NCBI GenBank assembly: GCA_038869515.1
Contig: JAWCQZ010000003.1
Location: 193,652 to 257,651 of the forward strand
DNA: 64,000 nucleotides
Direction: 5' to 3'
Source: Halobacteria archaeon
GTDB lineage: Archaea > Halobacteriota > Syntropharchaeia > JACQPP01
The notes beneath the pieces are model-generated. The model saw only the letters and a list, made by a program, of their open reading frames with translations. It searched no databases and was not told the origin of the DNA. Numbering within the stretch: position 1 is the first letter of the stretch; each line of letters starts with the position of its first letter. The translations under genes were made by a program, and so were the position numbers. Shown one piece after another: positions 1 through 64,000 of the stretch.

Positions 1-3000
1 CGACGGTGAAGGCGGCGGTCTGGAAGGAGCCCGAGGCGGGAGTGGTGTTGGAGGTGTTCGGGGCGTCGAGGTCCACGCGGAAGGCCCAGGTGGTGTTGTT
101 GCGATTCCCCGCGCGGTCGGTGAGGTTCACCGTCACATTAACCGTGGTGTTGTTGGCGTAGGTGTCGGCGAACGGAGTGAAGGAGATGTTGAATCCGTTG
201 GCGATGGGCGTGCAGTTGAGCGGCGCCGCGCACCCGTCGCCGACCCCCGGAGTAGAGTTGTTCAGGGTGAAGTTGATGGAGGGCTTCGAGACGTTGGACA
301 GGGCGTCGGTGGCGTTGATGAAGATGGCGGGCCGGGTCCGGTTGGTGAACGACTGGGGAAAGCGTCCCGCGAAATCGAACACCGGCGGGTTGGGGTCCAC
401 CGTGAACGACCATGTGAAGTTGGGGGCCATGCCGTTGCCCGACGAGTCGGTCACGTTGATTTCGACGTTGACATTGGCTCCCGCGGCAAAATCCCAGGGA
501 GGCGTGAAATTCAGCGTGGTCAAGGAAGCCGAGCAGGAGTTCTGGACGCATCCGCCCGAACTCCACGAGCCGGCTCCCGAGGCGCAGACGAGCGAGCCGT
601 TCACTTTCATGGAGGCGGACTCGATGGGGCAGGTCCCCCCCAGGTTCCCGGCGTCGTCCTTCACGATGACCTTGATGGAGGGCCGCGTCAGGTTCGTGAA
701 ATTGGTGTGGTTGGGTGTCTCGTTCACCGCGTAGGGCACGTCGTTGTTCACCCGGAAGGTCCAGTTGATGCTGAAGTTGGTCGAGTTGAAGTTCCCGGCG
801 AGGTCGCTCGCGTTCACGGTGACGTTCACCACGCTTCCGTTGCCGAGGGTCTGGTTGAACTCGTAGACAAGGCTGAGGTTGCAGGGGCCTCCGCCGCCGC
901 ACGAGGTGCCTTCGGTGCAGGAGACGTTGGCAGTGTCGGAGTCGCAGGTGGCCTGGAAGACCGTCGTGTTGTTCTCCACCCGGATGAAGACCGTGGAGCG
1001 GTTCACGCCGGAGGGGATGTCCGTCAGGTTCACCGAGATGCGCGGAGTGGGGTCGCCGGTCGTGGAGTTGTTGGCGGGCTTCAGGTCGTTGAAGACCGGG
1101 GCGCCGGTGTCCACGGTGAAGTTCCAGGAGAACGTCGTGGTCCGGTTGGAGTAGTCGGTGGCGTTGGCGGTGGCGAAGACGCGAGTGTTGTTTTTTATTT
1201 GGTGGTCCGCTGCCTGGAGGAGAGACAGGTTGAAACCTGCCGTGACCGCGGCCACGCCGGCATTGCCGAGCCGGTCGCAGTTGGTCCCGCTGCTTCCGCC
1301 TTCGAATTTCGTGCAGGCCACGTCGGGAACGGCTGCAGTCAGGCTCCCGTTCTGGTACACGACGGTGATGTTCATGCTGGCCCGGTTGACCCCGGTCCCG
1401 TTGTCGGTGAAGAGGACGGCGATGGTGGGCCGGGTGCTGCCGGTGAAGTTGGACCGGTTGGGGGTCTCGTTCGTCGCGTTCGGCGCCAAGTTGTCCACGG
1501 CCACCGAGTCGTTCAGCCAGTGGGAACCGTTCAGAAAGTCGGAGCAGTTCTTCGCCTTGTCGCAGACGCGGACCGAGATGTTGTAGAGGCCGTCGGCGGC
1601 GCTGGAGTTCAGGGTCACCGACGCGATTTCTGTCCGGGCGGAGTTGCCGGTGGACGCGGGAGAAGAGTTGACGGTGACGTTCAGGCTCGTCGTCCAGTTG
1701 GTCACGTTGAGGGTGTAGTTGACCGGGTTCGTCTCGTTGTAAAGGAAGGCGAAGGTCACCGTGCCGCCGGCGGTGGTGTTGGCGCGGGTGCTGCCGTTCA
1801 CCATGCCGGTCGGGAAGGTGAGGTTCACCAATGGCCCCGTGTGGTCCACGACGACCGAGAGGTTGGAGAAGACCGTGACGTTGTTCGAAGAGTTGTCGAA
1901 GAGCGTGACCGAGATGTTCACGTCGCCCTCCGCCGCGCCGCCCGTGCTGTTGTTCATGGGGGTGAAAAAGACGCGGAGGGTCTGGTCCTGGCCGCCGGCG
2001 AGCCGGGCCGGGACGCAGGTGTTGTTGTCCTGGGCGCCGAAGCAGGCCGTGGTGTTGGCGAGGACCGTGGTGTTGTTCAGGGTCAGATTGATCGTGGCGT
2101 TGGCGGGGCTGAACTCGGTGTAGTTGACGCTGACCTCCAGGTTCGGGTTGGTCCACCGTGAGATGTAGGTCTTGTTGGTGGAGTTCGGGTAGTTGAACGT
2201 GACCGAGGGCGCGACGGTGTCGTTTCCCAGGAGGAGGACGAGGAGGGTGTTGGCCGTGACGTTCAGGACCGTGCTGTTGTTCGTGTAACCGGTTTTGTTG
2301 GCGGTGATGTCGTGGGGGATGTAGGTGTCGTTGGCCCCCGACCGGTTCACGAACTCGGCGACCTCCTGGATGGGAATGTAGCCGGTGGCGTTGGTGGCGT
2401 TGGCGGCGAATGTCACTGCGCCGGTGCGGTTCGTGGCGTTGATCAGCGCGCCCTGCACCGGGTTGCTCTCGTTGGTCAGGACACGGACGGAGAGGAACCA
2501 GCGGCGGGTCAGGGAGGAGGTGTCGGAGACGTTCGCCTTGGCCGCGGCATAGGAGGTGTTCACGGCGAATGCGGAGGAGCCTCCGGTGAGATTGAAATCG
2601 AGGACCAGGGACGCGGCGATGGTGGAATTGGCCAGCCGGACGTGGCTGGCCGAGTGGAGGCGGACCGCGGTGTCGCCGGTGTCGAGGAGAGAGGAGGCCT
2701 CGTGGGTGATGTTGGTCGCGTTGCTGGCGTTGTAGGCAAGCGTGTGGTTTCTCAAGGTGTTCCCGCGGAAGGAGTGGGCATTCGAGTTCTCGATGAAAAT
2801 CCCCGTGGTGCTGTTGTTGAAGGTGTTGTTGACGAAGGCCCCGCTGTTGCTCGCGGAGATGTTCAGGTTCGCCCCGCTGTGATTCCACGCCAGGCTGTCG
2901 GAGACGTTGTTCCCCGCGGCCCCGGCCTCAAGCCGGATGCCGCTCACAGAGTTGTTGAAAAAGCGATTCGTGGCATTCACGAGATTGGATGAGGTGGCGC

Positions 3001-3985
3001 TGAGGAGCAGGCCGTGGAGCCCGCTGAACGACACGGTATTGCCCTGGAGGGTGTTGTTGAGGCCGGAGACCAGCGCGATTCCCGACGTCCCGCTGAAACT
3101 CACGATGTTGTCGCGGACGGAGCTGTGGTTCGACGGCGCCAGCAGGAATCCGGAGCCGTTGTTGAAACTCGCGTTGCTGTTCCGGAGGGTGTTGTTGTCG
3201 CTCCGGTTCAGGAGGAGGAATCCGCTCTGGCTGTTGTTGCGGGCCGTGACGTTCTGGACCGTCACATTGCCGGAGCCGTCCAGCACCACGCCGTTCTGGC
3301 TGAAGTTGGCGCTGCTGTCCCGGAGGAGGCTGTCATTGGAGGAGTTCAGCGCGATCCCGAACCCGACGATGTTGTTCACGGTGTTGTTGAGGAGGGTCGC
3401 GTTCCGGGAGGAGACCACATGGAGTCCTGCCGTGCCGTTGTTCACAGAGTTCCACTGGAGCGTGCTGTTGGGCGCGGTGTCCAGGCGGGCGCCAGCCGCG
3501 TTGGACTCGAAGAGATTGCCCGTGAGGTTCACTTGGAACCCCGTGGCGTTGACCCCGGCCCGCCCTGTGGCGGTGGCGTTTTGGAGGCGGAGGAAAGCGA
3601 TGGTGACGTTGGGGGCGCCGATGGTGACCGCGTCGGTGGAGTTCGGCGTCGCGTTCACGGTCGCGTCGAGGGCGGTCGTGTTGTTGCCGCGGAGGGTCAT
3701 GTTGGTCTTGTTCACCAGGAGAGGTTCGTCGTAGAGCCCGCCGCAGACCCGGACCTCGTCACCGAAGATGACGTTGCTGCTGTTGAAGCCGGCGGTCGTG
3801 ATGAAGTTCACCAGGAACACCTGCGAGATGTTGGTGAAGTTGCCCCGATAGACGTGCCCCTCCGCCGCGAAGTTCGCCCCGAGGCAGGGGCCCGCGCCGG
3901 TCTGGTTGACGATGGCCACGCCGTGCCCCCCCTGGGCGGCCCCGGTCAACGCGAGGAGGGCGAGGCCCAGGAACACCGCGCGCAT
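1..3985 (-). CDS. Very large secreted surface (S-layer-like) glycoprotein. The C-terminus lies beyond the left edge of the window (at least 1328 aa visible).
   Basis: Absent from the ORF track because there is no stop in the window. ATG at 3985 (alternative in-frame ATG at 4015) opens a frame I could read without stops down to position 2. Codon tops at 3985, 1498, 1114, 751, 400 and 76 are all 1 mod 3. The N-terminus MRAVFLGLALLALTGAAQG looks like a signal peptide. Residues ~100-420 are ~22-aa NosD/PbH1-type parallel beta-helix repeats (..NNTL.GN.., SGIAL..S.NN). The C-terminal half is tandem ~108-128-aa Ig-like (Big_5/SbsA-like) modules, each ending W.F.VD..P. It is extremely rich in N-x-S/T sequons. 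Confidence 0.85.
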   Translation of the reverse strand, partial: MRAVFLGLALLALTGAAQGGHGVAIVNQTGAGPCLGANFAAEGHVYRGNFTNISQVFLVNFITTAGFNSSNVIFGDEVRVCGGLYDEPLLVNKTNMTLRGNNTTALDATVNATPNSTDAVTIGAPNVTIAFLRLQNATATGRAGVNATGFQVNLTGNLFESNAAGARLDTAPNSTLQWNSVNNGTAGLHVVSSRNATLLNNTVNNIVGFGIALNSSNDSLLRDSSANFSQNGVVLDGSGNVTVQNVTARNNSQSGFLLLNRSDNNTLRNSNASFNNGSGFLLAPSNHSSVRDNIVSFSGTSGIALVSGLNNTLQGNTVSFSGLHGLLLSATSSNLVNATNRFFNNSVSGIRLEAGAAGNNVSDSLAWNHSGANLNISASNSGAFVNNTFNNSTTGIFIENSNAHSFRGNTLRNHTLAYNASNATNITHEASSLLDTGDTAVRLHSASHVRLANSTIAASLVLDFNLTGGSSAFAVNTSYAAAKANVSDTSSLTRRWFLSVRVLTNESNPVQGALINATNRTGAVTFAANATNATGYIPIQEVAEFVNRSGANDTYIPHDITANKTGYTNNSTVLNVTANTLLVLLLGNDTVAPSVTFNYPNSTNKTYISRWTNPNLEVSVNYTEFSPANATINLTLNNTTVLANTTACFGAQDNNTCVPARLAGGQDQTLRVFFTPMNNSTGGAAEGDVNISVTLFDNSSNNVTVFSNLSVVVDHTGPLVNLTFPTGMVNGSTRANTTAGGTVTFAFLYNETNPVNYTLNVTNWTTSLNVTVNSSPASTGNSARTEIASVTLNSSAADGLYNISVRVCDKAKNCSDFLNGSHWLNDSVAVDNLAPNATNETPNRSNFTGSTRPTIAVLFTDNGTGVNRASMNITVVYQNGSLTAAVPDVACTKFEGGSSGTNCDRLGNAGVAAVTAGFNLSLLQAADHQIKNNTRVFATANATDYSNRTTTFSWNFTVDTGAPVFNDLKPANNSTTGDPTPRISVNLTDIPSGVNRSTVFIRVENNTTVFQATCDSDTANVSCTEGTSCGGGGPCNLSLVYEFNQTLGNGSVVNVTVNASDLAGNFNSTNFSINWTFRVNNDVPYAVNETPNHTNFTNLTRPSIKVIVKDDAGNLGGTCPIESASMKVNGSLVCASGAGSWSSGGCVQNSCSASLTTLNFTPPWDFAAGANVNVEINVTDSSGNGMAPNFTWSFTVDPNPPVFDFAGRFPQSFTNRTRPAIFINATDALSNVSKPSINFTLNNSTPGVGDGCAAPLNCTPIANGFNISFTPFADTYANNTTVNVTVNLTDRAGNRNNTTWAFRVDLDAPNTSNTTPASGSFQTAAFTV

Positions 3986-4161
3986 GAACGGAGAGGGGAG
4001 TGGCACGTTTCTCATAAAGACACTTGCGAAAAGGTTCAACGGACCGTTCCGGACGGTTTCATCCACTCCATGGGGCCCCCGTGGTTAAAACCCATTTCGT
4101 GTTCCGGAATTCGGAAGAAACCGGCAGCGGGACCCGCTATTCCTCAAGCCGATGGGCGGGG

Positions 4162-4173
4162 AAACTATATAAC
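4162..4173 (+). promoter_or_regulatory. TATA-like box (AAACTATATAAC) about 27 nt upstream of ATG 4195, implying a leaderless transcript
   Basis: AT-rich element in a GC-rich intergenic region at the canonical archaeal TATA-to-start distance. Confidence 0.45.
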
Positions 4174-4194
4174 GCGCCTTCCTCCCGGTGAATC

Positions 4195-4518
4195 ATGGGG
4201 CTCTGGTCGCTGATTCTGGCCGCCGTCCCGGGGGCCCCCCCGGGGCCGCAGCCCATCACGCGGCGGCTTGCCACCGCGGCCCGGGCGGGCTTCGTCCGGA
4301 CCTGGATCGAGAGTTTCCTCCAGGGCTCGGGGTGCTGCTGCGGCGCCGCCGTCTCCTTCGGCATGGTCCTGTTCCTCATCGGCGCCACCGCGCCCCTCTG
4401 GCAGCCCCAACTCCAGCAGGCCCTGCCGCGCGCCATCCCGGGATTCGAGCTGCCCCTCGCGGCCGCCGCGCTGGCTGTCGGGGCGCTCCTCGCCCGGCAC
4501 CGGAACCGACGGCCGTAG
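4195..4518 (+). CDS. Small membrane protein with a PGF-CTERM-like tail
   Basis: Track ORF of 107 aa with GC3-rich codons and hydrophobic helices. The C-terminus IPGF-ELPLAAAALAVGALLA-RHRNRRP has PGF, a TM helix and a basic tail. A TATA-like box lies upstream. Confidence 0.5.
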   Translation: MGLWSLILAAVPGAPPGPQPITRRLATAARAGFVRTWIESFLQGSGCCCGAAVSFGMVLFLIGATAPLWQPQLQQALPRAIPGFELPLAAAALAVGALLARHRNRRP

Positions 4519-4524
4519 AGGGGT

Positions 4525-5346
4525 TCAGCGGTGCGCGCCGCCGTGGTCGGAGGCCGAGGCGACCGTCCGCCGCACCATCCGCCGGAGGGCGGGGAGGTCT
4601 CCCCCGCGGGAGATGCGGAAGCGGGCCCCCCGGAAGCCGCCCCGGGGAGAGGGGGCGAGGGGACGGTAGCCGGAGAGGGGCTCCCGCTTGCGGAACACGG
4701 CCCCGAAAGCGGGCCGGAAGGTGACCTCCACGAAACCCGCCGAAGGGCGGAGTTCCAGGAAGGGGCGCGAGCGGTGCCAGAAGAGCAGGGCGCCGTCCCT
4801 CGCCTCCACCTTCTCCGACAGGCCGGTCCCGATGAGGTCGAGGGCGACCGCCGCCGCGAGCCGCCGGGCCGCGGAGTTGCGGACCTTCCCGAGCCGCCCC
4901 GCCACCCCTGCCATCTGGCGCAACTCCGGCTGAAACCTCTCGGCGAGTCGGGCGGTGAGGGCGGAGGAGGAGGCGAGGAGGTGGGGCTCCACGGCCCGCA
5001 CGCGGACGATGCGGGCCCGGAGCCCGCGCTTCGCGAGCTCCGCCTCCAGCCACTTCTCGTCGAAGTGCTGGTCGGGCCCGAGGGCGATGACGTCGGGCCG
5101 GATATCGGGGAGGAACTCGAAGATGTCCCTGGAGGAGCCGAGGAGGGCCCGGTCCACGGCCTTCAGGGCCGCCACCATCCGGAGCCGCTGCTTCTCGGGC
5201 ATCAGCGGGGGGGGCTTGTGCTTCACGTGGACGTCCCGGGCCACGATGACCCACAACTCGTCGCCGAGTTTGCGCGCCTCCTCGAGGTAGGTCAGATGGC
5301 CAGGGTGCAGGATGTCAAATGTTCCTGTCGCAAGAACGCGGGTCAT
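4525..5346 (-). CDS. ribL: FMN adenylyltransferase (archaeal FAD synthetase RibL) with an extra ~135-aa C-terminal region of unknown family
   Basis: Track ORF 4525..5397 trimmed to ATG 5346. MTRVLATGTFDILHPGHLTYLEEARKLGDELWVIVARD... is colinear with archaeal RibL over ~137 aa (cytidylyltransferase HxGH motif). The ATG overlaps the upstream stop (ATGA). Confidence 0.8.
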   Translation of the reverse strand: MTRVLATGTFDILHPGHLTYLEEARKLGDELWVIVARDVHVKHKPPPLMPEKQRLRMVAALKAVDRALLGSSRDIFEFLPDIRPDVIALGPDQHFDEKWLEAELAKRGLRARIVRVRAVEPHLLASSSALTARLAERFQPELRQMAGVAGRLGKVRNSAARRLAAAVALDLIGTGLSEKVEARDGALLFWHRSRPFLELRPSAGFVEVTFRPAFGAVFRKREPLSGYRPLAPSPRGGFRGARFRISRGGDLPALRRMVRRTVASASDHGGAHR

Positions 5347-5795
5347 CTCTTCCTCCTGCCGGTCTTCGCCTTGAGGCTCTTCAACTCCTCCTCCCACAGC
5401 GGCTCCAGGGGGCCGGGGGTCTCGTCGAGGACCGCCAGGCCCACCGGCGATCCGCCCGCGTCGTAGCAGCCCCAGGTGTCCTCCCGGTAGGGCCAGCCGG
5501 CGATGATGTGGCGGTCGCCCTGCTGGGAGAAGAGGTGGAGGTCCTCGTCGGAGGGCTCGAACTCCTCCGTGGGGTGGCTGTGGACCGAGCCCGCCACGCG
5601 GACCCCGAGGGGCATCATGTGGGTCGGGATGTGGGCGCTCGCCTCGTCCTCGGTGGTCCCGGGGAGGACGTGGACGTTGACGATGAGGCCGGTCCGGTCC
5701 GCCTCCATGAGGCCGGCGAACTCCTTCGGGTGCTTCTTGCGCGCGCTCTCGAGGATGAAAAGGAGAGTCTCGCGGGAGATGCCGCGGATTTTCAT
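5343..5795 (-). CDS. JAMM/MPN+ metalloprotease (Mov34/MPN/PAD-1 family)
   Basis: Last 150 aa of track ORF 5343..6503, starting MKIRGISRE. JAMM motif HSHPTEEFEPSDED (HxHx7Sx2D). ATGA overlaps with both neighbours. The upstream part of the track ORF is an out-of-frame read of pyrF. Confidence 0.85.
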   Translation of the reverse strand: MKIRGISRETLLFILESARKKHPKEFAGLMEADRTGLIVNVHVLPGTTEDEASAHIPTHMMPLGVRVAGSVHSHPTEEFEPSDEDLHLFSQQGDRHIIAGWPYREDTWGCYDAGGSPVGLAVLDETPGPLEPLWEEELKSLKAKTGRRKR

Positions 5796-6454
5796 CCCGC
5801 GCGCCCGGCCCTCCGGATGGCCTCCACCAGCCTCTCGGCCGCCGGCCGGGGGTTCCGGGCCCGCACCAGCGACCGGCCGACGATGAGCCAGTCGGCCCCC
5901 GCCCGGACCGCGCGGGCGGCGTCGCCTCCCTGCGCCCCGACGCCGGGGGCGAGGACCGGGAGCCCGGAGACCGTCTTCAGCCTGCGGATGCGGGCGGGAC
6001 GGGTGGCGGGGGCGATGAGCCCCGCGGCCCCGGCCGAGCGGGCCGCGCGGGCGATGGACCCGGCCGCGGGAGCCAGGTAGGTCGCGCCCCCGGGGTGGGA
6101 CATCTCCGCGACGACGAACACCTCGCCCCGGTGGCGGCGGGCCGCGGCGACGCACCGCTCCACCGTGTCGCGGCCCGAGAAGCCCTGGACGATGGCCGCC
6201 GAGGCCCCGGCCCGGAGGGCGCGCTCCACCATCGCCTCGCCGGTCTCCGGGATGTCGGCGACCTTGAGGTCGGCGATGAGGGGGGCGCGGGTCCGGCGGC
6301 GCAGGTCGCGCAGGACCGAGACGCTCTCGCCCATGAGGAGCGGGAGGCCGATTTTGAAGCCGTCGGCGAGGCCGTCGAGAGCGCGCGCCAGGCTGAGGGC
6401 GTGCCGGCCCGTCGGCACGTCGAGGGCCACCACGAGCCCGGTGCGGCGCTTCAT
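5792..6454 (-). CDS. pyrF: Orotidine 5'-phosphate decarboxylase
   Basis: 220 aa: LVVALDV...FKIG...ADLKVADIPET...IVGRS, a typical OMP decarboxylase pattern. Confidence 0.9.
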   Translation of the reverse strand: MKRRTGLVVALDVPTGRHALSLARALDGLADGFKIGLPLLMGESVSVLRDLRRRTRAPLIADLKVADIPETGEAMVERALRAGASAAIVQGFSGRDTVERCVAAARRHRGEVFVVAEMSHPGGATYLAPAAGSIARAARSAGAAGLIAPATRPARIRRLKTVSGLPVLAPGVGAQGGDAARAVRAGADWLIVGRSLVRARNPRPAAERLVEAIRRAGRAG

Positions 6455-7410
6455 CCTCTCCCCTTCTTCGCCGGGGGTTTAACCCGGTCCCGCAGGGCGG
6501 CAACGAGCAGGGGCAGCACCAGGGTCGCCTCCGCCGGGACCACGACGGTCCTGGCCCGGGAGCGGACCTTGCCCCAGGACACCGCTTCGACCGGCGGGGC
6601 CCCCGAGAGCCCCCCGGTCTCGGGCCGGTCGGTGGTGACCTGGACCGCCCAGTCGAACCCGCTGGGGGTCACCATCATCGCCTGGAGGGCGAAATTCTTC
6701 GGGACGCCGCCGCCGAGGACGACGATGCCCGCGCGCTTCGATTCGTAGCAGATGTCGATGAGGTCGCGCATGTCGGCGAAGGCGTCCACGACGAGGCGGC
6801 GCTGCTGGAGGAAGAGCCACACCTGGAGACCGATGGCCGAGTCGGCGAGGGCCGGGCAGAAGAGCGGGACCCCGCGCTCCCGGGCGGCGCGGAGGATGGA
6901 GTGGCGGTCCTTCACCGAGTCGGCGATGGCTTCGAGGAGCTGGCGAAGGCTGAGGGTCCGGCCCTCCAGCGGCTCCAGGACCGACTGCAGGTGCTTTTCG
7001 AGCCGGATGAAGTCGCGGTCGGGCATCGCGACGTCGTAGATGCGGTTGAGCCCGCGCCGCCGCAGGGCCCCGTCGTCCCAGGGGGGCTCGACCGAGTAGT
7101 GGCGGCCCCCGAGGGCCTCCACCAGGTCGTGGACCAGCGTCGCGCCGCTGGTGACGAGAACGTCCACGTAGCCCTCCCGGACGAGGCCGGAGAGGAGCCT
7201 CCGCATGCCCGCAGGGACGAGGGCGCCGGAGAGGGTGAGGAACCGGGTCGCCCTGGAACGGACCATCTCCTCCCAAACGTCGGCCGCCTCGGCGACCCGG
7301 CCGGCGGTGAACCCCGCTCCCCGGAACCCCTCGACGAGGCCGGCCACGGTCGTCCCGGGGCCGAACTCCAGTTGGTCCACCGGGCGGGGGGCGGCGGGGC
7401 GTCGGGCCAT
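6451..7410 (-). CDS. dys: Deoxyhypusine synthase
   Basis: Track ORF 6451..7671 trimmed to ATG 7410, because the extension runs through tRNA-Ser. ...LTLSGALVPAGMR...VDVLVTSGATLVHD...VVLGGGVPKNF... matches the DHS family. Confidence 0.9.
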   Translation of the reverse strand: MARRPAAPRPVDQLEFGPGTTVAGLVEGFRGAGFTAGRVAEAADVWEEMVRSRATRFLTLSGALVPAGMRRLLSGLVREGYVDVLVTSGATLVHDLVEALGGRHYSVEPPWDDGALRRRGLNRIYDVAMPDRDFIRLEKHLQSVLEPLEGRTLSLRQLLEAIADSVKDRHSILRAARERGVPLFCPALADSAIGLQVWLFLQQRRLVVDAFADMRDLIDICYESKRAGIVVLGGGVPKNFALQAMMVTPSGFDWAVQVTTDRPETGGLSGAPPVEAVSWGKVRSRARTVVVPAEATLVLPLLVAALRDRVKPPAKKGRG

Positions 7411-7487
7411 CGGTCCCCCTTCCGAAACGAGACGGATAAAACCACGGAAATCCCCGGACCGGGGGAGAGGGGGGTGGACCCGTGGAC

Positions 7488-7521
7488 GGGGGGAGAGGGG
7501 GGCTTCGCCCCCTCTCCCCCC
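7488..7521. repeat. G-tract/C-tract hairpin (GGGGGGAGAGGGGG-GCTTCG-CCCCCTCTCCCCCC) 10 nt beyond the 3' end of tRNA-Ser
   Basis: ~14-bp perfect stem read directly. An extra direct copy of GGGGGAGAGGGGGG lies at 7461..7474. A near-identical hairpin lies 3' of tRNA-Gln at 36874..36899. Confidence 0.7.
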
Positions 7522-7530
7522 GGCGACCGT

Positions 7531-7614
7531 CGCCGGAGGTGGGAATTGAACCCACGCGTCCCTTTCGGGACACAGGTTTTCCAGACCTGCGCATTGCCGC
7601 TTTGCTACCCCGGC
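7531..7614 (-). tRNA. tRNA-Ser (anticodon GGA)
   Basis: Reverse complement folds as a class II tRNA. Acceptor GCCGGGG/CTCCGGC, anticodon stem CAGGT/ACCTG with loop CTGGAAA, long variable arm GTCCC-GAAA-GGGAC, T arm GTGGG-TTCAATT-CCCAC. No encoded CCA. Confidence 0.85.
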
Positions 7615-7695
7615 CTCCTGGGAGAAGGGGTTTCGCGCCCTCTCCGTTTCAGGACGACTCCTCTCCCCCACTCTCCAAGACTGAAAAATTCTCCG

Positions 7696-8055
7696 TCAGT
7701 TCGGTTTTTGCGGAGCCTTGACGAAAGGCGCAAGGCCGCGGCCCACCGATGCCCCGAGGGCAGCCAGGGCCGCCCCGACGCCGAGGCTCCCCAGGACGAA
7801 AACGACGACGCCCCCCGGGAGGCCGAGGGCGCTCCCGAGGGCACTCGCCACGCGGCCCCCGGGGCCCGCCATCTGGAGCAGCAGGAACAGGAGCCAGCCC
7901 GCGCCGGCACCCGCGACAGCCGAGGAGACCGGGCGGCCCTTGGCGATGGCGCCGGCGACTGCGCCCGCCAGGGCCGCGCTCTGCCAGAGGCCGAGGGCGA
8001 GGCCGGCGACCGTGACCGCGAAGGAGAGGAGCATCCCACGCAGGTCGAATCTCAT
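7696..8055 (-). CDS. Small Gly/Ala-rich multi-pass membrane protein
   Basis: Last 119 aa of track ORF 7696..8967, starting MRFDLRGMLLSFAVTVAGLALGL. The ATG overlaps the stop of the upstream acylase (ATGA). Confidence 0.6.
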   Translation of the reverse strand: MRFDLRGMLLSFAVTVAGLALGLWQSAALAGAVAGAIAKGRPVSSAVAGAGAGWLLFLLLQMAGPGGRVASALGSALGLPGGVVVFVLGSLGVGAALAALGASVGRGLAPFVKAPQKPN

Positions 8056-10571
8056 GGCCTCAACTCCGCGCGGCTCTCGACCGCGGCCAACCCGCCGGGC
8101 TGCAACGCGAACTGGACGGGGTGGTGCTCCCCCCTGAGCCAGAGTTGCAGAAGGTCGTCGTAGTGCGGGCTGCTGAAGTCGCCCCGCTGTCCCCCGGGGA
8201 TGACCGCGAGGCTGCGCGACGGGTCGGCGATGTCCACCACCATCCGCCACGAGGCGCTCGCCACCGCGTCGCGGGAGAAGCCGCTCCCGGGGGGGAAGAA
8301 CTCGAAGTCCGGAACCGACGGGGGCAGTTCGGAGAGGATGGCGATGGGGACCGGCGTGAGGAACCAGCCGCCGATGGAGAAGGGCCCGCGGCCGAGCCCC
8401 TTGATTCCGGAGATGTGGGCCACCCGGAAGGACCAGGCGCGCTCCCAGGTCCACGCATCCATGTCGGGCCCGAACCTCTCCTCCAACCCCTCCACCGCCT
8501 CCGCGAGGGCCATCACGAGGAGGTCGTCCCGGGTCTCCCGCTGCGGGGTCCAGGCGAGGTCGAACCAGCGGGAATCGGGCTCGGTCTTCGCGAGCTCCTC
8601 GGTCCGGTCGATGGCGGGCTTCTTGAACGCTGCGGTGAGGCCCGCCGCGACGTAGTCGTCGGCCCAGGTGAGGTTCCAGAGGGCCTTCATCGTGTAGCCG
8701 TAGAGGGTGGGGGCGACCAGGGGGGGGAGCATCTCCCCGCCCCAGTTCCGCAGGTGGACCACCGCCCGGTCGAGGGGCGGGGTGCGCAGGGCGGGGCGGG
8801 AGTCGTAGGCCGCGACGATCAGGCGGCCGAACTCGCGGCCGTCCACCGCGGTCCGGTCGAACTGGGCTTGCGCCAGGGTCTGGAGGGTGTGGGTCCGGTT
8901 CGCCAGCAGTTCGTGGATGCGCCGGGCCCGGTAGTTGTCGGCGAACTCCCGGCCCAAGTCGGCGCAAGGCCCCGAACCCGACAGCTCGGAAGTCCCCGGA
9001 TTCGAGGGTTTGGGGCCTTGTGAGGTCCCGTTCGGGAGGCAGTATTCGTAGCCCCGGGCGGGCATCTGGTTCGCGCTGACCAGATAGCCCTGGCGCGGGT
9101 TGACGGCGTGGGGGTAGGCCTCAAGGGGGACGTAGCCGACCCAGTCCTCCTCGGTCAGGGCTGAGCCGTTCACGGGCAGGCTCCCGTCGTGGCCCTTGCG
9201 GATGGGGTAGGCCCCGGTGACCCAGAGGGCGATGGTCCCGTCCCGGTCGCCGTAGACGATGTTCTGGGCGGGACACTTCCAGTGGCGCAGCCCCTCCTGG
9301 AAGTCGGTGTGGTTCCGGGCGCGGGCGAAGAGGAGGAGGGCAAGGCCCTCGTGGGTGGGCTGGTAGCAGGTGGCCCGGACCGCGAAGGTCTGGTTGTAGC
9401 GGGTGAGGAGCGGCCCGTGGACCGTCTCGCGGATGGTGAGCGGCACGTCGGGCTTTCCGCGGACCTTCACGGTCTCGGCCCAGGTCTTGGGCTCCAGCCA
9501 TTCGCCCCGGTGGAGGTAGCGCCCCCCGCCGTCCCAGGAGTAGCGGTAGAGGTCGGTGACGTCCGCGCCCGTGGTGGTCATGGACCAGGCGACGCGGTCG
9601 TTGAACCCGATGATGGGCACGGGGAGGCCGGGGCCGGTGATGCCGTAGACGTTGACGCCCGGGTAGACGATGTGGGCCTCGTACCAGAGGGGGGGCAGCT
9701 GGATGGGGAGGTGGGGGTCGCCCGAGAGGAGGGGCGCCCCCGTATTGGTCATGCCGGGCCCCACGACCCAGTTGTTGGAGCCGACGAAACGGACGGCCCC
9801 GGTGGAGGGGCTGGCGTTCTTCCGGCCCGCTCCTGGAACCCCGGGCGGCGGCCACTCCTCGTCCGGGATGATGGGGATGGTGATGCGGTTGTCGGCGGGG
9901 AAGAGTTCGCCCCAGACCGTCTCGGCCCCGAAGGCCTGGACGATGGCCTCGTTCTCCAGGTCGTTGAGGCCCGCGGAGAGAAGGTAACCCACAATCTTCC
10001 CCATGCCGAGGGAGTCGACAGGGGTCCAGGGCTCGGGACGGAGGCCGAGGAGCTTGAGTTCGGTGGGGAGGCGGCTGTCGGGGAGGCGCTCGAGGTAGCC
10101 GTTGACGCCCCGCACGTAGGCCTCCAGCAGGCGGCGCTCCTCGGCGGAGGCGTCGGCCCATGAGGCCTCGGCGGCGCGGCGGACCCCGATGGTGCGCATG
10201 AACTTGTCCAGTTCCACGGTGGCGTTGCCTGCGACCTCAGAGAGCCGGCCCGAGGCGGCCCGCCGCTGCATCTCCATCTGGAAGAGGCGGTCCTGGGCGT
10301 GGACGTAGCCGAGGGCTGAGATGGCGTCCTCGTCCTTCGAGGCGAAGATGTGCGGGATGCCGTAGGCGTCGCGGGCGACGGTGACCGGGGCGGAGAGGCC
10401 GGGCAGCGTGAACGTCCCGCTCGCGGGCTCGTCGGGGGCGGCGAAGATGCCGGTGGCGGGGCTGAGGAGGGGGCCGAGGGCGGAGGGGAGGGGCCCGAGG
10501 GGAATCGAGAGGGCCGCGAGCAGGAGCAGGAGTCCTCCGGCGGCGGCCAATGTCCGGGCCCGCGGGTCCAT
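8052..10571 (-). CDS. Penicillin/cephalosporin (or acyl-homoserine lactone) acylase family Ntn-hydrolase with an N-terminal signal/anchor
   Basis: 839 aa. VARDAYGIPHIFA..D...ALGYVHAQDRLFQME and the nucleophile context GSNNWVV are typical of peptidase family S45. Confidence 0.9.
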   Translation of the reverse strand: MDPRARTLAAAGGLLLLLAALSIPLGPLPSALGPLLSPATGIFAAPDEPASGTFTLPGLSAPVTVARDAYGIPHIFASKDEDAISALGYVHAQDRLFQMEMQRRAASGRLSEVAGNATVELDKFMRTIGVRRAAEASWADASAEERRLLEAYVRGVNGYLERLPDSRLPTELKLLGLRPEPWTPVDSLGMGKIVGYLLSAGLNDLENEAIVQAFGAETVWGELFPADNRITIPIIPDEEWPPPGVPGAGRKNASPSTGAVRFVGSNNWVVGPGMTNTGAPLLSGDPHLPIQLPPLWYEAHIVYPGVNVYGITGPGLPVPIIGFNDRVAWSMTTTGADVTDLYRYSWDGGGRYLHRGEWLEPKTWAETVKVRGKPDVPLTIRETVHGPLLTRYNQTFAVRATCYQPTHEGLALLLFARARNHTDFQEGLRHWKCPAQNIVYGDRDGTIALWVTGAYPIRKGHDGSLPVNGSALTEEDWVGYVPLEAYPHAVNPRQGYLVSANQMPARGYEYCLPNGTSQGPKPSNPGTSELSGSGPCADLGREFADNYRARRIHELLANRTHTLQTLAQAQFDRTAVDGREFGRLIVAAYDSRPALRTPPLDRAVVHLRNWGGEMLPPLVAPTLYGYTMKALWNLTWADDYVAAGLTAAFKKPAIDRTEELAKTEPDSRWFDLAWTPQRETRDDLLVMALAEAVEGLEERFGPDMDAWTWERAWSFRVAHISGIKGLGRGPFSIGGWFLTPVPIAILSELPPSVPDFEFFPPGSGFSRDAVASASWRMVVDIADPSRSLAVIPGGQRGDFSSPHYDDLLQLWLRGEHHPVQFALQPGGLAAVESRAELRP

Positions 10572-10610
10572 CCCGAGGAGAGCCGGGGGGGATAATAAAT
10601 TGACCCGGTT

Positions 10611-11744
10611 TCACGCGGGCGACAGAACTCTGAGAACTTCGTCCTTGCTCAGCTTCGAGCTCAGGCGGGGCAGCCGGCTGCGCCCCTTGGTCCCCTTGCC
10701 GGTGAAGCCGACCTGGACGAGGTCGAGGCTCTCGAGGCGCTTCAGGGTGTCGTGGAACGAGGTGTATCCGAGGCCGGTCTCCGCCTGGAACCTCTTCTGG
10801 AGGTCCCCCGCCCGCGCCTCGTTCTCGGCGATGAGGCGGAGGAGCACCTTCTCCTCCTTCCGGAGCCCCTGGAGGAGGGAGGAGGTCCGCAGGGCCCGGC
10901 TCTTGGTGAAGGCGTCCTCCACGTCGGCGACCTCGACCTTGCGGCGGGCCTGCGACTCGGCCCGGAGGGCGGAACGGCGGAGGAGGTCGATGCCGACCCG
11001 GAGGTCGCCGGCGTCTGTGGTGACGTCGACGACCCGCTCCAGGACCCCGTCGGGGAGGGCGCCGGGGAAAAAGCCCTCCTTCACCCGCATCCCGAGGATG
11101 TCGCGGACCTGGTCGCGGGTGTAGCGGGGGAAGAGAATCTCCTCCGGGACGAAGACCGAGGCCACGGGAGCGTCGAAGGGGTAGTCGAGCCGCTCGCCGG
11201 AGTAGATGGCGACGACCCCGACCACGGCGCCCTCCTGGACCTCGTGGGCCCGCAGGAGGGCGTTCAGGACGGCGTCCACCTCTTTCTCCCGGAAGAGGTA
11301 CTGGATGTCGTCGAGGGCGACCACCATCGATTTCTTCTCCTCGGCGAGGCGGCGGGCCACCCGCTCGAACAGTTTCTGGAACGAGTAGCCGCTGTGGGGC
11401 GGCATGTGGCCGAAGAGCGCCTTGAACATGTGGGAGGCGACGAGGTAGCGGGTCGCATTCACCTGGCAGTTCACGTAGACCGGGACCAGCCGCGTGCTCT
11501 CCTCCTCCAGCTCCTTGAACAGGGTCCGCACCACCGTGGTCTTTCCGGTGGCCACGGACCCGACGAGGAGGGAGTTCACGGGCCGCCCCTGGCCGAGGGC
11601 CGCGGGGCGCAGGGCGAATGCGAGGCCGTCAATCTGGGAGCCCCGGTGGAGGATTTCGCTCCGGTCATCGGGGAGGAAAGTGGGGTCGAAGAGCTCCGGC
11701 CGCCGGAACAGGGTCTCGTCCCGCATCAAAAGAGACTCGGTCAT
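10611..11744 (-). CDS. cdc6: Orc1/Cdc6 replication initiator
   Basis: Last 377 aa of track ORF 10611..12524 (start MTESLLMRDE). Walker A GSVATGKTT, Walker B VVALDDIQ, C-terminal winged helix. Confidence 0.9.
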   Translation of the reverse strand: MTESLLMRDETLFRRPELFDPTFLPDDRSEILHRGSQIDGLAFALRPAALGQGRPVNSLLVGSVATGKTTVVRTLFKELEEESTRLVPVYVNCQVNATRYLVASHMFKALFGHMPPHSGYSFQKLFERVARRLAEEKKSMVVALDDIQYLFREKEVDAVLNALLRAHEVQEGAVVGVVAIYSGERLDYPFDAPVASVFVPEEILFPRYTRDQVRDILGMRVKEGFFPGALPDGVLERVVDVTTDAGDLRVGIDLLRRSALRAESQARRKVEVADVEDAFTKSRALRTSSLLQGLRKEEKVLLRLIAENEARAGDLQKRFQAETGLGYTSFHDTLKRLESLDLVQVGFTGKGTKGRSRLPRLSSKLSKDEVLRVLSPA

Positions 11745-11892
11745 CGGTGAGAGAGGCGGCGGATGGGGTCTTAAAGGAATATTGTCAGAGAGTGCGAAGG
11801 TTCCCGATGCGAATTTCTCCGTGACAGGCTTTCGCCGGTTCGGATTTTTTCCGCCGGACGAGGGGCTTTTTCCATGGCGGGAAGTCTCACGG

Positions 11893-12747
11893 ATGGAGAT
11901 TCCCCTTCCCGGGCCGCTCGACCTGGATGGGACGCTGACGTCGGGCCAGGCGTTCCGCTGGCGCAAGGAGGATGGATGGTGGCGGGGCGTCGTGGGCCCC
12001 CACCGGCTCGCCCTGCGGGCCGCGGGAGGCCGCCTGGAGGTCGAGAGTTCCGGGCCCCCGGACCTGGCGGCGCGATACCTCCGCCTCGACGACGACCTCG
12101 TCGCTGTCCACCGCACCCTGGAGGCCGACCCGAAGCTGCGGCCGCTCCTGCCGGCCCACCGGGGGCTCCGGCTCCTGCGCCAGGAGCCGTGGGAGTGCGC
12201 GGCCTCATTCATCTGTTCGGCCTGGAAATCCATCCCCGCCATCCAGAGGGCGGTGGAGGCGCTCTGCGAGCGGTTCGGGCAGGTTTCGGATGACCGAATC
12301 CGTGGCTTCCCGACGCCGGAATCCATCGCCCGCGCCTCCCCAGCCGCCCTCCGGGCGTGCGGCCTCGGATACCGGGCGCGGCTGCTCCGGGAGGCTGCGC
12401 GGCAGGTGGCCGAGGGGTTCTCGCTGGACCTCGCGCCCCTGCCAACCGAGGAGGGGCGGAAAAAAATCCAGGAACTCTGCGGTGTGGGGCGGAAGGTCGG
12501 CGACTGCATCCTGCTCTTCTCCATGGACCACCTCGAGGTCTTCCCGGTGGACGTCTGGGCCGCGCGGGCGCTGGCGGAGTTCTACGGCGACCTGCTGCCC
12601 CGGAAAGTGCGGCGGGCCGCGGCGGAGGGCGAAATCACCGGGCCGGTCTACCGGGCGCTGTCGGGGTTCGCCATGGAGAGGTTCGGGCCGAATGCGGGGT
12701 ATGCGCAGCAGGTGCTCTATGTGGAGGTCCGGAAGAGGAACCGATAA
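11893..12747 (+). CDS. ogg: 8-oxoguanine DNA glycosylase / N-glycosylase-DNA lyase (OGG, HhH-GPD superfamily)
   Basis: Track ORF 11494..12747 trimmed to ATG 11893 (MEIPLPGPLDLDGTLTSGQAFRW...). HhH-GPD element GVGRKVGDCILLF...FPVDVW. Confidence 0.85.
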   Translation: MEIPLPGPLDLDGTLTSGQAFRWRKEDGWWRGVVGPHRLALRAAGGRLEVESSGPPDLAARYLRLDDDLVAVHRTLEADPKLRPLLPAHRGLRLLRQEPWECAASFICSAWKSIPAIQRAVEALCERFGQVSDDRIRGFPTPESIARASPAALRACGLGYRARLLREAARQVAEGFSLDLAPLPTEEGRKKIQELCGVGRKVGDCILLFSMDHLEVFPVDVWAARALAEFYGDLLPRKVRRAAAEGEITGPVYRALSGFAMERFGPNAGYAQQVLYVEVRKRNR

Positions 12748-12787
12748 GCCCGGGGACGGGTCATCTTCAGGATGAGGAGGCGATTCC

Positions 12788-13145
12788 GTGGCCGCAGAGC
12801 GTGTCCTGCCACCTGACCAGCTGCGGGTCCCGGTGGCCGCGGTCGATGGTTTCTACGGGGCGGGCGCGTCTACGCCACCGTGGGCGCCTTCTCGCGAAAC
12901 CAGTATGCGGAGCCGCGGGCCACCCGGGACCTGGACTTCCTGGTGTCCTCCAGAGACCCGGCGAGGCTCCGCGCGGCTCTCCTGCAGGGGGATTCTACCG
13001 GGTGCTGCTGCCCCCCCTCGACCGGCGCGCGCCCAACACGCCGACCGTTTTCCGCGCGAGGAGAGGGTGGAACCTTCAAGAGACTGTGCAGGGATGCCTG
13101 GGCGGGAATGGAGTGGTCGGCCCCTGGAACCCGTCAAAACCGTGA
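12788..13145 (+). pseudogene. Possible decayed nucleotidyltransferase-like gene remnant (multiple frameshifts)
   Basis: Three frames must be stitched: VAAERVLPPDQLRVPVAAVDGF / GGRVYATVGAFSRNQYAEPRATRDLDFLVSSRDPARLRAALLQ / GGFYRVLLPPLDRR.... The middle piece resembles the G..A...yg.pR.T.DlD.lv core of minimal nucleotidyltransferases. No intact ORF exists. Confidence 0.3.
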
Positions 13146-13176
13146 GGTGCTACGCCGGAACTACCTTCCGCCGATC

Positions 13177-13213
13177 GCAGAACTCGCGCGAGCGCAGCGA
13201 GCGCGAGTTCTGT
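13177..13213. repeat. Hairpin of the CGCAGAACTC...GAGTTCTG family (copy 1)
   Basis: CAGAACTCGCGC (13178..13189) and GCGCGAGTTCTG (13201..13212) are perfect reverse complements with an 11-nt loop. It lies ~100 nt 3' of the GT2 gene. Confidence 0.75.
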
Positions 13214-13312
13214 CACGCTGGAGCCACGCCAGCCCCCGTTCTGGGCTCGGCCCTGGGGGCTCCTCCGTGGGTATCTCGGCGGCTCACGACAGCAGGAAGC
13301 CAAGGGCGGAGC

Positions 13313-14032
13313 CTATCGAATGGGCCTGTATCCCCCGAGGCTCCCGAACGCGCCGCCGAGGGTCAGGACCTTCATGTAGTTCGCGGCCCAGACGCTCGCC
13401 GTCCGCGCGATGCCCCACCCCTCGATGCGCCGGGGGCTCGTCATCACCAGGGTCGAGGACATGAACCGGAACCGGCCGAACCTGCGGAGCCTCCGGGCCA
13501 GCTCCACGTCCTCCGCGATGGTGAGCTTCTCGTCGAAGCCCCCGGCGGCCTCGAAGGCCTCCCGGCGAGCCGCGAAGCAGACCCCGGAGGAGTGGGGGGA
13601 GCCCGCCAGGATGGCGGTCCGGAAGTAGTTGTTGATGAACCAGAAGAGGAGGAAATCCTCCAGGTCGGCGCTCACGGGGAGGATGGGGCAGGTGGCCCCC
13701 GCGACCCGCGGGTTCGAGAAGGTCCGCTGGACGGTGGTCAGGAGGTTCTCTTTCGGCCAGGTGTCGGCGTCGAGGAAGAGGAAGACCCGGCCCGACGCTG
13801 CCGCGGCGCCCTCGTTGCGGCCCGCGGCGGGGCCCGGGCGCCGGACCCGAACCACCTTGTCGGCGTGCTTGCGGGCACGGGGAACAGTGTCGTCGGCGCT
13901 CCGGTAATCCGCGACGATGACCTCGTAGGGCTTCGGGAATGCCTGGACGCGGATGGCCTGGAGGGTGGGCTCGATGTATTTTCCCTCGTTGCGGGTGGGG
14001 ACGATGACCGAGACGGCGGGGCGGGATGGCAT
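13313..14032 (-). CDS. Family 2 glycosyltransferase (GT-A)
   Basis: 239 aa. VSVIVPTRNEG..I...L.....Q..., FLDADT (DxD) and GGFDE..TIAEDVEL are typical GT2 motifs. Confidence 0.85.
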   Translation of the reverse strand: MPSRPAVSVIVPTRNEGKYIEPTLQAIRVQAFPKPYEVIVADYRSADDTVPRARKHADKVVRVRRPGPAAGRNEGAAAASGRVFLFLDADTWPKENLLTTVQRTFSNPRVAGATCPILPVSADLEDFLLFWFINNYFRTAILAGSPHSSGVCFAARREAFEAAGGFDEKLTIAEDVELARRLRRFGRFRFMSSTLVMTSPRRIEGWGIARTASVWAANYMKVLTLGGAFGSLGGYRPIR

Positions 14033-14069
14033 CGAGAGAATAGCACAGCTCCTGCCATAAAGGGAACAC

Positions 14070-14113
14070 CGCAGAACTCGGCCCGAGCCGAAGGCGAGGG
14101 CTAGAGTTCTGCG
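14070..14113. repeat. Hairpin of the CGCAGAACTC...GAGTTCTGCG family (copy 2)
   Basis: CGCAGAACTC (14070..14079) pairs with GAGTTCTGCG (14104..14113). There is an inner GGCCC/GGGCT helix. It lies between the 3' end of the DRG-like gene and the GT2 promoter. Confidence 0.75.
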
Positions 14114-14115
14114 CC

Positions 14116-14148
14116 CCGCGCCCGCCGTCGCATCGCGAGCGGGCGCGG
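14116..14148 (-). terminator. GC-rich hairpin 2 nt after the stop of the DRG-like gene (possible 3'-end structure)
   Basis: CCGCGCCCGC (14116..14125) and GCGGGCGCGG (14139..14148) are reverse complements with a 13-nt loop. There is no oligo-T tract, so terminator function is uncertain. Confidence 0.35.
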
Positions 14149-14150
14149 AG

Positions 14151-14873
14151 TCATTTCGTCACCAGCGTCACCTGGTCCCCCTCCGCCAGCCGGTGGTCGA
14201 GCCCCACCCGCTGGTCGGGGTGGCGGGCCGACGGGCCCCGGAGGAGGGCGTAGCGGAACTCCTGCTCCATCGTGGTGTGGACGGCCCGGCAAAGGTGGCG
14301 CAACGTGGCTCCGGCCGGGAGGACCATGGGCCGCGGTGACACCTTGCCCCGCTGGGGGCGGAGGAAGACACGGATGAGGCCGAGGCGCTGCCACATCTCC
14401 CGGACGAGGGGCCCCCGGGCCCACGAGGAGGGGGTGACGGCCCTGTCCCGGAACGCCTCGGGGAGCCACTGCCGGGCGGCAGGCTCTTCCAGGAGGATGA
14501 GGCCTGCCCGCATGACCAGGTTCGCGATTTCGGTGTGGGGGTAGGGGAACCCGACCAGTTGGAGGGAGGCCCCTTCGAGGCTCATGGTCCCCACCGCCGC
14601 TCCCTGCTTCCGCCCCGCGTGGCTGCAGAGCGTCTCGACCCGCCGGTCGGCCCCCGCCCCGAGGACGAGGACCGTGGCGTCCCCCGACTTCTCCACCAGC
14701 GGCTTCCCCGCCCGAGCCTGCTTCGACTTCTTCCTCTCATGCTCCACTTGCCTCTTGAGTTCGGCCAGACGGCCCCGGAGGAGGAGGAAGTGGCCCTCCG
14801 TGGACTTGTTGTATTTCATGGTCCGGAGCTCCCGCTCGATTTCGGCGATTCGCTCCTGGATTTTGGAACCCAT
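14151..14873 (-). CDS. DRG-like TGS-domain protein with a degenerate/deleted GTPase core
   Basis: 240 aa. The N-terminal helix KIQERIAEIERELRTMKYNKSTEGHFLLLRGRLAELKRQ and the C-terminal TGS domain LIRVFLRPQRGKVSPRPMVL...HPDQRVGLDHRLAEGDQVTL match archaeal DRG. The P-loop position reads GAGADRRVE instead of G.PSVGKST, and the G4/G5 region is absent. Confidence 0.7.
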   Translation of the reverse strand: MGSKIQERIAEIERELRTMKYNKSTEGHFLLLRGRLAELKRQVEHERKKSKQARAGKPLVEKSGDATVLVLGAGADRRVETLCSHAGRKQGAAVGTMSLEGASLQLVGFPYPHTEIANLVMRAGLILLEEPAARQWLPEAFRDRAVTPSSWARGPLVREMWQRLGLIRVFLRPQRGKVSPRPMVLPAGATLRHLCRAVHTTMEQEFRYALLRGPSARHPDQRVGLDHRLAEGDQVTLVTK

Positions 14874-14919
14874 CAGAAGGCCGGTGCGACCGCTGTTTCA
14901 AACTTTCTGGGCGGGCTCC

Positions 14920-15150
14920 CTAAGTGCCGCCCTGCCGTCGCAGGGTCTCGGCCGCGAGGCGGATGTCCTCCGCCTTCACCGTCTTGCGCTTGGCGTGGAG
15001 GGTGAGTTTGGCGGCTTCCAGGGAGACCTTCTCGCCATGCTTCTCCAGCTCCTCCCGGAGCGCGGCGGTGGCGTCCTCCCCCACCCGGTCGGCCTTCCCC
15101 AGCTCCTTGATGATGCGGGCCACGGGGGCCAGAGGCAGAATCCCGCCCAT
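14920..15150 (-). CDS. Archaeal histone (HMf family histone fold)
   Basis: 76 aa. LPLAPVARIIKELGKADRVGEDATAALREELEKHGEKVSLEAAKLTLHAKRKTVKAEDIRLA is colinear with HMfA/B. Confidence 0.9.
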   Translation of the reverse strand: MGGILPLAPVARIIKELGKADRVGEDATAALREELEKHGEKVSLEAAKLTLHAKRKTVKAEDIRLAAETLRRQGGT

Positions 15151-15174
15151 GGCGCCCCTCTTTGTCCGCCCGCT

Positions 15175-15184
15175 CCTTATAAAG
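15175..15184 (-). promoter_or_regulatory. TATA box (CTTTATAAGG on the minus strand) about 30 nt upstream of the histone ATG
   Basis: Overlaps the pyrK stop codon. It is the only AT-rich element in the 26-nt spacer. Confidence 0.5.
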
Positions 15185-16013
15185 CCCCGTGTGGGAATCG
15201 GACCCGTCTCCCCGCCGCGTCCCGCCAGAAGACCCCGAATTCGGTCCTTTGGAGCTCAGTCCCCCGGAACACCGGCCCCTCGACGCAGACCCTCCTCCCC
15301 GCCAGGTCGCACGAGCCGCAGAGTCCGATGCCGCACTTCATGATTCGCTCCACCGACAACTGGAGGCGCCCCGCGTGGCGCGTCCCCGCCTTCCGCAGGA
15401 GGGCCCCGAGCATCGCCTCGGGGCCGCAGGCGTAGATCTGGTCGTAGGCGCCCGGGTCCACCAGGTCGGTGACGAGGCCCCGGCGGCCCGCGGAGCCGTC
15501 GTCGGTAGCGACCCGGACCGGCCCGGCGCGCCGGAAGAGCCGGAGGAGGGTGAGGGAGCCCCGGCTCCGGGCTCCGACGAAGGACTCGACGCGGAGCCCC
15601 CGGCGGCGCGCGCGGGCGGCGAGGAAGGCGAGCGGGGGGGTTCCGATGCCGCCGGCCACCAGCCCGATTTTCCGCCCCCGCAACTCGAAGGGGCGGCCGA
15701 GGGGCCCACGGATGCCGACTCTGTCTCCGGGCCGCAGGCTGCAGAGGGCCCGCGTCGCCTCCCCGACGGCCTTCACCGTCATCGAGCCCGGGTCGGTCAG
15801 GCTCATGGGGACGTCGTCCACGCCGGGAATCCAGGCCATGACGAAGTGGCCCGGGAGCGCCCCGGGGACCTCCGGGCGGAAGCGGAGGGTCGCGGCGTCG
15901 GACCCTTCGCGGAGAACGCGGGCGATGGTGGAGATGACCGGGCGGGTTAAAGGATGCTTTTCTCCAACGCCGTCCTCGGCCTCCGGCCTCCGGCCGGCGG
16001 ACGATTTACGCAC
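15177..16013 (-). CDS. pyrK: Dihydroorotate dehydrogenase electron-transfer subunit
   Basis: 278 aa with a GTG start. FAD/NAD-binding ferredoxin reductase-type fold and a C-terminal 2Fe-2S cluster motif CGIGLCGSC. Overlaps the pyrD stop. Confidence 0.85.
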   Translation of the reverse strand: MRKSSAGRRPEAEDGVGEKHPLTRPVISTIARVLREGSDAATLRFRPEVPGALPGHFVMAWIPGVDDVPMSLTDPGSMTVKAVGEATRALCSLRPGDRVGIRGPLGRPFELRGRKIGLVAGGIGTPPLAFLAARARRRGLRVESFVGARSRGSLTLLRLFRRAGPVRVATDDGSAGRRGLVTDLVDPGAYDQIYACGPEAMLGALLRKAGTRHAGRLQLSVERIMKCGIGLCGSCDLAGRRVCVEGPVFRGTELQRTEFGVFWRDAAGRRVRFPHGAL

Positions 16014-16905
16014 GGTGGGACCTCCCGACGAGCCCCCCCAGGTTCGTGCGGTTCCGGGCCAGGAACTTCCGCAGCCCCGCGGTCACGTCCCTGAAGACCC
16101 CCGTGCCGTCGAGGAGCGCGGTCCCGATTTCCACCGCCCGCGCTCCGGCCGAGAGGAACTCGACGGCGTCCCTCCAGTTTGACACGCCGCCGGAGCCTAC
16201 GATGGGGATGGAGACCTCTTCGTAGAGCTCGTAGACGCACCGGAGGGCCACCGGCTTCAGGGGCGGGCCCGAGAGGCCCCCGACCCGGTTCCCCAGCAGG
16301 GAACGCCCCGTCTCGACGTCGAACGCGGCCGCCCGGAGGGTGTTGACCGCGACCAGGGCGTCCGCGCCCGCGCGCTCCGCGGCCCGCCCCACCTCCGTGA
16401 CGTCGGCGTGGGGCGTCAGTTTCGCCCAGACCGGCTTCCGAGCCCCCTCCTTGGCGGCCCGGACGATGGCGCGGACCAGCCGCGGGTCGGAGCCGACCTC
16501 GCTCCCGACGTTCTTCACATGGGGGCAGGAGAGGTTGAGTTCGAACCCGTCGACGTGGCGCCGCAGGCCCCGGGCCATCGCCCCGAACTCCGCGGGGAAT
16601 GCGCCGAAGAGGCTCGCCATGACGGGGACTCCGCCTCTTCGGGCGTCGCTCAGTTCGGGCAGGAATCCGCGCCACCCGGGGTTGGAGAGCCCCACGGCGT
16701 TGATGGCTCCGGTCTCGAGGCGGACCACGGTGGGGCCCTTGTAGCCTGTCCGGGGCTCCACGCCGAGGGATTTGGTCACCACGCCCCCCGCGCCCCACTC
16801 CGCAGCCCGGGCGAGGGAGGCTCCGGTGGAGCCGAGAATCCCGGAGGCGAGGAGGGTGGGGTTCTTGAGCCGAATCCGGCCGACGGAGACCGGCAACCGG
16901 GTCAT
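16006..16905 (-). CDS. pyrD: Dihydroorotate dehydrogenase (class 1B catalytic subunit)
   Basis: 299 aa. NPTLLASGILG...GGVVTKS...NAVGLSNPG...ELNLSCPH...GGV. Confidence 0.9.
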   Translation of the reverse strand: MTRLPVSVGRIRLKNPTLLASGILGSTGASLARAAEWGAGGVVTKSLGVEPRTGYKGPTVVRLETGAINAVGLSNPGWRGFLPELSDARRGGVPVMASLFGAFPAEFGAMARGLRRHVDGFELNLSCPHVKNVGSEVGSDPRLVRAIVRAAKEGARKPVWAKLTPHADVTEVGRAAERAGADALVAVNTLRAAAFDVETGRSLLGNRVGGLSGPPLKPVALRCVYELYEEVSIPIVGSGGVSNWRDAVEFLSAGARAVEIGTALLDGTGVFRDVTAGLRKFLARNRTNLGGLVGRSHRA

Positions 16906-17873
16906 GGGAGGACCCCCGCTCCCCGGTTCCGGGGCCGGGTGATGAGGGTCCAGCCGCCTCCCATTCTGTCGAGGGCCGCCTGAAGCGCCTTCCGGATAGT
17001 CCGCGGGCGGGGGCCGAGGGCGTAGGCCAAGGGTCCGAAAGAGGACATGCCCGCCCCCGCGGCCCCGGCGCGCCGTGCGGCCCGGAGGAGCGCCTCCATC
17101 CGCGGCCCCTGGAGGGCCACCTCGCGCTTTTTGAAACCGGTCTCCTGCATGCGGTTGACGGCCTCCCCGAATGCGGGAAGGTCCCCCTCGGCCACGGCGG
17201 GGAGCAGTCCGAGGAGGACGAGCCGCGACGCCTCCTCCACCTCCCGGGAGGGGATGGGACAGAGGCGGCGGAACGCTTCGACCTCAGTCCGCCCATGAAC
17301 TCGGGGGGGTGTGGGGGAGGGTCCGGACGGGCAGGCGAGGACCACCGGCCAGTCGGGCATGTCGAGCCGGGCCACCCGGGGGGGAGGCGGGGCGCGGGAG
17401 GCGGCCGAGGGGAAGAACCCGCGCTTGACCCGCCGGGAGTGCCCCCCGTCCACGATGAACCCGCCCCCCTCGAAGGCCCAGACGCCGATGCCCGAGGTCC
17501 CGCCGCGCCCCGCCGTCTCCGCGGCCTCTTCGACCGTCAGGCCGAGCCGGTGGAGCCGGGCGAGCCCCCACGCGGCGGCGAGGGCCGCCTGGGTGCCGGA
17601 GCCCAGGCCGACGTGGGGCTCGTAGCCGCGCAGGATCCGGACCGTCCCCCGGACCCGGCGGGCCCGGGAGAGGCGCAGGGCCGCCTCCCGGGCGTGGCGC
17701 AGAATCTCCGGGTGAACGCCGGGCGCCGCGACCACCCGCAGCGGCCCCCTCTCCACCTCGACCTCGATGGAGGGGGCGTCGAGGGCGAATCCCGCCCCGC
17801 CGTCCACCCGCCCCCTGCCTCCGTGGAGGTCCAGGAGCCCCGCGTGGAGGCGCGAGGGGGTGACGATACGCAT
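16902..17873 (-). CDS. mptG: Beta-ribofuranosylaminobenzene 5'-phosphate synthase-like GHMP-family protein (methanopterin pathway)
   Basis: Track ORF 16902..18038 trimmed to ATG 17873. [31 protein letters not shown]... matches the characteristic beta-RFAP synthase N-terminus. GLGSGTQ is the GHMP motif. Confidence 0.8.
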
Positions 17874-17960
17874 GGAGGGGCTGTGGCCGGTCGGCTCAAA
17901 ATGGTGGCGGTAGGCCCTGCGGGCCCCCGATCTGCGCGGGAGTTGCGGCCGATACGAGAA

Positions 17961-17972
17961 AGTATATAAAAC
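17961..17972 (+). promoter_or_regulatory. TATA box (AGTATATAAAAC) upstream of ftsZ
   Basis: ~39 nt upstream of ATG 18005, which is preceded by a GGAGG Shine-Dalgarno-like element (17996..18003 region). Confidence 0.5.
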
Positions 17973-18004
17973 ACCCAGGTATAGTGCGAATCGCAAAGGA
18001 GGGG

Positions 18005-19111
18005 ATGGAAAACATGGAATCGCTCGTCCAAGAAGCACTGCGCGAGAAAGAGCGCGAGGCGCGCCAGCAGCAAAACCGCTCCCAGGGCGGCGAACTCGAG
18101 GATTTCGGCCTTCCCCAGATCGTCATCGTCGGATGCGGCGGCGCCGGCAACAACACCGTGAGCCGGCTCCACCGGATGGGGGTCCAGGGGGCCACCACGG
18201 TGGCGATCAACACGGACAAGACCCACCTCGACGTCACCCAGGCGGAGAAGAAAATCCTCATCGGGCGCTCGCTCACCCGGGGCCTGGGCGCCGGCGGCGA
18301 CCCCCGCATGGGCAAGCAGGCCGCCGAACTCGGCCGGGACGCCCTCGAAGAGGTGTTGAAGGACGCCGACCTCGTTTTCGTCACCGCGGGCATGGGCGGC
18401 GGGACCGGGACCGGCTCGGCCCCCGTGGTCGCCGAGGTCGCCAAGAGCCTCGGGGCAATCGTCATCGGCATGGTCTCCTCCCCGTTCCGGGTGGAGCGCC
18501 TCCGGCTCGTCAAGGGCGAGGAGGGCATCGAGGAGCTGCGCCGGAAGTGCGACACGGTCATCGTCCTCGACAACAACCGGCTCCTCGAATACGTCCCGAA
18601 CCAGCCCATCGACATGGCCTTCGGCGTCATGGACCAGTTGATTGCGGAGACGGTCAAGGGAATCTCCGAGACCATCACCCAGCCCTCGCTCATCAACCTC
18701 GACTTCGCCGACGTCCGCACCATCATGTCGTGCGGCGGCGTCGCGGTGATGCTCTGGGGCGAGACGACCCCGCAGGACAACCGGGACAAGTCGAAGAACG
18801 TGGTCCGGAACGCCCTGAACCACCCGCTCCTCGACGTGGACTACCGCGGGGCGACCGGGTGCCTCCTCCACATCACCGGAGGCCCTGACCTCACCCTGAA
18901 GGAGGCCGAAGAGGTCGCCGAACTCCTCACCTACGAACTCGACAGCCACGCCAACGTCATCTGGGGCGCCCGCATCAACCCGAACTACGAGGGGAGGGTC
19001 CGCCTCATGGCCATCATGACCGGGGTCCAGAGCCCCCAGATTCTCGGGCCAGCCGAGAACCCCGCGTCCCGGGCGCCCCTGGTCGAGACCTTGATTGACA
19101 GAATCGAATAA
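18005..19111 (+). CDS. ftsZ: Cell division GTPase FtsZ
   Basis: The track ORF starts at GTG 17984. I prefer ATG 18005 because of the AAGGAGGGG element just upstream. GCGGAGNN, tubulin signature GGGTGTG and NLDFADV are all present. Confidence 0.9.
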
Positions 19112-19163
19112 ACCCGGTTTTTAGAGCGATTTTCGGCGCGCAGCCCGGGCTACCCCGAGTAAG

Positions 19164-19248
19164 TGCAGGGGGGAGGATTTGAACCCCCGAACGCCTGCGC
19201 GAGCAGATCTTGAGCCTGCCGCCGTTGACCAGACTTGGCTACCCCTGC
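19164..19248 (-). tRNA. tRNA-Leu (anticodon CAA)
   Basis: Reverse complement: acceptor GCAGGGG/CCCCTGC, anticodon loop CTCAAGA, long variable arm, T loop TTCAAAT, discriminator A. Confidence 0.85.
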
Positions 19249-19341
19249 GGTTTTGGAGACGGGGACCCGGTCCCCGTTCCTGGACAGTTCCCCCGCTTTC
19301 TCCCCTTCTGTCTTTCCTTCCGGGTGCCCGAGTCAGGAACG

Positions 19342-19349
19342 TTTAATAG
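19342..19349 (+). promoter_or_regulatory. TATA-like box (TTTAATAG) about 28 nt upstream of ATG 19374 (leaderless)
   Basis: Position and composition only. Confidence 0.4.
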
Positions 19350-19373
19350 CCGCGGGCAGGGACGGGTAGGCTC

Positions 19374-19811
19374 ATGAAGGTCGGCGAGGTCATGCACCGC
19401 GGGGCCATCACGGCGATGGCCGACGAGCCCCTCCCTCCCGTCGCCGAGCGGATGGGGGAGCGGCGGGTGGGGTGCGTCGTGGTCCTTAAGCAGGGCAAGG
19501 TGGCGGGCATCCTGACCGAGCGGGACATCCTGCGGAAGGTCGTGGCCCGGAACAAGACGCCGGCCCGCATCCAGGTCCGGGACGTCATGAGCGCCCCCGT
19601 GACCACCGTGACCTCCGGCACCGACCTCGACGAGGCCACAGCCCTCATGGCGGAGCAGCGCATCCGCCGCCTCCCGGTGGTGGACGGCGGAAAACTGGTC
19701 GGGATGCTCAGCTCCTCGGACGTCGTCTGCTTCCTCCCCCAGATGGACAAGATTCTCCTCGATATGGAGTTGAAGGCCGAGGGGTCCGCCGCGAAACCGA
19801 AAAAGCGCTAG
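19374..19811 (+). CDS. CBS domain pair protein
   Basis: 145 aa with two CBS repeats (VGEVMHRGAITAMADEPL...GCVVVLKQGKVAGILTERDIL and VRDVMSAPVTTV...RRLPVVDGGKLVGMLSSSDV). Confidence 0.85.
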   Translation: MKVGEVMHRGAITAMADEPLPPVAERMGERRVGCVVVLKQGKVAGILTERDILRKVVARNKTPARIQVRDVMSAPVTTVTSGTDLDEATALMAEQRIRRLPVVDGGKLVGMLSSSDVVCFLPQMDKILLDMELKAEGSAAKPKKR

Positions 19812-22138
19812 CCAGAGGGCGTGAGGAGGAGGACCCTCCCATCGTTCGCGTCCAGAGGGACCTCCAGGGACCTCTCGGCGGCGCCGGCCGGGGCTTTCGA
19901 TTTTCCGTGAGCGTAGAGCGTCTCGACGCGGTTCCTCGGTCCGAGGCCGAGCCGTCCCGGGTCCCGGAACTCGACGGTCGCAGTCCGGGCCGGACCGCGG
20001 TTGAGGAGGAAGAGCAGAGTGGAGCCGCGCGCCCTGCGGGCCACCGCCTCCACGCCCGGGGGCGCGGCGAGGGCGGGGGCGACGCCGGCCCGGTCGAGGA
20101 TCCCGCCCGCCAGCCCCTTGAGGGCGCGGTGCTCCCCGGGCCGGATGGAGTAGTAGCCCTTGCCGGAGAAGAGGGCCCCCGGAAGGGTTCCCACGACCGT
20201 GACCCGCCCCTTCTGGAGGGGCGCGGTCCACCCCACGGTCCTCTTCCCACGCGTCAGGAGGGTCTCGGCGCCCGCGGGGGGGTCCCAGGAGGACTCGAGA
20301 GGCGCCCCGGGGAAGGGCCCGTCGGGCCCCCGGAGGGCCACCCGGCGGCTGAAGAAGTAGTTCATGGGGGGGATCCCCTGGCGCATCCCGTCGAGGGTGA
20401 AGTTCTGCCACTTGGAGGGGACCCGCCACCGGTAGAGGGCGCGCCAAATCATCACCGTGTTCAAAATATGCATCACCGCCTGGCTCTGGTAGTGGATTCG
20501 GGTGGGCCCCGGCGCCGAGGGGATGAGGTCCCGGGCGCCCGGGAGGGGGCGGCCCTGGAGGTCCCGGGAGGGGGTCTTGGGGGTCACCATCAGATGGCCG
20601 CCCCCGGAGACGTATCCCTTCAATTTCTCCAGGGTCCCTGCGTCCATGAACCCGTTGGAGGGGAGGATGAGGAGGCGCCGCTCTGCGAGCGCTTCGGGGG
20701 CCGCCATCTCGAGGTCGGCGATTTCGGGGTTGGGCCCCCCCTCGTGGAAGAGTCCCAGGAGGCCGTGGGCCCCCGCCCCCATCGAGAGGTCGAAGGGGTC
20801 GCTCGAATACATCCGGTGGTTCGGGAAGTATTCGAGGAGGGCGAAGGGGTCGGTGACCTCCTCCGACTCCAGGAGCAGCTCCTCGTTTTTCCGGGCGAAC
20901 TCACAGATGGACTTCACCACGCCGTGGCGGGGCAGCGTCTCCCCGCCGGGCCCGATGCAGGCGTTCCAGGCGTAGAGCGCCCCGTCGGCTTCCACGCAGT
21001 CGTGGAGGATGTAGTAGCCGATCCATCGCGTCCCGTGGGCGAGCATGGCGAGGGTCAGTTGGACCGTCTCCTCCATCGGGACCTCCACGAAGGGGTCGAA
21101 CCAGCCGCACTGGGTCTCCGGGGAGAAGACCGGCGCGTCGCCCCGGTAGTTCGCGAAGAGTTTGGGGCCGAAGCAGGGCACGAAGGGCATGTCGAAGAGG
21201 TGCTTCCCGGGCACCACCTTCGGGTAGAGGTCGTAGCCCACGGGCCCCACCTCCTGCGCCTTGCGCCGGGTGTGCCCCGGGGTGAAGAGGAGCGCGGGCT
21301 CGTTCAGGAAAAACGGCTCCGGCGCCCCCGCCTCGCGGAGTTTCCCCTTCAGGTTGTTGAGGTAGCGGATGAGATACTCCTCCAGGAACTCCTGCCACAG
21401 TCCCACCTCGCCCAGGTTCTCCAGGGGGGCCCGCAGGCGGCGCCACGGGAGGCGGGGAACCGGCCTCACCTCCTCCAGTCGCGCGTAGGAGGTCCCCCGG
21501 TCACGGTTCAGGGCCTCCACCGAACCGTATCTCTCCTTGAGGAACGTCCGGAACATCTCCATCGTCGCCGGGTTGTAGTCCCGGAAAAACGGCGTGGGGC
21601 TGACGAAGCCGTCAATGTAGACCACCCCGGTCTCGTTGTCAATCTGGGTGCAGAGGATGTTCTTGAAGGGGCGCACCGCCTCGAACAGGGCCTTGAACCA
21701 CTTCCCGGCCAGTTCGAGGTGCTTCGGGTGGTTGAAGGAGACCGTGTGCCACCTCCGCCCGTCCTGGGCCACCTGGAGAACCTCCGGGTATTTCTCGAAG
21801 AGCCACGGCGGGTATCCGAAGTTGAGGTATTCGGCGTTGATGTAGGGCCCGGGCCGGAGGGTGATGGCGAGGCCCGCATCCTCGATGAGGCGGCAGACGC
21901 CGACCAGGTCGCGCTCGGGCCGCGTCCGCCCCGTGAAGTCGAACCGCCCTTCCTCCGCCTCGTGCCACCCCCACGGGATGTAGAGGTCGATGAAGGTGAT
22001 GCTGGCCGCTTTCAGTTTTTCGATGCCCGGGGCCCAGAGGGGCTTCGGAATCCGGTAGTAGTGGAAGGCGCCTCCGATGAGGAGCCTCCGTTTTCCGTCC
22101 ACCCGGATGTTCCCGTCCTTGAACTCCGCGCGGCCCAT
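19808..22138 (-). CDS. Glycoside hydrolase family 35 beta-galactosidase-like enzyme (no signal peptide)
   Basis: 776 aa. GGAFHYYRIPKPLWAPGIEKLKAASITFIDLYIPWGWHE..EGRFDF.G..DL..... LRPGPYINAEYLNFGYPPWL and QIDNE are typical GH35 motifs. Confidence 0.85.
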   Translation of the reverse strand: MGRAEFKDGNIRVDGKRRLLIGGAFHYYRIPKPLWAPGIEKLKAASITFIDLYIPWGWHEAEEGRFDFTGRTRPERDLVGVCRLIEDAGLAITLRPGPYINAEYLNFGYPPWLFEKYPEVLQVAQDGRRWHTVSFNHPKHLELAGKWFKALFEAVRPFKNILCTQIDNETGVVYIDGFVSPTPFFRDYNPATMEMFRTFLKERYGSVEALNRDRGTSYARLEEVRPVPRLPWRRLRAPLENLGEVGLWQEFLEEYLIRYLNNLKGKLREAGAPEPFFLNEPALLFTPGHTRRKAQEVGPVGYDLYPKVVPGKHLFDMPFVPCFGPKLFANYRGDAPVFSPETQCGWFDPFVEVPMEETVQLTLAMLAHGTRWIGYYILHDCVEADGALYAWNACIGPGGETLPRHGVVKSICEFARKNEELLLESEEVTDPFALLEYFPNHRMYSSDPFDLSMGAGAHGLLGLFHEGGPNPEIADLEMAAPEALAERRLLILPSNGFMDAGTLEKLKGYVSGGGHLMVTPKTPSRDLQGRPLPGARDLIPSAPGPTRIHYQSQAVMHILNTVMIWRALYRWRVPSKWQNFTLDGMRQGIPPMNYFFSRRVALRGPDGPFPGAPLESSWDPPAGAETLLTRGKRTVGWTAPLQKGRVTVVGTLPGALFSGKGYYSIRPGEHRALKGLAGGILDRAGVAPALAAPPGVEAVARRARGSTLLFLLNRGPARTATVEFRDPGRLGLGPRNRVETLYAHGKSKAPAGAAERSLEVPLDANDGRVLLLTPSG

Positions 22139-22200
22139 CCCGCCAATCCTGTCCCGGGGTTATCAAACCTCCCCCGATTACGACCTTTCACGGCCACCGG

Positions 22201-22212
22201 ATAGGTTTTAAT
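22201..22212 (+). promoter_or_regulatory. TATA-like box (ATAGGTTTTAAT), which favours ATG 22235 as the start of the next gene
   Basis: Lies ~28 nt upstream of ATG 22235 and overlaps the track start at 22211. Confidence 0.35.
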
Positions 22213-22234
22213 GGCCCTCCTCCCAAGCCCCACC

Positions 22235-23623
22235 ATGGCGGACATGCCCCTTCTCTGGAAGGCGGAGACCGAGGGGCAGGTGAAGGCTGCGGCGCTCCAG
22301 GCGGGGCTCGCCGCCGCCGGATGCTACGACGGCACGGTCCACTTCTTCGACCTGAAGGGTCAGCCCCTGGGGAAGTTCAAGGCGAAGCGCCGGGGGGACA
22401 AGGTCATGGATGTCTCGGTGAGCCCCGGCGGGACCCGGACAGCGGTGGGGACCCACGACGGCGACGTCTACCTCCTGGACGAAAACCGGAAGCCGCTCTG
22501 GACGTTCAAGACCGAGGGGCGGTTCAACGCCGCCATGTGCGTGGCCCTCCGGGGCGAGGCGGAGGGCGTGGTGGTGGGGTGCTACGACGGCCGCCTCTAC
22601 CTCCTGGGGCCCGACGGACAGGTCCGCTGGTCTCTCGCCCCGGGGTCGGCCTTCGAGCAGCGCTACATCTGGTCGCTCTCCACCTCCAGCAGCGGCCACG
22701 TGGCGGTCGGGACCCACGGGAACGAGGTCCTCCTCCTCTCCCCCGAGGGAAAGGTCCTCTGGAACCAGAAGGGCCGGGAGGCCGGGGCGACCGTGTGCGT
22801 CGCGATGTCCGCCCGCGGCGACGTCCTCTGGTCGGGCTCCGACGACCGGACCCTCTCGCTCCTGGACGCCCGCGGCAAGGTGCTCCGGAGTTTCCCGGCC
22901 CCGGGGAGGGTGCGGACCATCTCCGCGGACCGGCGCGGCTCCCTGCTCGCGGTGGGGACCTACGACGGCCGGCTCTACCTCTACGACGCCGAGGGCAAGG
23001 TCCTGGCGGACCAGGCGATGCCCGGGGGCTTCCCCTGGTCGGTCTGCCTCTCGCCCTCCGGCGCGACCCTGGCGGCGGGCTCTTCGGACAAGGGGCTCTA
23101 CATCTACGCGGTCGCGGCGGCGGTGGAGCGGGCCGCGGCGGATCTCCGGGAGAGGGCGGCTGCGGCCAAGGCGAGCGTCAACCTGGGCCCCGTCTTCCAG
23201 CCGGGGGCCGACCCCGAGGGGACCATGGCCCGGGTCCGGGAGCTCCGGAAGTCGTTCTACGACCGGAAGTCGGCCGAGGCCATCGAGGCCCGCCTGCGGG
23301 TTCTCCCGGGGCGGGAGAAGGAGCCCGCCCTCGAATCGATCCGGAACCTCCTGGACCAGGCCAAGAAGAAGGGTTCAGGAAGCCTCCTGGTCGAAGCCGA
23401 GTCCCGGCTCGATGAGCTGGAGACCCTCCTTCAGATGCGCGAGGCCCTCGCCGAGGAGTTGAAGTCCCTGGAGGGGCCCGAGCGCTACGCCCAGGCCCTC
23501 GGGGAAGCGAAGAACGTGGAGGGGCTGAGGCAGCTGCTGGAGGACCGGGGGGAGAGGAAATCGCGGCTCCGGAAGGCGCTGGAGGAGCTCGAAGCCCGTC
23601 TGAGGGCGCTCCCCCAGACGTGA
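22235..23623 (+). CDS. Cytoplasmic beta-propeller repeat protein (PQQ/WD40-like blades) with a long C-terminal coiled coil
   Basis: The track ORF starts at 22211. I prefer 22235 (MADMPLLW) because of the TATA spacing. Repeated blades read G.V...D..G..LW / DG.LYL.D..GK. The last ~170 aa are heptad-like and charged. Confidence 0.75.
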   Translation: MADMPLLWKAETEGQVKAAALQAGLAAAGCYDGTVHFFDLKGQPLGKFKAKRRGDKVMDVSVSPGGTRTAVGTHDGDVYLLDENRKPLWTFKTEGRFNAAMCVALRGEAEGVVVGCYDGRLYLLGPDGQVRWSLAPGSAFEQRYIWSLSTSSSGHVAVGTHGNEVLLLSPEGKVLWNQKGREAGATVCVAMSARGDVLWSGSDDRTLSLLDARGKVLRSFPAPGRVRTISADRRGSLLAVGTYDGRLYLYDAEGKVLADQAMPGGFPWSVCLSPSGATLAAGSSDKGLYIYAVAAAVERAAADLRERAAAAKASVNLGPVFQPGADPEGTMARVRELRKSFYDRKSAEAIEARLRVLPGREKEPALESIRNLLDQAKKKGSGSLLVEAESRLDELETLLQMREALAEELKSLEGPERYAQALGEAKNVEGLRQLLEDRGERKSRLRKALEELEARLRALPQT

Positions 23624-23632
23624 CCCGCCGCC

Positions 23633-26617
23633 CTACGGCAGGGTGAGCACGTTCGCCGCCTCGGGCGCCGGCGGGGGCGGGCGGGAGGTCGCCAGGTCGA
23701 GGCTCTTGGCAGCCCCGAAGGTCACCTCGTCGTCGGTGAGGCGGAGCTCCCGGGGCTGGCCGAGGGCCGTGACGGTGTAGGGGCCGGTGGCGACCACCGC
23801 GTAGCGCGTCTTGCCCTTGGCCGGGGCGTCGGGGTCGGGGGGCTCGGTGGCGTAGGGGAGCGTCAGGGAGTAGGTCCCGTCGGGCCCCGCGGTGGCGGAC
23901 TGGACGTAGGCGAAGGCGCGGCCGGTGTTCGTGAGGAGCGGGAGGCTCGCGCGGACCTCGGCTCCGGGGGCCGTGGTTCCAGTGACCTGCGCGCCCCGCA
24001 CGTATTCGAAGGTGACGACGAAGTGGAGGCCCACCGGCGAGGTGCCGTTGGCGCACGACCTGGCCTCGTTGACCAGCGGCATCCCCCACGGGGAGAGCTG
24101 GCCCAGGAGGGTGCGCCCGTCTCCCGCGACGCACCGGTGGGCCAGGATGCCCCTGGACTCGTGGACGAGCCGGTAGTGCCGGAGGGCGGGGATGACCACG
24201 CGGGTGCTGCGCTCTCCCGAGGCGCCGGTGTCGGAGAGCCACTCGTAGGCCGCCTCCGAGCCGTCGAGGAAGTGGAGGCGGGACTCGATGGTCCGGGCGT
24301 GGTTGGTGCTGCCGATGGGGTTGCTGAATGTGATGCAGAGGCCGGGGGGCGGAGGCACGTTGTCGGCGCAGTCGGAGGCCAGGTTTTGCCGGTAGCGGGC
24401 GAAAATCCGGTCTCGGGCGCCGCAGTCCTGGATGCCGTTGGTGTTCTGGACGCAGGTGAGGAAATATTTCTCGGTGAGCCAGGTCCCGTTCCCCCCGGTC
24501 GCCCACGTCAGGACCGCGCCGAACTTCCCGGTCGCCTGGGGCCAGTCCGACATCACGTAGCGGGTCCCCAGGGCGTCGGCGATTTGGTTCGCCATGCTCT
24601 CGTTGTCGGTGGAGAGGAAGGGGGCGGCCCCCAGGACCAGGTCGGGGCTGGCGGCGTCGGGGCCCCCGGGAGAGCACTCCGCCGGGTCGCGCTCGGGGCA
24701 GGGGAGGATGCCGATGCCCGCCTGGAAGGGGTTGGCGTTGGGGATGCGCTTGCCGAAGTAGGTGATGACGTGGCCGTAGTCCCACCACGACATGACCCCG
24801 TAGGCGCTCTGGTAGTCGTACCAGGTGGTGCCGTTCGATTTTTTCGGATAGTGGAAGATGCCGTCCGGCGGACGCGGGTATATCGCCGAGAAGTTGAGGC
24901 CGGGCCCCTGGGGGTCGGGGGTGTTCTCCCTCATCCACGTCAGGCTCTCCAGCCATTCGAGGTAGTCCCCTCCGCTCCCCGGCCCGCCCCGGGAGGCGGC
25001 CAGGGTCCACTCGACCGTGTTGCCGGTCCCCTGCGCCGCGTCCCCGACGAAGACCGCGAGGAAGAGGAGGGCGGGAACCATGGCGCTCATCACGACCGGG
25101 CTCGCCGAGCGGGAGAGGAATCCGGAGAGGTCGGAGGGACGGGCCACTTCCCGGGGTATCCGCTCCCGGAGCCTCCGCAGGCCCGCGGCGTCGGCCAGTT
25201 CGACGATGAAATAGGCGCCGACGATGCCGGTCGAGGCCACCGAGTAGTAGGAGAATCGGTTCTGGGCCCAGGTGATGTGGATGAGGAAGTAGGCCCAGAT
25301 GGCGAGGAAGAGGAGGCCCGGTTTGTAGCCTGCGTCCTCCCCTTTCTTCAGGAAGCCCCGGTAGAGGATGCGGTATCCCACCAGGAGCAGGAAGCCGCTG
25401 TAGAAGAACATCACGTGGAAGATGCCGCCCTGCATCCCGACGAATTGGGCCCACTGGGGCCCCGAAGCCTCGGCGACCGTGGAGGCGCCTCCCGTCGGGG
25501 GCGTGAAGATGGCGAGGGCGGAGGTGACACCGCCGTAGAGATTGGGTGCCACCACCGAGAGGATGGGCAGGCCGATCGCGGGAAGCGCCAAGAGAAGGAA
25601 CGGGAAGAGGAACCGGGGGAGACTCTTGCGCCGGAAGAGGACCACGACCAGTCCCAGGACCAGCGCAAGGGCCAGGAACGCGCCGAGGAACCCGGGGCCG
25701 AACGGGGTGTAGGTCTTGGGGTCGGGGACCAGGTCCCACTGGACCCCGGGGAGCATCACCAGGATGGCGGTCAGGAGGGAGCCGGCGGTGACCAGGACGG
25801 GCCCGTCGGGGTTGCCGCCCCTCATGAACTCGACCACCACTTGGAGCAGCAGGAAGAGGCCCATGGGCACCATCAGCATGGTGGCGCCCGGCCAGTTCAG
25901 GTAGTAGAGGCCGTAGGCGACGCCCACCCCGAGAACCGGCAGCAACACCGCCCGAAGGGCCCCCCACTCCCGCCGCAGGACATGCCCGAACGTTAGGTTC
26001 CGGCCGACGTCGAGGGCCTTGATGTAGAGGGCGACGGCGATGGCCATGTAGAAGACTTCCGCCACGTGGTGGTCGGTGAACCCGAGGAGGGAGCGCGACA
26101 GGAACTGGCCCGGGATGGTCGCGAAGATGGCCGCCGCCAGCAGCCCCGTTCTCCGGTCGAAGGCGTAGCGTCCGATGAGGTAGACGGGGATGAGGGTGAG
26201 GCCCCCCATGACGGCGGGGAAGAGGGCCGCCACGGTGTCCACGGTCTGCGGCGAGGGGTTCCCGCCGCCCACGAGAAGGGAGACCGCGGCGATGCTCAGG
26301 GTCCAGGCGGGCCCGTAGTGGATGCCGTGTCCGTAGGGGAAGAAGGTGAAGGGGTCGAAGAAGGCGCGGACCGGGAAGTGCCGAACCGCCAGTTCCACGT
26401 GGCGCATCTGCATGACCGCGTCGTCGGCGGCGAACTTGCAGCAGCGGCCGTCGGGGTAAAGCTCGCTGGGCCACGGAACGACGGCGCGGGTGTAGATCGA
26501 GAATGCGACGAGGCCCATGAGGATGGCGCCGCAGACGAGAGAGGGGAGGAGCGCCCGCGTCCAGGGGGCCGGAGAAGTCGAGGGGGCCTTCCGGGAAGCC
26601 GGTTTTTGGGCGGCCAT
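23633..26617 (-). CDS. aglB: Archaeal oligosaccharyltransferase AglB (STT3 family)
   Basis: Track ORF 23633..26701 (TTG start) trimmed to ATG 26617. About 13 TM helices followed by the WWDYG motif (MSWWDYGHVITY) and a large soluble C-terminal domain. Confidence 0.9.
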   Translation of the reverse strand: MAAQKPASRKAPSTSPAPWTRALLPSLVCGAILMGLVAFSIYTRAVVPWPSELYPDGRCCKFAADDAVMQMRHVELAVRHFPVRAFFDPFTFFPYGHGIHYGPAWTLSIAAVSLLVGGGNPSPQTVDTVAALFPAVMGGLTLIPVYLIGRYAFDRRTGLLAAAIFATIPGQFLSRSLLGFTDHHVAEVFYMAIAVALYIKALDVGRNLTFGHVLRREWGALRAVLLPVLGVGVAYGLYYLNWPGATMLMVPMGLFLLLQVVVEFMRGGNPDGPVLVTAGSLLTAILVMLPGVQWDLVPDPKTYTPFGPGFLGAFLALALVLGLVVVLFRRKSLPRFLFPFLLLALPAIGLPILSVVAPNLYGGVTSALAIFTPPTGGASTVAEASGPQWAQFVGMQGGIFHVMFFYSGFLLLVGYRILYRGFLKKGEDAGYKPGLLFLAIWAYFLIHITWAQNRFSYYSVASTGIVGAYFIVELADAAGLRRLRERIPREVARPSDLSGFLSRSASPVVMSAMVPALLFLAVFVGDAAQGTGNTVEWTLAASRGGPGSGGDYLEWLESLTWMRENTPDPQGPGLNFSAIYPRPPDGIFHYPKKSNGTTWYDYQSAYGVMSWWDYGHVITYFGKRIPNANPFQAGIGILPCPERDPAECSPGGPDAASPDLVLGAAPFLSTDNESMANQIADALGTRYVMSDWPQATGKFGAVLTWATGGNGTWLTEKYFLTCVQNTNGIQDCGARDRIFARYRQNLASDCADNVPPPPGLCITFSNPIGSTNHARTIESRLHFLDGSEAAYEWLSDTGASGERSTRVVIPALRHYRLVHESRGILAHRCVAGDGRTLLGQLSPWGMPLVNEARSCANGTSPVGLHFVVTFEYVRGAQVTGTTAPGAEVRASLPLLTNTGRAFAYVQSATAGPDGTYSLTLPYATEPPDPDAPAKGKTRYAVVATGPYTVTALGQPRELRLTDDEVTFGAAKSLDLATSRPPPPAPEAANVLTLP

Positions 26618-26703
26618 CCTCGGGGACCGCCGGTCAGGGACAAGAACTTTCTCCCGTGAAAAAAGGGGAAAATTAGAAGGCGGCCCCCGGTCCCCGTCCA
26701 ACG

Positions 26704-27843
26704 ATGAAAATCGCCCTCTTCGGTCCCGGGTCGGAGTTCCTCTCGGGCATCTCCTACTACACGGCCAACCTCGCCCGGGCGCTCTCCGAGGAGCACGAGG
26801 TCACCGTGGTCCTGTTCCGGAAGATGCTCCCCCGTATCATCTTCCCGGGCCGGGAGCGCGTCGGCGCCCCCATCGCGAGCCTCGACTACGGGCGGGCCCG
26901 CGTCCTCCCCCTCGACTGGCACAACCCCGGGACCTGGCTGATCGCCTTCCGGGCCATCCGGAGCTGCGACGCCTGGGTTCTCCCCTGGTGGACCGCGTCG
27001 GTTTTCCACCTCTACCTCGCCCTGAATCTCCTGCGGCGCGGACCGAAACTCGTGGTCGAGTTCCACGAGATTCTCGACCCCCTCGAGGCCCGCAATCCCG
27101 GCCTCCGGTGGTATACGAAAGCGGTCTGTGCGCTGCTCCTGAAGCAGGCGTCTTCGGCGGTCGTCCACTCCGAGGCCGACCGGGGAGTGGTGGCGGAGAG
27201 CTTCGGCCTGGACGCCTCCGTCGTGCCCCATGGACTCTTCGAATATCCGCGGGTGGAGCGGCCGGAGGCCCGCCGCCGCCTCGGAATCCCGGAGCCCCGG
27301 GTCCTCCTCTACTTCGGCATCGTGCGGCGCTACAAGGGGCTGCCGGTCCTCCTCGACGCCTTCGACCGGTTGCCGGAAAGTCTGGCCCGGGAGACGCGCC
27401 TGCTGCTGGTGGGAGAGCCCTGGGACGATGAGGTCGCCCTTCGGGCGCGCATCGCCGCGTCGCCGCGCGCGGGACAAATCACCTGGGTGGACCGGTATGT
27501 CTCCGACGATGAAATCCCCCACTTCTTCGGCGCGGCCGACGCCGTGGTCCTGCCCTACCTCCGCGCCTCCCAGAGCGGCGTCGCCCACATCGCCATTGCG
27601 CAGGGGCTGCCCGTGGTGTTGAGCCGGGTCGGGGGGCTGGAGTCCCTGGGGGAGTACTCGGGGGCGACCCTGGTGGAGCCGGGCGACCCCGCCGGGCTGG
27701 TCGCGGCCCTGGAGCGAGTCCTCCGGCAGGGGCCCCGGGCCCATCCCGCGCCCCCTCTCGGCTTCCGGGAGACCGCGCGGAGGTACACGCAGGTCCTGGA
27801 GCGGGCCCGCGGGATTCGGGGAGGGGAGCGCGCCAACCCTTAA
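26704..27843 (+). CDS. Family 4 glycosyltransferase (GT-B)
   Basis: 379 aa. MKIALFGP..., ...LLYFGIVRRYKGL..L..A......, ...LPY..ASQSGV...A.A.GLPVV (E/Sx7E-like region). Confidence 0.85.
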   Translation: MKIALFGPGSEFLSGISYYTANLARALSEEHEVTVVLFRKMLPRIIFPGRERVGAPIASLDYGRARVLPLDWHNPGTWLIAFRAIRSCDAWVLPWWTASVFHLYLALNLLRRGPKLVVEFHEILDPLEARNPGLRWYTKAVCALLLKQASSAVVHSEADRGVVAESFGLDASVVPHGLFEYPRVERPEARRRLGIPEPRVLLYFGIVRRYKGLPVLLDAFDRLPESLARETRLLLVGEPWDDEVALRARIAASPRAGQITWVDRYVSDDEIPHFFGAADAVVLPYLRASQSGVAHIAIAQGLPVVLSRVGGLESLGEYSGATLVEPGDPAGLVAALERVLRQGPRAHPAPPLGFRETARRYTQVLERARGIRGGERANP

Positions 27844-27865
27844 ATCGCCGGGTCGTTGGAAGACC

Positions 27866-28726
27866 ATGCAGCACCAGGTCCGCGAGAAACTGCTTTTCAG
27901 TTACCAGCGGGCGGACGAGCCCTTCGTCCGGGCCCTGTCCCAGCGCCTCCAGTGGGGCGGGTTCGACGTCATCCCCGATTTTTGGGACGAGAAGGGCGTC
28001 GAACCGGTCCCACCGGAACTCCAGGCCGTCCTCTCCCAGGTGAATTTTTTCTTCTACGTCCTCTCCCCATCCGCCGCGGAGTCGAAGTGGACCCGGGGGG
28101 CCCATTGCGCCCTCCTCTTCCAGCGGATGAAGCAGGCGGGCCTCCGCATCGTCCCCCTCGTCCGGGGCGCCGGCCCCTCGCCGCCGCTGATGGCCCCCCT
28201 CCGCCATATCGATTTTCGCGGGTTCAATCCGGCCGACCCGGCGGCCTTCCGGACCGACCAGGCGGGCCCATTCCAGGAGTTGATGGCGCTCCTCGGGCGC
28301 AAGCACCAGAAGGGGGGCGGCGAGCTCATCCCCCCGGGCATGGCAACCTATGAGTTCACCCTCCAGCCGAGGGCGTCGAAGCCCAAGAACCTCGACCGCA
28401 GCCTCAACTACGAACTCATCATCCGGAACGTGAAGAAGGACCCCCTGCGGAACTTCGCCCTCACCGTCCGTTTCCGGCAGCCGGTCCTCGATGTGAAATA
28501 CGACAAGTACCGCTCCTCCTCCGGGGAGTTAAGCACCGGCGAGGGGCTCTCCCCGGACGGGACACGGTTCAACTGGATTGGCGATTCCCTCTACGGAGGG
28601 GGCGGGTTCGCCCTGTTCAACATCCGCTCGAAAGAGCCGCCGCAGATTTCGAGGATTTCCACGAAATTCGTCGGGCGGGTGGCGGGGACCAACCGGGTCA
28701 TCGCACCCGACCCGGAGGGAGTCTAG
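27866..28726 (+). CDS. TIR-like domain protein with an uncharacterised C-terminal domain
   Basis: 286 aa. LLFSYQRADEPFVRALSQRLQWGGFDVIPDFWD...FFFYVLSPSAAESKWTRGAHCALL...RIVPLVRG is colinear with the TIR_2 consensus. Residues ~150-286 are unrecognised. Native-like GC3 codon usage. Starts 22 nt after the GT4 gene. Confidence 0.7.
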   Translation: MQHQVREKLLFSYQRADEPFVRALSQRLQWGGFDVIPDFWDEKGVEPVPPELQAVLSQVNFFFYVLSPSAAESKWTRGAHCALLFQRMKQAGLRIVPLVRGAGPSPPLMAPLRHIDFRGFNPADPAAFRTDQAGPFQELMALLGRKHQKGGGELIPPGMATYEFTLQPRASKPKNLDRSLNYELIIRNVKKDPLRNFALTVRFRQPVLDVKYDKYRSSSGELSTGEGLSPDGTRFNWIGDSLYGGGGFALFNIRSKEPPQISRISTKFVGRVAGTNRVIAPDPEGV

Positions 28727-29850
28727 GGGGCGGAGCCGCCCCGCTCCCGCAGCAGCTCCCGGTAGAGCCCCTCGATCCGCTCCCCGACCTTCGACCACGT
28801 GTAGTCCCGCAGCACCTTCTCCCGGGCCCGTTGGCCGATTTCGGGGTGCTTCCCGTCCAGGACCTCCCGCGCCTTCCGGGCGATCGCCCCCGCGTCCCCG
28901 TAGGGAATCGCCAGCCCGTCCACGCCGTCGTTGATGAGGTGCTTCGTCCCCCCTTCGAGGGTCGTGATGACCGGCTTCCCGAACCACATCGCCTCCATCG
29001 GCGCCGTCGGCAGCCCCTCGTAGCGGCTCGGCAGGAGGAACGCCGCGCAGGCCGCGTAGGCGGAGGCGAGGGTCGGCTGGTCCACCGGGCCTGTGAATTC
29101 GACCGCGTCCGAGACCCCCAGGCGCTCCGCCCGCGCCTCCAGCTCCGCGCGCAGCCCGAAGTCCTGGCCGACGCAGACGAGGCTGAGTCCCTCCCTCTTC
29201 AGTTCGGCCATCGCGTCCACCGCGAACTCGAGCCCCTTCACCCAGTCGATCCGACCGACGTAGAGGAGGAACCGCTCCACGCCGTACTTGCGCCTGAATC
29301 CCTCGGGATCGGTCTTGACCGCCTCGAATCGCTCCTCTGCGAGTGCGTTGGGGATGAGCACGATGCGTTCCCCCGGGGCGCCCATCCGCAGGACGTCCGC
29401 CCGGTCGTTCTCCGTCAGGCAGATGATGCGGTCGGCCAGCCGGAGGGACATCCGCCCCAGGGTCGGGTCGTAGGCCGCCTTCACCAGCCGCACCTTCAGG
29501 TTCCGGGAGGGATAGACGCAATGGGGGGTGAAGACCTTGGGCCTCGGGTCCTTCCGGACGGCGCGCATCCCGAGGGCGACGAATGGCTTGTGGATGAGGT
29601 GGAAGTGGAAGAGGTCGCCCTCCCACGCCCGCAGAGCCCGGCCCAGGGCCCCGGCGGAACCCACCCGGACCACCCGGAGGCCGTGGAGCGTCTCCTTCGG
29701 CGGCAGGGGCTGGCCGCGGTTGTCGGTGTCGCGGGTGAAGACGGTGACTTCGTGGCCGCGCTTCACCATCTGGAGCCCGAGGTTCTCCATGTGGAATTCC
29801 ACGCCCCCGAAGACGGGGGCGAAGAAGCGGCCGACCAGTGCAATTCTCAA
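28723..29850 (-). CDS. Family 4 glycosyltransferase (GT-B)
   Basis: Track ORF 28723..30459 trimmed to TTG 29850 (MRIALVGRFFAP...), with alternative GTG at 29880. ...FLLYVGRIDWVKGL... and LLPSRYEGLPTAPMEAMWFGKPVI (EX7E) are present. The start overlaps the epimerase stop (TTGA). Confidence 0.85.
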   Translation of the reverse strand: MRIALVGRFFAPVFGGVEFHMENLGLQMVKRGHEVTVFTRDTDNRGQPLPPKETLHGLRVVRVGSAGALGRALRAWEGDLFHFHLIHKPFVALGMRAVRKDPRPKVFTPHCVYPSRNLKVRLVKAAYDPTLGRMSLRLADRIICLTENDRADVLRMGAPGERIVLIPNALAEERFEAVKTDPEGFRRKYGVERFLLYVGRIDWVKGLEFAVDAMAELKREGLSLVCVGQDFGLRAELEARAERLGVSDAVEFTGPVDQPTLASAYAACAAFLLPSRYEGLPTAPMEAMWFGKPVITTLEGGTKHLINDGVDGLAIPYGDAGAIARKAREVLDGKHPEIGQRAREKVLRDYTWSKVGERIEGLYRELLRERGGSAP

Positions 29851-30770
29851 CGCTTCCTCGCGGAGTGGGCGTCCATCCACTCCACAAACCGGTCGAGCCC
29901 CTCCTCCAAACCGACCTTCGGTCTCCACCCGAGCCGCCTCAGTTTCCGGTTGTCCGCAATCAGCGCCTTGATGTCCCCCGCCCACGACTTCCCGGTGTAG
30001 ACGATTCTCGCCCCGGGAGCCACCCGGGCCACCATCCCCTCGGCGATGCGGCGCACGGTGGTGGGCTTGCCCGACGCGATGTTGGTGCACCCCTCCCCCC
30101 TCCGGAAGAGGAGCCAGAGCGCCTCCACCGCGTCCGACACATAGCAGGGGTCCCGGACCTGGGTCCCGTCGCCGAGAACCTCGAGGCGCTTCGGGTTCCG
30201 CTTGAGTTTGTGGTAGAGGTCGGCCATGACGTAGCGGGGCTGCCGCGGGCCGTAGATGTTGAAGATGCGCGCGGCCGCGAAGTCGAGTCCGTAGGCCTCC
30301 CGGTAGGCGAAGCCCATGCTCTCCCCCGTTAGTTTCGAGGCGCCGTACGGGGAGACCGGGCGGAGGGGGTGCCCCTCGTCCATCGGGATGCGGTCGGGCT
30401 CGCCGTAGGCCGCAGCGGTGGACGCGTAGAGGACGCGCTTCACCCCGCGTTTCCGGCACGCCTCGAGGACGTTCATCGTGCCTCCGGCGTTCGTCTCGAA
30501 ATCGTAGCGCGGGTCCTCGACCGAGAGGGGGACCGAGGCGTTGGCGCCGATGTGGATGACCCCCGCATTCCCGCGCACCGCCCGCTCCACGGCCCGTGGG
30601 TCCCGGAGATCGCCCTTCACGAACCGGATGCTGCTCCGGACTCCGCGCAGGTTCTCCGCCTTTCCGGCCTGCAGGTTGTCGAAGGCGGTGACGCCGTGCC
30701 CGAGGGCGGCGAGCCGGTCCACCATGTGCGAGCCGATGAAGCCGGCTCCGCCCGTGACCAGGATTTTCAT
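29847..30770 (-). CDS. NAD-dependent epimerase/dehydratase (UDP-sugar 4-epimerase-like SDR)
   Basis: Last 307 aa of track ORF 29847..32336. MKILVTGGAGFIGSH..., catalytic YGASK. Confidence 0.9.
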   Translation of the reverse strand: MKILVTGGAGFIGSHMVDRLAALGHGVTAFDNLQAGKAENLRGVRSSIRFVKGDLRDPRAVERAVRGNAGVIHIGANASVPLSVEDPRYDFETNAGGTMNVLEACRKRGVKRVLYASTAAAYGEPDRIPMDEGHPLRPVSPYGASKLTGESMGFAYREAYGLDFAAARIFNIYGPRQPRYVMADLYHKLKRNPKRLEVLGDGTQVRDPCYVSDAVEALWLLFRRGEGCTNIASGKPTTVRRIAEGMVARVAPGARIVYTGKSWAGDIKALIADNRKLRRLGWRPKVGLEEGLDRFVEWMDAHSARKR

Positions 30771-32377
30771 GGAACCCCTGCCCCGGGGACCTCGTATATA
30801 CGCACCGGCCCGAAGATCCCGGCGAGCCGGAGGACCCCGCGGGAGACCTCGTCGTCGAAGGCGCGCCGGTAGGTGGAGAGGTCGAACCAGAGGTAGCCGT
30901 CGTCGGTGACGGCGTGGGTCACGCCGAGTCGCCGGAGGGCCCCGGCGTCGAGCCCCTCCGCTTTCCACCAGGGCAGGTGGAGCGAGATGCGCCCGGAGTA
31001 GTAGTCCACCAGGTCCTTGTCGGGAGCCATGATCCGGGCCTCGGGGGGCAGGGCTTTGAGGTAGGCGAGCGCGTCGGCGCGGGCCCCGTGGTAGGAGACC
31101 GCCACCGCCGCCTTCCCCGCCTCGCTGGCCGCGGCCGCGCTCCCCGCGAGGACGAGGAGGACGAGAACGGCTCCGGCGAGGCCCTTTCGCGGGGATAGTT
31201 TCTCCCGGACCACGGTCCAGCCCAGCGCGGCGAATATGGCCAGGACGGGGGCGAGGGGGAGCAGCCGACGGAAGGAGTAGAGGAGGAAGAACTGACCCAG
31301 GGCCGCGGTGACGAGGACGACCGCGAGGGCCCACAGCACCACCCACAGCCAGAGCAGTTTCGACGGGTGGGTCAGCCCCCGGCCGAAGCCGAGGAGGACC
31401 AGCGGGACGAAGAGGAGCGTCGAGAGGGCGTAGAGGAGAACGAGGGACCCGGGGAGCGGGATGACGTCGGCCCGCCCGGAGGGGAACCCCCACGCCTCCA
31501 GGTAGTTCTGCTTCAGGAGGGCGGGCAGGAGCGCCAGCCCCCCGCCCCGGTTCGCCTCGGAGATGGACGCCAGGAACGCCGCGTTCTCCTCGCCGGGCGC
31601 CGGGACCGGGAGGCCGATGTTGGTGAGCCCCTCCTGCCCGACCGACTTGGTGATTCCGAGGTCGCCGTAGAGCCGGTAGTTGTGGCCGACGTAGTAGACC
31701 GAGGCGAGGGCGCCCGCGGCCACCAGCGCCGTCAGGGCGATGCGGAGGGAGACCGCGCCGATTTTGCGGCGGCGCAGGGCGCGGACTGCGAAGTAGAAGA
31801 AGATGAACGCCGCCGCTACGGCCCCCGTCTCCTTCGAGAGGGCGGCCAGGCCCGCAGCGGCTCCCGCGGTCCATGCGTCCCTCCGCGACCCGCCCTCCAG
31901 GGCCCGGTGGGAGTGGTAGAGGGTCATGATGCAGAATGCGGTCACGGGCGCGTCGAGGTAGCCGAGGGCGCTGTAGTGGAGGTGGGCCGGCAGGATGCCG
32001 AGGAGCACGGCCCCGAGGAGCCCCACCCGTTCGGAGTAGCAGTGGCGCCCGAGGCGGTAGGTGTAGAGCAGGGCGAGGGTCCCGAACGCGGGAGCGATGA
32101 GTTTGAGGCCGACCTCCCCGGCCCACGGGACCAGCAGGGCCCCGAGGAGCGGGACGAGGGGCGGGGGGAACCAGAGCCGTTCGAGGTAGAGGCCCGGGTC
32201 GGCGGCGAAGGCCTTCGCGTAGATGAAGTAGGTCCCGGGGTCGGAGAAGACCGGGAAAACCAGGGCCAGGGCGAAACGGTAGAGGACCAGTCCGACGAGG
32301 GCCGCCTTCAGGGCCCGGGGCGGCTCCCGCAGCCACTTCCGGAAGGAGGCCCAGAGGGCCGGCGGGGAGAACCCCAT
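30767..32377 (-). CDS. GT-C fold membrane glycosyltransferase (PMT_2/ArnT-like, family 39/83-like)
   Basis: Track ORF 30767..32449 trimmed to ATG 32377, which avoids overlapping the upstream gene. At least 10 TM helices and a soluble C-terminal tail. Confidence 0.8.
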   Translation of the reverse strand: MGFSPPALWASFRKWLREPPRALKAALVGLVLYRFALALVFPVFSDPGTYFIYAKAFAADPGLYLERLWFPPPLVPLLGALLVPWAGEVGLKLIAPAFGTLALLYTYRLGRHCYSERVGLLGAVLLGILPAHLHYSALGYLDAPVTAFCIMTLYHSHRALEGGSRRDAWTAGAAAGLAALSKETGAVAAAFIFFYFAVRALRRRKIGAVSLRIALTALVAAGALASVYYVGHNYRLYGDLGITKSVGQEGLTNIGLPVPAPGEENAAFLASISEANRGGGLALLPALLKQNYLEAWGFPSGRADVIPLPGSLVLLYALSTLLFVPLVLLGFGRGLTHPSKLLWLWVVLWALAVVLVTAALGQFFLLYSFRRLLPLAPVLAIFAALGWTVVREKLSPRKGLAGAVLVLLVLAGSAAAASEAGKAAVAVSYHGARADALAYLKALPPEARIMAPDKDLVDYYSGRISLHLPWWKAEGLDAGALRRLGVTHAVTDDGYLWFDLSTYRRAFDDEVSRGVLRLAGIFGPVRIYEVPGAGVP

Positions 32378-32438
32378 GGACGGGAGACCGGGAGTCGCGA
32401 CCGATATATCTTTTCCAGAGTCTCTAATCTCTACGGGC

Positions 32439-32891
32439 TCACTCGACAATCAGTTTCGGCGAGACCCCGGGCTTGTGCATCAGGGGGTGGTGGATGGCGC
32501 AGTGGAACTCGTAGGTCCCGGCCTTCTCGAACTTGTAGGACCAGGACTGGCCGGGCACCAGGCTCCCCGGCGCCCCCGACTTGGGGGTCTCCGGGCCGCC
32601 CACGAAGGTGACGTCGTGGGGCGCGACGTCGTCGTTGGAGAACATCACCGTGGTCCCCGCCTTGACGCGGATCTCGCACGGGTTCCACGACTCGCAGGGG
32701 TCGACGCTCAACTTGACGATTTTCACCCTGGCCTCGGCCATGGCTGCGCCGGCGGTCGGAGTCGCGGGGGGGGCGGTGGTGGCCGCCGGAGGGGTGGCGG
32801 TGGCCGCGGGGCTCGGAGGGGCGGAGCAGCCGGAAATGATGAGGCCGGCAGCGACGAGAGCTGCGACGGAGGCCAGAGTGGCGGTTCGCAT
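32439..32891 (-). CDS. Lipoprotein cupredoxin (halocyanin/amicyanin-like blue copper protein)
   Basis: 150 aa. Lipobox LIISGC, a Pro/Thr/Ala linker, and type 1 Cu ligands ..APHDV.. and HCAIHHPLM. Confidence 0.85.
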   Translation of the reverse strand: MRTATLASVAALVAAGLIISGCSAPPSPAATATPPAATTAPPATPTAGAAMAEARVKIVKLSVDPCESWNPCEIRVKAGTTVMFSNDDVAPHDVTFVGGPETPKSGAPGSLVPGQSWSYKFEKAGTYEFHCAIHHPLMHKPGVSPKLIVE

Positions 32892-32945
32892 GGAGACAAG
32901 GATTGGGGGGCGGGATTTAAGCTTTCCGGCGGGTGCGCGCCCCGC

Positions 32946-33488
32946 CTACGGAGTCTTCAACGAGGCAAGATAGGCGACCAGGTCGTTCAGGCCCGCGCAA
33001 TCGGCCACGTCGGCCGCGCTGGAGGCCTTCTTCCCGCACAACTGCTGGTCGAAGGAGTCGGGCATCGCCGGAGCGAACCCCTCGGCGACTTTGGCTCCGG
33101 GCTCCACGATGGACTCCCGGATATGCTCCTCCCCCCTGGCGGAGACTCCGGCGAGGCCCGGGCCCACGGGGGTCCCTTTCCCGGCGGCGAAGGGCTGCTG
33201 CGGGTTGTGGCACGCGGCGCAGGAGGCGGCGAAGAGCTCCCTGCCCCGGGCCGCGTCTCCCGCTCCCGGGGCCGACGGCGAAGCGACCGGGGTGGGAAGG
33301 AGGGTGGGAGCGGGCGATGGTCCCGCCAGCGCCGGTGTGGCGCGGGGCTGGAGGGGGGTCACCGGGGGCGGGGGAGACGGCGATGCCGGCGGCCACGTGG
33401 AGGGGTTGAACTTCATGTCGGGCGGGTGGCCGCATCCCGCGACCAGGACCGACGCGGCAACCAGGATTCCCAGGAGAGCGATTCGCAT
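32946..33488 (-). CDS. Lipoprotein mono-haem c-type cytochrome
   Basis: 180 aa. Lipobox LVAGC, a Pro-rich linker, haem-binding CAACH and a distal Met region (APAMP). Confidence 0.85.
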   Translation of the reverse strand: MRIALLGILVAASVLVAGCGHPPDMKFNPSTWPPASPSPPPPVTPLQPRATPALAGPSPAPTLLPTPVASPSAPGAGDAARGRELFAASCAACHNPQQPFAAGKGTPVGPGLAGVSARGEEHIRESIVEPGAKVAEGFAPAMPDSFDQQLCGKKASSAADVADCAGLNDLVAYLASLKTP

Positions 33489-33512
33489 CGAACGCCAAGA
33501 GGCACGGGCGAC

Positions 33513-33911
33513 TTAACCCTTTCCGGGCAGCCGCGACCGGATGACCTCCTCGTACTTGCTCGGGCACTTGGCCAGGAGTTGGTAGGCGACGAAGGTCCCG
33601 TCCCCCCCCATTCTCCCGATGAGGGTCACTCCCGCGTCCTCCTTGAGGATGCCGGGAAGGGGGCCCCGGTAGGTCACCGGCATGGTGGCGAGGCCGTCGG
33701 TGGCCGTCAGCATCGTCACGTCGCCCGACCTCTGTAGGCTGCCGCTGACGATGAAGGCCGCGACGTAGACCGTCTGGTTCCGGGCCGCCGGGTCGGAGAG
33801 CACTTCGGAGACGAAGCGGTAGGGGGAGGCGGAGGTGGAGAGAAAAACGACCAGGAGGAGCACGACGACGCCGGCCCCGCCCCCGTATGCGAGGAGGCTA
33901 CGTCGGTCCAC
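33513..33911 (-). CDS. ccmE: Cytochrome c maturation haem chaperone CcmE, CxxxY variant
   Basis: 132 aa with a GTG start. N-terminal TM helix, OB-fold region ...VTYRGPLPGILKEDAGVTLIGRM..., and LLAKCPSKY in place of the canonical LAKHDENY. Confidence 0.85.
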   Translation of the reverse strand: MDRRSLLAYGGGAGVVVLLLVVFLSTSASPYRFVSEVLSDPAARNQTVYVAAFIVSGSLQRSGDVTMLTATDGLATMPVTYRGPLPGILKEDAGVTLIGRMGGDGTFVAYQLLAKCPSKYEEVIRSRLPGKG

Positions 33912-34029
33912 GGCCCACCTCCCGGGCGACCCGCCCCGCCCGGGCCCGGAGAAGCGCGAGGTAGAGGGCGAGCGAGAGCCAGAAGAGGGCGACCCCGAGC
34001 GCGGTCGAGGCCTCGGGCGCGTGGCTCAT
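33898..34029 (-). CDS. ccmD: CcmD-like small haem exporter subunit
   Basis: Last 43 aa of track ORF 33898..34182 (MSHAPEASTALGVALFWLSLALYLALLRARAG...). One TM helix plus a basic tail, sitting between ccmC and ccmE. Confidence 0.5.
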   Translation of the reverse strand: MSHAPEASTALGVALFWLSLALYLALLRARAGRVAREVGRGPT

Positions 34030-34102
34030 CGTCGTTGACCGGCCGGAACGCGGCCGAAGGCCGCGGTCGGCATGCCGAACGGCGCGCTTGTTGCGTCGAA
34101 AG

Positions 34103-34756
34103 TCATCCTTCTTCCTCCCGCTGCTCTTGGAGGGCGACGTCGAAGCGGACCGCCCAGAGGCAGACGAGCCCGAGGCCGGCAACCATGAGGCCGGCGACCC
34201 CCCACATGGCGGGCTCGAGCCCGATGGAGAAGGATTGGGGGTGGAGGGAGGTGGGGAAGAGCCGGGTCGAAAGGTAGGCGAGGGGGACCGAGAGATAGGC
34301 GAGGGTGGACCACGCCGCCGCCGCGCGCGCCCGGACCCGCGGGTCGGAGATGGAGGCCCGGAGCGCCAGATAGCCAGCGAAGGCGAGGCCCATCGCGAGG
34401 GTCGCGGTCTCGATGGGCTGCCAGGTCCAGAAGACGCCGGAGGCCTCGTACCACGTCTCCCTGGCGAAGAGAACTCCCACCGCGAGGGTCAGTAACGTGA
34501 ACAGGAGCCCCAGGCGTGCCGAGGCCCCGGCCGCCCGGTCCCACCGGAGGCGTCCGGTCCGGAGAAAGAGGAGGCCCCCCGCGAGGGTGAAGGTGAAGAG
34601 GCCGGTGGCTAGGAGCGCGCTCGGAAACTCGAAGAAGAAGAGGCGGTAGGCCTCGCCGAGGGTCCGGGCCGGGGGAAGCAGTGCGAGGGCGGCGGCGGTG
34701 GCGAGACCGCACAGGGCGAGTCCGGCCGCGAGAACGCTATTCGACTTCGAGGACAT
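34103..34756 (-). CDS. ccmC: Haem exporter/lyase subunit CcmC (divergent)
   Basis: Last 217 aa of track ORF 34103..35179. Six TM helices. The Trp-rich loop reads SGVFWTWQPIETAT (canonical WGxxWxWDxRLT). The second conserved His is present (TSLHPQ). Confidence 0.8.
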   Translation of the reverse strand: MSSKSNSVLAAGLALCGLATAAALALLPPARTLGEAYRLFFFEFPSALLATGLFTFTLAGGLLFLRTGRLRWDRAAGASARLGLLFTLLTLAVGVLFARETWYEASGVFWTWQPIETATLAMGLAFAGYLALRASISDPRVRARAAAAWSTLAYLSVPLAYLSTRLFPTSLHPQSFSIGLEPAMWGVAGLMVAGLGLVCLWAVRFDVALQEQREEEG

Positions 34757-35393
34757 GGCTCGCGATGCGGTGGGAGAGGAGGGCCACGGCCGCTCCGAAG
34801 AGGAGGAGGAAGGCCAGTTCCGGGACCGGGACCGAGCCCGCGAGCCCCTTTCGCAACCCCGCCACCGCCGCCAGGACGAGCGGCAGGAGGAGGGGCGCAG
34901 CCAGGAGGGGCAGGAGGGCCCCGCGGGCGCGGCTGCGCTGGAGAAGGAGGGAGGCGGGAGCCGTCGCCGCCGCCAGAGCGCCCCCTCCCAGGAGGAGGAC
35001 CGTGGCCACGGCTGCCGGATTGGCGCCTCCGGAGTATCCGACGAAGAAGAGGAGCAGGGCGAGGAGCAGGAACCCCCCCAGGACGAGGAGGAGGGCCGAG
35101 GAGAGGGCGCGGCCGAGAAGGACCTGTCCGGGGTGGACGCCCGACGCGAGGAGCCCCTCGTTGACGGCCGGTTCTCCAAGGGCCGGTGCGGCCAGGAAGG
35201 CGCCGAAGAGGAGCAGGACCCAGAGGAGGGCCGGGAGGGCCTCCCGCGCCTCCGGCCCCACTCCGAGAGCCGCGCCGATGAGGATGCCTCCGGCCAGGAC
35301 CGGGACGAGGAGGCGGGCCAGCCCCTCGGGCCTCCGGAGCTCCGCCCGCAGGTCGGCCGAAGCGATGGCGAATGCGGGGGCGAGGAGGCTCAT
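34737..35393 (-). CDS. ccmB: Haem exporter permease CcmB
   Basis: Last 218 aa of track ORF 34737..35750. Six hydrophobic helices. ATGA overlap with ccmA. Confidence 0.8.
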   Translation of the reverse strand: MSLLAPAFAIASADLRAELRRPEGLARLLVPVLAGGILIGAALGVGPEAREALPALLWVLLLFGAFLAAPALGEPAVNEGLLASGVHPGQVLLGRALSSALLLVLGGFLLLALLLFFVGYSGGANPAAVATVLLLGGGALAAATAPASLLLQRSRARGALLPLLAAPLLLPLVLAAVAGLRKGLAGSVPVPELAFLLLFGAAVALLSHRIASHVLEVE

Positions 35394-36004
35394 CCGGCCA
35401 GCCTCCCCCCCTCCAGCCGCAGGAGGCGGCCCAGGCCGCAGGCCGACTCGGAGCCTCCCGCCATCGCGAGGGCCGCCCCCGGAAACTCCCGGAGGGTCCG
35501 GGAGACGAGGTCGCGCCCCTCCGCGTCGAGGTGGGAGAGGGGCTCGTCGAGGAGCAGGAGGTCGGGCCGGTGGAGGAGGGCCCGGGCGAGGTTGAGCCGC
35601 TGGCGCATTCCTCGGGAGAAGCCGGCCACCGGGCGGTCGGGCGGAACCCCGAAACTCTGCAGCAGCTCCTCCGCGGGGGGGTCGCCGAGGCTCCGGAGGC
35701 GGGCGTAGAGCGCGAGGTTCTCCCGGGCGGTGAGGGCGTCGTAGAGCCACGGCTCGTGGCCCGCGACCCCCACGCGCCCCCGCGCGGTCCGGTCTGCGTA
35801 GAGGTCCCGGCCGAAGACCCGGACGCTCCCGGCGCCCGGCCGGAGGAGCCCCGCGGCGATGCGGAAGAGGGTGGTCTTCCCGGAACCGTTAGGGCCCACC
35901 ACCGCGGCCTTCTCCCTCTCGCCGAGGGCGAGGGAGAGGCCCCGGAGGACCGGGGGGCCCCCGAAGGAGCGGGTGACGGACTCCAGGCGGAGGGCGTCGG
36001 CCAT
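35390..36004 (-). CDS. ccmA: Haem exporter ABC ATPase CcmA
   Basis: 204 aa. Walker A GPNGSGKTT, signature FSRGMRQR, Walker B LLLLDEP. Confidence 0.9.
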   Translation of the reverse strand: MADALRLESVTRSFGGPPVLRGLSLALGEREKAAVVGPNGSGKTTLFRIAAGLLRPGAGSVRVFGRDLYADRTARGRVGVAGHEPWLYDALTARENLALYARLRSLGDPPAEELLQSFGVPPDRPVAGFSRGMRQRLNLARALLHRPDLLLLDEPLSHLDAEGRDLVSRTLREFPGAALAMAGGSESACGLGRLLRLEGGRLAG

Positions 36005-36034
36005 GGGGAGCCCTTTTGGAGGAGAGAGAAAAGG

Positions 36035-36298
36035 ATGCGCCCCCTGGTCCTGGTCGGGAAGGCCGACTGCCCGCTGTGCGACGAAGCGAGAGAGGTGGTG
36101 GCGCGCGTGGCGGCGGAGTTCGGGCTGGAGGCGGAGCGGGTGGATGTGGCTTCGGAGCCGGGGCTGGAGAGGTATCGCGACCAGGTGCCGGTGGTGTTGT
36201 GGAGGGGGCGGCCAGTTGCCAAACTCCGGGTACGGGAGGGTGTGCTGAGAAGGAGGTTGAAAGAAGAGTCAGAGGCCGCACGCGATGAGCGGGCGTAG
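36035..36298 (+). CDS. Glutaredoxin-like thioredoxin-fold protein (CPLC)
   Basis: Last 87 aa of track ORF 35372..36298. MRPLVLVGKADCPLCDEA...VPVV.... A GGAGG-like element lies upstream. Confidence 0.75.
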   Translation: MRPLVLVGKADCPLCDEAREVVARVAAEFGLEAERVDVASEPGLERYRDQVPVVLWRGRPVAKLRVREGVLRRRLKEESEAARDERA

Positions 36299-36320
36299 TT
36301 CGCTCATCACCCGGGTTTTG

Positions 36321-36737
36321 TCACGGATGCCGCACCCAGCGGCTTTCCCCGGAAGAGAAGACTTCCTTCTTCCAAATCGGGGCGGTGACCTTCAGGGTGT
36401 CGATCAGCCACTCGCACGCATCGAACGCCTCCTTCCGGTGGGCCGCCGCGGCGGCCACCAGGACCGCGTTTTCTCCCGGAGGCAGGGCGCCGGTCCGGTG
36501 GATGATGGCGACCCGTTTGACGCCGAATTTTGCCCGGGCCTCCCCGGCCAGTTTTTTCAGGCTCCGCTCCGCCTCCTCCCGCCACGCCTCGTACTCGAGG
36601 CGCTCCAGCGGCCCCGCCGGGTCGACGCCCCGCACGCTCCCGACGAAGAAGACGAGGCCGCCGACGTCCGGGGCCTTGAGGGCGCGGAGGGTTTCGTCGA
36701 GGTCGAAATCCCCGGCCTGGATGCGGATGAGGTCCAT
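36321..36737 (-). CDS. moaE: Molybdopterin synthase catalytic subunit
   Basis: Track ORF 36321..36800 (TTG start, overlaps tRNA-Gln) trimmed to ATG 36737. ...GGLVFFVGSVRG...LEYEAW...AAAHRKEAF.A.EW.ID.LK...PIWKKE. Confidence 0.85.
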   Translation of the reverse strand: MDLIRIQAGDFDLDETLRALKAPDVGGLVFFVGSVRGVDPAGPLERLEYEAWREEAERSLKKLAGEARAKFGVKRVAIIHRTGALPPGENAVLVAAAAAHRKEAFDACEWLIDTLKVTAPIWKKEVFSSGESRWVRHP

Positions 36738-36778
36738 CGGGAAGATTATGCCCCCCGAAGAAAAGGGATGAGTGGAAC

Positions 36779-36851
36779 AGCCCCGTGGGGTAGTGGACAA
36801 TCCTTTCGGGCTTTGGACCCGAAGACGGCGGTTCGAATCCGCCCGGGGCTA
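36779..36851 (+). tRNA. tRNA-Gln (anticodon TTG)
   Basis: AGCCCCG acceptor pairs with CGGGGCT. Anticodon stem TCGGG/CCCGA with loop CTTTGGA. T arm GGCGG-TTCGAAT-CCGCC. Discriminator A. Confidence 0.85.
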
Positions 36852-36873
36852 ACTGTCGCAGGCTGTCTCCGGA

Positions 36874-36899
36874 GGGAGGGGGGCTTCGCCCCCCCTCCC
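36874..36899. repeat. G-tract/C-tract hairpin (GGGAGGGGGG-CTTCGC-CCCCCCTCCC) 23 nt beyond the 3' end of tRNA-Gln
   Basis: 10-bp stem read directly. Same arm composition and CTTCG loop core as the hairpin at 7488..7521. Confidence 0.7.
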
Positions 36900-36954
36900 C
36901 CCGTTCACAGGCACACCCCCCACCCCCCTGGTTTTCCAAATTCGAAATGTGCCG

Positions 36955-38034
36955 CTATTGCCAGGAGGGGAGGACTTCCTTGCCGAACAGTTTGAGCGAC
37001 TCCATGATTTTGTCGTGGGGGAGACGCCCCGCCTGGACCAGCATCACCATCTGGGTGACGCCGATTTTGTCGTAGAGCTCGATGGCGTCGTTGATGGTCC
37101 CCGGCGCCCCCACCAGGATGGTGCCGTTCTTGGTCAGGTCGATGGGGCGCTTCACCTTGAGGGGGTCCACGATGTCGCTGCGCAGATGGCTGTAGAACTC
37201 GTAGCCCGGGGTGTCCTTCCCGTACCACGGCCGGAAGAGCCGCAGGCCGGAGTCGACGAAGAACATGGCGGCCGAGACCCCGAGTTTCAGCGCGCCGGCG
37301 TCGGTCTTCTCGCAATACATGACCGTGAGCGCCCCGATGTTCCGGTTGACGAACTTCCCCACGGGCCGGGCCGGCTTCTTGACCGCGTCGCAGTAGGCCT
37401 GGACCGACTTCTCGAGGTCGGCGGGCGCGTTGTATCCGAAACAGAGCGCCCCCATGCCCCGCTCCCCCGCCTGGGTGAAGGTCATCGGCTGCGTCGCCGC
37501 GGCCCAGAGGGGCGGGTGGGGCTTCTGGATGGGCTTCGGGTGGATGGAGCGCGGGGGGACTTTGCAGTACTTTCCGTCGCAGGAGAAGGGGTCCTCCATC
37601 CACATCCGCGGGATGAGTTCGACCGCCTCCTCCCACATCGGCTTCGAGTCCTTGGGGTCGATGCCGAACCCCTCCAGCTCCTCGCGGGTGATGGAGCGGC
37701 CGGTCCCGAACTCGAGGCGCCCCTTGCTCATGATGTCGAGCACCGCGGCCCGCTCGGCGACGCGGACCGGGTGGTTGAAGTTGCAGGGGAGGAGAGCAAC
37801 CCCCTGGCCGATCCGGATTTTCTCCGTCCTCTGGCTCACCGCGCCGAGGAAGACTTCGGGGGCGCTCGAGTGGGAATATTCCGAGAGGAAGTGGTGCTCC
37901 ACCTCCCAGACATACTGGAGGCCGATCTCCTCGCCAAGGACGATCTGGTCGAGGGCCTGGTGGTAGATGTCGTATTCGCTCCGCTCGTTCCACGGCTTGG
38001 GGGTCTGCATCTCGTAGAGCAGACCGAACTTCAT
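36955..38034 (-). CDS. Luciferase-like (LLM class) flavin/F420-dependent oxidoreductase
   Basis: Last 359 aa of track ORF 36955..38208. MKFGLLYEM...WEVEHHF..YS.SSAPEVFL..... TIM-barrel LLM pattern. Confidence 0.85.
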   Translation of the reverse strand: MKFGLLYEMQTPKPWNERSEYDIYHQALDQIVLGEEIGLQYVWEVEHHFLSEYSHSSAPEVFLGAVSQRTEKIRIGQGVALLPCNFNHPVRVAERAAVLDIMSKGRLEFGTGRSITREELEGFGIDPKDSKPMWEEAVELIPRMWMEDPFSCDGKYCKVPPRSIHPKPIQKPHPPLWAAATQPMTFTQAGERGMGALCFGYNAPADLEKSVQAYCDAVKKPARPVGKFVNRNIGALTVMYCEKTDAGALKLGVSAAMFFVDSGLRLFRPWYGKDTPGYEFYSHLRSDIVDPLKVKRPIDLTKNGTILVGAPGTINDAIELYDKIGVTQMVMLVQAGRLPHDKIMESLKLFGKEVLPSWQ

Positions 38035-38038
38035 CGGC

Positions 38039-39082
38039 TCAATACGCCCCGTAAATCCGCGGCGGGTCGAAGTGCTCCTTGAGCAGCTTCGCAATCCGCA
38101 GGAAGCCATCCCGGGCGGGCATCTCGCCGTCGGCGACGAACGCGCGGGTCCGGTCCACGAGGAGCCCGGCCACCGACGGGCCGGCCGCGACCTCGGCCAC
38201 CGTCGCAAGTCTCCCGCGGAGCGGCGTCTGCAACGGATGGACCGGGACCTTGGGCCACTGGGCGGCGGACTGGGCGAGGGGCTTCTGGAGGCCAGCCTCG
38301 GCCAGGGAGGCCTGGGCTTTGGCCGGCGGAGCCCCCGCGGCGGCCGCCAGGACCTTGTCGAGCTCCGCCTCCTCGACCGGCAGGAGGTCGGGGTCGGTGG
38401 CCAGGACGGCGTGGAGGGCCGGGGGGCCCGGGGTGAAGCCGACGTGGACCGGGGAGACCGCCACGGACCTGGCGAGGGCCGCGAGGGCCTTCCCGAGGGC
38501 CGCGCCGTCGGCGAATGCGTAGGAGAGGCTCTTCACCGCCCCGCGGGGCCGGAGTTGGAGGGTGACCGCGGCCACGATGCCGAGGGCCCGCCGGCCCCCG
38601 AGGAAGAGGCCCTTCAGGTCGAAGGGGCCGGAGGCGGCCCGGGAGGGGCCGGTGTCGAGGAAATCCCCGTCGAGGGTGAGGGCCTGCACGCCCCGGACCG
38701 CGGTCGCGGGGCCGCCCAGGCCGAACGCTCCGAAGCCGGGAGTTCCCGTTTCCGCCCATTCGCCGACCGGCACCGTGGCGATGGGGATTGAGGCGAGGAA
38801 GTTGCGCTCGTAGAGGAACTCGAAGAGCCGGGAGCAGGGCACGCCCGCCTCCACGGTGACCGAGCACGCGTCCATGTCCCAGACGAGGACTTTGTTCATG
38901 TCGGAGAGGTCCACCCGGACCGGCGCGTTCCACGCGGTTCCGACGGGGAGCCTCTTCTTGGCGGCGAGTTTGACCACCCTGGAGAGGACCTTGGCGTCGG
39001 GGGGCCGCACCACGATGCTCCCGCCCTCCCGGCGCACGCGGTCCTTGCCGACGGTCCACCGGAGGTCCTGGGCGACGTCCAT
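38039..39082 (-). CDS. FAD_binding_4 (PCMH-type) domain protein, GlcE-like, with a degenerate FAD motif
   Basis: 347 aa. ...VVRPPDAKVLSRVVKLAAKKRLPVGTAWN...V.VEAGV....L......DLKGLFLGGRRALGIVAAVTLQLRP. Confidence 0.75.
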   Translation of the reverse strand: MDVAQDLRWTVGKDRVRREGGSIVVRPPDAKVLSRVVKLAAKKRLPVGTAWNAPVRVDLSDMNKVLVWDMDACSVTVEAGVPCSRLFEFLYERNFLASIPIATVPVGEWAETGTPGFGAFGLGGPATAVRGVQALTLDGDFLDTGPSRAASGPFDLKGLFLGGRRALGIVAAVTLQLRPRGAVKSLSYAFADGAALGKALAALARSVAVSPVHVGFTPGPPALHAVLATDPDLLPVEEAELDKVLAAAAGAPPAKAQASLAEAGLQKPLAQSAAQWPKVPVHPLQTPLRGRLATVAEVAAGPSVAGLLVDRTRAFVADGEMPARDGFLRIAKLLKEHFDPPRIYGAY

Positions 39083-39083
39083 C

Positions 39084-40598
39084 TCAGGTCGAGAGCAACT
39101 CCTCGCCCTTCACCAGCCGCCGGCCGATGGCCAGGGCGTCCTGGGCGACGTTCATCGTGGCCGCGGGGAGTTTCACCGGCAGGAGGCCGGCCGGGGTGAG
39201 CCGGAGGGAGGTGATTTTCCCCGGGTTGAGGACCGCGGACGGGTCGAGCCCCTTCTTGGCCCGGAGGAGGACCTCCACTCCGGCGCTCGACCGGATGCGC
39301 AGAATCTGGGGGCCGAGCAGCTGCCCCTTCGCGTCCTGCAGGGGGTCCACGAAGTCGCCGTGGAGTTTGTCGAGGTGGCCGGTGCCGAGGAGCCCGTAGC
39401 CCCCGGGCTGCCCCCCGAGCTCGAGGGCGAGGTCGTTCATCTTCTTGACGAGCCCCAGCGCGAAGAGGGTCCCGAAAGGGCGGCGGAGGTCGAGGAGGGG
39501 GTAGGGCTCCACCAGGAGGGTCCCCCGGGCCACCGCCACTCCGGTGAACGACCCGTGGAGCTTCATGCGGGCGAGGAGGGCGCGGAATCCCTGGGCGAAG
39601 TCCCCGAGCCGGTCGGCCGGGAGCAGCAGGGGCCACCGGAGGGGGTGGAAGTAGTCCACCGGGAATCTGTAGATCTCGTGGACCGCCTTCCACTCCCGGT
39701 TCCCGGACTCCCGGGCGGGCTTGGCCCCGCCCACGAGGGCGTTGACCCGGGACTCGGCCTTGGCCAGGAGGGGTTTCGGGCCCGCCAGGACCGCGTTGAG
39801 CATGTAGGGCGCGCCGATCTCCCCGCGCTCCCGCAAGAGCCACCGGTAGTGGTTGGCCTCGCCGAAGAGGATGGCGTGGAGGGGGAGGGGGGCCGCGTTG
39901 AGGCGCCCGACGGCCTCCGAGAGGTCCCTGGCCCGCTCGAAGAGGAACCCGAGGGGCCGGACCTCCTCGGGCTTCGGCTCCAGGCGCAGGGTGGCCCGGG
40001 TGAATATCCCGAGGAGCCCTTCTGCACCCGCGAAGGCGAGGGCGGTCGGGCCATCCGCGGGGAGGACCTCGCCGTTTCCGAGGACCACCTCGGCGTCGGC
40101 CACCCGGGAGGCGAAGGAGCCGAGGCGCAGGGAGCCCAATCCCCAGCCCCCGCGTCCCAGGAAACTGCCGACCGTCGAGGCGGGGCCGAAGAGCGGGTGC
40201 GGACCGGCCTCGAGCCCCTTGGCCGCGGCCTCGGCCACGAGCCTCTTCATGGGAACCCCTGCGCCCGCCACCGCGCGGAGGTCGTCCGCGTCAATCTCGA
40301 GGGAGGACATCTCGGAGGTGTCCACGATGATGCCGCCTCCGACCGGGATGGAGCCGCCGGAGCTCGACGTGCCCGCGCCTCTCGGCACCACCGCCATCTT
40401 CTGCGCCGCGGCGAACTTCACCACCTCAGCCGCTTCGGCCCCGTCCCGGGGCCTGGCCACGTAATCGGGGGTGGTCCGGACGAGGAGGTCGAGGAATGTC
40501 GTGAGGGGGCCGACGGCCTCGCCGGTCCCGAACCGGACCTTCCATCCCTCCGTGAACCGCCCCTGGACGGCCATCTCTGCGAGGGGGCCTTCGGGCAT
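39084..40598 (-). CDS. FAD-linked oxidase (GlcD / alkyl-DHAP synthase-like)
   Basis: 504 aa. ...PDYVARPRDGAEAAEVVKFAAAQKMAVVPRGAGTSSSGGS... followed by an FAD-oxidase C-terminal domain. Confidence 0.8.
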   Translation of the reverse strand: MPEGPLAEMAVQGRFTEGWKVRFGTGEAVGPLTTFLDLLVRTTPDYVARPRDGAEAAEVVKFAAAQKMAVVPRGAGTSSSGGSIPVGGGIIVDTSEMSSLEIDADDLRAVAGAGVPMKRLVAEAAAKGLEAGPHPLFGPASTVGSFLGRGGWGLGSLRLGSFASRVADAEVVLGNGEVLPADGPTALAFAGAEGLLGIFTRATLRLEPKPEEVRPLGFLFERARDLSEAVGRLNAAPLPLHAILFGEANHYRWLLRERGEIGAPYMLNAVLAGPKPLLAKAESRVNALVGGAKPARESGNREWKAVHEIYRFPVDYFHPLRWPLLLPADRLGDFAQGFRALLARMKLHGSFTGVAVARGTLLVEPYPLLDLRRPFGTLFALGLVKKMNDLALELGGQPGGYGLLGTGHLDKLHGDFVDPLQDAKGQLLGPQILRIRSSAGVEVLLRAKKGLDPSAVLNPGKITSLRLTPAGLLPVKLPAATMNVAQDALAIGRRLVKGEELLST

Positions 40599-40628
40599 CG
40601 GGGAGAATGGAGGACGAGGCTTTAAACG

Positions 40629-42416
40629 TTAGGATTTTCCGCCCGTGATTTTCGCCCTCTTCTGCATCCGGAAGAGTTCGACGATCTCGCGGACCGTCGT
40701 GGCATCCTCGGGCCGCCGGTCCTCGCGGACCCGCCCCACGATGCGCGGAAAGCGGAGGGCGTAGCCCGGCTCGTTCCCCTCCCGGCCGCAGGTGTGCTGG
40801 GGGCTCCGGGTCACCTCGTCGGCCGCCACCTCCACCACGTAGCGCGGCTCGCACCAGACGTCGGGTTCGGGCTCGAAGACCGAATCGACGCTCTTCGGCT
40901 TTTTCGGCAGGGCCACTCCGTCCAGGAGCCCCTTCATTTTCACCATCTCTTCCTCCGTGAGCCCTGAGCCCATCCGGGCCACGGTCTTGAATGCGTCCGA
41001 GCCGGGGTCGTAGACCGCCCCCAGAAGGGTGCCGATGCCGAACTCGGCCCTCTGCCCCCGCCCTTTGTAGTAGCCGACCACCGCCAGGTCCACCGTGTCG
41101 GCCATCCCTCCCTGGTAGGACTTCTTCAGTTTGACCCAGGCGAACTTGCGGGCTCCGGCCACGTAGGGCGCTGACAGGTCCTTGGCGATGATTCCCTCGA
41201 GGCCCGCGTTGACGCACTTCTTGAAGAACGCGTCGAGGGCCTTCGCCGTCGAGACCGGCCGGGCCTCCGCCAGGGAGACCGCTGGGCCCGGGGAGACCGC
41301 CCTCTCGAGCCGCTTCCGCCGCTCGCCGTAGGGGACGCCGGTGAGGTCCTCGCCGTCCTGGTAGAGCAGGTCGAAGGCGAACAGCCGCAGGGGCAACTCC
41401 TTCGCCGCCTCCGCGACCCCGTGCTTCCGCTTCCGCTGCATGGTCTCCTGGAACGGGAGATAGACGCCCGACTTGTCGTCGTAGGAGAGCGCCTCCCCCT
41501 CGACGATGACCTCGCCGCCCAACTGCTTCCGCACCCCCTCCACGATTTCGGGGAACATCGGCGTGGTCCTCTCCAGCCTCCGCGAGAACAGTTCGACCCT
41601 CTCCCCGGCCTTGTGGACCTGGATGCGGAACCCGTCGTACTTCGCCTCGGCCATGCAGGGCCCGAGCCGCTCGATGATCTCCTCCGCGTTCGGGAGCCGC
41701 TCGGCCAGGGCGGGGCGGATGGGGCTCCCGATGCGCGGCTTGAACCTCTTCAGTTTGGCGGGCGACTCCGCGAGGGTCTTGGCCACGAGGCCGAGGTCCG
41801 AGCAGAGGTTGTAGGCGCGCTCCAACTCCTCCTTGAGGGACTTGTCCCCCGCCTCCCGGGCCGACAGGGCCTCCAGGATTGTGGCGTCGCCGACCCCGAG
41901 GCGGAGGCGGCCCACCGGGATGCGGGCCAGGTAGCGACCCTCCCGGGGCGTCGCCGCAGAGAGGAGGCCGGTGAGGAGATCAATGCGAGTCTCCTGGGAG
42001 CCGGGCCCGGAGGCCCGGGCCATCCTCTCGAAGGCCTCGAAGACCTCGGCGACCGTCAGCGGGGGCCGGAAGACGAGCCCTCTCGGCCTCTTCCGGAGGA
42101 GCCGTTCGGCGGTGAGTCCCAGGTCCCCGGTCTCCTTGTAGTCCTTCTCCACGTCGGCCCGGCTCCGCCCCGCGGCCCGCCCCGCCGCCTCGGCCACGAA
42201 CTTCTCCCCGAGACCCACCTCGAGGCCCGTGTGGGGGGGCGCGATCCCCCCCTGGAGGAGGTAGATGGCCCGATCCATCTCGGCCGTCGGGATCCTCTTG
42301 AACATCTCGCCGAGGATGGCCATCATCTTCAGCCTCTTGGGCGTGGCCTCCACCCGTTCCAGGGTCTCGCAGAATTCGGCGAACTTCATCGAAGAGTTGA
42401 GGGTTCCCGGAGACAT
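40629..42416 (-). CDS. lig: ATP-dependent DNA ligase
   Basis: 595 aa. Motif I EAKYDGFRIQVHK, plus OB-fold and DNA-binding domains. Alternative ATG at 42389 (MKFAEFCETL). Confidence 0.9.
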   Translation of the reverse strand: MSPGTLNSSMKFAEFCETLERVEATPKRLKMMAILGEMFKRIPTAEMDRAIYLLQGGIAPPHTGLEVGLGEKFVAEAAGRAAGRSRADVEKDYKETGDLGLTAERLLRKRPRGLVFRPPLTVAEVFEAFERMARASGPGSQETRIDLLTGLLSAATPREGRYLARIPVGRLRLGVGDATILEALSAREAGDKSLKEELERAYNLCSDLGLVAKTLAESPAKLKRFKPRIGSPIRPALAERLPNAEEIIERLGPCMAEAKYDGFRIQVHKAGERVELFSRRLERTTPMFPEIVEGVRKQLGGEVIVEGEALSYDDKSGVYLPFQETMQRKRKHGVAEAAKELPLRLFAFDLLYQDGEDLTGVPYGERRKRLERAVSPGPAVSLAEARPVSTAKALDAFFKKCVNAGLEGIIAKDLSAPYVAGARKFAWVKLKKSYQGGMADTVDLAVVGYYKGRGQRAEFGIGTLLGAVYDPGSDAFKTVARMGSGLTEEEMVKMKGLLDGVALPKKPKSVDSVFEPEPDVWCEPRYVVEVAADEVTRSPQHTCGREGNEPGYALRFPRIVGRVREDRRPEDATTVREIVELFRMQKRAKITGGKS

Positions 42417-42452
42417 AAGCCCGACTCCGGAACCGGTTCCGGGAGCGCGGGC

Positions 42453-42671
42453 CTATTTGACGACGAAGTAGCCGGCGGCCTTGTCGCGGGCGACCCGCTT
42501 CGCGTAGCCCTTCTGGATGAGTGCCTGGAGGCCGTTGGTCACCATGCCCTTCGGCAACTTGGCGGCCCGCATGATGTCGTCGGCGGTCTTCATCTTGTCC
42601 TCGGCCGAGGCTCCCAGTTTCTTGAGGGCCTCGTAGACCTGCTTCTCCTGGTTGTTGAGTTCCGCGGCCAT
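42453..42671 (-). CDS. Small winged-helix DNA-binding protein
   Basis: 72 aa. EKQVYEALKKLGASAE..MKTADDIMRAAKLPKGMVTNGLQALIQKGYAKRV. Own TATA box. Confidence 0.7.
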   Translation of the reverse strand: MAAELNNQEKQVYEALKKLGASAEDKMKTADDIMRAAKLPKGMVTNGLQALIQKGYAKRVARDKAAGYFVVK

Positions 42672-42693
42672 CGGACGGGCATAGGAACTCCGG

Positions 42694-42705
42694 CTTAAAT
42701 ATTTT
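42694..42705 (-). promoter_or_regulatory. TATA box (AAAATATTTAAG on the minus strand) about 29 nt upstream of ATG 42671
   Basis: Position and composition. Confidence 0.45.
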
Positions 42706-42740
42706 GCTTCCGGGCTCGCGGCGGCACCCGCCCCATCCCC

Positions 42741-42750
42741 AAGTATATAT
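42741..42750 (+). promoter_or_regulatory. TATA box (AAGTATATAT) about 28 nt upstream of ATG 42774 (leaderless)
   Basis: Position and composition. Confidence 0.45.
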
Positions 42751-42773
42751 GCGAAGTCCCCCGCCCCGGAGTG

Positions 42774-43943
42774 ATGGTCGGGCGACTTCTGCCAGCGCTG
42801 GTTCTGCTCCTCCTGGTTTCAACTCCACTCCGGGCCGACCCCACTGTGCTGAGCTACTCCCTCGACCCCGACTTCGCCGTCTACGGTCCGGACGTCCAGG
42901 TGAAGGTCCGGGCGCAGATTGCCGGAGGACAGCCTCAAGCATACCAACTCTTCCTGGCATCGGAACTCGTCTTCCGCGACTGGAAGAACAAGGTGGATGG
43001 ACAGCCCTGGGTGGGTTCCGGCGGAGACCTGGCGGCCCCGTTTGCAATCGACGTCCCGGCCCAGGCGTCTACTATCACGATTTCGTTGAACGGCTCCACC
43101 CCCAACCAGGCCCGGACGGAACCGAGGACTCTTTTCCGCGCGGAGTGGAAGGACGGCGCAGGCGTCGTCCGCGAGCTGAAAATCGACCGCCGCCAGGTCG
43201 GTCCGGTGAGCGTCGCAACCACGCCGACCCCGGCTCCGACCCCCACCCCGGCTCCGACCCCAACCCCGGCGCCCTCCGGCCCCGGGACCCTTAAGGTGGT
43301 CATCGAGCCCCCGGGCCTTGTCGCTTCCATCTTTGTGGACGGGAAGTTCGGCGGCAACGGCTCCTACGAGGCCACCGGGCTGGTCCTGGGCCAATACCTG
43401 GTCTCCTTCGGAGAGGTCTCGGGCTACGAGAAGCCCGACTCCCGGGTGGTGACCCTCACCGACTCCCAGCCCTCCGTCCTCCTCACCGGCCAATACCGTG
43501 CCATCGCCGCGACTCCCGCTCCGGCCCCTGCCACACCTGCCCCCGCCACCCCGGAGCCGACACCCGCCCCGCCTCCCCCGGCGGCTCCGGGCCTTCCATT
43601 GGCCGCCGCGGGAGCCGCGGTCGGGGTCTTGGTGATTGCAGGCGCGGCGCTCCTCATCCTCCGGAAGAGGAAATCCGCACCCCCGCGCGCCGGGGAGCCC
43701 CCGTCGCCCGAGACCCCGCCCCCCGAGCCGGTCGCGGCATCCCGCGAGGCCGAGTCCACTCCCGAGGAGATTTCCCTGGACACGTTGCGAAAGAAGAAGG
43801 AGAAACTCGAGTCCAAGAGAGCCCGCCTGGAGGAGCAGAGGGGGAAGGGCGAGGTGGAGGCGGGGGAGTACGAGGAGAAGAAGAAGCGCTACGAGAGAGA
43901 ACTGGAGGAACTCGACCGGGAGATCTCCAAGCGGTCGGGCTAA
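42774..43943 (+). CDS. Single-pass membrane protein: signal peptide, extracellular domain, PEGA-like domain, TM helix, cytoplasmic coiled coil with a SHOCT-like end
   Basis: The track start at 42771 is GTG and ATG follows at 42774. (TP)n/(AP)n linkers. KVVIEPPGLVASIFVDGKF...GQYLVSF resembles PEGA. The tail GEVEAGEYEEKKKRYERELEEL resembles SHOCT. Confidence 0.75.
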   Translation: MVGRLLPALVLLLLVSTPLRADPTVLSYSLDPDFAVYGPDVQVKVRAQIAGGQPQAYQLFLASELVFRDWKNKVDGQPWVGSGGDLAAPFAIDVPAQASTITISLNGSTPNQARTEPRTLFRAEWKDGAGVVRELKIDRRQVGPVSVATTPTPAPTPTPAPTPTPAPSGPGTLKVVIEPPGLVASIFVDGKFGGNGSYEATGLVLGQYLVSFGEVSGYEKPDSRVVTLTDSQPSVLLTGQYRAIAATPAPAPATPAPATPEPTPAPPPPAAPGLPLAAAGAAVGVLVIAGAALLILRKRKSAPPRAGEPPSPETPPPEPVAASREAESTPEEISLDTLRKKKEKLESKRARLEEQRGKGEVEAGEYEEKKKRYERELEELDREISKRSG

Positions 43944-43950
43944 TCCCTGT

Positions 43951-44853
43951 TCATCGCAGCAATCTTCCGATCAACCAATCCGGGTCGAACGGCTGGAGGT
44001 CGCCGTAGCCCTGTCCGGTTCCGATGTAGAGGAGCGGCTTGCGCGTCACGTGGGCGATGGAGAGCGCGCAGCCCCCCTTCGGGTCGGCGTCGAACTTGGT
44101 GAGGACCGACCCGGCAACGTCGAGGGCCCCGTGGAACTCGCGGGCGCGGGCGAGGGCGTCGCTTCCGGCGGTGGCGTCGTCCACGAAAACCACCGCCCGC
44201 GGCTTGGTGACCCGGACAATCTTCTTCAGTTGCTCCATGAGGTTCTCGTCGGTGTGGATTCGGCCCGCCGTGTCGGCGAGGACCAGGTCGATGTTCCGGG
44301 CCCGGGCGTACTCGACCGCGTCGGTCACCACCGCCGCCGGATCGGAGCCGTAGTCGTGGGCGATGACCCGGAGCCCGAGGCGGTCCCCGTGGATTTTCAA
44401 CTGCTCCACCGCCCCCGCGCGATAGGTATCGGCCGAGGCGAGCACGACCGACCGGCCCTGGCCCCGGAACCGGGAGGCCATCTTGGCGACGGTGGTGGTC
44501 TTGCCGGTCCCGTTGACGCCGGCGAAGACAACGACGGCCGGCCCGTCGCCGGCGAGGCCCGCTTCGAACCTCCCGGCGGCCCCCGGGGGCCCCAGCACCG
44601 TCCCGAGGGCGGCCCGGAGAGCCGCGGCCACGGCGTCCTCGGTTCCCCGGCCGCGGGCCACCCGGGTGCCCGCCAGCCCGTTGCGCATCTCGGCCGCCAG
44701 GGCTTCGGCGGCCTCCAGGGCCACGTCGCTCTCCACCAGGGAGAGGACCATCTCCTCCAGCGGCCCGGAGAGGTCCGCCTCGGTGAGCTCCTTCTCCGCG
44801 ACCGAGCCCAGTGCCCGGGCGAAACCCTGGAACCGCTCCCGGAGGCGCAGCAT
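43951..44853 (-). CDS. ftsY: Signal recognition particle receptor FtsY
   Basis: 300 aa. GVNGTGKTTT, DTAGR, TKFD SRP-GTPase motifs. Confidence 0.9.
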   Translation of the reverse strand: MLRLRERFQGFARALGSVAEKELTEADLSGPLEEMVLSLVESDVALEAAEALAAEMRNGLAGTRVARGRGTEDAVAAALRAALGTVLGPPGAAGRFEAGLAGDGPAVVVFAGVNGTGKTTTVAKMASRFRGQGRSVVLASADTYRAGAVEQLKIHGDRLGLRVIAHDYGSDPAAVVTDAVEYARARNIDLVLADTAGRIHTDENLMEQLKKIVRVTKPRAVVFVDDATAGSDALARAREFHGALDVAGSVLTKFDADPKGGCALSIAHVTRKPLLYIGTGQGYGDLQPFDPDWLIGRLLR

Positions 44854-45275
44854 CAGCCCTGTTCTTGGGCTTGCTGGACGACGGAGGCCAGTTCGGCCTG
44901 GACCCGCTCCTCCTCGTCCTCCAGGCGGGCGAGCCCCTCGACGAGGCGCTGGTGGACCGCAGCCAGCTCCTCCTTGCGCTTCTGGAGGGCCGCCAGAGCG
45001 TCGGCGGGGCTCCTCTCCGCGCTCACTCCGGCCCCCAGGTCCGCGAGGACCTTGTCGGTCCGTGCGATCGTGGCGAAGAGGTAGGTCCCGGCCCCAACGG
45101 GAACCAGGAGGTCCCCATCCTTGGCCATCTTCTGCAACTCCTCCAGGGTGGCGACCGCCCTCTCGTGCTCCGCGAGCGTCGCCTGGACCATCCCCACCTG
45201 CTGGGCGATGGCGTTGGCCTGCGCCTGGAGGGCGCGCAGTTGGGCCGCCATCTCCTGAAGGGCTTCTTGAGCCAT
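44853..45275 (-). CDS. pfdA: Prefoldin alpha subunit
   Basis: 140 aa. Coiled coil, beta-hairpins (LLVPVGAGTYLFATI), coiled coil. Shows the conserved archaeal pfdA-ftsY linkage (TGATG junction). Confidence 0.85.
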   Translation of the reverse strand: MAQEALQEMAAQLRALQAQANAIAQQVGMVQATLAEHERAVATLEELQKMAKDGDLLVPVGAGTYLFATIARTDKVLADLGAGVSAERSPADALAALQKRKEELAAVHQRLVEGLARLEDEEERVQAELASVVQQAQEQG

Positions 45276-45317
45276 CGGGAGTGGTTGGCGGGATTCCGCC
45301 TTTAAGTTGCGGGTCGG

Positions 45318-45518
45318 CTATTTCCGCTCTTCCGGCTCCGCCTCGTCTTCCTCGTAGATGTAGCCGACCTCGAGGGTCGTGAGGCCGGAGTCCTCGTCCT
45401 GGCCCGCGTTCAGGGCGTGGGAGTGGTCCTGGTACTTCTTGACGAGGTTGTCGAGGCGGCCCTTCAGCCGCTTGACCTCCTCCTCGAGTTGGGCGATTTT
45501 TTCATCGGCCTGGGCCAT
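45318..45518 (-). CDS. Small acidic coiled-coil protein, unknown function
   Basis: 66 aa with good GC3 codon usage. KIAQLEEEVKRLKGRLDNLVKKY followed by an acidic tail. Confidence 0.55.
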   Translation of the reverse strand: MAQADEKIAQLEEEVKRLKGRLDNLVKKYQDHSHALNAGQDEDSGLTTLEVGYIYEEDEAEPEERK

Positions 45519-45669
45519 GGGCGTGGGCTCTCCCAGGTCGAATCGGTATAAGAACTTTCCGAAAGAAGTCCCGGTCCTCTCGGAAACCCTCTCGTCCCGC
45601 CGGGACGACTCCGTCGTTGCCGACGGGACGCGCGTGAACGCTTTCCGTCGCGCGCGACTGGACCGGCAA

Positions 45670-46629
45670 CTAGAGACGGTCCCAGCGCTTGCGGCCGAGG
45701 AACTTCAGGGCCACGATGATGACCGCCACGACCACGATGGCGGGGACCACGGTCCCGCTGATGAACGACCCGAATCCCGCGCCGCCGACTTTCTCCTTCA
45801 GGTTGCCTTCGACCCGCTGGGCCAGTTTGATGGCGTCGTTGCAGTTGTCGAGAATGGACTGGTTCTCGGTCCCGGCCCGCAGTTTGGCGTAGTCGTCCTT
45901 GGCCCGCTTCAGGTTCTTTTCGGCCTGGTCCAGGAGGTCCTGCTCGCTCGCGAGGTCGGCGGATCGGAGGCCCGCGTCCCGGGCGTCCCGGTCCATGAAC
46001 CGCCGGGACTTGGCCAGGGCGGCGTCGGCCTCCTGGAAGCACGACTCGATGCGGCCGAGGACCGCCGAGGTGATGGCGCGGGTCTCCGCCACCACGGTGC
46101 AGAGTTCCGTGCCGCCCCTCTCCTGGCGGATGCGCAGGAAGGAGCGCTCCTCCTGGATGGAGATGGGCGGGACCTCGCCGGTGACCTGGATGACGAGGCT
46201 CCTGGGCATGTCGCCTTTGGTCGCCACTGTGGAGGTGTTGTTGCCGGTCCCGGTGCTGATGGAGATGTCGCGCTTTCGCACGATGAGGACCGGGGCCTTT
46301 CCGGTGGGGTCGGCGAGAATCTTCGAATCGAAGGCGCAGGAGGATGTGGTCGGCTGCGGATGGGGCCCGCAGGGTGTGCCGTCCGCGCTGGTGGACCACT
46401 GGGGGTTGTTTAGGACCGAGAAGATGGTGAAGTTGTAATCCTCTTTGTCGAGGTTGTCCATCGTCGCCCGGACCGTCACCAGGTCCCCCACGTTGTAGGT
46501 CTGCATGTCGGGGGAGAACCGGACGGCGGTGACGTCGATAAGGCGGCACGCCGAGAGCTGGGCTTCTGCAGGGAAGACCGCGAACAGGAGCAGCGCTCCC
46601 AAGACGAGACCGGGAGCTGGGATTCTCAT
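45670..46629 (-). CDS. Type I membrane protein (signal peptide, Cys-containing extracellular region with a helical segment, C-terminal TM anchor), immediately downstream of cetZ
   Basis: Last 319 aa of track ORF 45670..46962. MRIPAPGLVLGALLLFAVFPAEAQ... then ...GSFISGTVVPAIVVVAVIIVALKFLGRKRWDRL. Starts 5 nt after the cetZ stop. Confidence 0.75.
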   Translation of the reverse strand: MRIPAPGLVLGALLLFAVFPAEAQLSACRLIDVTAVRFSPDMQTYNVGDLVTVRATMDNLDKEDYNFTIFSVLNNPQWSTSADGTPCGPHPQPTTSSCAFDSKILADPTGKAPVLIVRKRDISISTGTGNNTSTVATKGDMPRSLVIQVTGEVPPISIQEERSFLRIRQERGGTELCTVVAETRAITSAVLGRIESCFQEADAALAKSRRFMDRDARDAGLRSADLASEQDLLDQAEKNLKRAKDDYAKLRAGTENQSILDNCNDAIKLAQRVEGNLKEKVGGAGFGSFISGTVVPAIVVVAVIIVALKFLGRKRWDRL

Positions 46630-46634
46630 GTGCT

Positions 46635-47825
46635 TCAGAAGAGGGGCTTCAGGTCCCCTTCGCTGCTGAGGAGGTCGGTGACCTTCTTGTCCTTCTTGGT
46701 TGCGAACTCCTTGATCCGGTCCTGGGCCTCCAGGGCCTGCTTCTGGAGCTCCTTGATGCGGGGGACCTCCGACACGCCGCTGAGGACAACGACGTCGGCC
46801 ACGTAGTTGCTTCCCGGAACCGGGTAGTCCCCTCCCCGGACCTCGGTGCCCTCGATGAGCTCCTCGATCCAGATGCGGGCCTTCTCCACCCCCTTCCGGT
46901 CGAGGTAATCGGGCGGACCCGCCACCAGCACCAGCGCCTTCTCGGCGGTGGTTACGTCGCACGGAATCGTCAGGCGGCCCATGACCGCGCGGCGGACCAG
47001 GGAGACGATGCGGGTCGTGTTGTCGAGGGTGTCGAGGCTCCCCTTCTTCTTGCCGCCCATGATTCCGCCCAGGAGGGGGACCTTTCCCGCCGGGCTGGCG
47101 GTCTTGACGTCCTCGCGGGCGTAGCCCACCGAGGAGACGCCGCCGGTGCTGAGGGTGTTGATGATCTCGGAGGCGTCCACCACCTTCTCGCCGACGCCCC
47201 GGGACGACGCGCCGCCCTCCTCGCCCGCCCCCAGGATGATGCTGAACCTCCGGGCGATCTCCTCGTTCATGGCGCGGTAGGACTCGTGGAGGGTCGCCCC
47301 CTCGACCTTCCAGGCGTCGTTGTCAAAGAGGAACAGGTTGTCCACCTCCTTGACCAGCGTCATGAGGCTGCGCGCCGCGTTCAGGGAGTAGAGGGCCCCT
47401 TCGTCGTTGCTCGGCAGGACGCCGATGGAGTAGACCGGCTCGGTGTAGAGCTTCTTCAGCCGCCGGGCCAGAACCGGCGCGCCGCCGGAGCCGGTCCCGC
47501 CCCCGAGGCTGGAGCAGATGAAGAAGGCGTCCACCTTGTGGGTCCCGCGCCGGTCGATGGCGCTCTGGATGGTGTAGATGTCGTCGGCGGCGACCTTGGC
47601 GCCCAACTCGTTGTCGGCGCCGACCCCGTGCCCCTTGGCGACGGTCTGGCCGATGAGGAGGCGGTCCTCCATCGGGACGTACTTGAGGCCCATGAGGTCG
47701 GTCTGGGCGGTGTTGATTGCCATCGCCCGCACGATGCTCTTGCTGCCGGTCCGGAGCTGGTACTCCAGGAAGAGGTCCACAATTTTGCCCCCCGCCTGCC
47801 CGAAACCGATGAGGAATACTTTCAT
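46635..47825 (-). CDS. cetZ: Tubulin/FtsZ-superfamily protein CetZ
   Basis: 396 aa. MKVFLIGFGQAGGKI..., GGGTGSG signature and a CetZ-type C-terminal tail. Confidence 0.9.
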   Translation of the reverse strand: MKVFLIGFGQAGGKIVDLFLEYQLRTGSKSIVRAMAINTAQTDLMGLKYVPMEDRLLIGQTVAKGHGVGADNELGAKVAADDIYTIQSAIDRRGTHKVDAFFICSSLGGGTGSGGAPVLARRLKKLYTEPVYSIGVLPSNDEGALYSLNAARSLMTLVKEVDNLFLFDNDAWKVEGATLHESYRAMNEEIARRFSIILGAGEEGGASSRGVGEKVVDASEIINTLSTGGVSSVGYAREDVKTASPAGKVPLLGGIMGGKKKGSLDTLDNTTRIVSLVRRAVMGRLTIPCDVTTAEKALVLVAGPPDYLDRKGVEKARIWIEELIEGTEVRGGDYPVPGSNYVADVVVLSGVSEVPRIKELQKQALEAQDRIKEFATKKDKKVTDLLSSEGDLKPLF

Positions 47826-47850
47826 GGTGAGTCCCCGTTATCAAGGTCCG

Positions 47851-47865
47851 CTTATATATTTTATT
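47851..47865 (-). promoter_or_regulatory. TATA box (AATAAAATATATAAG on the minus strand) about 30 nt upstream of the cetZ ATG
   Basis: Strongest AT-rich element in the window, at canonical spacing. Confidence 0.55.
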
Positions 47866-47929
47866 ACCAGCGAAGAGACCTATATGAACCACAGGACTGG
47901 AGTAACCGGACGCTATCGTTTTTCGAAGG

Positions 47930-48613
47930 CTACAGCCGCTTCTGGCACCTCGGGACGTTGCTGAAGGGGTTCCGGAGCCGGACCTCACGGGCAGGGAAGG
48001 CCACCGTGTCACCGATTTTCCTCAAACCGGCCAGGGGAAACTCCCGTCCCGGCTCGATTTGGACCTCCACGACCTGGCCCCCCTCCACCAGCAGGTCCAC
48101 CACCAGCCCCAGGGGGGCCCCGCCGGCGTCGATGAGGGGCCGCCCCGCGAGTTCGCGGCCGGTAAGCACCCTCCTCCGGATTCGGGAGAGGCCCGCGGCG
48201 ACCGCCTTCTCCCGCTCCCGGGCGTCGTCCGCGGAGGTCCCGAGGAGCCGGGCGACGGAGGGGAGGTCCCCCAGGTCGGAGAGATTCCGCTGCTCCCGGG
48301 CGAGGCTGGCGAAGACCACCACCTGGGAGAATGCGAAGGGGTAGGCCGGGGCGTGGGCTCCATGGAGGGCCCGCGCCTGCCTGCTCCCGGGGGTCGCGAG
48401 GAAGTCCGCCGCCGCGGCGGCCAGGGCCTCCTGGACCCCCTCCAGGGTGCAGGGGGAGAGCAGGTCGGAAGAGGAGACCACCCGAAGATAGTGATCGAGG
48501 GCCTTCCGGTCCACCGGCTCCAGCAGGAAATTCCAGGGGAAGAAGCGGGCCCCGAGGTAGTTGTGGAGTTTGCCCACGGTCTCTGCGGAGGGGCCGACGG
48601 GGGCGTCACCCAT
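47930..48613 (-). CDS. PRC-barrel domain protein with an uncharacterised ~150-aa N-terminal region
   Basis: 227 aa. The C-terminus VLTGRELAGRPLIDAGGAPLGLVVDLLVEGGQVVEVQIEPGR matches the PRC-barrel consensus. Confidence 0.75.
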   Translation of the reverse strand: MGDAPVGPSAETVGKLHNYLGARFFPWNFLLEPVDRKALDHYLRVVSSSDLLSPCTLEGVQEALAAAAADFLATPGSRQARALHGAHAPAYPFAFSQVVVFASLAREQRNLSDLGDLPSVARLLGTSADDAREREKAVAAGLSRIRRRVLTGRELAGRPLIDAGGAPLGLVVDLLVEGGQVVEVQIEPGREFPLAGLRKIGDTVAFPAREVRLRNPFSNVPRCQKRL

Positions 48614-48682
48614 CAGACGGGGTCGGCGGGGGGTGGGAAATTGTTGCCGCTCTCCGCGGTTCCCGCTCCGCGTTGGAAACGG

Positions 48683-49558
48683 CTACCTTCGCCCGAACAA
48701 CCGGAACCGGGAGGGCGGCAGGGCCCCCGCGTCGGCCGATTGGTCCTTGCAGAGCCGCCAGACCCACCGGCCGAAGTCGGTGAGGGAGAATCGGTGGCTC
48801 CGCGCCTCCACCAGGTGGTAGTCCCAGGAGTCGTCGGTGAGCATCTCCAGGGCCCTCCGGATGCCCTTGGCGTAGTCCTCCCGGAGGAGGGACTGCATCT
48901 CCTGGTCCGCGGCGTTCAACTTCCGCTCGATCTCCTCGACCGTCAGACCCCGCTCGGACTGGGCGAGGACCTCCAGGACCTGGGACGTGTATTCCCGGCT
49001 CTGGACCCGCTTCCAGGCGTTGTCCATCTCGTTCTCCCTCCCCAGCCGCTTCTTCGCGGCCTCCTGCAGGACCAGGGTGGCGTAGTTGAGGGCCGCGAGG
49101 GCCGAGGTGTCGTCCACGGCGTCGGGGACCGTGATGCCGTTGGCGGAGATGGTCGCCCGCTGGAACTCGATGGCCTCCCGGGGCTGGCCCAGGAGGAGTT
49201 CGGTGACCGCCCGGAAGTAGTCCTCCCGCAGGGGCTCCCGCTCCACGTCGTAGGGGAATAGGGAGCCCCTCCGGACATCTAGGCTCGGGGCGAAGTCGGA
49301 GACCAGTTCGAGGAGGTCCCGCTGGATGCCCACCAGGTGGGCGGCGGCCGTGTCCCGTTCGTCGATGGCCCGCCGGAGGGTCCGGGCCTCCTGCTCCAGC
49401 TGGAACTGGAGTTTTCCGCTGATCCCCCGCCGGAGGAGGCGGTCAATCTCATCGAGGCGCGTCTTCTCCGGAGCCTGGGTGGCGGTCTTCTGCTTCGCCT
49501 TCCAATACTCGGCCGCCAGGAAGTTGGCACGCTCGTTGAAGGAGCCTCGGGGGGCCAT
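48683..49558 (-). CDS. Hypothetical protein with a probable C-terminal winged-helix domain
   Basis: 291 aa with balanced composition. ...YTSQVLEVLAQSERGLTVEEIERKL... looks wHTH-like. Confidence 0.7.
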   Translation of the reverse strand: MAPRGSFNERANFLAAEYWKAKQKTATQAPEKTRLDEIDRLLRRGISGKLQFQLEQEARTLRRAIDERDTAAAHLVGIQRDLLELVSDFAPSLDVRRGSLFPYDVEREPLREDYFRAVTELLLGQPREAIEFQRATISANGITVPDAVDDTSALAALNYATLVLQEAAKKRLGRENEMDNAWKRVQSREYTSQVLEVLAQSERGLTVEEIERKLNAADQEMQSLLREDYAKGIRRALEMLTDDSWDYHLVEARSHRFSLTDFGRWVWRLCKDQSADAGALPPSRFRLFGRR

Positions 49559-49710
49559 GGTCAGACCCGTTGCGCCCCCTGAACGTAAATCACCCGTTCC
49601 GGTCCCATCCCCCGGAGTGCACCCGGCGCAGCATATCGGTTACCCGGGCTCTTCGGGCGCGGCGTCTCTGTTTTGCGAAAGGTTTTGGGTCGCGACCGCC
49701 TCTCGGCGCC

Positions 49711-50547
49711 ATGGTCTCCACCGCTCTGGCCGCCGCCCTCGGGATGGTCGCATTCGCGGCCGCCTTCAGCTTCCTGCTGGGCCCCCTGGGCCGGAGGTGG
49801 GGGACCCTCGGCGCCACCCGCAGGCTGGCGCTCGCGGCCCTCGTCGGGCTCGGGATCCCGGTCGCCCTCCGGCCGCCCTGGGAGGCGCTCGACGTTCTCC
49901 TGCCCCGGGCGTCCCTCCTGCTCCAGACCCTCGTTCTCATCGGCGCCTCCATGGGCTCGGCGAGCCTCCTCGAGCCCCGCCTCGGCAAGAGCGAATACCG
50001 CGTCCTCTTCCACGCCCTGGCGGGCGTCATCGTCCTCTTCCTCCTGTGGCGGGACCCCGGCGTCGCGCTGGGGGCGATCGCCCTCACCTTCTCCCTCTAC
50101 CTCATCGCGGAGCGGGTCCGGCAGGCCCCCGACCCCAACCCGCTCACCGAGTTCGTGAAGCGGGTCATCGACCGGGCGGTCCGGCCCGAGGAGGGGAAGT
50201 GGTACACCCCCACCCCCCTCTTCCTCGCCGGCTCGATGGCGGTCATCGTGGCGTGGCCCGGGCAGGCCGTCGCCTCGGTGGCGGTCCTGGCGTTCGGAGA
50301 CCCCGTCGCCGCCCTCGCCGGCTCCCGCTGGGGGGGCCGCAGGTTGCCCTGGAACCGCGACAAGTCGTGGGTGGGGACCGGCGCCTTCGCGGGGGTCGCC
50401 CTCGCCACGGCGCTCCTGCTCGGAAAACCCGCCTTCCCCGCCCTCGCCGTGGGGGTCGCCGCGGCCCTCGCCGAGTCCCTCCCCGGCCGGATGGACAACC
50501 TGCTGATCCCGCTGGCGGCCGGAATCACGGGAGAAACCCTTAAGTAA
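49711..50547 (+). CDS. Dolichol kinase / CTP-dependent polyprenol kinase family membrane protein
   Basis: Track ORF 49570..50547 trimmed to ATG 49711. Multi-pass. AFGDPVAALAGSRWGGRRLPWNRDKSWVGTGAF resembles the cytidylyltransferase-family-1/dolichol kinase signature. Confidence 0.7.
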   Translation: MVSTALAAALGMVAFAAAFSFLLGPLGRRWGTLGATRRLALAALVGLGIPVALRPPWEALDVLLPRASLLLQTLVLIGASMGSASLLEPRLGKSEYRVLFHALAGVIVLFLLWRDPGVALGAIALTFSLYLIAERVRQAPDPNPLTEFVKRVIDRAVRPEEGKWYTPTPLFLAGSMAVIVAWPGQAVASVAVLAFGDPVAALAGSRWGGRRLPWNRDKSWVGTGAFAGVALATALLLGKPAFPALAVGVAAALAESLPGRMDNLLIPLAAGITGETLK

Positions 50548-50739
50548 TCACGGGAACGGAGGGTCAAACAGGGACGGAGTGGTGCTCCGTCATGTGGTCG
50601 CCGGGCGCGTCCTGCGCCCCGCGACGCGTCGTGGAACCTAAGGCGTCGGCCTCGATGGGCGCAGAGCAACCGATGAGAGGCAGAGGCTCCAGCCACGACC
50701 CAACGTGGAGACGTGAGGAACGCATCGGCGTTCATGTCT

Positions 50740-50753
50740 GACGCGGGCCCCGG
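50740..50753 (+). other. 5' arm of the 16S rRNA processing stem
   Basis: GACGCGGGCCCCGG is the exact reverse complement of 52315..52328. Confidence 0.7.
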
Positions 50754-50828
50754 TCGAAGCCTCAGCGAGGCTTCGAAAGAACTCTTGCGATTCATCCGTC
50801 GGCGGCGCGAATCGCGCCCGCCGACAAA

Positions 50829-52303
<1,475 letters not shown>

Positions 52304-52314
52304 ATACAATTACT

Positions 52315-52328
52315 CCGGGGCCCGCGTC
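52315..52328 (+). other. 3' arm of the 16S rRNA processing stem
   Basis: CCGGGGCCCGCGTC is complementary to 50740..50753. Confidence 0.7.
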
Positions 52329-52405
52329 TACGTTTCCACTCCCGGCGCCGAGCAACGGAGTCGTTGCCGACGGAACGAGAGGGTTTCCGCGTGGAGCGCG
52401 GCAAC

Positions 52406-52654
52406 TCAGACGAACAGCCTCTTCTCCAACTCCTGAATCCTTCCTTCCACCCTCCGGATAATCCGCCCGTGCTGGTCGTGGGCCCGCACCAGTTCATCCA
52501 CGATTTCCGCCGAGACCCCGGCCCCCTTCGTCTCCTCAATTTGTCGCTCCAGGACCCGGCGGGAGGCCTTTTCCTCGATGACTTGGTTGCCGAGGACCCT
52601 GCGTTCCTGGTGGGCGTCATCGCCTCTGGGGGGAGGGGCGAGGGTGGTTGCCAT
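52406..52654 (-). CDS. Small helical protein, unknown function
   Basis: 82 aa. ATG with reasonable codon usage, predicted all-helical (…RRVLERQIEETKG…RIIRRVEGRIQELEKRL). Confidence 0.5.
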   Translation of the reverse strand: MATTLAPPPRGDDAHQERRVLGNQVIEEKASRRVLERQIEETKGAGVSAEIVDELVRAHDQHGRIIRRVEGRIQELEKRLFV

Positions 52655-52731
52655 GGCCTTTCTATCTCTCTCCCGCAGGCAGATGAATCCCCTCGGAATC
52701 CGGGGTGAATGTGATCTACCCCTACCCGAGG

Positions 52732-53058
52732 CTACCTCACAATCTCCGCCACAATCTTGTCCTTCCCCTCCGGCTGGACCCGCACCGGCGTCCCCTTCCG
52801 TATCCCCAGGAACTTCGCCAGGCGCGTCGGCAGCCGGACCATCAGGGAGTTTCCCGCCACCCCCACCTTCCCGGAGGCATGGAGGCCGAAAAGGCCCCTC
52901 TGCTTGGCTTTCTCCTGGATGGCGTCCACCGTGGCCTCATCGAACCACTCTTCGCCGCACCGGGGGCACCGGTAGCCCCGGTAGGTCCCGATTCGGACCC
53001 CGTGGACCTCCATTGGAATCCGGGCTTGCCGCGCCTCCGCGCCGCAAATGCATTTCAT
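52732..53058 (-). CDS. MqsA/YgiT-type zinc-ribbon fused to an AbrB/SpoVT-type DNA-binding domain
   Basis: Last 108 aa of track ORF 52732..53364. MKCICGAEA...YRCPRCGEEWFDEATV (CxC...CxxC), then GNSLMVRLPTRLAKFLGIRKGTPVRVQPEGKDKIVAEI (swapped-hairpin AbrB motif). Confidence 0.8.
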   Translation of the reverse strand: MKCICGAEARQARIPMEVHGVRIGTYRGYRCPRCGEEWFDEATVDAIQEKAKQRGLFGLHASGKVGVAGNSLMVRLPTRLAKFLGIRKGTPVRVQPEGKDKIVAEIVR

Positions 53059-53082
53059 AGTCCCACCGCCGCGGGAAATACA

Positions 53083-53721
53083 GTGGCCACCCGGGACAGG
53101 TCCCCGGGCGTGTTGGATTTGCAATTGGACAAGGGTCGCCCCCTCTCCGAGCCCCTCGACGGTCCTGCGGCGACGTTCCACCGGAGACTCGCGAAGAAGC
53201 ACGACGCCTGGGTCGGCGGATGCCTCTACGAAGGGGCCCCGCGCGGGTGCTTCGATACGTTTTTGCTGGCGGGCCCCGATGGCTCCGAGTTCACCCACCG
53301 CAAACGCACCCCTTTCGGCTGGGAGAACTATTTTTTCGAACCCGGGACCGACCCCATCGTCCACGAGACGCCCCCCGGCAAGGTGGCGCTGGTGGTCTGC
53401 GCCGAGTCCTTCGACGCCCGGCTCCTGCGGGAGGCCGCGGCCGCCAAGCCCGACCTGGCCCTCATCGGCTACTCCGCTCCCGGCGGCGCCGGCTGGCTCC
53501 AGAAAATCCCGGGAGGCCTGCCCCGCGACGTGCTCCGGCGCACCTCCGCCCGGTGGGCCCGGGTCTGCGGGGCCCCGGTGGTGGTCTCCAGCGTCGCCGG
53601 GACGTGGAGGTCGGGGATTCCGGGCATCCCGTTCAAGGTCCGGATGGAGTTCCTGGGCCAGAGCGGCCTCCTCGATCCCTCCGGACGCCCATCTCGGTTC
53701 TGGAGCGGGAGGCGGGGGTAG
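53083..53721 (+). CDS. Carbon-nitrogen hydrolase (nitrilase superfamily) fragment lacking the N-terminal catalytic-Glu segment. Possibly a pseudogene.
   Basis: Only the frame from GTG 53083 is free of the AbrB gene. ...FTHRKRTPFGWE... (Lys) and KVALVVCAES (Cys) are present, but the usual ~45-aa N-terminal strand-helix with the catalytic Glu has no room. Confidence 0.5.
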   Translation: MATRDRSPGVLDLQLDKGRPLSEPLDGPAATFHRRLAKKHDAWVGGCLYEGAPRGCFDTFLLAGPDGSEFTHRKRTPFGWENYFFEPGTDPIVHETPPGKVALVVCAESFDARLLREAAAAKPDLALIGYSAPGGAGWLQKIPGGLPRDVLRRTSARWARVCGAPVVVSSVAGTWRSGIPGIPFKVRMEFLGQSGLLDPSGRPSRFWSGRRG

Positions 53722-53848
53722 CGGAGGGCTCGATTCCCGTCGGCCACGTTCCGCCCGCCGAGCCTCCTCCGGCGGGCCGCTGGGTCACCCGAATCCCCTG
53801 GTTTGCATCTCCCGTCGTCGCCCTCTCCCGCTGGAGGGGCTCGAAGTC

Positions 53849-54547
53849 CTACGCCAGGTGGCGAAAGGGCTGCTGAATCCTCTCCAGCCTCCTCTGCGTC
53901 CGGTGCGCCACCCCGGGGTCCAGTTCAATCCCGCACCACCTTCGCCCCTGTTTCTGCGCGGCCTCCGCCACCGTCCCGTGGCCGAGGAAAGGGTCGAGGA
54001 CGCTCCCGCCCGCAGGGCAGTGCCCCTCGATGACCGTCACGACCATCTCCTCCGGGAGCAGGTCATAGTTCTCCTGCGGCGGAGGCCGTGGCAGCGGCCA
54101 GAGCCCCCCGTGGGGCACCTCGCAGCCCTTGCGGCACTCCGCCCGGCCCCTGGAGAAGAAGAGCACGGTCTCCAGCATGGAGGCGGGAGCGTTCGGCGCC
54201 AGCCAGAGCGCGGGCAGGCCCGGCACGAACCCCGCCCTCTGGAGGGCGGCTCCGACACGCCACGGCATCCGGATGCCCTCGGGGTCCCCGAGAACCACGA
54301 CGAACCAGCCCCCCGGCTTCAGGAGCCGCCTCGCATCGGCCCCCACAGCCCGGAGAGCCCGCAGATACCTCCCGGGGTCGCTCTCCGTCCCGACCTCCCC
54401 CCGCCGCTCGGCCTCCCCCGAGGGCCAGTAGGGGGGGCTGGTCAGGACGAGGTCGAAGGTCCGGCCCGGGAGCTTCGGGAGGAGGCGGCGGGCGTCGCCG
54501 GCCAGGACCCGGTTCTCCCAGAACGGGGGGCGAAGTCGGGGGTCCAT
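53849..54547 (-). CDS. DNA methyltransferase, beta-class N4/N6 family (motif IV SPPY before motif I), probably m4C-type and without a partner
   Basis: 232 aa. DLVLTSPPYW ... GGSVLDPFLGHGTVAEAA. No endonuclease-like ORF on either side. Confidence 0.85.
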   Translation of the reverse strand: MDPRLRPPFWENRVLAGDARRLLPKLPGRTFDLVLTSPPYWPSGEAERRGEVGTESDPGRYLRALRAVGADARRLLKPGGWFVVVLGDPEGIRMPWRVGAALQRAGFVPGLPALWLAPNAPASMLETVLFFSRGRAECRKGCEVPHGGLWPLPRPPPQENYDLLPEEMVVTVIEGHCPAGGSVLDPFLGHGTVAEAAQKQGRRWCGIELDPGVAHRTQRRLERIQQPFRHLA

Positions 54548-54607
54548 GGGTCCCGCATGGGGGCGCGGGAAGTGTAAAAGCGCGCCGGAATTTCGCGGCC
54601 CGGGGAA

Positions 54608-54618
54608 GGTTTAAATCC
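54608..54618 (+). promoter_or_regulatory. TATA-like box (GGTTTAAATCC) upstream of rbkR
   Basis: ~37 nt upstream of ATG 54650. Confidence 0.4.
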
Positions 54619-54649
54619 CATTCCAGCAAACCTGGGACGATCCTCAAAA

Positions 54650-55336
54650 ATGAGAAAGCCTCCGGTCGTCGAGTTGAAGGCCCTCGCCCTCCTCGGGGCG
54701 GCCCAGGGCGCGGTCAAGATCTCCTCCTCGGCCCTCGCCGAGTCGTGGCGCACCAGCCCCCAGACTGCCGCCCGGCGGCTCCAGTCCCTGGAACGCCACG
54801 GTCTGGTGAAGCGGACGATGGTCCCTGGAGGGCAGAAGGTCGTCCTCACTCCCCTCGGACTCGACTCCCTGCGGAAGGAGTTCGCCGAGTACAAGCGCCT
54901 CTTCGGCGCGTCGGCGGCCACCGTTGCGCTCTGCGGGCAGGTGGTCACGGGCCTTGGCGAGGGCCAGTACTACGTCTCCCGCGAAGGCTACCTCCACCAG
55001 TTCCGCTCCCGCCTCGGCTTCGAGCCCTTTCCCGGGACCCTCAACCTGCGGCTCGACCCCGACTCCGAAATCCAGCGCCACCGGCTCGACGAGGTTCCCG
55101 GCATCCCCATCGAGGGTTTCAAGACCGAGGAGCGGACCTTCGGTCCCGCGCGATGCTTCCGGGCCTCCATCGCCGCCGACAAGGCCCGCAAGCGGGTCCA
55201 CCCCGAAGCCGCGGTCATCCTCCCCGAGCGGACCCACTACCCGCAGAACATGCTGGAACTGCTCGCCCCGGTCGAGCTCCGGCGCGCGCTGAAACTCCGG
55301 GACGGAGATGTGGTGACGGTCGAGGTTCCCCTATGA
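54650..55336 (+). CDS. rbkR: RbkR: winged-helix regulator fused to CTP-dependent archaeal riboflavin kinase
   Basis: 228 aa. N-terminal wHTH (...SSSALAESWRTSPQTAARRLQSLERHGLV) plus the RibK domain (GEGQYYVSREGY...GF.PFPGTLNLRL...). Confidence 0.85.
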   Translation: MRKPPVVELKALALLGAAQGAVKISSSALAESWRTSPQTAARRLQSLERHGLVKRTMVPGGQKVVLTPLGLDSLRKEFAEYKRLFGASAATVALCGQVVTGLGEGQYYVSREGYLHQFRSRLGFEPFPGTLNLRLDPDSEIQRHRLDEVPGIPIEGFKTEERTFGPARCFRASIAADKARKRVHPEAAVILPERTHYPQNMLELLAPVELRRALKLRDGDVVTVEVPL

Positions 55337-56043
55337 GCGCATCGGCTCCGGCCCGGAGAGTCGGGAAGGCCCTCGCTGACCTCCGCCGGGGCCGGCCGGT
55401 CCTCCTCTACGACGCCGACGACCGGGAGCGGGAGACCGACTTCGTCCAGGCCGCCCCTTTCGCCCGGCCCGCCGACGTGGCCCGCTTCCGGAGGGACGGC
55501 GGGGGGCTCATCTGCGTGGCGGTCCACCCCGGGGCGGCCGAGAGGCTGGGGCTGCCCTTCATGACCGACGTCCTGCGGAAGGCGGCGGGGAACGGCATGG
55601 CCACCCTGCGGAAGATGTCGGACCTCCGCCTCCCCTACGACGCCCGCTCCTCCTTCTCCCTCTGGGTGAACCACCGGGAGACCTTCACCGGCGTCACCGA
55701 CCAGGACCGCGCCCGCACCATCCGGGAACTCGGCCGGGCCGTGGAGGAGGCGCTGCGGGGCGAGGCCGTGGACTTCGGCGAGAGGTTCCGGAGCCCCGGC
55801 CATGTCTCCATCTGCCGGGCGGCCGAGGGGCTCCTCGGGCGGAGGCAGGGGCAGACCGAGTTGAGCGTCGCGCTGGCCCTGATGGCGGGCGTCCCCCCGG
55901 CCATGGTCATGTGCGAGATGATGGACGGGAGGACCGGGAACGCCCTCTCGAAAGGGCGGGCTCGGGCCTACGGGGAGCGGCACGGGCTGGTCTGGCTCCA
56001 GGGCGCCGAAGTCGTCGAGGCGTTTTCCGCTCTCGCCCGCTAA
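55333..56043 (+). CDS. ribB: 3,4-dihydroxy-2-butanone 4-phosphate synthase
   Basis: Last 236 aa of track ORF 54088..56043. ...RPVLLYDADDRERETDFV.AA......GLICVA...RSPGHV...GQTELSV.LA.. ATGA overlap with rbkR. Confidence 0.9.
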   Translation: MSASAPARRVGKALADLRRGRPVLLYDADDRERETDFVQAAPFARPADVARFRRDGGGLICVAVHPGAAERLGLPFMTDVLRKAAGNGMATLRKMSDLRLPYDARSSFSLWVNHRETFTGVTDQDRARTIRELGRAVEEALRGEAVDFGERFRSPGHVSICRAAEGLLGRRQGQTELSVALALMAGVPPAMVMCEMMDGRTGNALSKGRARAYGERHGLVWLQGAEVVEAFSALAR

Positions 56044-56059
56044 TGGGGGCTCGTCCAGG

Positions 56060-56105
56060 CGCAGAACTCTGACCCTCGCTTTGCTCTCTCGGGTCAAGTT
56101 CTGCG
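56060..56105. repeat. Hairpin of the CGCAGAACTC...AGTTCTGCG family (copy 3), between convergent ribB and the ferredoxin gene
   Basis: CGCAGAACT pairs with AGTTCTGCG, and an inner TGACCC/GGGTCA helix follows, with a 15-nt loop. Confidence 0.75.
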
Positions 56106-56139
56106 GCGGCGTCGCCATTGATGGCAGTCCTGCAAAAAT

Positions 56140-56433
56140 TTACTCCTCCAGCTCGTGCATGCAACCGGTCTCCACGGTGCAGTTGGACCTGGGCCGCGCC
56201 ACGCAGGTAAGGATGTATCCCCGGGCCTTCTGCGCGTCGTTGATGGCGATGGCCTCCCACTGGTCCACCCGCCCCTCCCGCAACTTCCCCGCGCAGGTGG
56301 TGCAGGTCCCCTCCCGGCAGTTGAAGTCGAGCATGACACCGTTCTTCTCGCAGGCGTCGAGAATGGTCTGCTCCTCGTCGCACTCGATCTCCCTGCCCTC
56401 GAAGACGAGGTTGATTTTATGCTTCTTGCCCAT
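56140..56433 (-). CDS. Plant-type [2Fe-2S] ferredoxin
   Basis: 97 aa. CREGTCTTCAGKL ... ILTCVA cluster ligands. Confidence 0.9.
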   Translation of the reverse strand: MGKKHKINLVFEGREIECDEEQTILDACEKNGVMLDFNCREGTCTTCAGKLREGRVDQWEAIAINDAQKARGYILTCVARPRSNCTVETGCMHELEE

Positions 56434-56497
56434 CGGTGGGTCTCACCCGGAGGAGCGGCAAAAACGTTTTCCGGGGTGCGGAAAGCGCGGAAACGGG

Positions 56498-58444
56498 TCA
56501 GGCCTTTCCGTAGAGTTCGCGGATTTTCCCCCGCAGCACCTTCTCCACCGGGCTCGTCGGCATCTCCTTCACGAAGACCACGCTCTTCGGCTTCTTGAAG
56601 TCGGCCACCTTCCCCTTGCACCAGTCGATGATTTCCCTCTCGGCCAGGCTGTGCCCGGGCTTCAACTGGACCACCGCCCGGATGGCCTGGCCCCACTGGG
56701 GGTCGGGGACTCCGATGACCGCCACCTCGGCCACCGCGGGGTGGGTCCGGATTGCCTCCTCGACCTCGAAGGGATAGATTTTCTCGCCGCCGCTGTTGAT
56801 GGTCTCCTTCACCCGCTCGACGACGTAGAGGCTCCCCTCCTCGTCCATCCACCCGAGGTCGCCGCTCTTGAACCACCCGTCCACGATGGCCTCTTGCGTC
56901 TTCTCGGGGTCCTTGAAATACTCCTTCATGATGGTCTCCGACCTGTAGTGGATCTCCCCGACCTTGCGCGGGCCCACCGCCTTGCCCGATTCGTCCACGA
57001 TGCGGACCTCGACGCCCGCCAGCGGCCGGCCGACCTTGCGGTCCACGACCCCCTCGGCCACGCCGTCCACCTGGACCGCCGTGACCGGGGCCATCTCGGT
57101 CTGCCCGAAGGCGTCCACGAGGAGGAGGTCCTTGAACTTCAGCAGGATTTTCCTCTTCATGTCGGCCGGCAGCACCGCCGCGCCCGAGAGGCCGAGGACC
57201 AGGGAGGAGGTGTCGTATCTGTCGAAGTCCGGGAACTCGACGAGCCGCTTCCACATCGTCGGCACCATGACCGCGATCTGGAACTTCTCCCGCTGGAGGA
57301 GTTCGCAGGTCTCGCGCGGGTCGAAACTCGGACTCGTGGCGAAGACGAGGGCCTGGTTCCCCGAGGCGACCCAGGTGATGGGGCCGGAGGCGTAGCCCGC
57401 CATGTGGAAGAGCGGGGTCGTGCAGAACATCTTGGTCTGCGGGTCCATCCCCTTGAGGGCTCGGCGGGCCTGCTTGATGAAGGCCATGCCGAGTTTCTTG
57501 GAGCCCTCGATTTCGAACTCGCCCCGCAGGTTCAGGGCGAGGAGCCGCAGGGCCGCGAGGGGGCTCGGGGAGAGCAGGTTGGGGACCACCTTGTTGAAGA
57601 GGCGGGCCATGTTGCCGTGCCAGGTGACCGCGGCGTCGAATTTCTCTGGCTCGCCGGTCTCGAAGATGATGCGTCCCCCGGCGATGCGATTGGTCAGGGA
57701 GATGGTCTTGCCCCCCTCCTGGGCGAACCGGAAGACGAAGGTCTTGTCCCGGAAGGCGGGCCCCTCAGTGAGGGGCTTGGCGAGGCCGTCGAGGACCGCG
57801 AGGAAGGCCGCTTCCATGCGGCGGGCGAACTCCGGGGGGGCGGGCTTCCCCACCTTGGGGGGAATCTGGAGATAGACCCGGAGGAAGGAGTCGAGGTTGA
57901 GGAGGAAGTGGCGGTAGGTGAGAACCACCCCCTTCGGGAAGCCGGTCGTCCCGCCGGTGTAGCAGATGAGAGCGGTGTCGGTCTCCTTCACGGGGACCCG
58001 GACCTCCCGCGCGGAGCCCTTGATGCCGTCGTAGGCCTTGAACCCCGCCGGCGCCTTGCCGTTCCCGACGGCCACCACGTGGTCCAGCCCGGGAATCTTC
58101 TCCGCGTGGACCCGGTCCGCGAACTCCGCGTCCGTGAAGAGCGCCTTCGCCTCCGAGTTCTTCGCCACGTAGGCCACCTCGGGCGGGGCGTAGCGGTAGT
58201 TGAGGGGCACCGGGACCGCGCCCAGTTTGTGGGCGGCGAAGTTGATTTCGAGGAACTCCGGCGAGTTCCGCATCATGATGGCGACCTTGTCCCCGCGGCC
58301 GACGCCCATCTCCCGGAGGCCGGCGGCGACGCGGTTGATTTCCCGGTTCACCTGGCTCCAGGTGAAGCGCCGCTCGCCGTGGACCAGGCAGTGGGCGTTG
58401 GGAATCTGGCGGGCGTAGGTGCGGATGAACTCGCCAAAGACCAT
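56498..58444 (-). CDS. AMP-forming acyl-CoA synthetase (ANL superfamily) with a large insertion after the P-loop motif
   Basis: 648 aa. CYTGGTTGFPKG, ..GQTE.., GDLG..DEEG, and GKI near the C-terminus. About 170 aa separate the PKG motif from PLFHMAG, against ~40 aa in typical members. Confidence 0.9.
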   Translation of the reverse strand: MVFGEFIRTYARQIPNAHCLVHGERRFTWSQVNREINRVAAGLREMGVGRGDKVAIMMRNSPEFLEINFAAHKLGAVPVPLNYRYAPPEVAYVAKNSEAKALFTDAEFADRVHAEKIPGLDHVVAVGNGKAPAGFKAYDGIKGSAREVRVPVKETDTALICYTGGTTGFPKGVVLTYRHFLLNLDSFLRVYLQIPPKVGKPAPPEFARRMEAAFLAVLDGLAKPLTEGPAFRDKTFVFRFAQEGGKTISLTNRIAGGRIIFETGEPEKFDAAVTWHGNMARLFNKVVPNLLSPSPLAALRLLALNLRGEFEIEGSKKLGMAFIKQARRALKGMDPQTKMFCTTPLFHMAGYASGPITWVASGNQALVFATSPSFDPRETCELLQREKFQIAVMVPTMWKRLVEFPDFDRYDTSSLVLGLSGAAVLPADMKRKILLKFKDLLLVDAFGQTEMAPVTAVQVDGVAEGVVDRKVGRPLAGVEVRIVDESGKAVGPRKVGEIHYRSETIMKEYFKDPEKTQEAIVDGWFKSGDLGWMDEEGSLYVVERVKETINSGGEKIYPFEVEEAIRTHPAVAEVAVIGVPDPQWGQAIRAVVQLKPGHSLAEREIIDWCKGKVADFKKPKSVVFVKEMPTSPVEKVLRGKIRELYGKA

Positions 58445-58465
58445 GGACTGCGATTCCCCGATCGC

Positions 58466-59023
58466 CTATGAATCTTTTGAAGCCAGGGGGAAGACTTCGA
58501 CGTCCGAGTAGAGGGGTCCCGCAGGGGTCAGGGTCGATTTTTTCAGGGCGACCGTCCCCACCCGCCACTCTCCGAAAACCGATCCCCTCCGGGCCTCCAG
58601 CAGGGCCCGGAGGCGCGCCTTTCCGGCCCCGTCCATGAACTTGACCCGCGCCAGGGTGGCGTGGGGGACGAACCGCTTCTCCCGGGGGAACCCCAGGGGG
58701 GCGAGCCTCCCGTCCACCTCCCTCGAGAGGGCGGCGGCCTCCGCCGCCCCGCGGCCCATCCCGGCCCAGAGGACCCGGGGGTTCCCGGGACCGGGGAAGA
58801 CTCCGAACCCCGTCGCCCCGGCGCCGAAGGCCGGGGTCTCCAGCGGGGCCAGGGCCCCCCGCACATCGGCCGCCCGGGGTTCGGCGACCTCGCCAAGGAA
58901 TTTCAGGGTGATGTGGATGTTCTGCGGTTCGACGAGTTTGAGTTTTCCTGGAAGGTCGCCCTGGAGTTGAACGAGGCGGGAGCGAACGGACTCCGGGATT
59001 TCAAGGGCGAGAAAGAGCCTCAC
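58466..59023 (-). CDS. thpR: RNA 2',3'-cyclic phosphodiesterase (2H phosphoesterase, ThpR/LigT)
   Basis: Track ORF 58466..59563 trimmed to GTG 59023 (VRLFLALEIP...). Two HxT motifs, HITLKF and HATLAR. GTGA overlap with the upstream stop. Confidence 0.85.
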   Translation of the reverse strand: MRLFLALEIPESVRSRLVQLQGDLPGKLKLVEPQNIHITLKFLGEVAEPRAADVRGALAPLETPAFGAGATGFGVFPGPGNPRVLWAGMGRGAAEAAALSREVDGRLAPLGFPREKRFVPHATLARVKFMDGAGKARLRALLEARRGSVFGEWRVGTVALKKSTLTPAGPLYSDVEVFPLASKDS

Positions 59024-60780
59024 CTTCGCCTCCGGCGCAAACGAAGATAGAGAAGAACGGCCACCGCCGCCACCGCGAACGGCCACCACGGGACCGGCGC
59101 CGCCCCCGCAGCCTGCCAGTCCTCGTCGAAGGAGGCCGCGAAAAATGCCGCGGCGGTCGCGTTGTCGAGGAGCAGCCCCGCCTCCCGGTTGTTGGAGAAG
59201 GAGTTCTCGTTCCAGTTGAAACTCGACACGAAGACCCGGTCGTCCGCGATGATCCCCTTCGCGTGGGGGGACTGGACCCGTCCGTGGGGCGCGAAGGCCC
59301 GCACCTCCACCGGCAGCCCCTCGGCCCGGGCCCGGAAGCCGGCGAGGTCCCCGAACTGGTGGAGGAGCCGGACCCTCACCCCCCGCTGGGCGGCCCGCAG
59401 AAGTTCGTCGAGCAGCGGGCTCGCCCCGTCGCTCCAGGTCGGGTCCACCGTCTGCTGCAGGACCTCGATCCGCTCCCGGGCCGAACGCAGGAGGCTGCGC
59501 ACCTCCTCCAGCCCCGACTCGGGTCCCAGGACGAGGAGACCGGTCAGGTTTCCGAGGGTCCAATTCGGCCCCGGGAGCGGCGGAGTGGTGATGAGGAGGG
59601 GCGAGGGGCCGCCGCGGTCCACCCGGCCCCGGGAGTCCCCCGGGCGGAGGGTCGCGTCGAGGCGCGCCACCTCCTCCAGCCGCGCGGCGAGGCTGGCGTT
59701 CTCCGCCTTGAGCCCCCAGCCCCTGTTGCCCCGGAGGTTGGCGGGCAGCCCCGCCGCGTTCCAGTTCTCGGTCATGAGGAGGACCCCGAGGCCGTCCGCT
59801 ACGGCGAACTTGGCGTGGCTGAAGCGGTAGCGGGGCGTGTGGAGGAGCGTCACCTTCACCCCCGCCTCCTCCAGCGCCCCGAGGAGGGCCCGGTTGGAGT
59901 TGGAGACCCCACCGACGGGGCTCGCCTCGACGAGCAGGTCCACCCCGGCCCCGCGGCGGACCGCCTCCACCAGTTCCTGGGCGAGAAGGCGGTGGTCGAA
60001 CTCGTAGAGTTGCGCCACCAGCCTCTGCCGGGCGGAGCGGAGGAAGTCCACGGTCTCGGCGAGGGCCGATTCGGGCGAGGTGAAGAGCGTCACGTTCTCA
60101 AGCACGAAGGCCTCCGGTGCGAAACGCGTCTGCCCCGCCCGGAGCAGCCGAGGCCCCCGCCAGTCGGCGGCGGTGTCGGTGTCGGGACTCCACCGGAAGA
60201 GCAGCGCGCCCTCCGGCGGCGCCGGCACCGGCGGGCCCACCCAGCCGGCCGCCCCGGGCGATCTCCCGTAGGCGAGCGAATCGGCCACGGTCCCGTCGGA
60301 GGAGCGCAGGACAATCTCGTCTCCATCGTTCGCAAGGCGGAAGTTCCCGGTGGCGGCGACGGCGGGGACCTCCGGCGCCGAGTCCTCGAATTCGAAGTCG
60401 GGCCACGCGAGGTTGACCGCGCGGAAAGCGGTGGCGTTTCGGGCCACCACGACGCGGGCGCCGGGAGCCAGGGAAGTCCCGGGCGGGAAGGTCAGGCCCC
60501 CCTCGCCGTCTGAGAGGCTCCAGCCCGAGAGGTCAGCCACAGTCGCCGGGGAGTGGGGGCTCCGCCCCCGGGGGGTCGCTGGCCGTGGCTCCCCCTCCAC
60601 CGGCCCGTCCCCCTCCCCCGGAGAAGATGGCCCGGAATTGGCGATGACCACATACTCCTCCGGCTCTCCGGGGGTCCAGGGGTCGGGGTAGGCCTCCTGG
60701 AGGAGGGGGGAGGCGGAGGCCTGCGCGGCGCCGGCCAGGAGGAGGACCGAGAGGGCCGCGGCCCGGAGTCCGGGGTCCAT
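59020..60780 (-). CDS. Secreted, C-terminally anchored lamin-tail-domain + phospholipase D-family (two HKD motifs) protein
   Basis: 586 aa. Signal peptide, then LTD (EYVVIANSG...LSGWSLSD...NDGDEIVLRSSDG), HKD motifs HAKFAVADG and HAKGIIADD, a C-terminal TM helix and an RRRRR tail. Confidence 0.85.
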   Translation of the reverse strand: MDPGLRAAALSVLLLAGAAQASASPLLQEAYPDPWTPGEPEEYVVIANSGPSSPGEGDGPVEGEPRPATPRGRSPHSPATVADLSGWSLSDGEGGLTFPPGTSLAPGARVVVARNATAFRAVNLAWPDFEFEDSAPEVPAVAATGNFRLANDGDEIVLRSSDGTVADSLAYGRSPGAAGWVGPPVPAPPEGALLFRWSPDTDTAADWRGPRLLRAGQTRFAPEAFVLENVTLFTSPESALAETVDFLRSARQRLVAQLYEFDHRLLAQELVEAVRRGAGVDLLVEASPVGGVSNSNRALLGALEEAGVKVTLLHTPRYRFSHAKFAVADGLGVLLMTENWNAAGLPANLRGNRGWGLKAENASLAARLEEVARLDATLRPGDSRGRVDRGGPSPLLITTPPLPGPNWTLGNLTGLLVLGPESGLEEVRSLLRSARERIEVLQQTVDPTWSDGASPLLDELLRAAQRGVRVRLLHQFGDLAGFRARAEGLPVEVRAFAPHGRVQSPHAKGIIADDRVFVSSFNWNENSFSNNREAGLLLDNATAAAFFAASFDEDWQAAGAAPVPWWPFAVAAVAVLLYLRLRRRRR

Positions 60781-60817
60781 CCCACAGATGGGGGCGGGAT
60801 TAAACGGCGCCGGTCCC

Positions 60818-61201
60818 CTACCGGCCGGGGAGCCTCTTCCCGCCGGCCGCCTTCTTGAGGGCGAGGGTCTGGTGCATGGCGACCTCGAGGGCGGCGCGCA
60901 TGGCGTCCGCCGGCTCGATCTTCCACTTGCACCCCCAGCACGCCTTGGCGCCGGAGTAGAGGGGACTGTGGCAGCGGGGGCAAATGGGCCGGGGTGCGGG
61001 CCGGTTGCACTCGCGGCAGTAGCTCCCGGCGATGTTGATCTCCTTGTTGCACCAGGGGCACTTCCGGTTGGAGTCGTAGATGGAGCGGCCGAGGGAGTTG
61101 TACATCGCCTCCAACCGCTCCTTCGTGAACCTCGGGTCCAACTGGACCAGGGAGGGAGCCGGGGAAGAGAGGGCTCTCTCCCCTTTCCGGAGGACGCCCA
61201 T
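60818..61201 (-). CDS. Double zinc-ribbon protein
   Basis: The track start at 61204 is GTG and ATG follows at 61201. CPWC...CREC...CPRC...CWGC. Confidence 0.7.
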   Translation of the reverse strand: MGVLRKGERALSSPAPSLVQLDPRFTKERLEAMYNSLGRSIYDSNRKCPWCNKEINIAGSYCRECNRPAPRPICPRCHSPLYSGAKACWGCKWKIEPADAMRAALEVAMHQTLALKKAAGGKRLPGR

Positions 61202-61311
61202 CACTCAAGACGGGCTCTGCGGGAGTAAAAACTTCCCCTGCGGCGAAAAACAGCATCGGCGAACCCGCAGCAGGGGGAAAAGCATATCTCCGTTTTTCCC
61301 GTAGCCTCCCG

Positions 61312-63063
61312 ATGTGGCTGGGAGAGTCCCGTCGCGACAAGGTCCCCGAGCGGGAGTACCGGATTCTGGAGAGCCGCTCCCGCTTCCTGAAGATTTTCCT
61401 GAATCCGCCCTTCCGCAACGAGGCCCTCCTCCTCTTCATTGCCGTCGCTTCGGTGGCCACGGGCGTGGGTGCGTGGGGGGTCTCGGGCGACCCGGGGGCC
61501 GTTCTCGAAGGGCTGCTGGCGATCGGCGCGGCCTCGGCGGCGGGGGGCGTCGTGGCGGGCTGGAGGCGGGGCCGGTCCCTGTCGGGACTCCTCCCGGGCC
61601 CGCTCGTCTTCGCACTCACCGGGGCGCTGGTGACCGGCGTCTTCTTCGTCGCCGGAGCCGCAGTGGGCCACCGCCACGCAGCCCTCGCCTTCGGCTACGC
61701 GTGGCTCTTCCCCTTCGCGCACATCGTCTCGGCCCTCCTGGAGGGTCGCCCCCCGCACCGCCACCCGCCCCGGACCGGCGCCCAGCCCCTCTTCGGCATG
61801 CTCCTCCTCTTCCTGCTCCGCCCCGAGACCCTCTCCCTGGCCCCCCGGGCCGCGGTCGCCACCGCCCTCCTCACGGCCGGGGGCGTCTTCCTCTACCACT
61901 CCGCCGAGAGGCGGCTCCTGGCCCGCGTGGGCATCCCCGTCCGGGCGGTCATCTCCTTTTACCGCGAGGCGGTCCTGGGCCGCACGCCAAACATCCGGTC
62001 GCTCGTCAAAGGCGAGGAGGCGGACCTCTGGGTGGACGCCCTGGCGTTCCGGGGCGCCGGCGGCGGCCCGATGAAAGCCGTCCTGGTCACCACCTCGGTC
62101 CACCCCGGATTCATCCGGCCCATCGAGAGCGCCGACATGCCCCGCCGCGTGGGACGGCTGCTGGAGGACCTCGGGCCCGCGGTGGTCCTCAAGGGGGCCG
62201 CGACCCACGAGCAGGACCCGATGGAGGACGTCTCCGAGGAGATCGCGAGGGGCGTCCGGGAGGCGGTCGGCCGCATGGCCTTCTCCCCCGAGGCGGGCGA
62301 GCCCGCCCGGGCGGTCCAGGGACGCGCGGTGGCCACGGTCCGCCGCATCGGCCCCGCGGCCATGGCGGTCACGACATTCGCCCCCCACCCCACCGACGAC
62401 GTGGACGTGCGGGTCCACGCCGAGGTGGAGGCGGCGGCCCGGGAACTGGGCTTCCCTCTCTTCTTCGTGGACGCCCACAACTGCCACGGGCCTGAGGGAA
62501 TGACCGTGGCCGGGACGGACCGGGCGGGGGAACTGGTGGCGGCCTCCCGCGTCGCCCTCAAGAGCGCTGTCGCCTCGCCCCCCCGGAAGTTGCGCCTCGG
62601 CGTCTCCCGGAGACCCTTCGGAGCCGTCCTCCTCTTTGAGACCGTTCCCGGGGACCGGCGGGACCTCCTCGTCGTCCTTGACGAGAACAACATGCTCCCC
62701 TCTGCCCGCAAGGTCCTCCGGGAGGTGCTCTCGGTCCCCGGCGTGGTCCACGGCGACGCCATGGAGTTCTGCACCTCCGACACCCACCGGACCATCGACG
62801 TCGGGACGGTCCACAACCCCCTCGCTCCCGAGGATGTGGAGCGGAGGACGACCGAGTTGCGGACCATGCTCTACGAGGCCGAGCGGAGCCTGGAGGAGGT
62901 GGAGGCGGGCTACGGGCGCTCCCGCCTCCGCACCGCCGTGTTCGGGAGGAAAATCCTCGAGATGAAGGCATTCTGGGAGGAGGAGGCCCGGCGGGGCCGC
63001 TGGTTCTACGGCCCCTTCCTCCTCTCCCTCTACGCGGCCGCGGTCGCGGTGTTCATCTTCTGA
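61312..63063 (+). CDS. Large archaeal membrane protein (N-terminal multi-TM region, ~330-aa soluble domain, C-terminal TM helix). Possibly DUF2070-like.
   Basis: 583 aa with plausible composition. The family name comes from recall of the overall architecture only. Confidence 0.65.
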   Translation: MWLGESRRDKVPEREYRILESRSRFLKIFLNPPFRNEALLLFIAVASVATGVGAWGVSGDPGAVLEGLLAIGAASAAGGVVAGWRRGRSLSGLLPGPLVFALTGALVTGVFFVAGAAVGHRHAALAFGYAWLFPFAHIVSALLEGRPPHRHPPRTGAQPLFGMLLLFLLRPETLSLAPRAAVATALLTAGGVFLYHSAERRLLARVGIPVRAVISFYREAVLGRTPNIRSLVKGEEADLWVDALAFRGAGGGPMKAVLVTTSVHPGFIRPIESADMPRRVGRLLEDLGPAVVLKGAATHEQDPMEDVSEEIARGVREAVGRMAFSPEAGEPARAVQGRAVATVRRIGPAAMAVTTFAPHPTDDVDVRVHAEVEAAARELGFPLFFVDAHNCHGPEGMTVAGTDRAGELVAASRVALKSAVASPPRKLRLGVSRRPFGAVLLFETVPGDRRDLLVVLDENNMLPSARKVLREVLSVPGVVHGDAMEFCTSDTHRTIDVGTVHNPLAPEDVERRTTELRTMLYEAERSLEEVEAGYGRSRLRTAVFGRKILEMKAFWEEEARRGRWFYGPFLLSLYAAAVAVFIF

Positions 63064-63079
63064 GGGGCATCCCGTCCCC

Positions 63080-64000
63080 ATGTCCGCGCGCCGCTCCCTG
63101 ACCGACGGGACCTTTCCGGTCCTCGCGCGCCTGTACGGAGTCCAGGGGCTGATGGCGGCGGGCATCTCCTTCGGCTGGAGCCTGATGTGGCTCTACTGGT
63201 GGAAGCAGGGGCTCTCCCTGGCCACAATGGCCCTCTTCCACGGCGCCTTCTTCGGCGTGGCTGCGCTGGCGACCCTCCTCTTCCGCTCGGTCCCGATGCG
63301 CGCGGGGATGGCCGTCGGGCTCCTCCTCCGCGGGGGCTCCCTGCTCGCCGCCTTCTTCGTCGCCACGCCCCTGCACCTGGCGCTCCTCGTCGTGCCCCTG
63401 AGCATCGGCCTCTTCCTCTTCTGGATTCCGTTCAACGTCGCCTACTTTCGCCGGACCTCCCGGGACCACCTGGCCCTCACCCTCGGGCTCTTTTTCGCCG
63501 TCTTTCCGGTCCTGAACGCGGTCCTCCCCGCCCTCGCGGGCGGGTTGGCGGCGTCGGCGGGGTTCTTCCCGGTCTTCGTCCTCGCGGCGCTCTTCATGGC
63601 GCTCGGGTGCATTCCCATCCGCGGGCTGGAGCGCGACCGGGTCCCCGTGGATCTCAAGGGCGCGCTCGGCCACCGGGCGCGCTGGCTCATGCTCCTGGAG
63701 GGCGGGTGGCAGGGAGTGACCTTCGTCGCCGTCCCGTTCTTCACTCTCACGTTCGTCGACCGCCCGGCCGAGTACGGGGGGGTCCTCTCCCTCTTCGGGC
63801 TGGCCGGGGTGGCGGCGAGTCTCCTCCTCGCCTGGTCCTCCGACCGCCTCCACCGGCGCCGGGGGTTCCTCGTCCCCATCACCGCGGCCATGTCCGCCAC
63901 GACCCTCCTGGCGGCGACCTCCACCACTCTCCTCCAGTGGGAGGTGCTGAACGGCATCGCCTCCTTCACCGCCGCCCTCGCGCCCGCTTTCATGACCGCC
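63080..64000 (+). CDS. Major facilitator superfamily-like transporter, 3' end beyond the right edge of the window
   Basis: Not in the ORF track (no stop in the window). ATG 63080 opens a frame read to 64000 (307 codons) that encodes successive hydrophobic helices with short basic loops (..FRRTSRDH.., ..DRLHRRRG..). Confidence 0.7.
   Translation, partial: MSARRSLTDGTFPVLARLYGVQGLMAAGISFGWSLMWLYWWKQGLSLATMALFHGAFFGVAALATLLFRSVPMRAGMAVGLLLRGGSLLAAFFVATPLHLALLVVPLSIGLFLFWIPFNVAYFRRTSRDHLALTLGLFFAVFPVLNAVLPALAGGLAASAGFFPVFVLAALFMALGCIPIRGLERDRVPVDLKGALGHRARWLMLLEGGWQGVTFVAVPFFTLTFVDRPAEYGGVLSLFGLAGVAASLLLAWSSDRLHRRRGFLVPITAAMSATTLLAATSTTLLQWEVLNGIASFTAALAPAFMTA

Follow-up and report, generated by a model that had tools for sequence, protein, structure and literature searches.

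Results

A TIR gene lies within an AglB glycosylation cluster

The window (the whole 64,000-nucleotide stretch of DNA that was analysed) contains a gene, here referred to as TIR-X, for a protein of two domains, an N-terminal TIR domain and a separate C-terminal all-beta domain, X. The gene lies among genes of protein glycosylation, and the features of the locus are as follows.

23633..26701, minus strand: AglB oligosaccharyltransferase of the archaeosortase-A-associated STT3 type (NCBIfam TIGR04154, 593.8 bits; Pfam STT3, AglB_core-like and AglB_L1)
26704..27843, plus strand: GT4 glycosyltransferase GT4a, immediately upstream of TIR-X (Pfam Glyco_trans_1_4, Glycos_transf_1 and Glyco_transf_4)
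27839..27845, plus strand: CTTAAAT element spanning the GT4a stop codon, from an alignment of the GT4a/TIR-X junction
27866..28726, plus strand: TIR-X gene, 286 aa, ATG start, TAG stop at 28724-28726
27887..28300, plus strand: TIR domain, residues ~8-145 (Pfam match at residues 11-128)
28100-28102, plus strand: codon GCC for Ala79, which aligns with the catalytic glutamate (WxxxE) of NADase TIRs (HMMER alignments to AbTir and PdTIR)
28334..28723, plus strand: domain X, residues ~157-286, a novel nine-strand beta-sandwich (AF2)
28723..29850, minus strand: second GT4 glycosyltransferase, GT4b (Pfam; 83% identical to the orthologue at locus L003)
29847..30770, minus strand: NAD-dependent sugar epimerase/dehydratase (Pfam Epimerase, E=9e-63)
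30767..32449, minus strand: GT-C membrane glycosyltransferase, PMT_2/Agl23-like (Pfam PMT_2; weak NCBIfam TIGR03663, STT3)

The start codon of TIR-X is supported by four orthologues (93, 70, 65 and 63% identical to the window protein), which are full-length and collinear with it from end to end. AglB is divergent from GT4a, and its true start may be the ATG at 26617. The stop codon of GT4a and the start codon of TIR-X are separated by 22 nt, as the initial annotation had stated. Downstream, GT4b is convergent with TIR-X, the stop codons of the two genes overlapping in the palindrome CTAG, and the epimerase gene is joined to its neighbours by ATGA and TTGA start/stop overlaps. The codon usage, previously described as native, is indeed so, with a GC3 of 0.88 against 0.88-0.94 in the neighbouring genes.

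The order GT4a then TIR-X, with a gap of 22-26 nt, recurs in all four members of the window's clade whose context is known (the window and loci L001, L003 and L007). The complete arrangement, with AglB on the minus strand and GT4a and TIR-X on the plus strand, is seen in the window and L001, the other contigs ending before the position of AglB; L003 continues from GT4a and TIR-X into the GT4b/epimerase/PMT_2 block, and L007 carries GT4a, TIR-X and GT4b. The location in the aglB cluster is thus conserved among orthologues, as would be expected of an Agl component. We found no homology of the window protein to a characterised Agl enzyme or to a sugar-processing family in NCBIfam or Pfam. The CTTAAAT element is invariant in the same four genomes and is a possible archaeal TATA/box A of TIR-X; since this hints at a separate promoter, TIR-X may not be co-regulated with GT4a.

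Genes around TIR-X, assigned by Pfam over ~15.2-38.2 kb, are of the housekeeping type (FtsZ, pyrD, cytochrome c maturation), and the flanks scanned contained no integrases, defence genes or compositional anomalies. Farther along the window, a 16S rRNA gene lies at 50828-52303. The usual partners of TIR proteins (SIR2, STING, SAVED, pAgo and cyclases) had been reported as missing from the vicinity, and none was found by Pfam across ~15.2-38.2 kb or by PADLOC on a subset of these genes. PADLOC, run on 10 neighbouring genes, produced one match, that of a WD40/PQQ gene to a HEAT-ARM model (4.6e-06), which is a weak match of the repeat type. Matches of the GT4 neighbours to GT4-conflict (PF20706) were considered as a sign of a conflict system and discarded, being secondary cross-matches that score well under the generic GT4 models.

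The TIR domain is related to bacterial NADases and lacks their catalytic glutamate

Residues ~8-145 of the window protein belong to the TIR domain superfamily by both profile and fold, in agreement with the TIR-like reading of the first ~145 residues in the initial annotation. The Pfam model TIR_2 (PF13676) matches with E=6e-13 and 49.8 bits, above its gathering cutoff of 28, and is covered from position 3 to 118 of 122. When a profile of the family was searched against the PDB, AbTir (7uxr) was the nearest solved relative (1.1e-13), and the same search also matched PdTIR, Cat1, BtpA/TcpB, TLRs and SARM1. AF2 models this half as an alternating beta/alpha, flavodoxin-like fold in the order bA (7-13), aA (15-30), bB (33-39), aB (50-56), bC (61-66), aC (78-90) and bD (94-99), albeit with moderate pLDDT in parts, and Foldseek matched the model to the TIR structures of SARM1, RPS4, L6, BtpA and MAL.

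By sequence, the window TIR domain is closest to AbTir, PdTIR and BtpA-TcpB (PDB 7uxr, 7uwg, 3h16 and 4lzp; profile E 1e-13 to 1e-7), which match it in domain length and in the S-x-W motif ahead of helix alpha-C; an acidic residue in the BB loop is retained as well. They differ from it in carrying the catalytic glutamate, in having an N-terminal coiled coil as partner region where the window protein has a C-terminal beta-sandwich, and in not being known from glycosylation clusters. In the HMMER alignments the WxxxE glutamate of AbTir ('NWTEYE' or 'DWTNYE') falls on window 'KWTRGA', that is, on Ala79, exactly where it had been placed by eye. Of the five full-length proteins in the window's clade (the window protein and P0001-P0004), each carries Ala or Gly at this point, whereas the glutamate is kept in P0006, P0007, P0010 and P0012, the Methanophagales TIR-X proteins being among these glutamate-bearing relatives. 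To our knowledge, all characterised enzymatic TIRs use this glutamate, and the window protein is without the residue in helix alpha-C by which an enzymatic (NADase) TIR is recognised. An alignment of the window's clade revealed no clade-conserved acidic residue that might replace it, and the four residues that follow W75 vary within the clade (T/S, R/G, G/A and A/G). Residues of the pocket region (D38, W40, G44, S67 and the S73-K74-W75 motif) are kept throughout the family.

These observations bear on a proposal of the initial annotation, namely that TIR-X is a TIR-fold enzyme of glycan synthesis whose substrate is a nucleotide or nucleotide-sugar. The gene does lie between two GT4 genes and near a NAD-dependent sugar epimerase/dehydratase, and nucleotide binding may survive in the retained pocket. 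However, the nucleophile/acid of TIR and related N-glycosidase folds is missing, the variability after W75 points to relaxed constraint more than to a newly formed active site, Pfam and NCBIfam show no homology to a known sugar-nucleotide enzyme, and the ancestral family has no link to glycan genes. The proposal thus gained no positive support, and we regard it as highly improbable.

Known TIR-dependent defence systems were also considered. The window protein had no ThsB_TIR match and no PADLOC Thoeris match, and no SIR2, SLOG or Macro gene occurs among the neighbours scanned; PADLOC on the TIR-X protein itself gave nothing significant, the best match being PDC-S66 (E=0.066).

Domain X is predicted to be a beta-sandwich outside known families

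The C-terminal ~140 residues had been described as unrecognisable, and this half of the window protein indeed matched no Pfam, NCBIfam or PADLOC family. AF2 predicted a confidently folded domain when X was modelled alone (pLDDT 92.2, pTM 0.85), with a CBM-like sandwich fold that the initial annotation had not foreseen. With this model the best fold matches in the PDB and BFVD were carbohydrate-binding modules of chitinases, cellulases and GH20 enzymes: in the PDB, CBM2 (3ndy_E, 6qfs, 1exg and 2rtt), CBM3b and accessory domains of GH20/GH18, and in BFVD, nothing beyond generic similarities to CBM or chitinase-accessory domains. Even the best PDB matches are weak (TM 0.45-0.63, E 3e-4 to 1e-2). 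At the sequence level, X does not belong to CBM family 2 or 3; Pfam searches with 19 members of the X family gave no consistent match, and no CBM model at E<=5. Together with E-set/CARDB/DUF11 Ig-like surface domains, CBM2/CBM3 are the known folds most like X, from which the window X differs in lacking sequence membership and in being cytoplasmic, as predicted. The X profile also gives weak, multi-stretch matches to DUF7507/DUF11 and He_PIG repeat proteins. X is a predicted beta-sandwich, putatively of the ligand-binding type. Weak phmmer matches of residues 195-256 to ubiquitin/affilin in the PDB (E 0.01-1.5) had raised the idea of a ubiquitin-like C-terminus, which was dropped: the sandwich modelled by AF2 has nine strands and no helix, and ubiquitin was absent from the Foldseek results.

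Domain X is mobile among TIR, DUF4062 and transmembrane proteins

X is rare, with 23 profile matches, or ~20 representative clusters, in 1.84 billion (1.84e9) proteins. It is known from bacteria and from archaea, the latter represented by Methanophagales and by further contigs that carry archaeal marker genes. X is C-terminal in every architecture found and is preceded by a TIR domain, by DUF4062 (TIR-like), by a transmembrane anchor or by a TIR domain plus a transmembrane segment. X is therefore a mobile domain common to TIR, DUF4062 and transmembrane proteins, an aspect that the initial annotation did not contain. A metagenome scan yielded further members of the Methanophagales-type clade only, and none of the AglB clade.

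Outside the window's lineage, the surroundings of X genes are rich in ORFans, unconserved or of the defence type. The Methanophagales TIR-X proteins, at 75-100% mutual identity, are encoded between unrelated flanks that consist mostly of ORFans, with one SIR2_2-like neighbour. TM-X genes adjoin a restriction-modification MTase-Mrr gene, a NACHT/SduA_C gene and UvrD (L011), HicA and ParE (L013) or an integrase with HicAB (L021), and DUF4062-X genes adjoin Mrr_cat and PLDc_2 (L023) or AbiJ_NTD4 (L025), so that restriction-modification, Shedu-like, Mrr, PLD, HicAB, ParE and AbiJ functions are represented around relatives from outside the clade. In these lineages the members of the X family look like stand-alone conflict or defence genes.

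TIR and TM effectors occur as pairs in CBASS and Pycsar, a pattern that the module swap of the X family mirrors: as in TIR-STING/TM-STING, TIR-SAVED and PycTIR/PycTM, a constant C-terminal domain is combined with a TIR or TM module, to which the X family adds DUF4062, and the defence-type neighbourhoods match the logic of CBASS/Pycsar-like effectors. However, X has a CBM2/E-set-type beta-sandwich, unlike STING, SAVED or a cNMP-binding domain, and its gene has no cyclase or other signal-generating gene beside it. X gave no SAVED, STING or cNMP-binding Pfam match, and no cyclase was found in the window neighbourhood or the related loci. Moreover, X is placed outside the cell in P0013, P0015 and P0017, in which a large N-terminal cytoplasmic domain is followed by a single transmembrane segment; unlike the CBASS/Pycsar sensors, a domain so placed does not suit the part of a second-messenger receptor. 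Positive-inside counting, which is only partly decisive, favoured X outside in ~12 of 18 TM-X proteins, and the architecture of P0013, P0015 and P0017 is the stronger argument for an X that faces outwards.

The family context also bears on the suggestion that TIR-X is an antiviral single-gene sensor/effector, or sensor/adaptor, that lies in a surface-glycan locus by chance: X would sense an infection cue, and the TIR domain would oligomerise and act via a non-canonical catalytic residue or by recruitment of another factor. In Haloferax, variation of surface glycans is reported to be linked to virus sensitivity (PMC5867893). This suggestion suits the wider family, with its glutamate-bearing Methanophagales TIR-X proteins, its defence-flanked DUF4062-X and TM-X genes and its exchange of modules on a constant C-terminal domain. 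It fits the window's own clade poorly, in which the glutamate has been lost from every full-length member with no conserved acidic substitute, X has been remodelled (see below), the flanks are of the housekeeping type, PADLOC gives no significant model match for the protein and the place after a GT4 gene has remained stable down to roughly 63-70% protein identity, unlike the shuffled contexts of the glutamate-bearing relatives. For the window protein we consider it doubtful, though a serious contender.

TIR-X is under purifying selection and was remodelled in the window's clade

Identities between TIR-X orthologues (63-70%) are similar to those of the neighbouring genes (60-84%), and this similar rate of divergence, with the native GC3, indicates vertical inheritance rather than recent insertion. 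Compared with the closest orthologue, the TIR half has a dN/dS of 0.16 and X one of 0.07, more distant pairs being unreliable as synonymous sites are constrained and saturated at a GC3 of ~0.9. TIR-X is thus under purifying selection. Among the 16 other members of the family, 38 columns of X reach a conservation of 85% or more; 17 of these are altered in the window's clade, and the altered columns cluster around residues 183-187, 217-224 and 239-250. As this remodelling affects the clade without the glutamate, a functional shift coincides with the loss of that residue. The loss also coincides with the location in the AglB cluster, a coincidence absent from the initial annotation.

A decaying relic, that is, a former defence gene, now inactive and carried in the operon as a neutral passenger, would likewise have lost its catalytic residue, and the TIR half is changing faster than X, many family-conserved positions of which are altered. 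Against such decay, the frame is intact and the protein full-length in five lineages, down to 63% identity, even the least saturated comparison gave the low dN/dS above, GC3 is fully ameliorated, and residues 94-145 and most of X are strongly conserved even when compared with the 46%-identical Methanophagales clade. We therefore judge a relic to be improbable.

Discussion

From sequence and context, we tentatively favour the reading, to which we assign a probability of roughly 0.4, that an immune-type TIR-sensor protein became fixed in the AglB operon, where it serves in binding or as a scaffold and not in catalysis. An ancestral TIR-X gene would have become fixed beside a GT4 gene of the N-glycosylation cluster around AglB; in this lineage the glutamate needed for NADase activity would have disappeared and conserved loops of X would have been remodelled, and the gene would afterwards have been passed on vertically under purifying selection. 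The product would be a soluble, cytoplasmic protein that combines an AbTir-like TIR domain devoid of the catalytic glutamate with X. Any role as an NAD+-cleaving suicide effector has presumably gone, and the protein probably serves the glycosylation cluster as an accessory without enzymatic activity, in which X might bind a ligand, plausibly a sugar-containing intermediate (e.g. a lipid-linked oligosaccharide) or a partner protein, and the TIR domain might supply self-association or nucleotide binding.

Several points count against an accessory of this kind. The fold likeness behind a putative glycan binding by X is generic, at a TM of about 0.5 and E of 1e-4 to 1e-2, with no CBM sequence membership; the synteny comes from four fairly close genomes (63-93% identity), for which inheritance as a passenger gene could suffice; the CTTAAAT element hints at a promoter of its own; and the TIR half evolves faster than X, as it also would in the course of slow decay. 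We know of no other characterised Agl pathway that includes a TIR protein, and non-catalytic TIRs, such as those of animal TLR/MyD88, still signal in immunity. Literature searches on archaeal TIR with N-glycosylation, and on ANME-1 with TIR, returned nothing relevant.

A more far-reaching version of the accessory reading, which we consider unlikely, is that TIR-X is a domesticated TIR-sensor within the N-glycosylation machinery. On the cytoplasmic side, the remodelled, CBM-like X would bind the glycan in its lipid-linked or nascent form, and the NADase-dead TIR domain would be an assembly or regulatory module that couples glycan assembly to the state of the cell or acts as a 'guard' of the surface-glycan pathway; X would then be a new sensor domain of TIR, DUF4062 and membrane effectors, including TLR-like prokaryotic receptors built of a TIR domain, a transmembrane segment and an X that faces outwards.

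TIR domains are an immunity currency common to animals, plants and bacteria. Nearly all of the characterised prokaryotic TIRs that we know of are NAD+-cleaving effectors. The two clades described here, one glutamate-bearing and free-standing and the other glutamate-less and located in an AglB operon, form a natural pair for testing whether a TIR domain can be re-used in a non-catalytic, non-immune role, and if the link to glycosylation is functional, TIR-X would be the first component with a TIR fold in any archaeal Agl pathway. Unannotated, confidently folded by prediction and swapped among TIR, DUF4062 and membrane modules, X is a candidate new sensor module for the discovery of defence systems.

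Animal TLR, MyD88 and MAL resemble the window TIR domain in lacking the catalytic glutamate, so that function would need assembly or binding and not NAD+ cleavage; the window case differs from them in being prokaryotic, in its domain partner and in being known without a partner TIR or downstream pathway. Another member of the X family, P0013, consists of a TIR domain, a transmembrane segment and an outside-facing X, a receptor-like topology as in animal TLR.

TIR-X encodes a TIR domain without the catalytic glutamate

TIR-X is an uninterrupted 286-codon open reading frame (window 27866..28726, plus strand) whose start codon is backed by full-length collinear orthologues. Its GC3 of 0.88 lies within the range of its neighbours (0.88-0.94) in a window of ~70% GC, in agreement with the native codon usage described in the initial annotation. 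The TIR assignment made there is borne out by Pfam TIR_2, which matches residues 11-128 with almost full coverage of the model (E=6e-13; 49.8 bits, where the cutoff is 28). A profile of nine TIR-X family members matched AbTir (7uxr) at 1.1e-13 and also PdTIR, Cat1, BtpA/TcpB, TLRs, plant TIRs and SARM1, and by sequence the TIR half is nearest to the AbTir/PdTIR/BtpA group. The AlphaFold model of full-length TIR-X has the TIR-type alternating beta/alpha order, and a Foldseek search with it recovered SARM1, RPS4, L6, BtpA and MAL. As had been read by eye, the WxxxE glutamate of AbTir and PdTIR aligns with an alanine in HMMER alignments (Ala79; codon GCC, window 28100-28102). The TIR domain of TIR-X is real, and the catalytic glutamate that defines the enzymatic TIRs is absent from it. 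The further proposal that the protein is a TIR-fold enzyme acting on a nucleotide or nucleotide-sugar found no support and, with the catalytic residue missing, is highly improbable. Since the protein has no hydrophobic segment, both of its domains are predicted to be cytoplasmic.

TIR-X lies in a glycosylation cluster

The genes at and around TIR-X are as follows.

Glycosylation cluster and adjoining genes (window coordinates, strand, product)
19808-22138, minus, GH35/42-like glycosidase
22211-23623, plus, WD40/PQQ beta-propeller protein, between the glycosidase and AglB
23633-26701, minus, AglB, an oligosaccharyltransferase of the archaeosortase-A-associated STT3 type (593.8 bits)
26704-27843, plus, GT4a, a GT4 glycosyltransferase
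27866-28726, plus, TIR-X
28723-29850, minus, GT4b, a second GT4 glycosyltransferase
29847-30770, minus, sugar epimerase/dehydratase
30767-32449, minus, PMT_2-type GT-C
32439-36004, minus, cytochrome c maturation set (cupredoxin, c-type cytochrome, CcmE, CcmC/F-like assembly protein, ABC ATPase)

GT4a ends 22 nt before the TIR-X start, as originally described. The minus-strand PMT_2, epimerase and GT4b genes are coupled via ATGA/TTGA start/stop overlaps (29847-29850; 30767-30770), and the convergent TIR-X and GT4b terminate in a single palindromic CTAG (window 28723-28726) with no terminator-like structure between them; gene packing in the cluster is very tight, and the cytochrome c maturation set directly adjoins it. 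Outside the cluster, the scanned flanks contain only housekeeping genes (pyrD, GHMP kinase, FtsZ, CBS protein, the GH35/42 glycosidase, the WD40/PQQ protein, cupredoxin, cytochrome c and its maturation genes, and MoaE). The reported lack of the usual TIR partner genes holds for these flanks (Pfam over ~15-38 kb of the window; PADLOC over 10 neighbouring genes). The sole PADLOC match among the 10 neighbours, a weak, repeat-type match of the WD40/PQQ gene to HEAT-ARM_XIII (4.6e-06), is most likely a repeat-driven cross-match. Because TIR-X has no matching sensor domain, no partner gene in these flanks and no PADLOC match of its own, Thoeris, CBASS, Pycsar and SPARTA were ruled out.

The C-terminal half is a novel beta-sandwich domain

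The C-terminal half had been described as unrecognised, and indeed belongs to no Pfam, NCBIfam or PADLOC family; nor is there a consistent Pfam match across 19 family members. Modelled alone (residues ~151-286, 19-sequence alignment; pLDDT 92.2, pTM 0.85), it forms a helix-free beta-sandwich of nine strands. The top PDB fold matches were CBM2 (3ndy_E, 6qfs, 1exg, 2rtt), CBM3b and GH20/GH18 accessory sandwiches; mu-homology and integrin Ig-like domains ranked next. TM scores were only 0.45-0.63 and E-values 3e-4 to 1e-2; a viral structure library agreed, its matches being domains attached to chitinases. The likeness to CBM2/CBM3 and E-set domains is one of fold only, and the fold itself is generic; the domain is unannotated and is here named X. 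An early hint of ubiquitin similarity proved a false lead.

When the X profile was run with HMMER against all 1.84 billion representative proteins, just 23 matched, 18 of them at E<=1e-10; a few dozen further members came from word-indexed searches across 5.8 billion clusters. X is C-terminal in every member seen, behind the following N-termini, and is a novel, mobile beta-sandwich domain.

Architectures of X proteins
TIR-X: window clade, Methanophagales clade, P0010, P0012
TIR, one transmembrane segment, X: P0013
DUF4062-X, the largest sub-family: at least 17 clusters (P0020, P0043-P0059)
Unrecognised domain, transmembrane segment, X: P0015, P0017
Short transmembrane anchor, X (~200-220 aa): many, with a conserved SSGPFSPAIT..GSNS linker

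In P0013, P0015 and P0017, X is predicted to face outward because large leaderless N-terminal domains precede the single transmembrane segment, and positive-inside counts agree with an outward X in ~12 of 18 transmembrane forms. The architecture of P0013 implies that its TIR is cytoplasmic and its beta-sandwich exposed outside the cell, a prokaryotic counterpart of the topology of Toll-like receptors. The linker from the transmembrane helix to X, SSGPFSPAITxxGSNSxVxVxY, is common to P0009, P0016, P0018, P0019, P0024 and P0030-P0038 and represents a second small conserved element of membrane-anchored X proteins.

Relatives of TIR-X resemble stand-alone conflict modules

Across ten loci of Methanophagales-type TIR-X, whose proteins are mutually 75-100% identical, no common flanking gene was found, near-identical contigs excepted; the neighbours are mostly ORFans, plus one SIR2_2-like gene. 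The latter (407 aa; contig L017, 2213-3436, minus strand; near-threshold, scoring 23.8 bits where the cutoff is 24.5) lies directly downstream of a glutamate-bearing TIR-X and is convergent with it.

Contexts of other X genes
L011, transmembrane-X: adjoins UvrD, a NACHT/SduA_C protein and an MTase-Mrr enzyme
L013, transmembrane-X: flanked by HicA and ParE
L021, transmembrane-X: adjoins an integrase and HicAB
L022, transmembrane-X: adjoins metabolic genes
L023, 9001-9906, DUF4062-X: near Mrr_cat and PLDc_2, on a contig with archaeal markers
L025, 9001-9867, DUF4062-X: near AbiJ_NTD4 and DUF6036

DUF4062-X contigs carry archaeal marker genes (Alba, HcyBio) and many ORFans nearby, and DUF4062-X may be a so far uncharacterised defence gene of archaea. 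From these contexts, the wider X family looks like stand-alone conflict/defence modules with exchangeable effector-like N-termini. In this swapping of effectors the X family resembles the TIR/TM pairs that occur on STING, SAVED or cNMP-binding domains; X differs from those domains in its fold and in facing outward in some members.

The window clade has a fixed place in the AglB cluster

The window clade comprises the window protein and P0001-P0004, five full-length sequences with mutual identities of 63-93%, and shares 46% identity with the Methanophagales clade. The catalytic position is Ala/Gly in all five and Glu in P0006, P0007, P0010 and P0012; because the residues right after W75 vary within the window clade, no new active-site motif is evident. 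X has also changed: 17 of the 38 columns that are at least 85% conserved in 16 other family members are replaced in the window clade, with clusters near residues 183-187, 217-224 and 239-250 (for example, 'GNQIMEDGGW' to 'GDSLYGGGGF').

In all four members with known context, TIR-X follows a GT4a orthologue after 22-26 nt in this glycosylation cluster. AglB can be seen in two of them, the window and L001; the contigs of L003 and L007 end short of it. In L001, GT4a, TIR-X and a further GT4 are all encoded on the same strand, only 2 nt separating TIR-X from the gene after it. TIR-X diverges at about the rate of its neighbours.

Protein identity to the window
L001: TIR-X 63%; AglB 70%, GT4a 75%, epimerase 76%
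L003: TIR-X 70%; GT4a 74%, GT4b 83%, epimerase 84%, PMT_2 60%

Between the window and its closest orthologue dN/dS was 0.16 for TIR and 0.07 for X, more distant pairs being saturated (GC3 ~0.9). This one unsaturated comparison shows purifying selection on the window clade, whose place in the AglB cluster is fixed. A decaying relic is improbable, since frames are intact in five lineages, dN/dS is low and residues 94-286 are strongly conserved.

TIR-X joins a TIR domain whose active site is dead to a novel partner domain, and its place in the AglB operon is both unusual and conserved. We tentatively favour exaptation (probability roughly 0.4): an ancestral immune-type TIR-X gene would have been captured in a glycosylation operon, lost its NADase chemistry and come to serve as a putative non-enzymatic binding or scaffolding accessory. 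X might act by binding a ligand, and its fold and the cluster location suggest that this could be an intermediate that carries a sugar; the TIR domain could supply self-association or nucleotide binding. The main rival, that TIR-X remains a sensor or adaptor in immunity and acts through a non-canonical mechanism, is consistent with the link between surface-glycan loci and virus sensitivity drawn in PMC5867893, and we consider it rather unlikely. The observation in the initial annotation was confirmed and its interpretation, an immune protein or a glycan enzyme, partly supported. Literature searches turned up neither X nor a TIR protein encoded in an archaeal agl cluster; absence from the literature covered does not prove absence. 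The X family is small, and its paired glutamate-bearing and glutamate-less clades make the question of re-use directly testable.

Other features of the region

CTTAAAT (27839-27845), which includes the GT4a stop codon TAA and precedes the TIR-X ATG by 20-27 nt, is invariant in the window, L007, L003 and L001; the rest of the spacer varies. The motif, which stands out in DNA of ~70% GC, could be an archaeal TATA/box A giving TIR-X its own near-leaderless transcript, a hint from sequence only. A complete archaeal 16S rRNA gene lies at 50828-52303 on the plus strand (Rfam SSU_rRNA_archaea, 1489.8 bits); the 11.7 kb beyond it gave no 23S rRNA match and include a CDS that begins at 52705, so the rRNA genes appear unlinked. 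Together with FtsZ and the archaeosortase-A-associated type of AglB, this 16S gene marks the organism as an archaeon. The encoded proteins of the region are not acidic (K+R > D+E), so it is not a salt-in haloarchaeon, even though 'uncultured Halobacteria archaeon' is the label of the closest public MAG.
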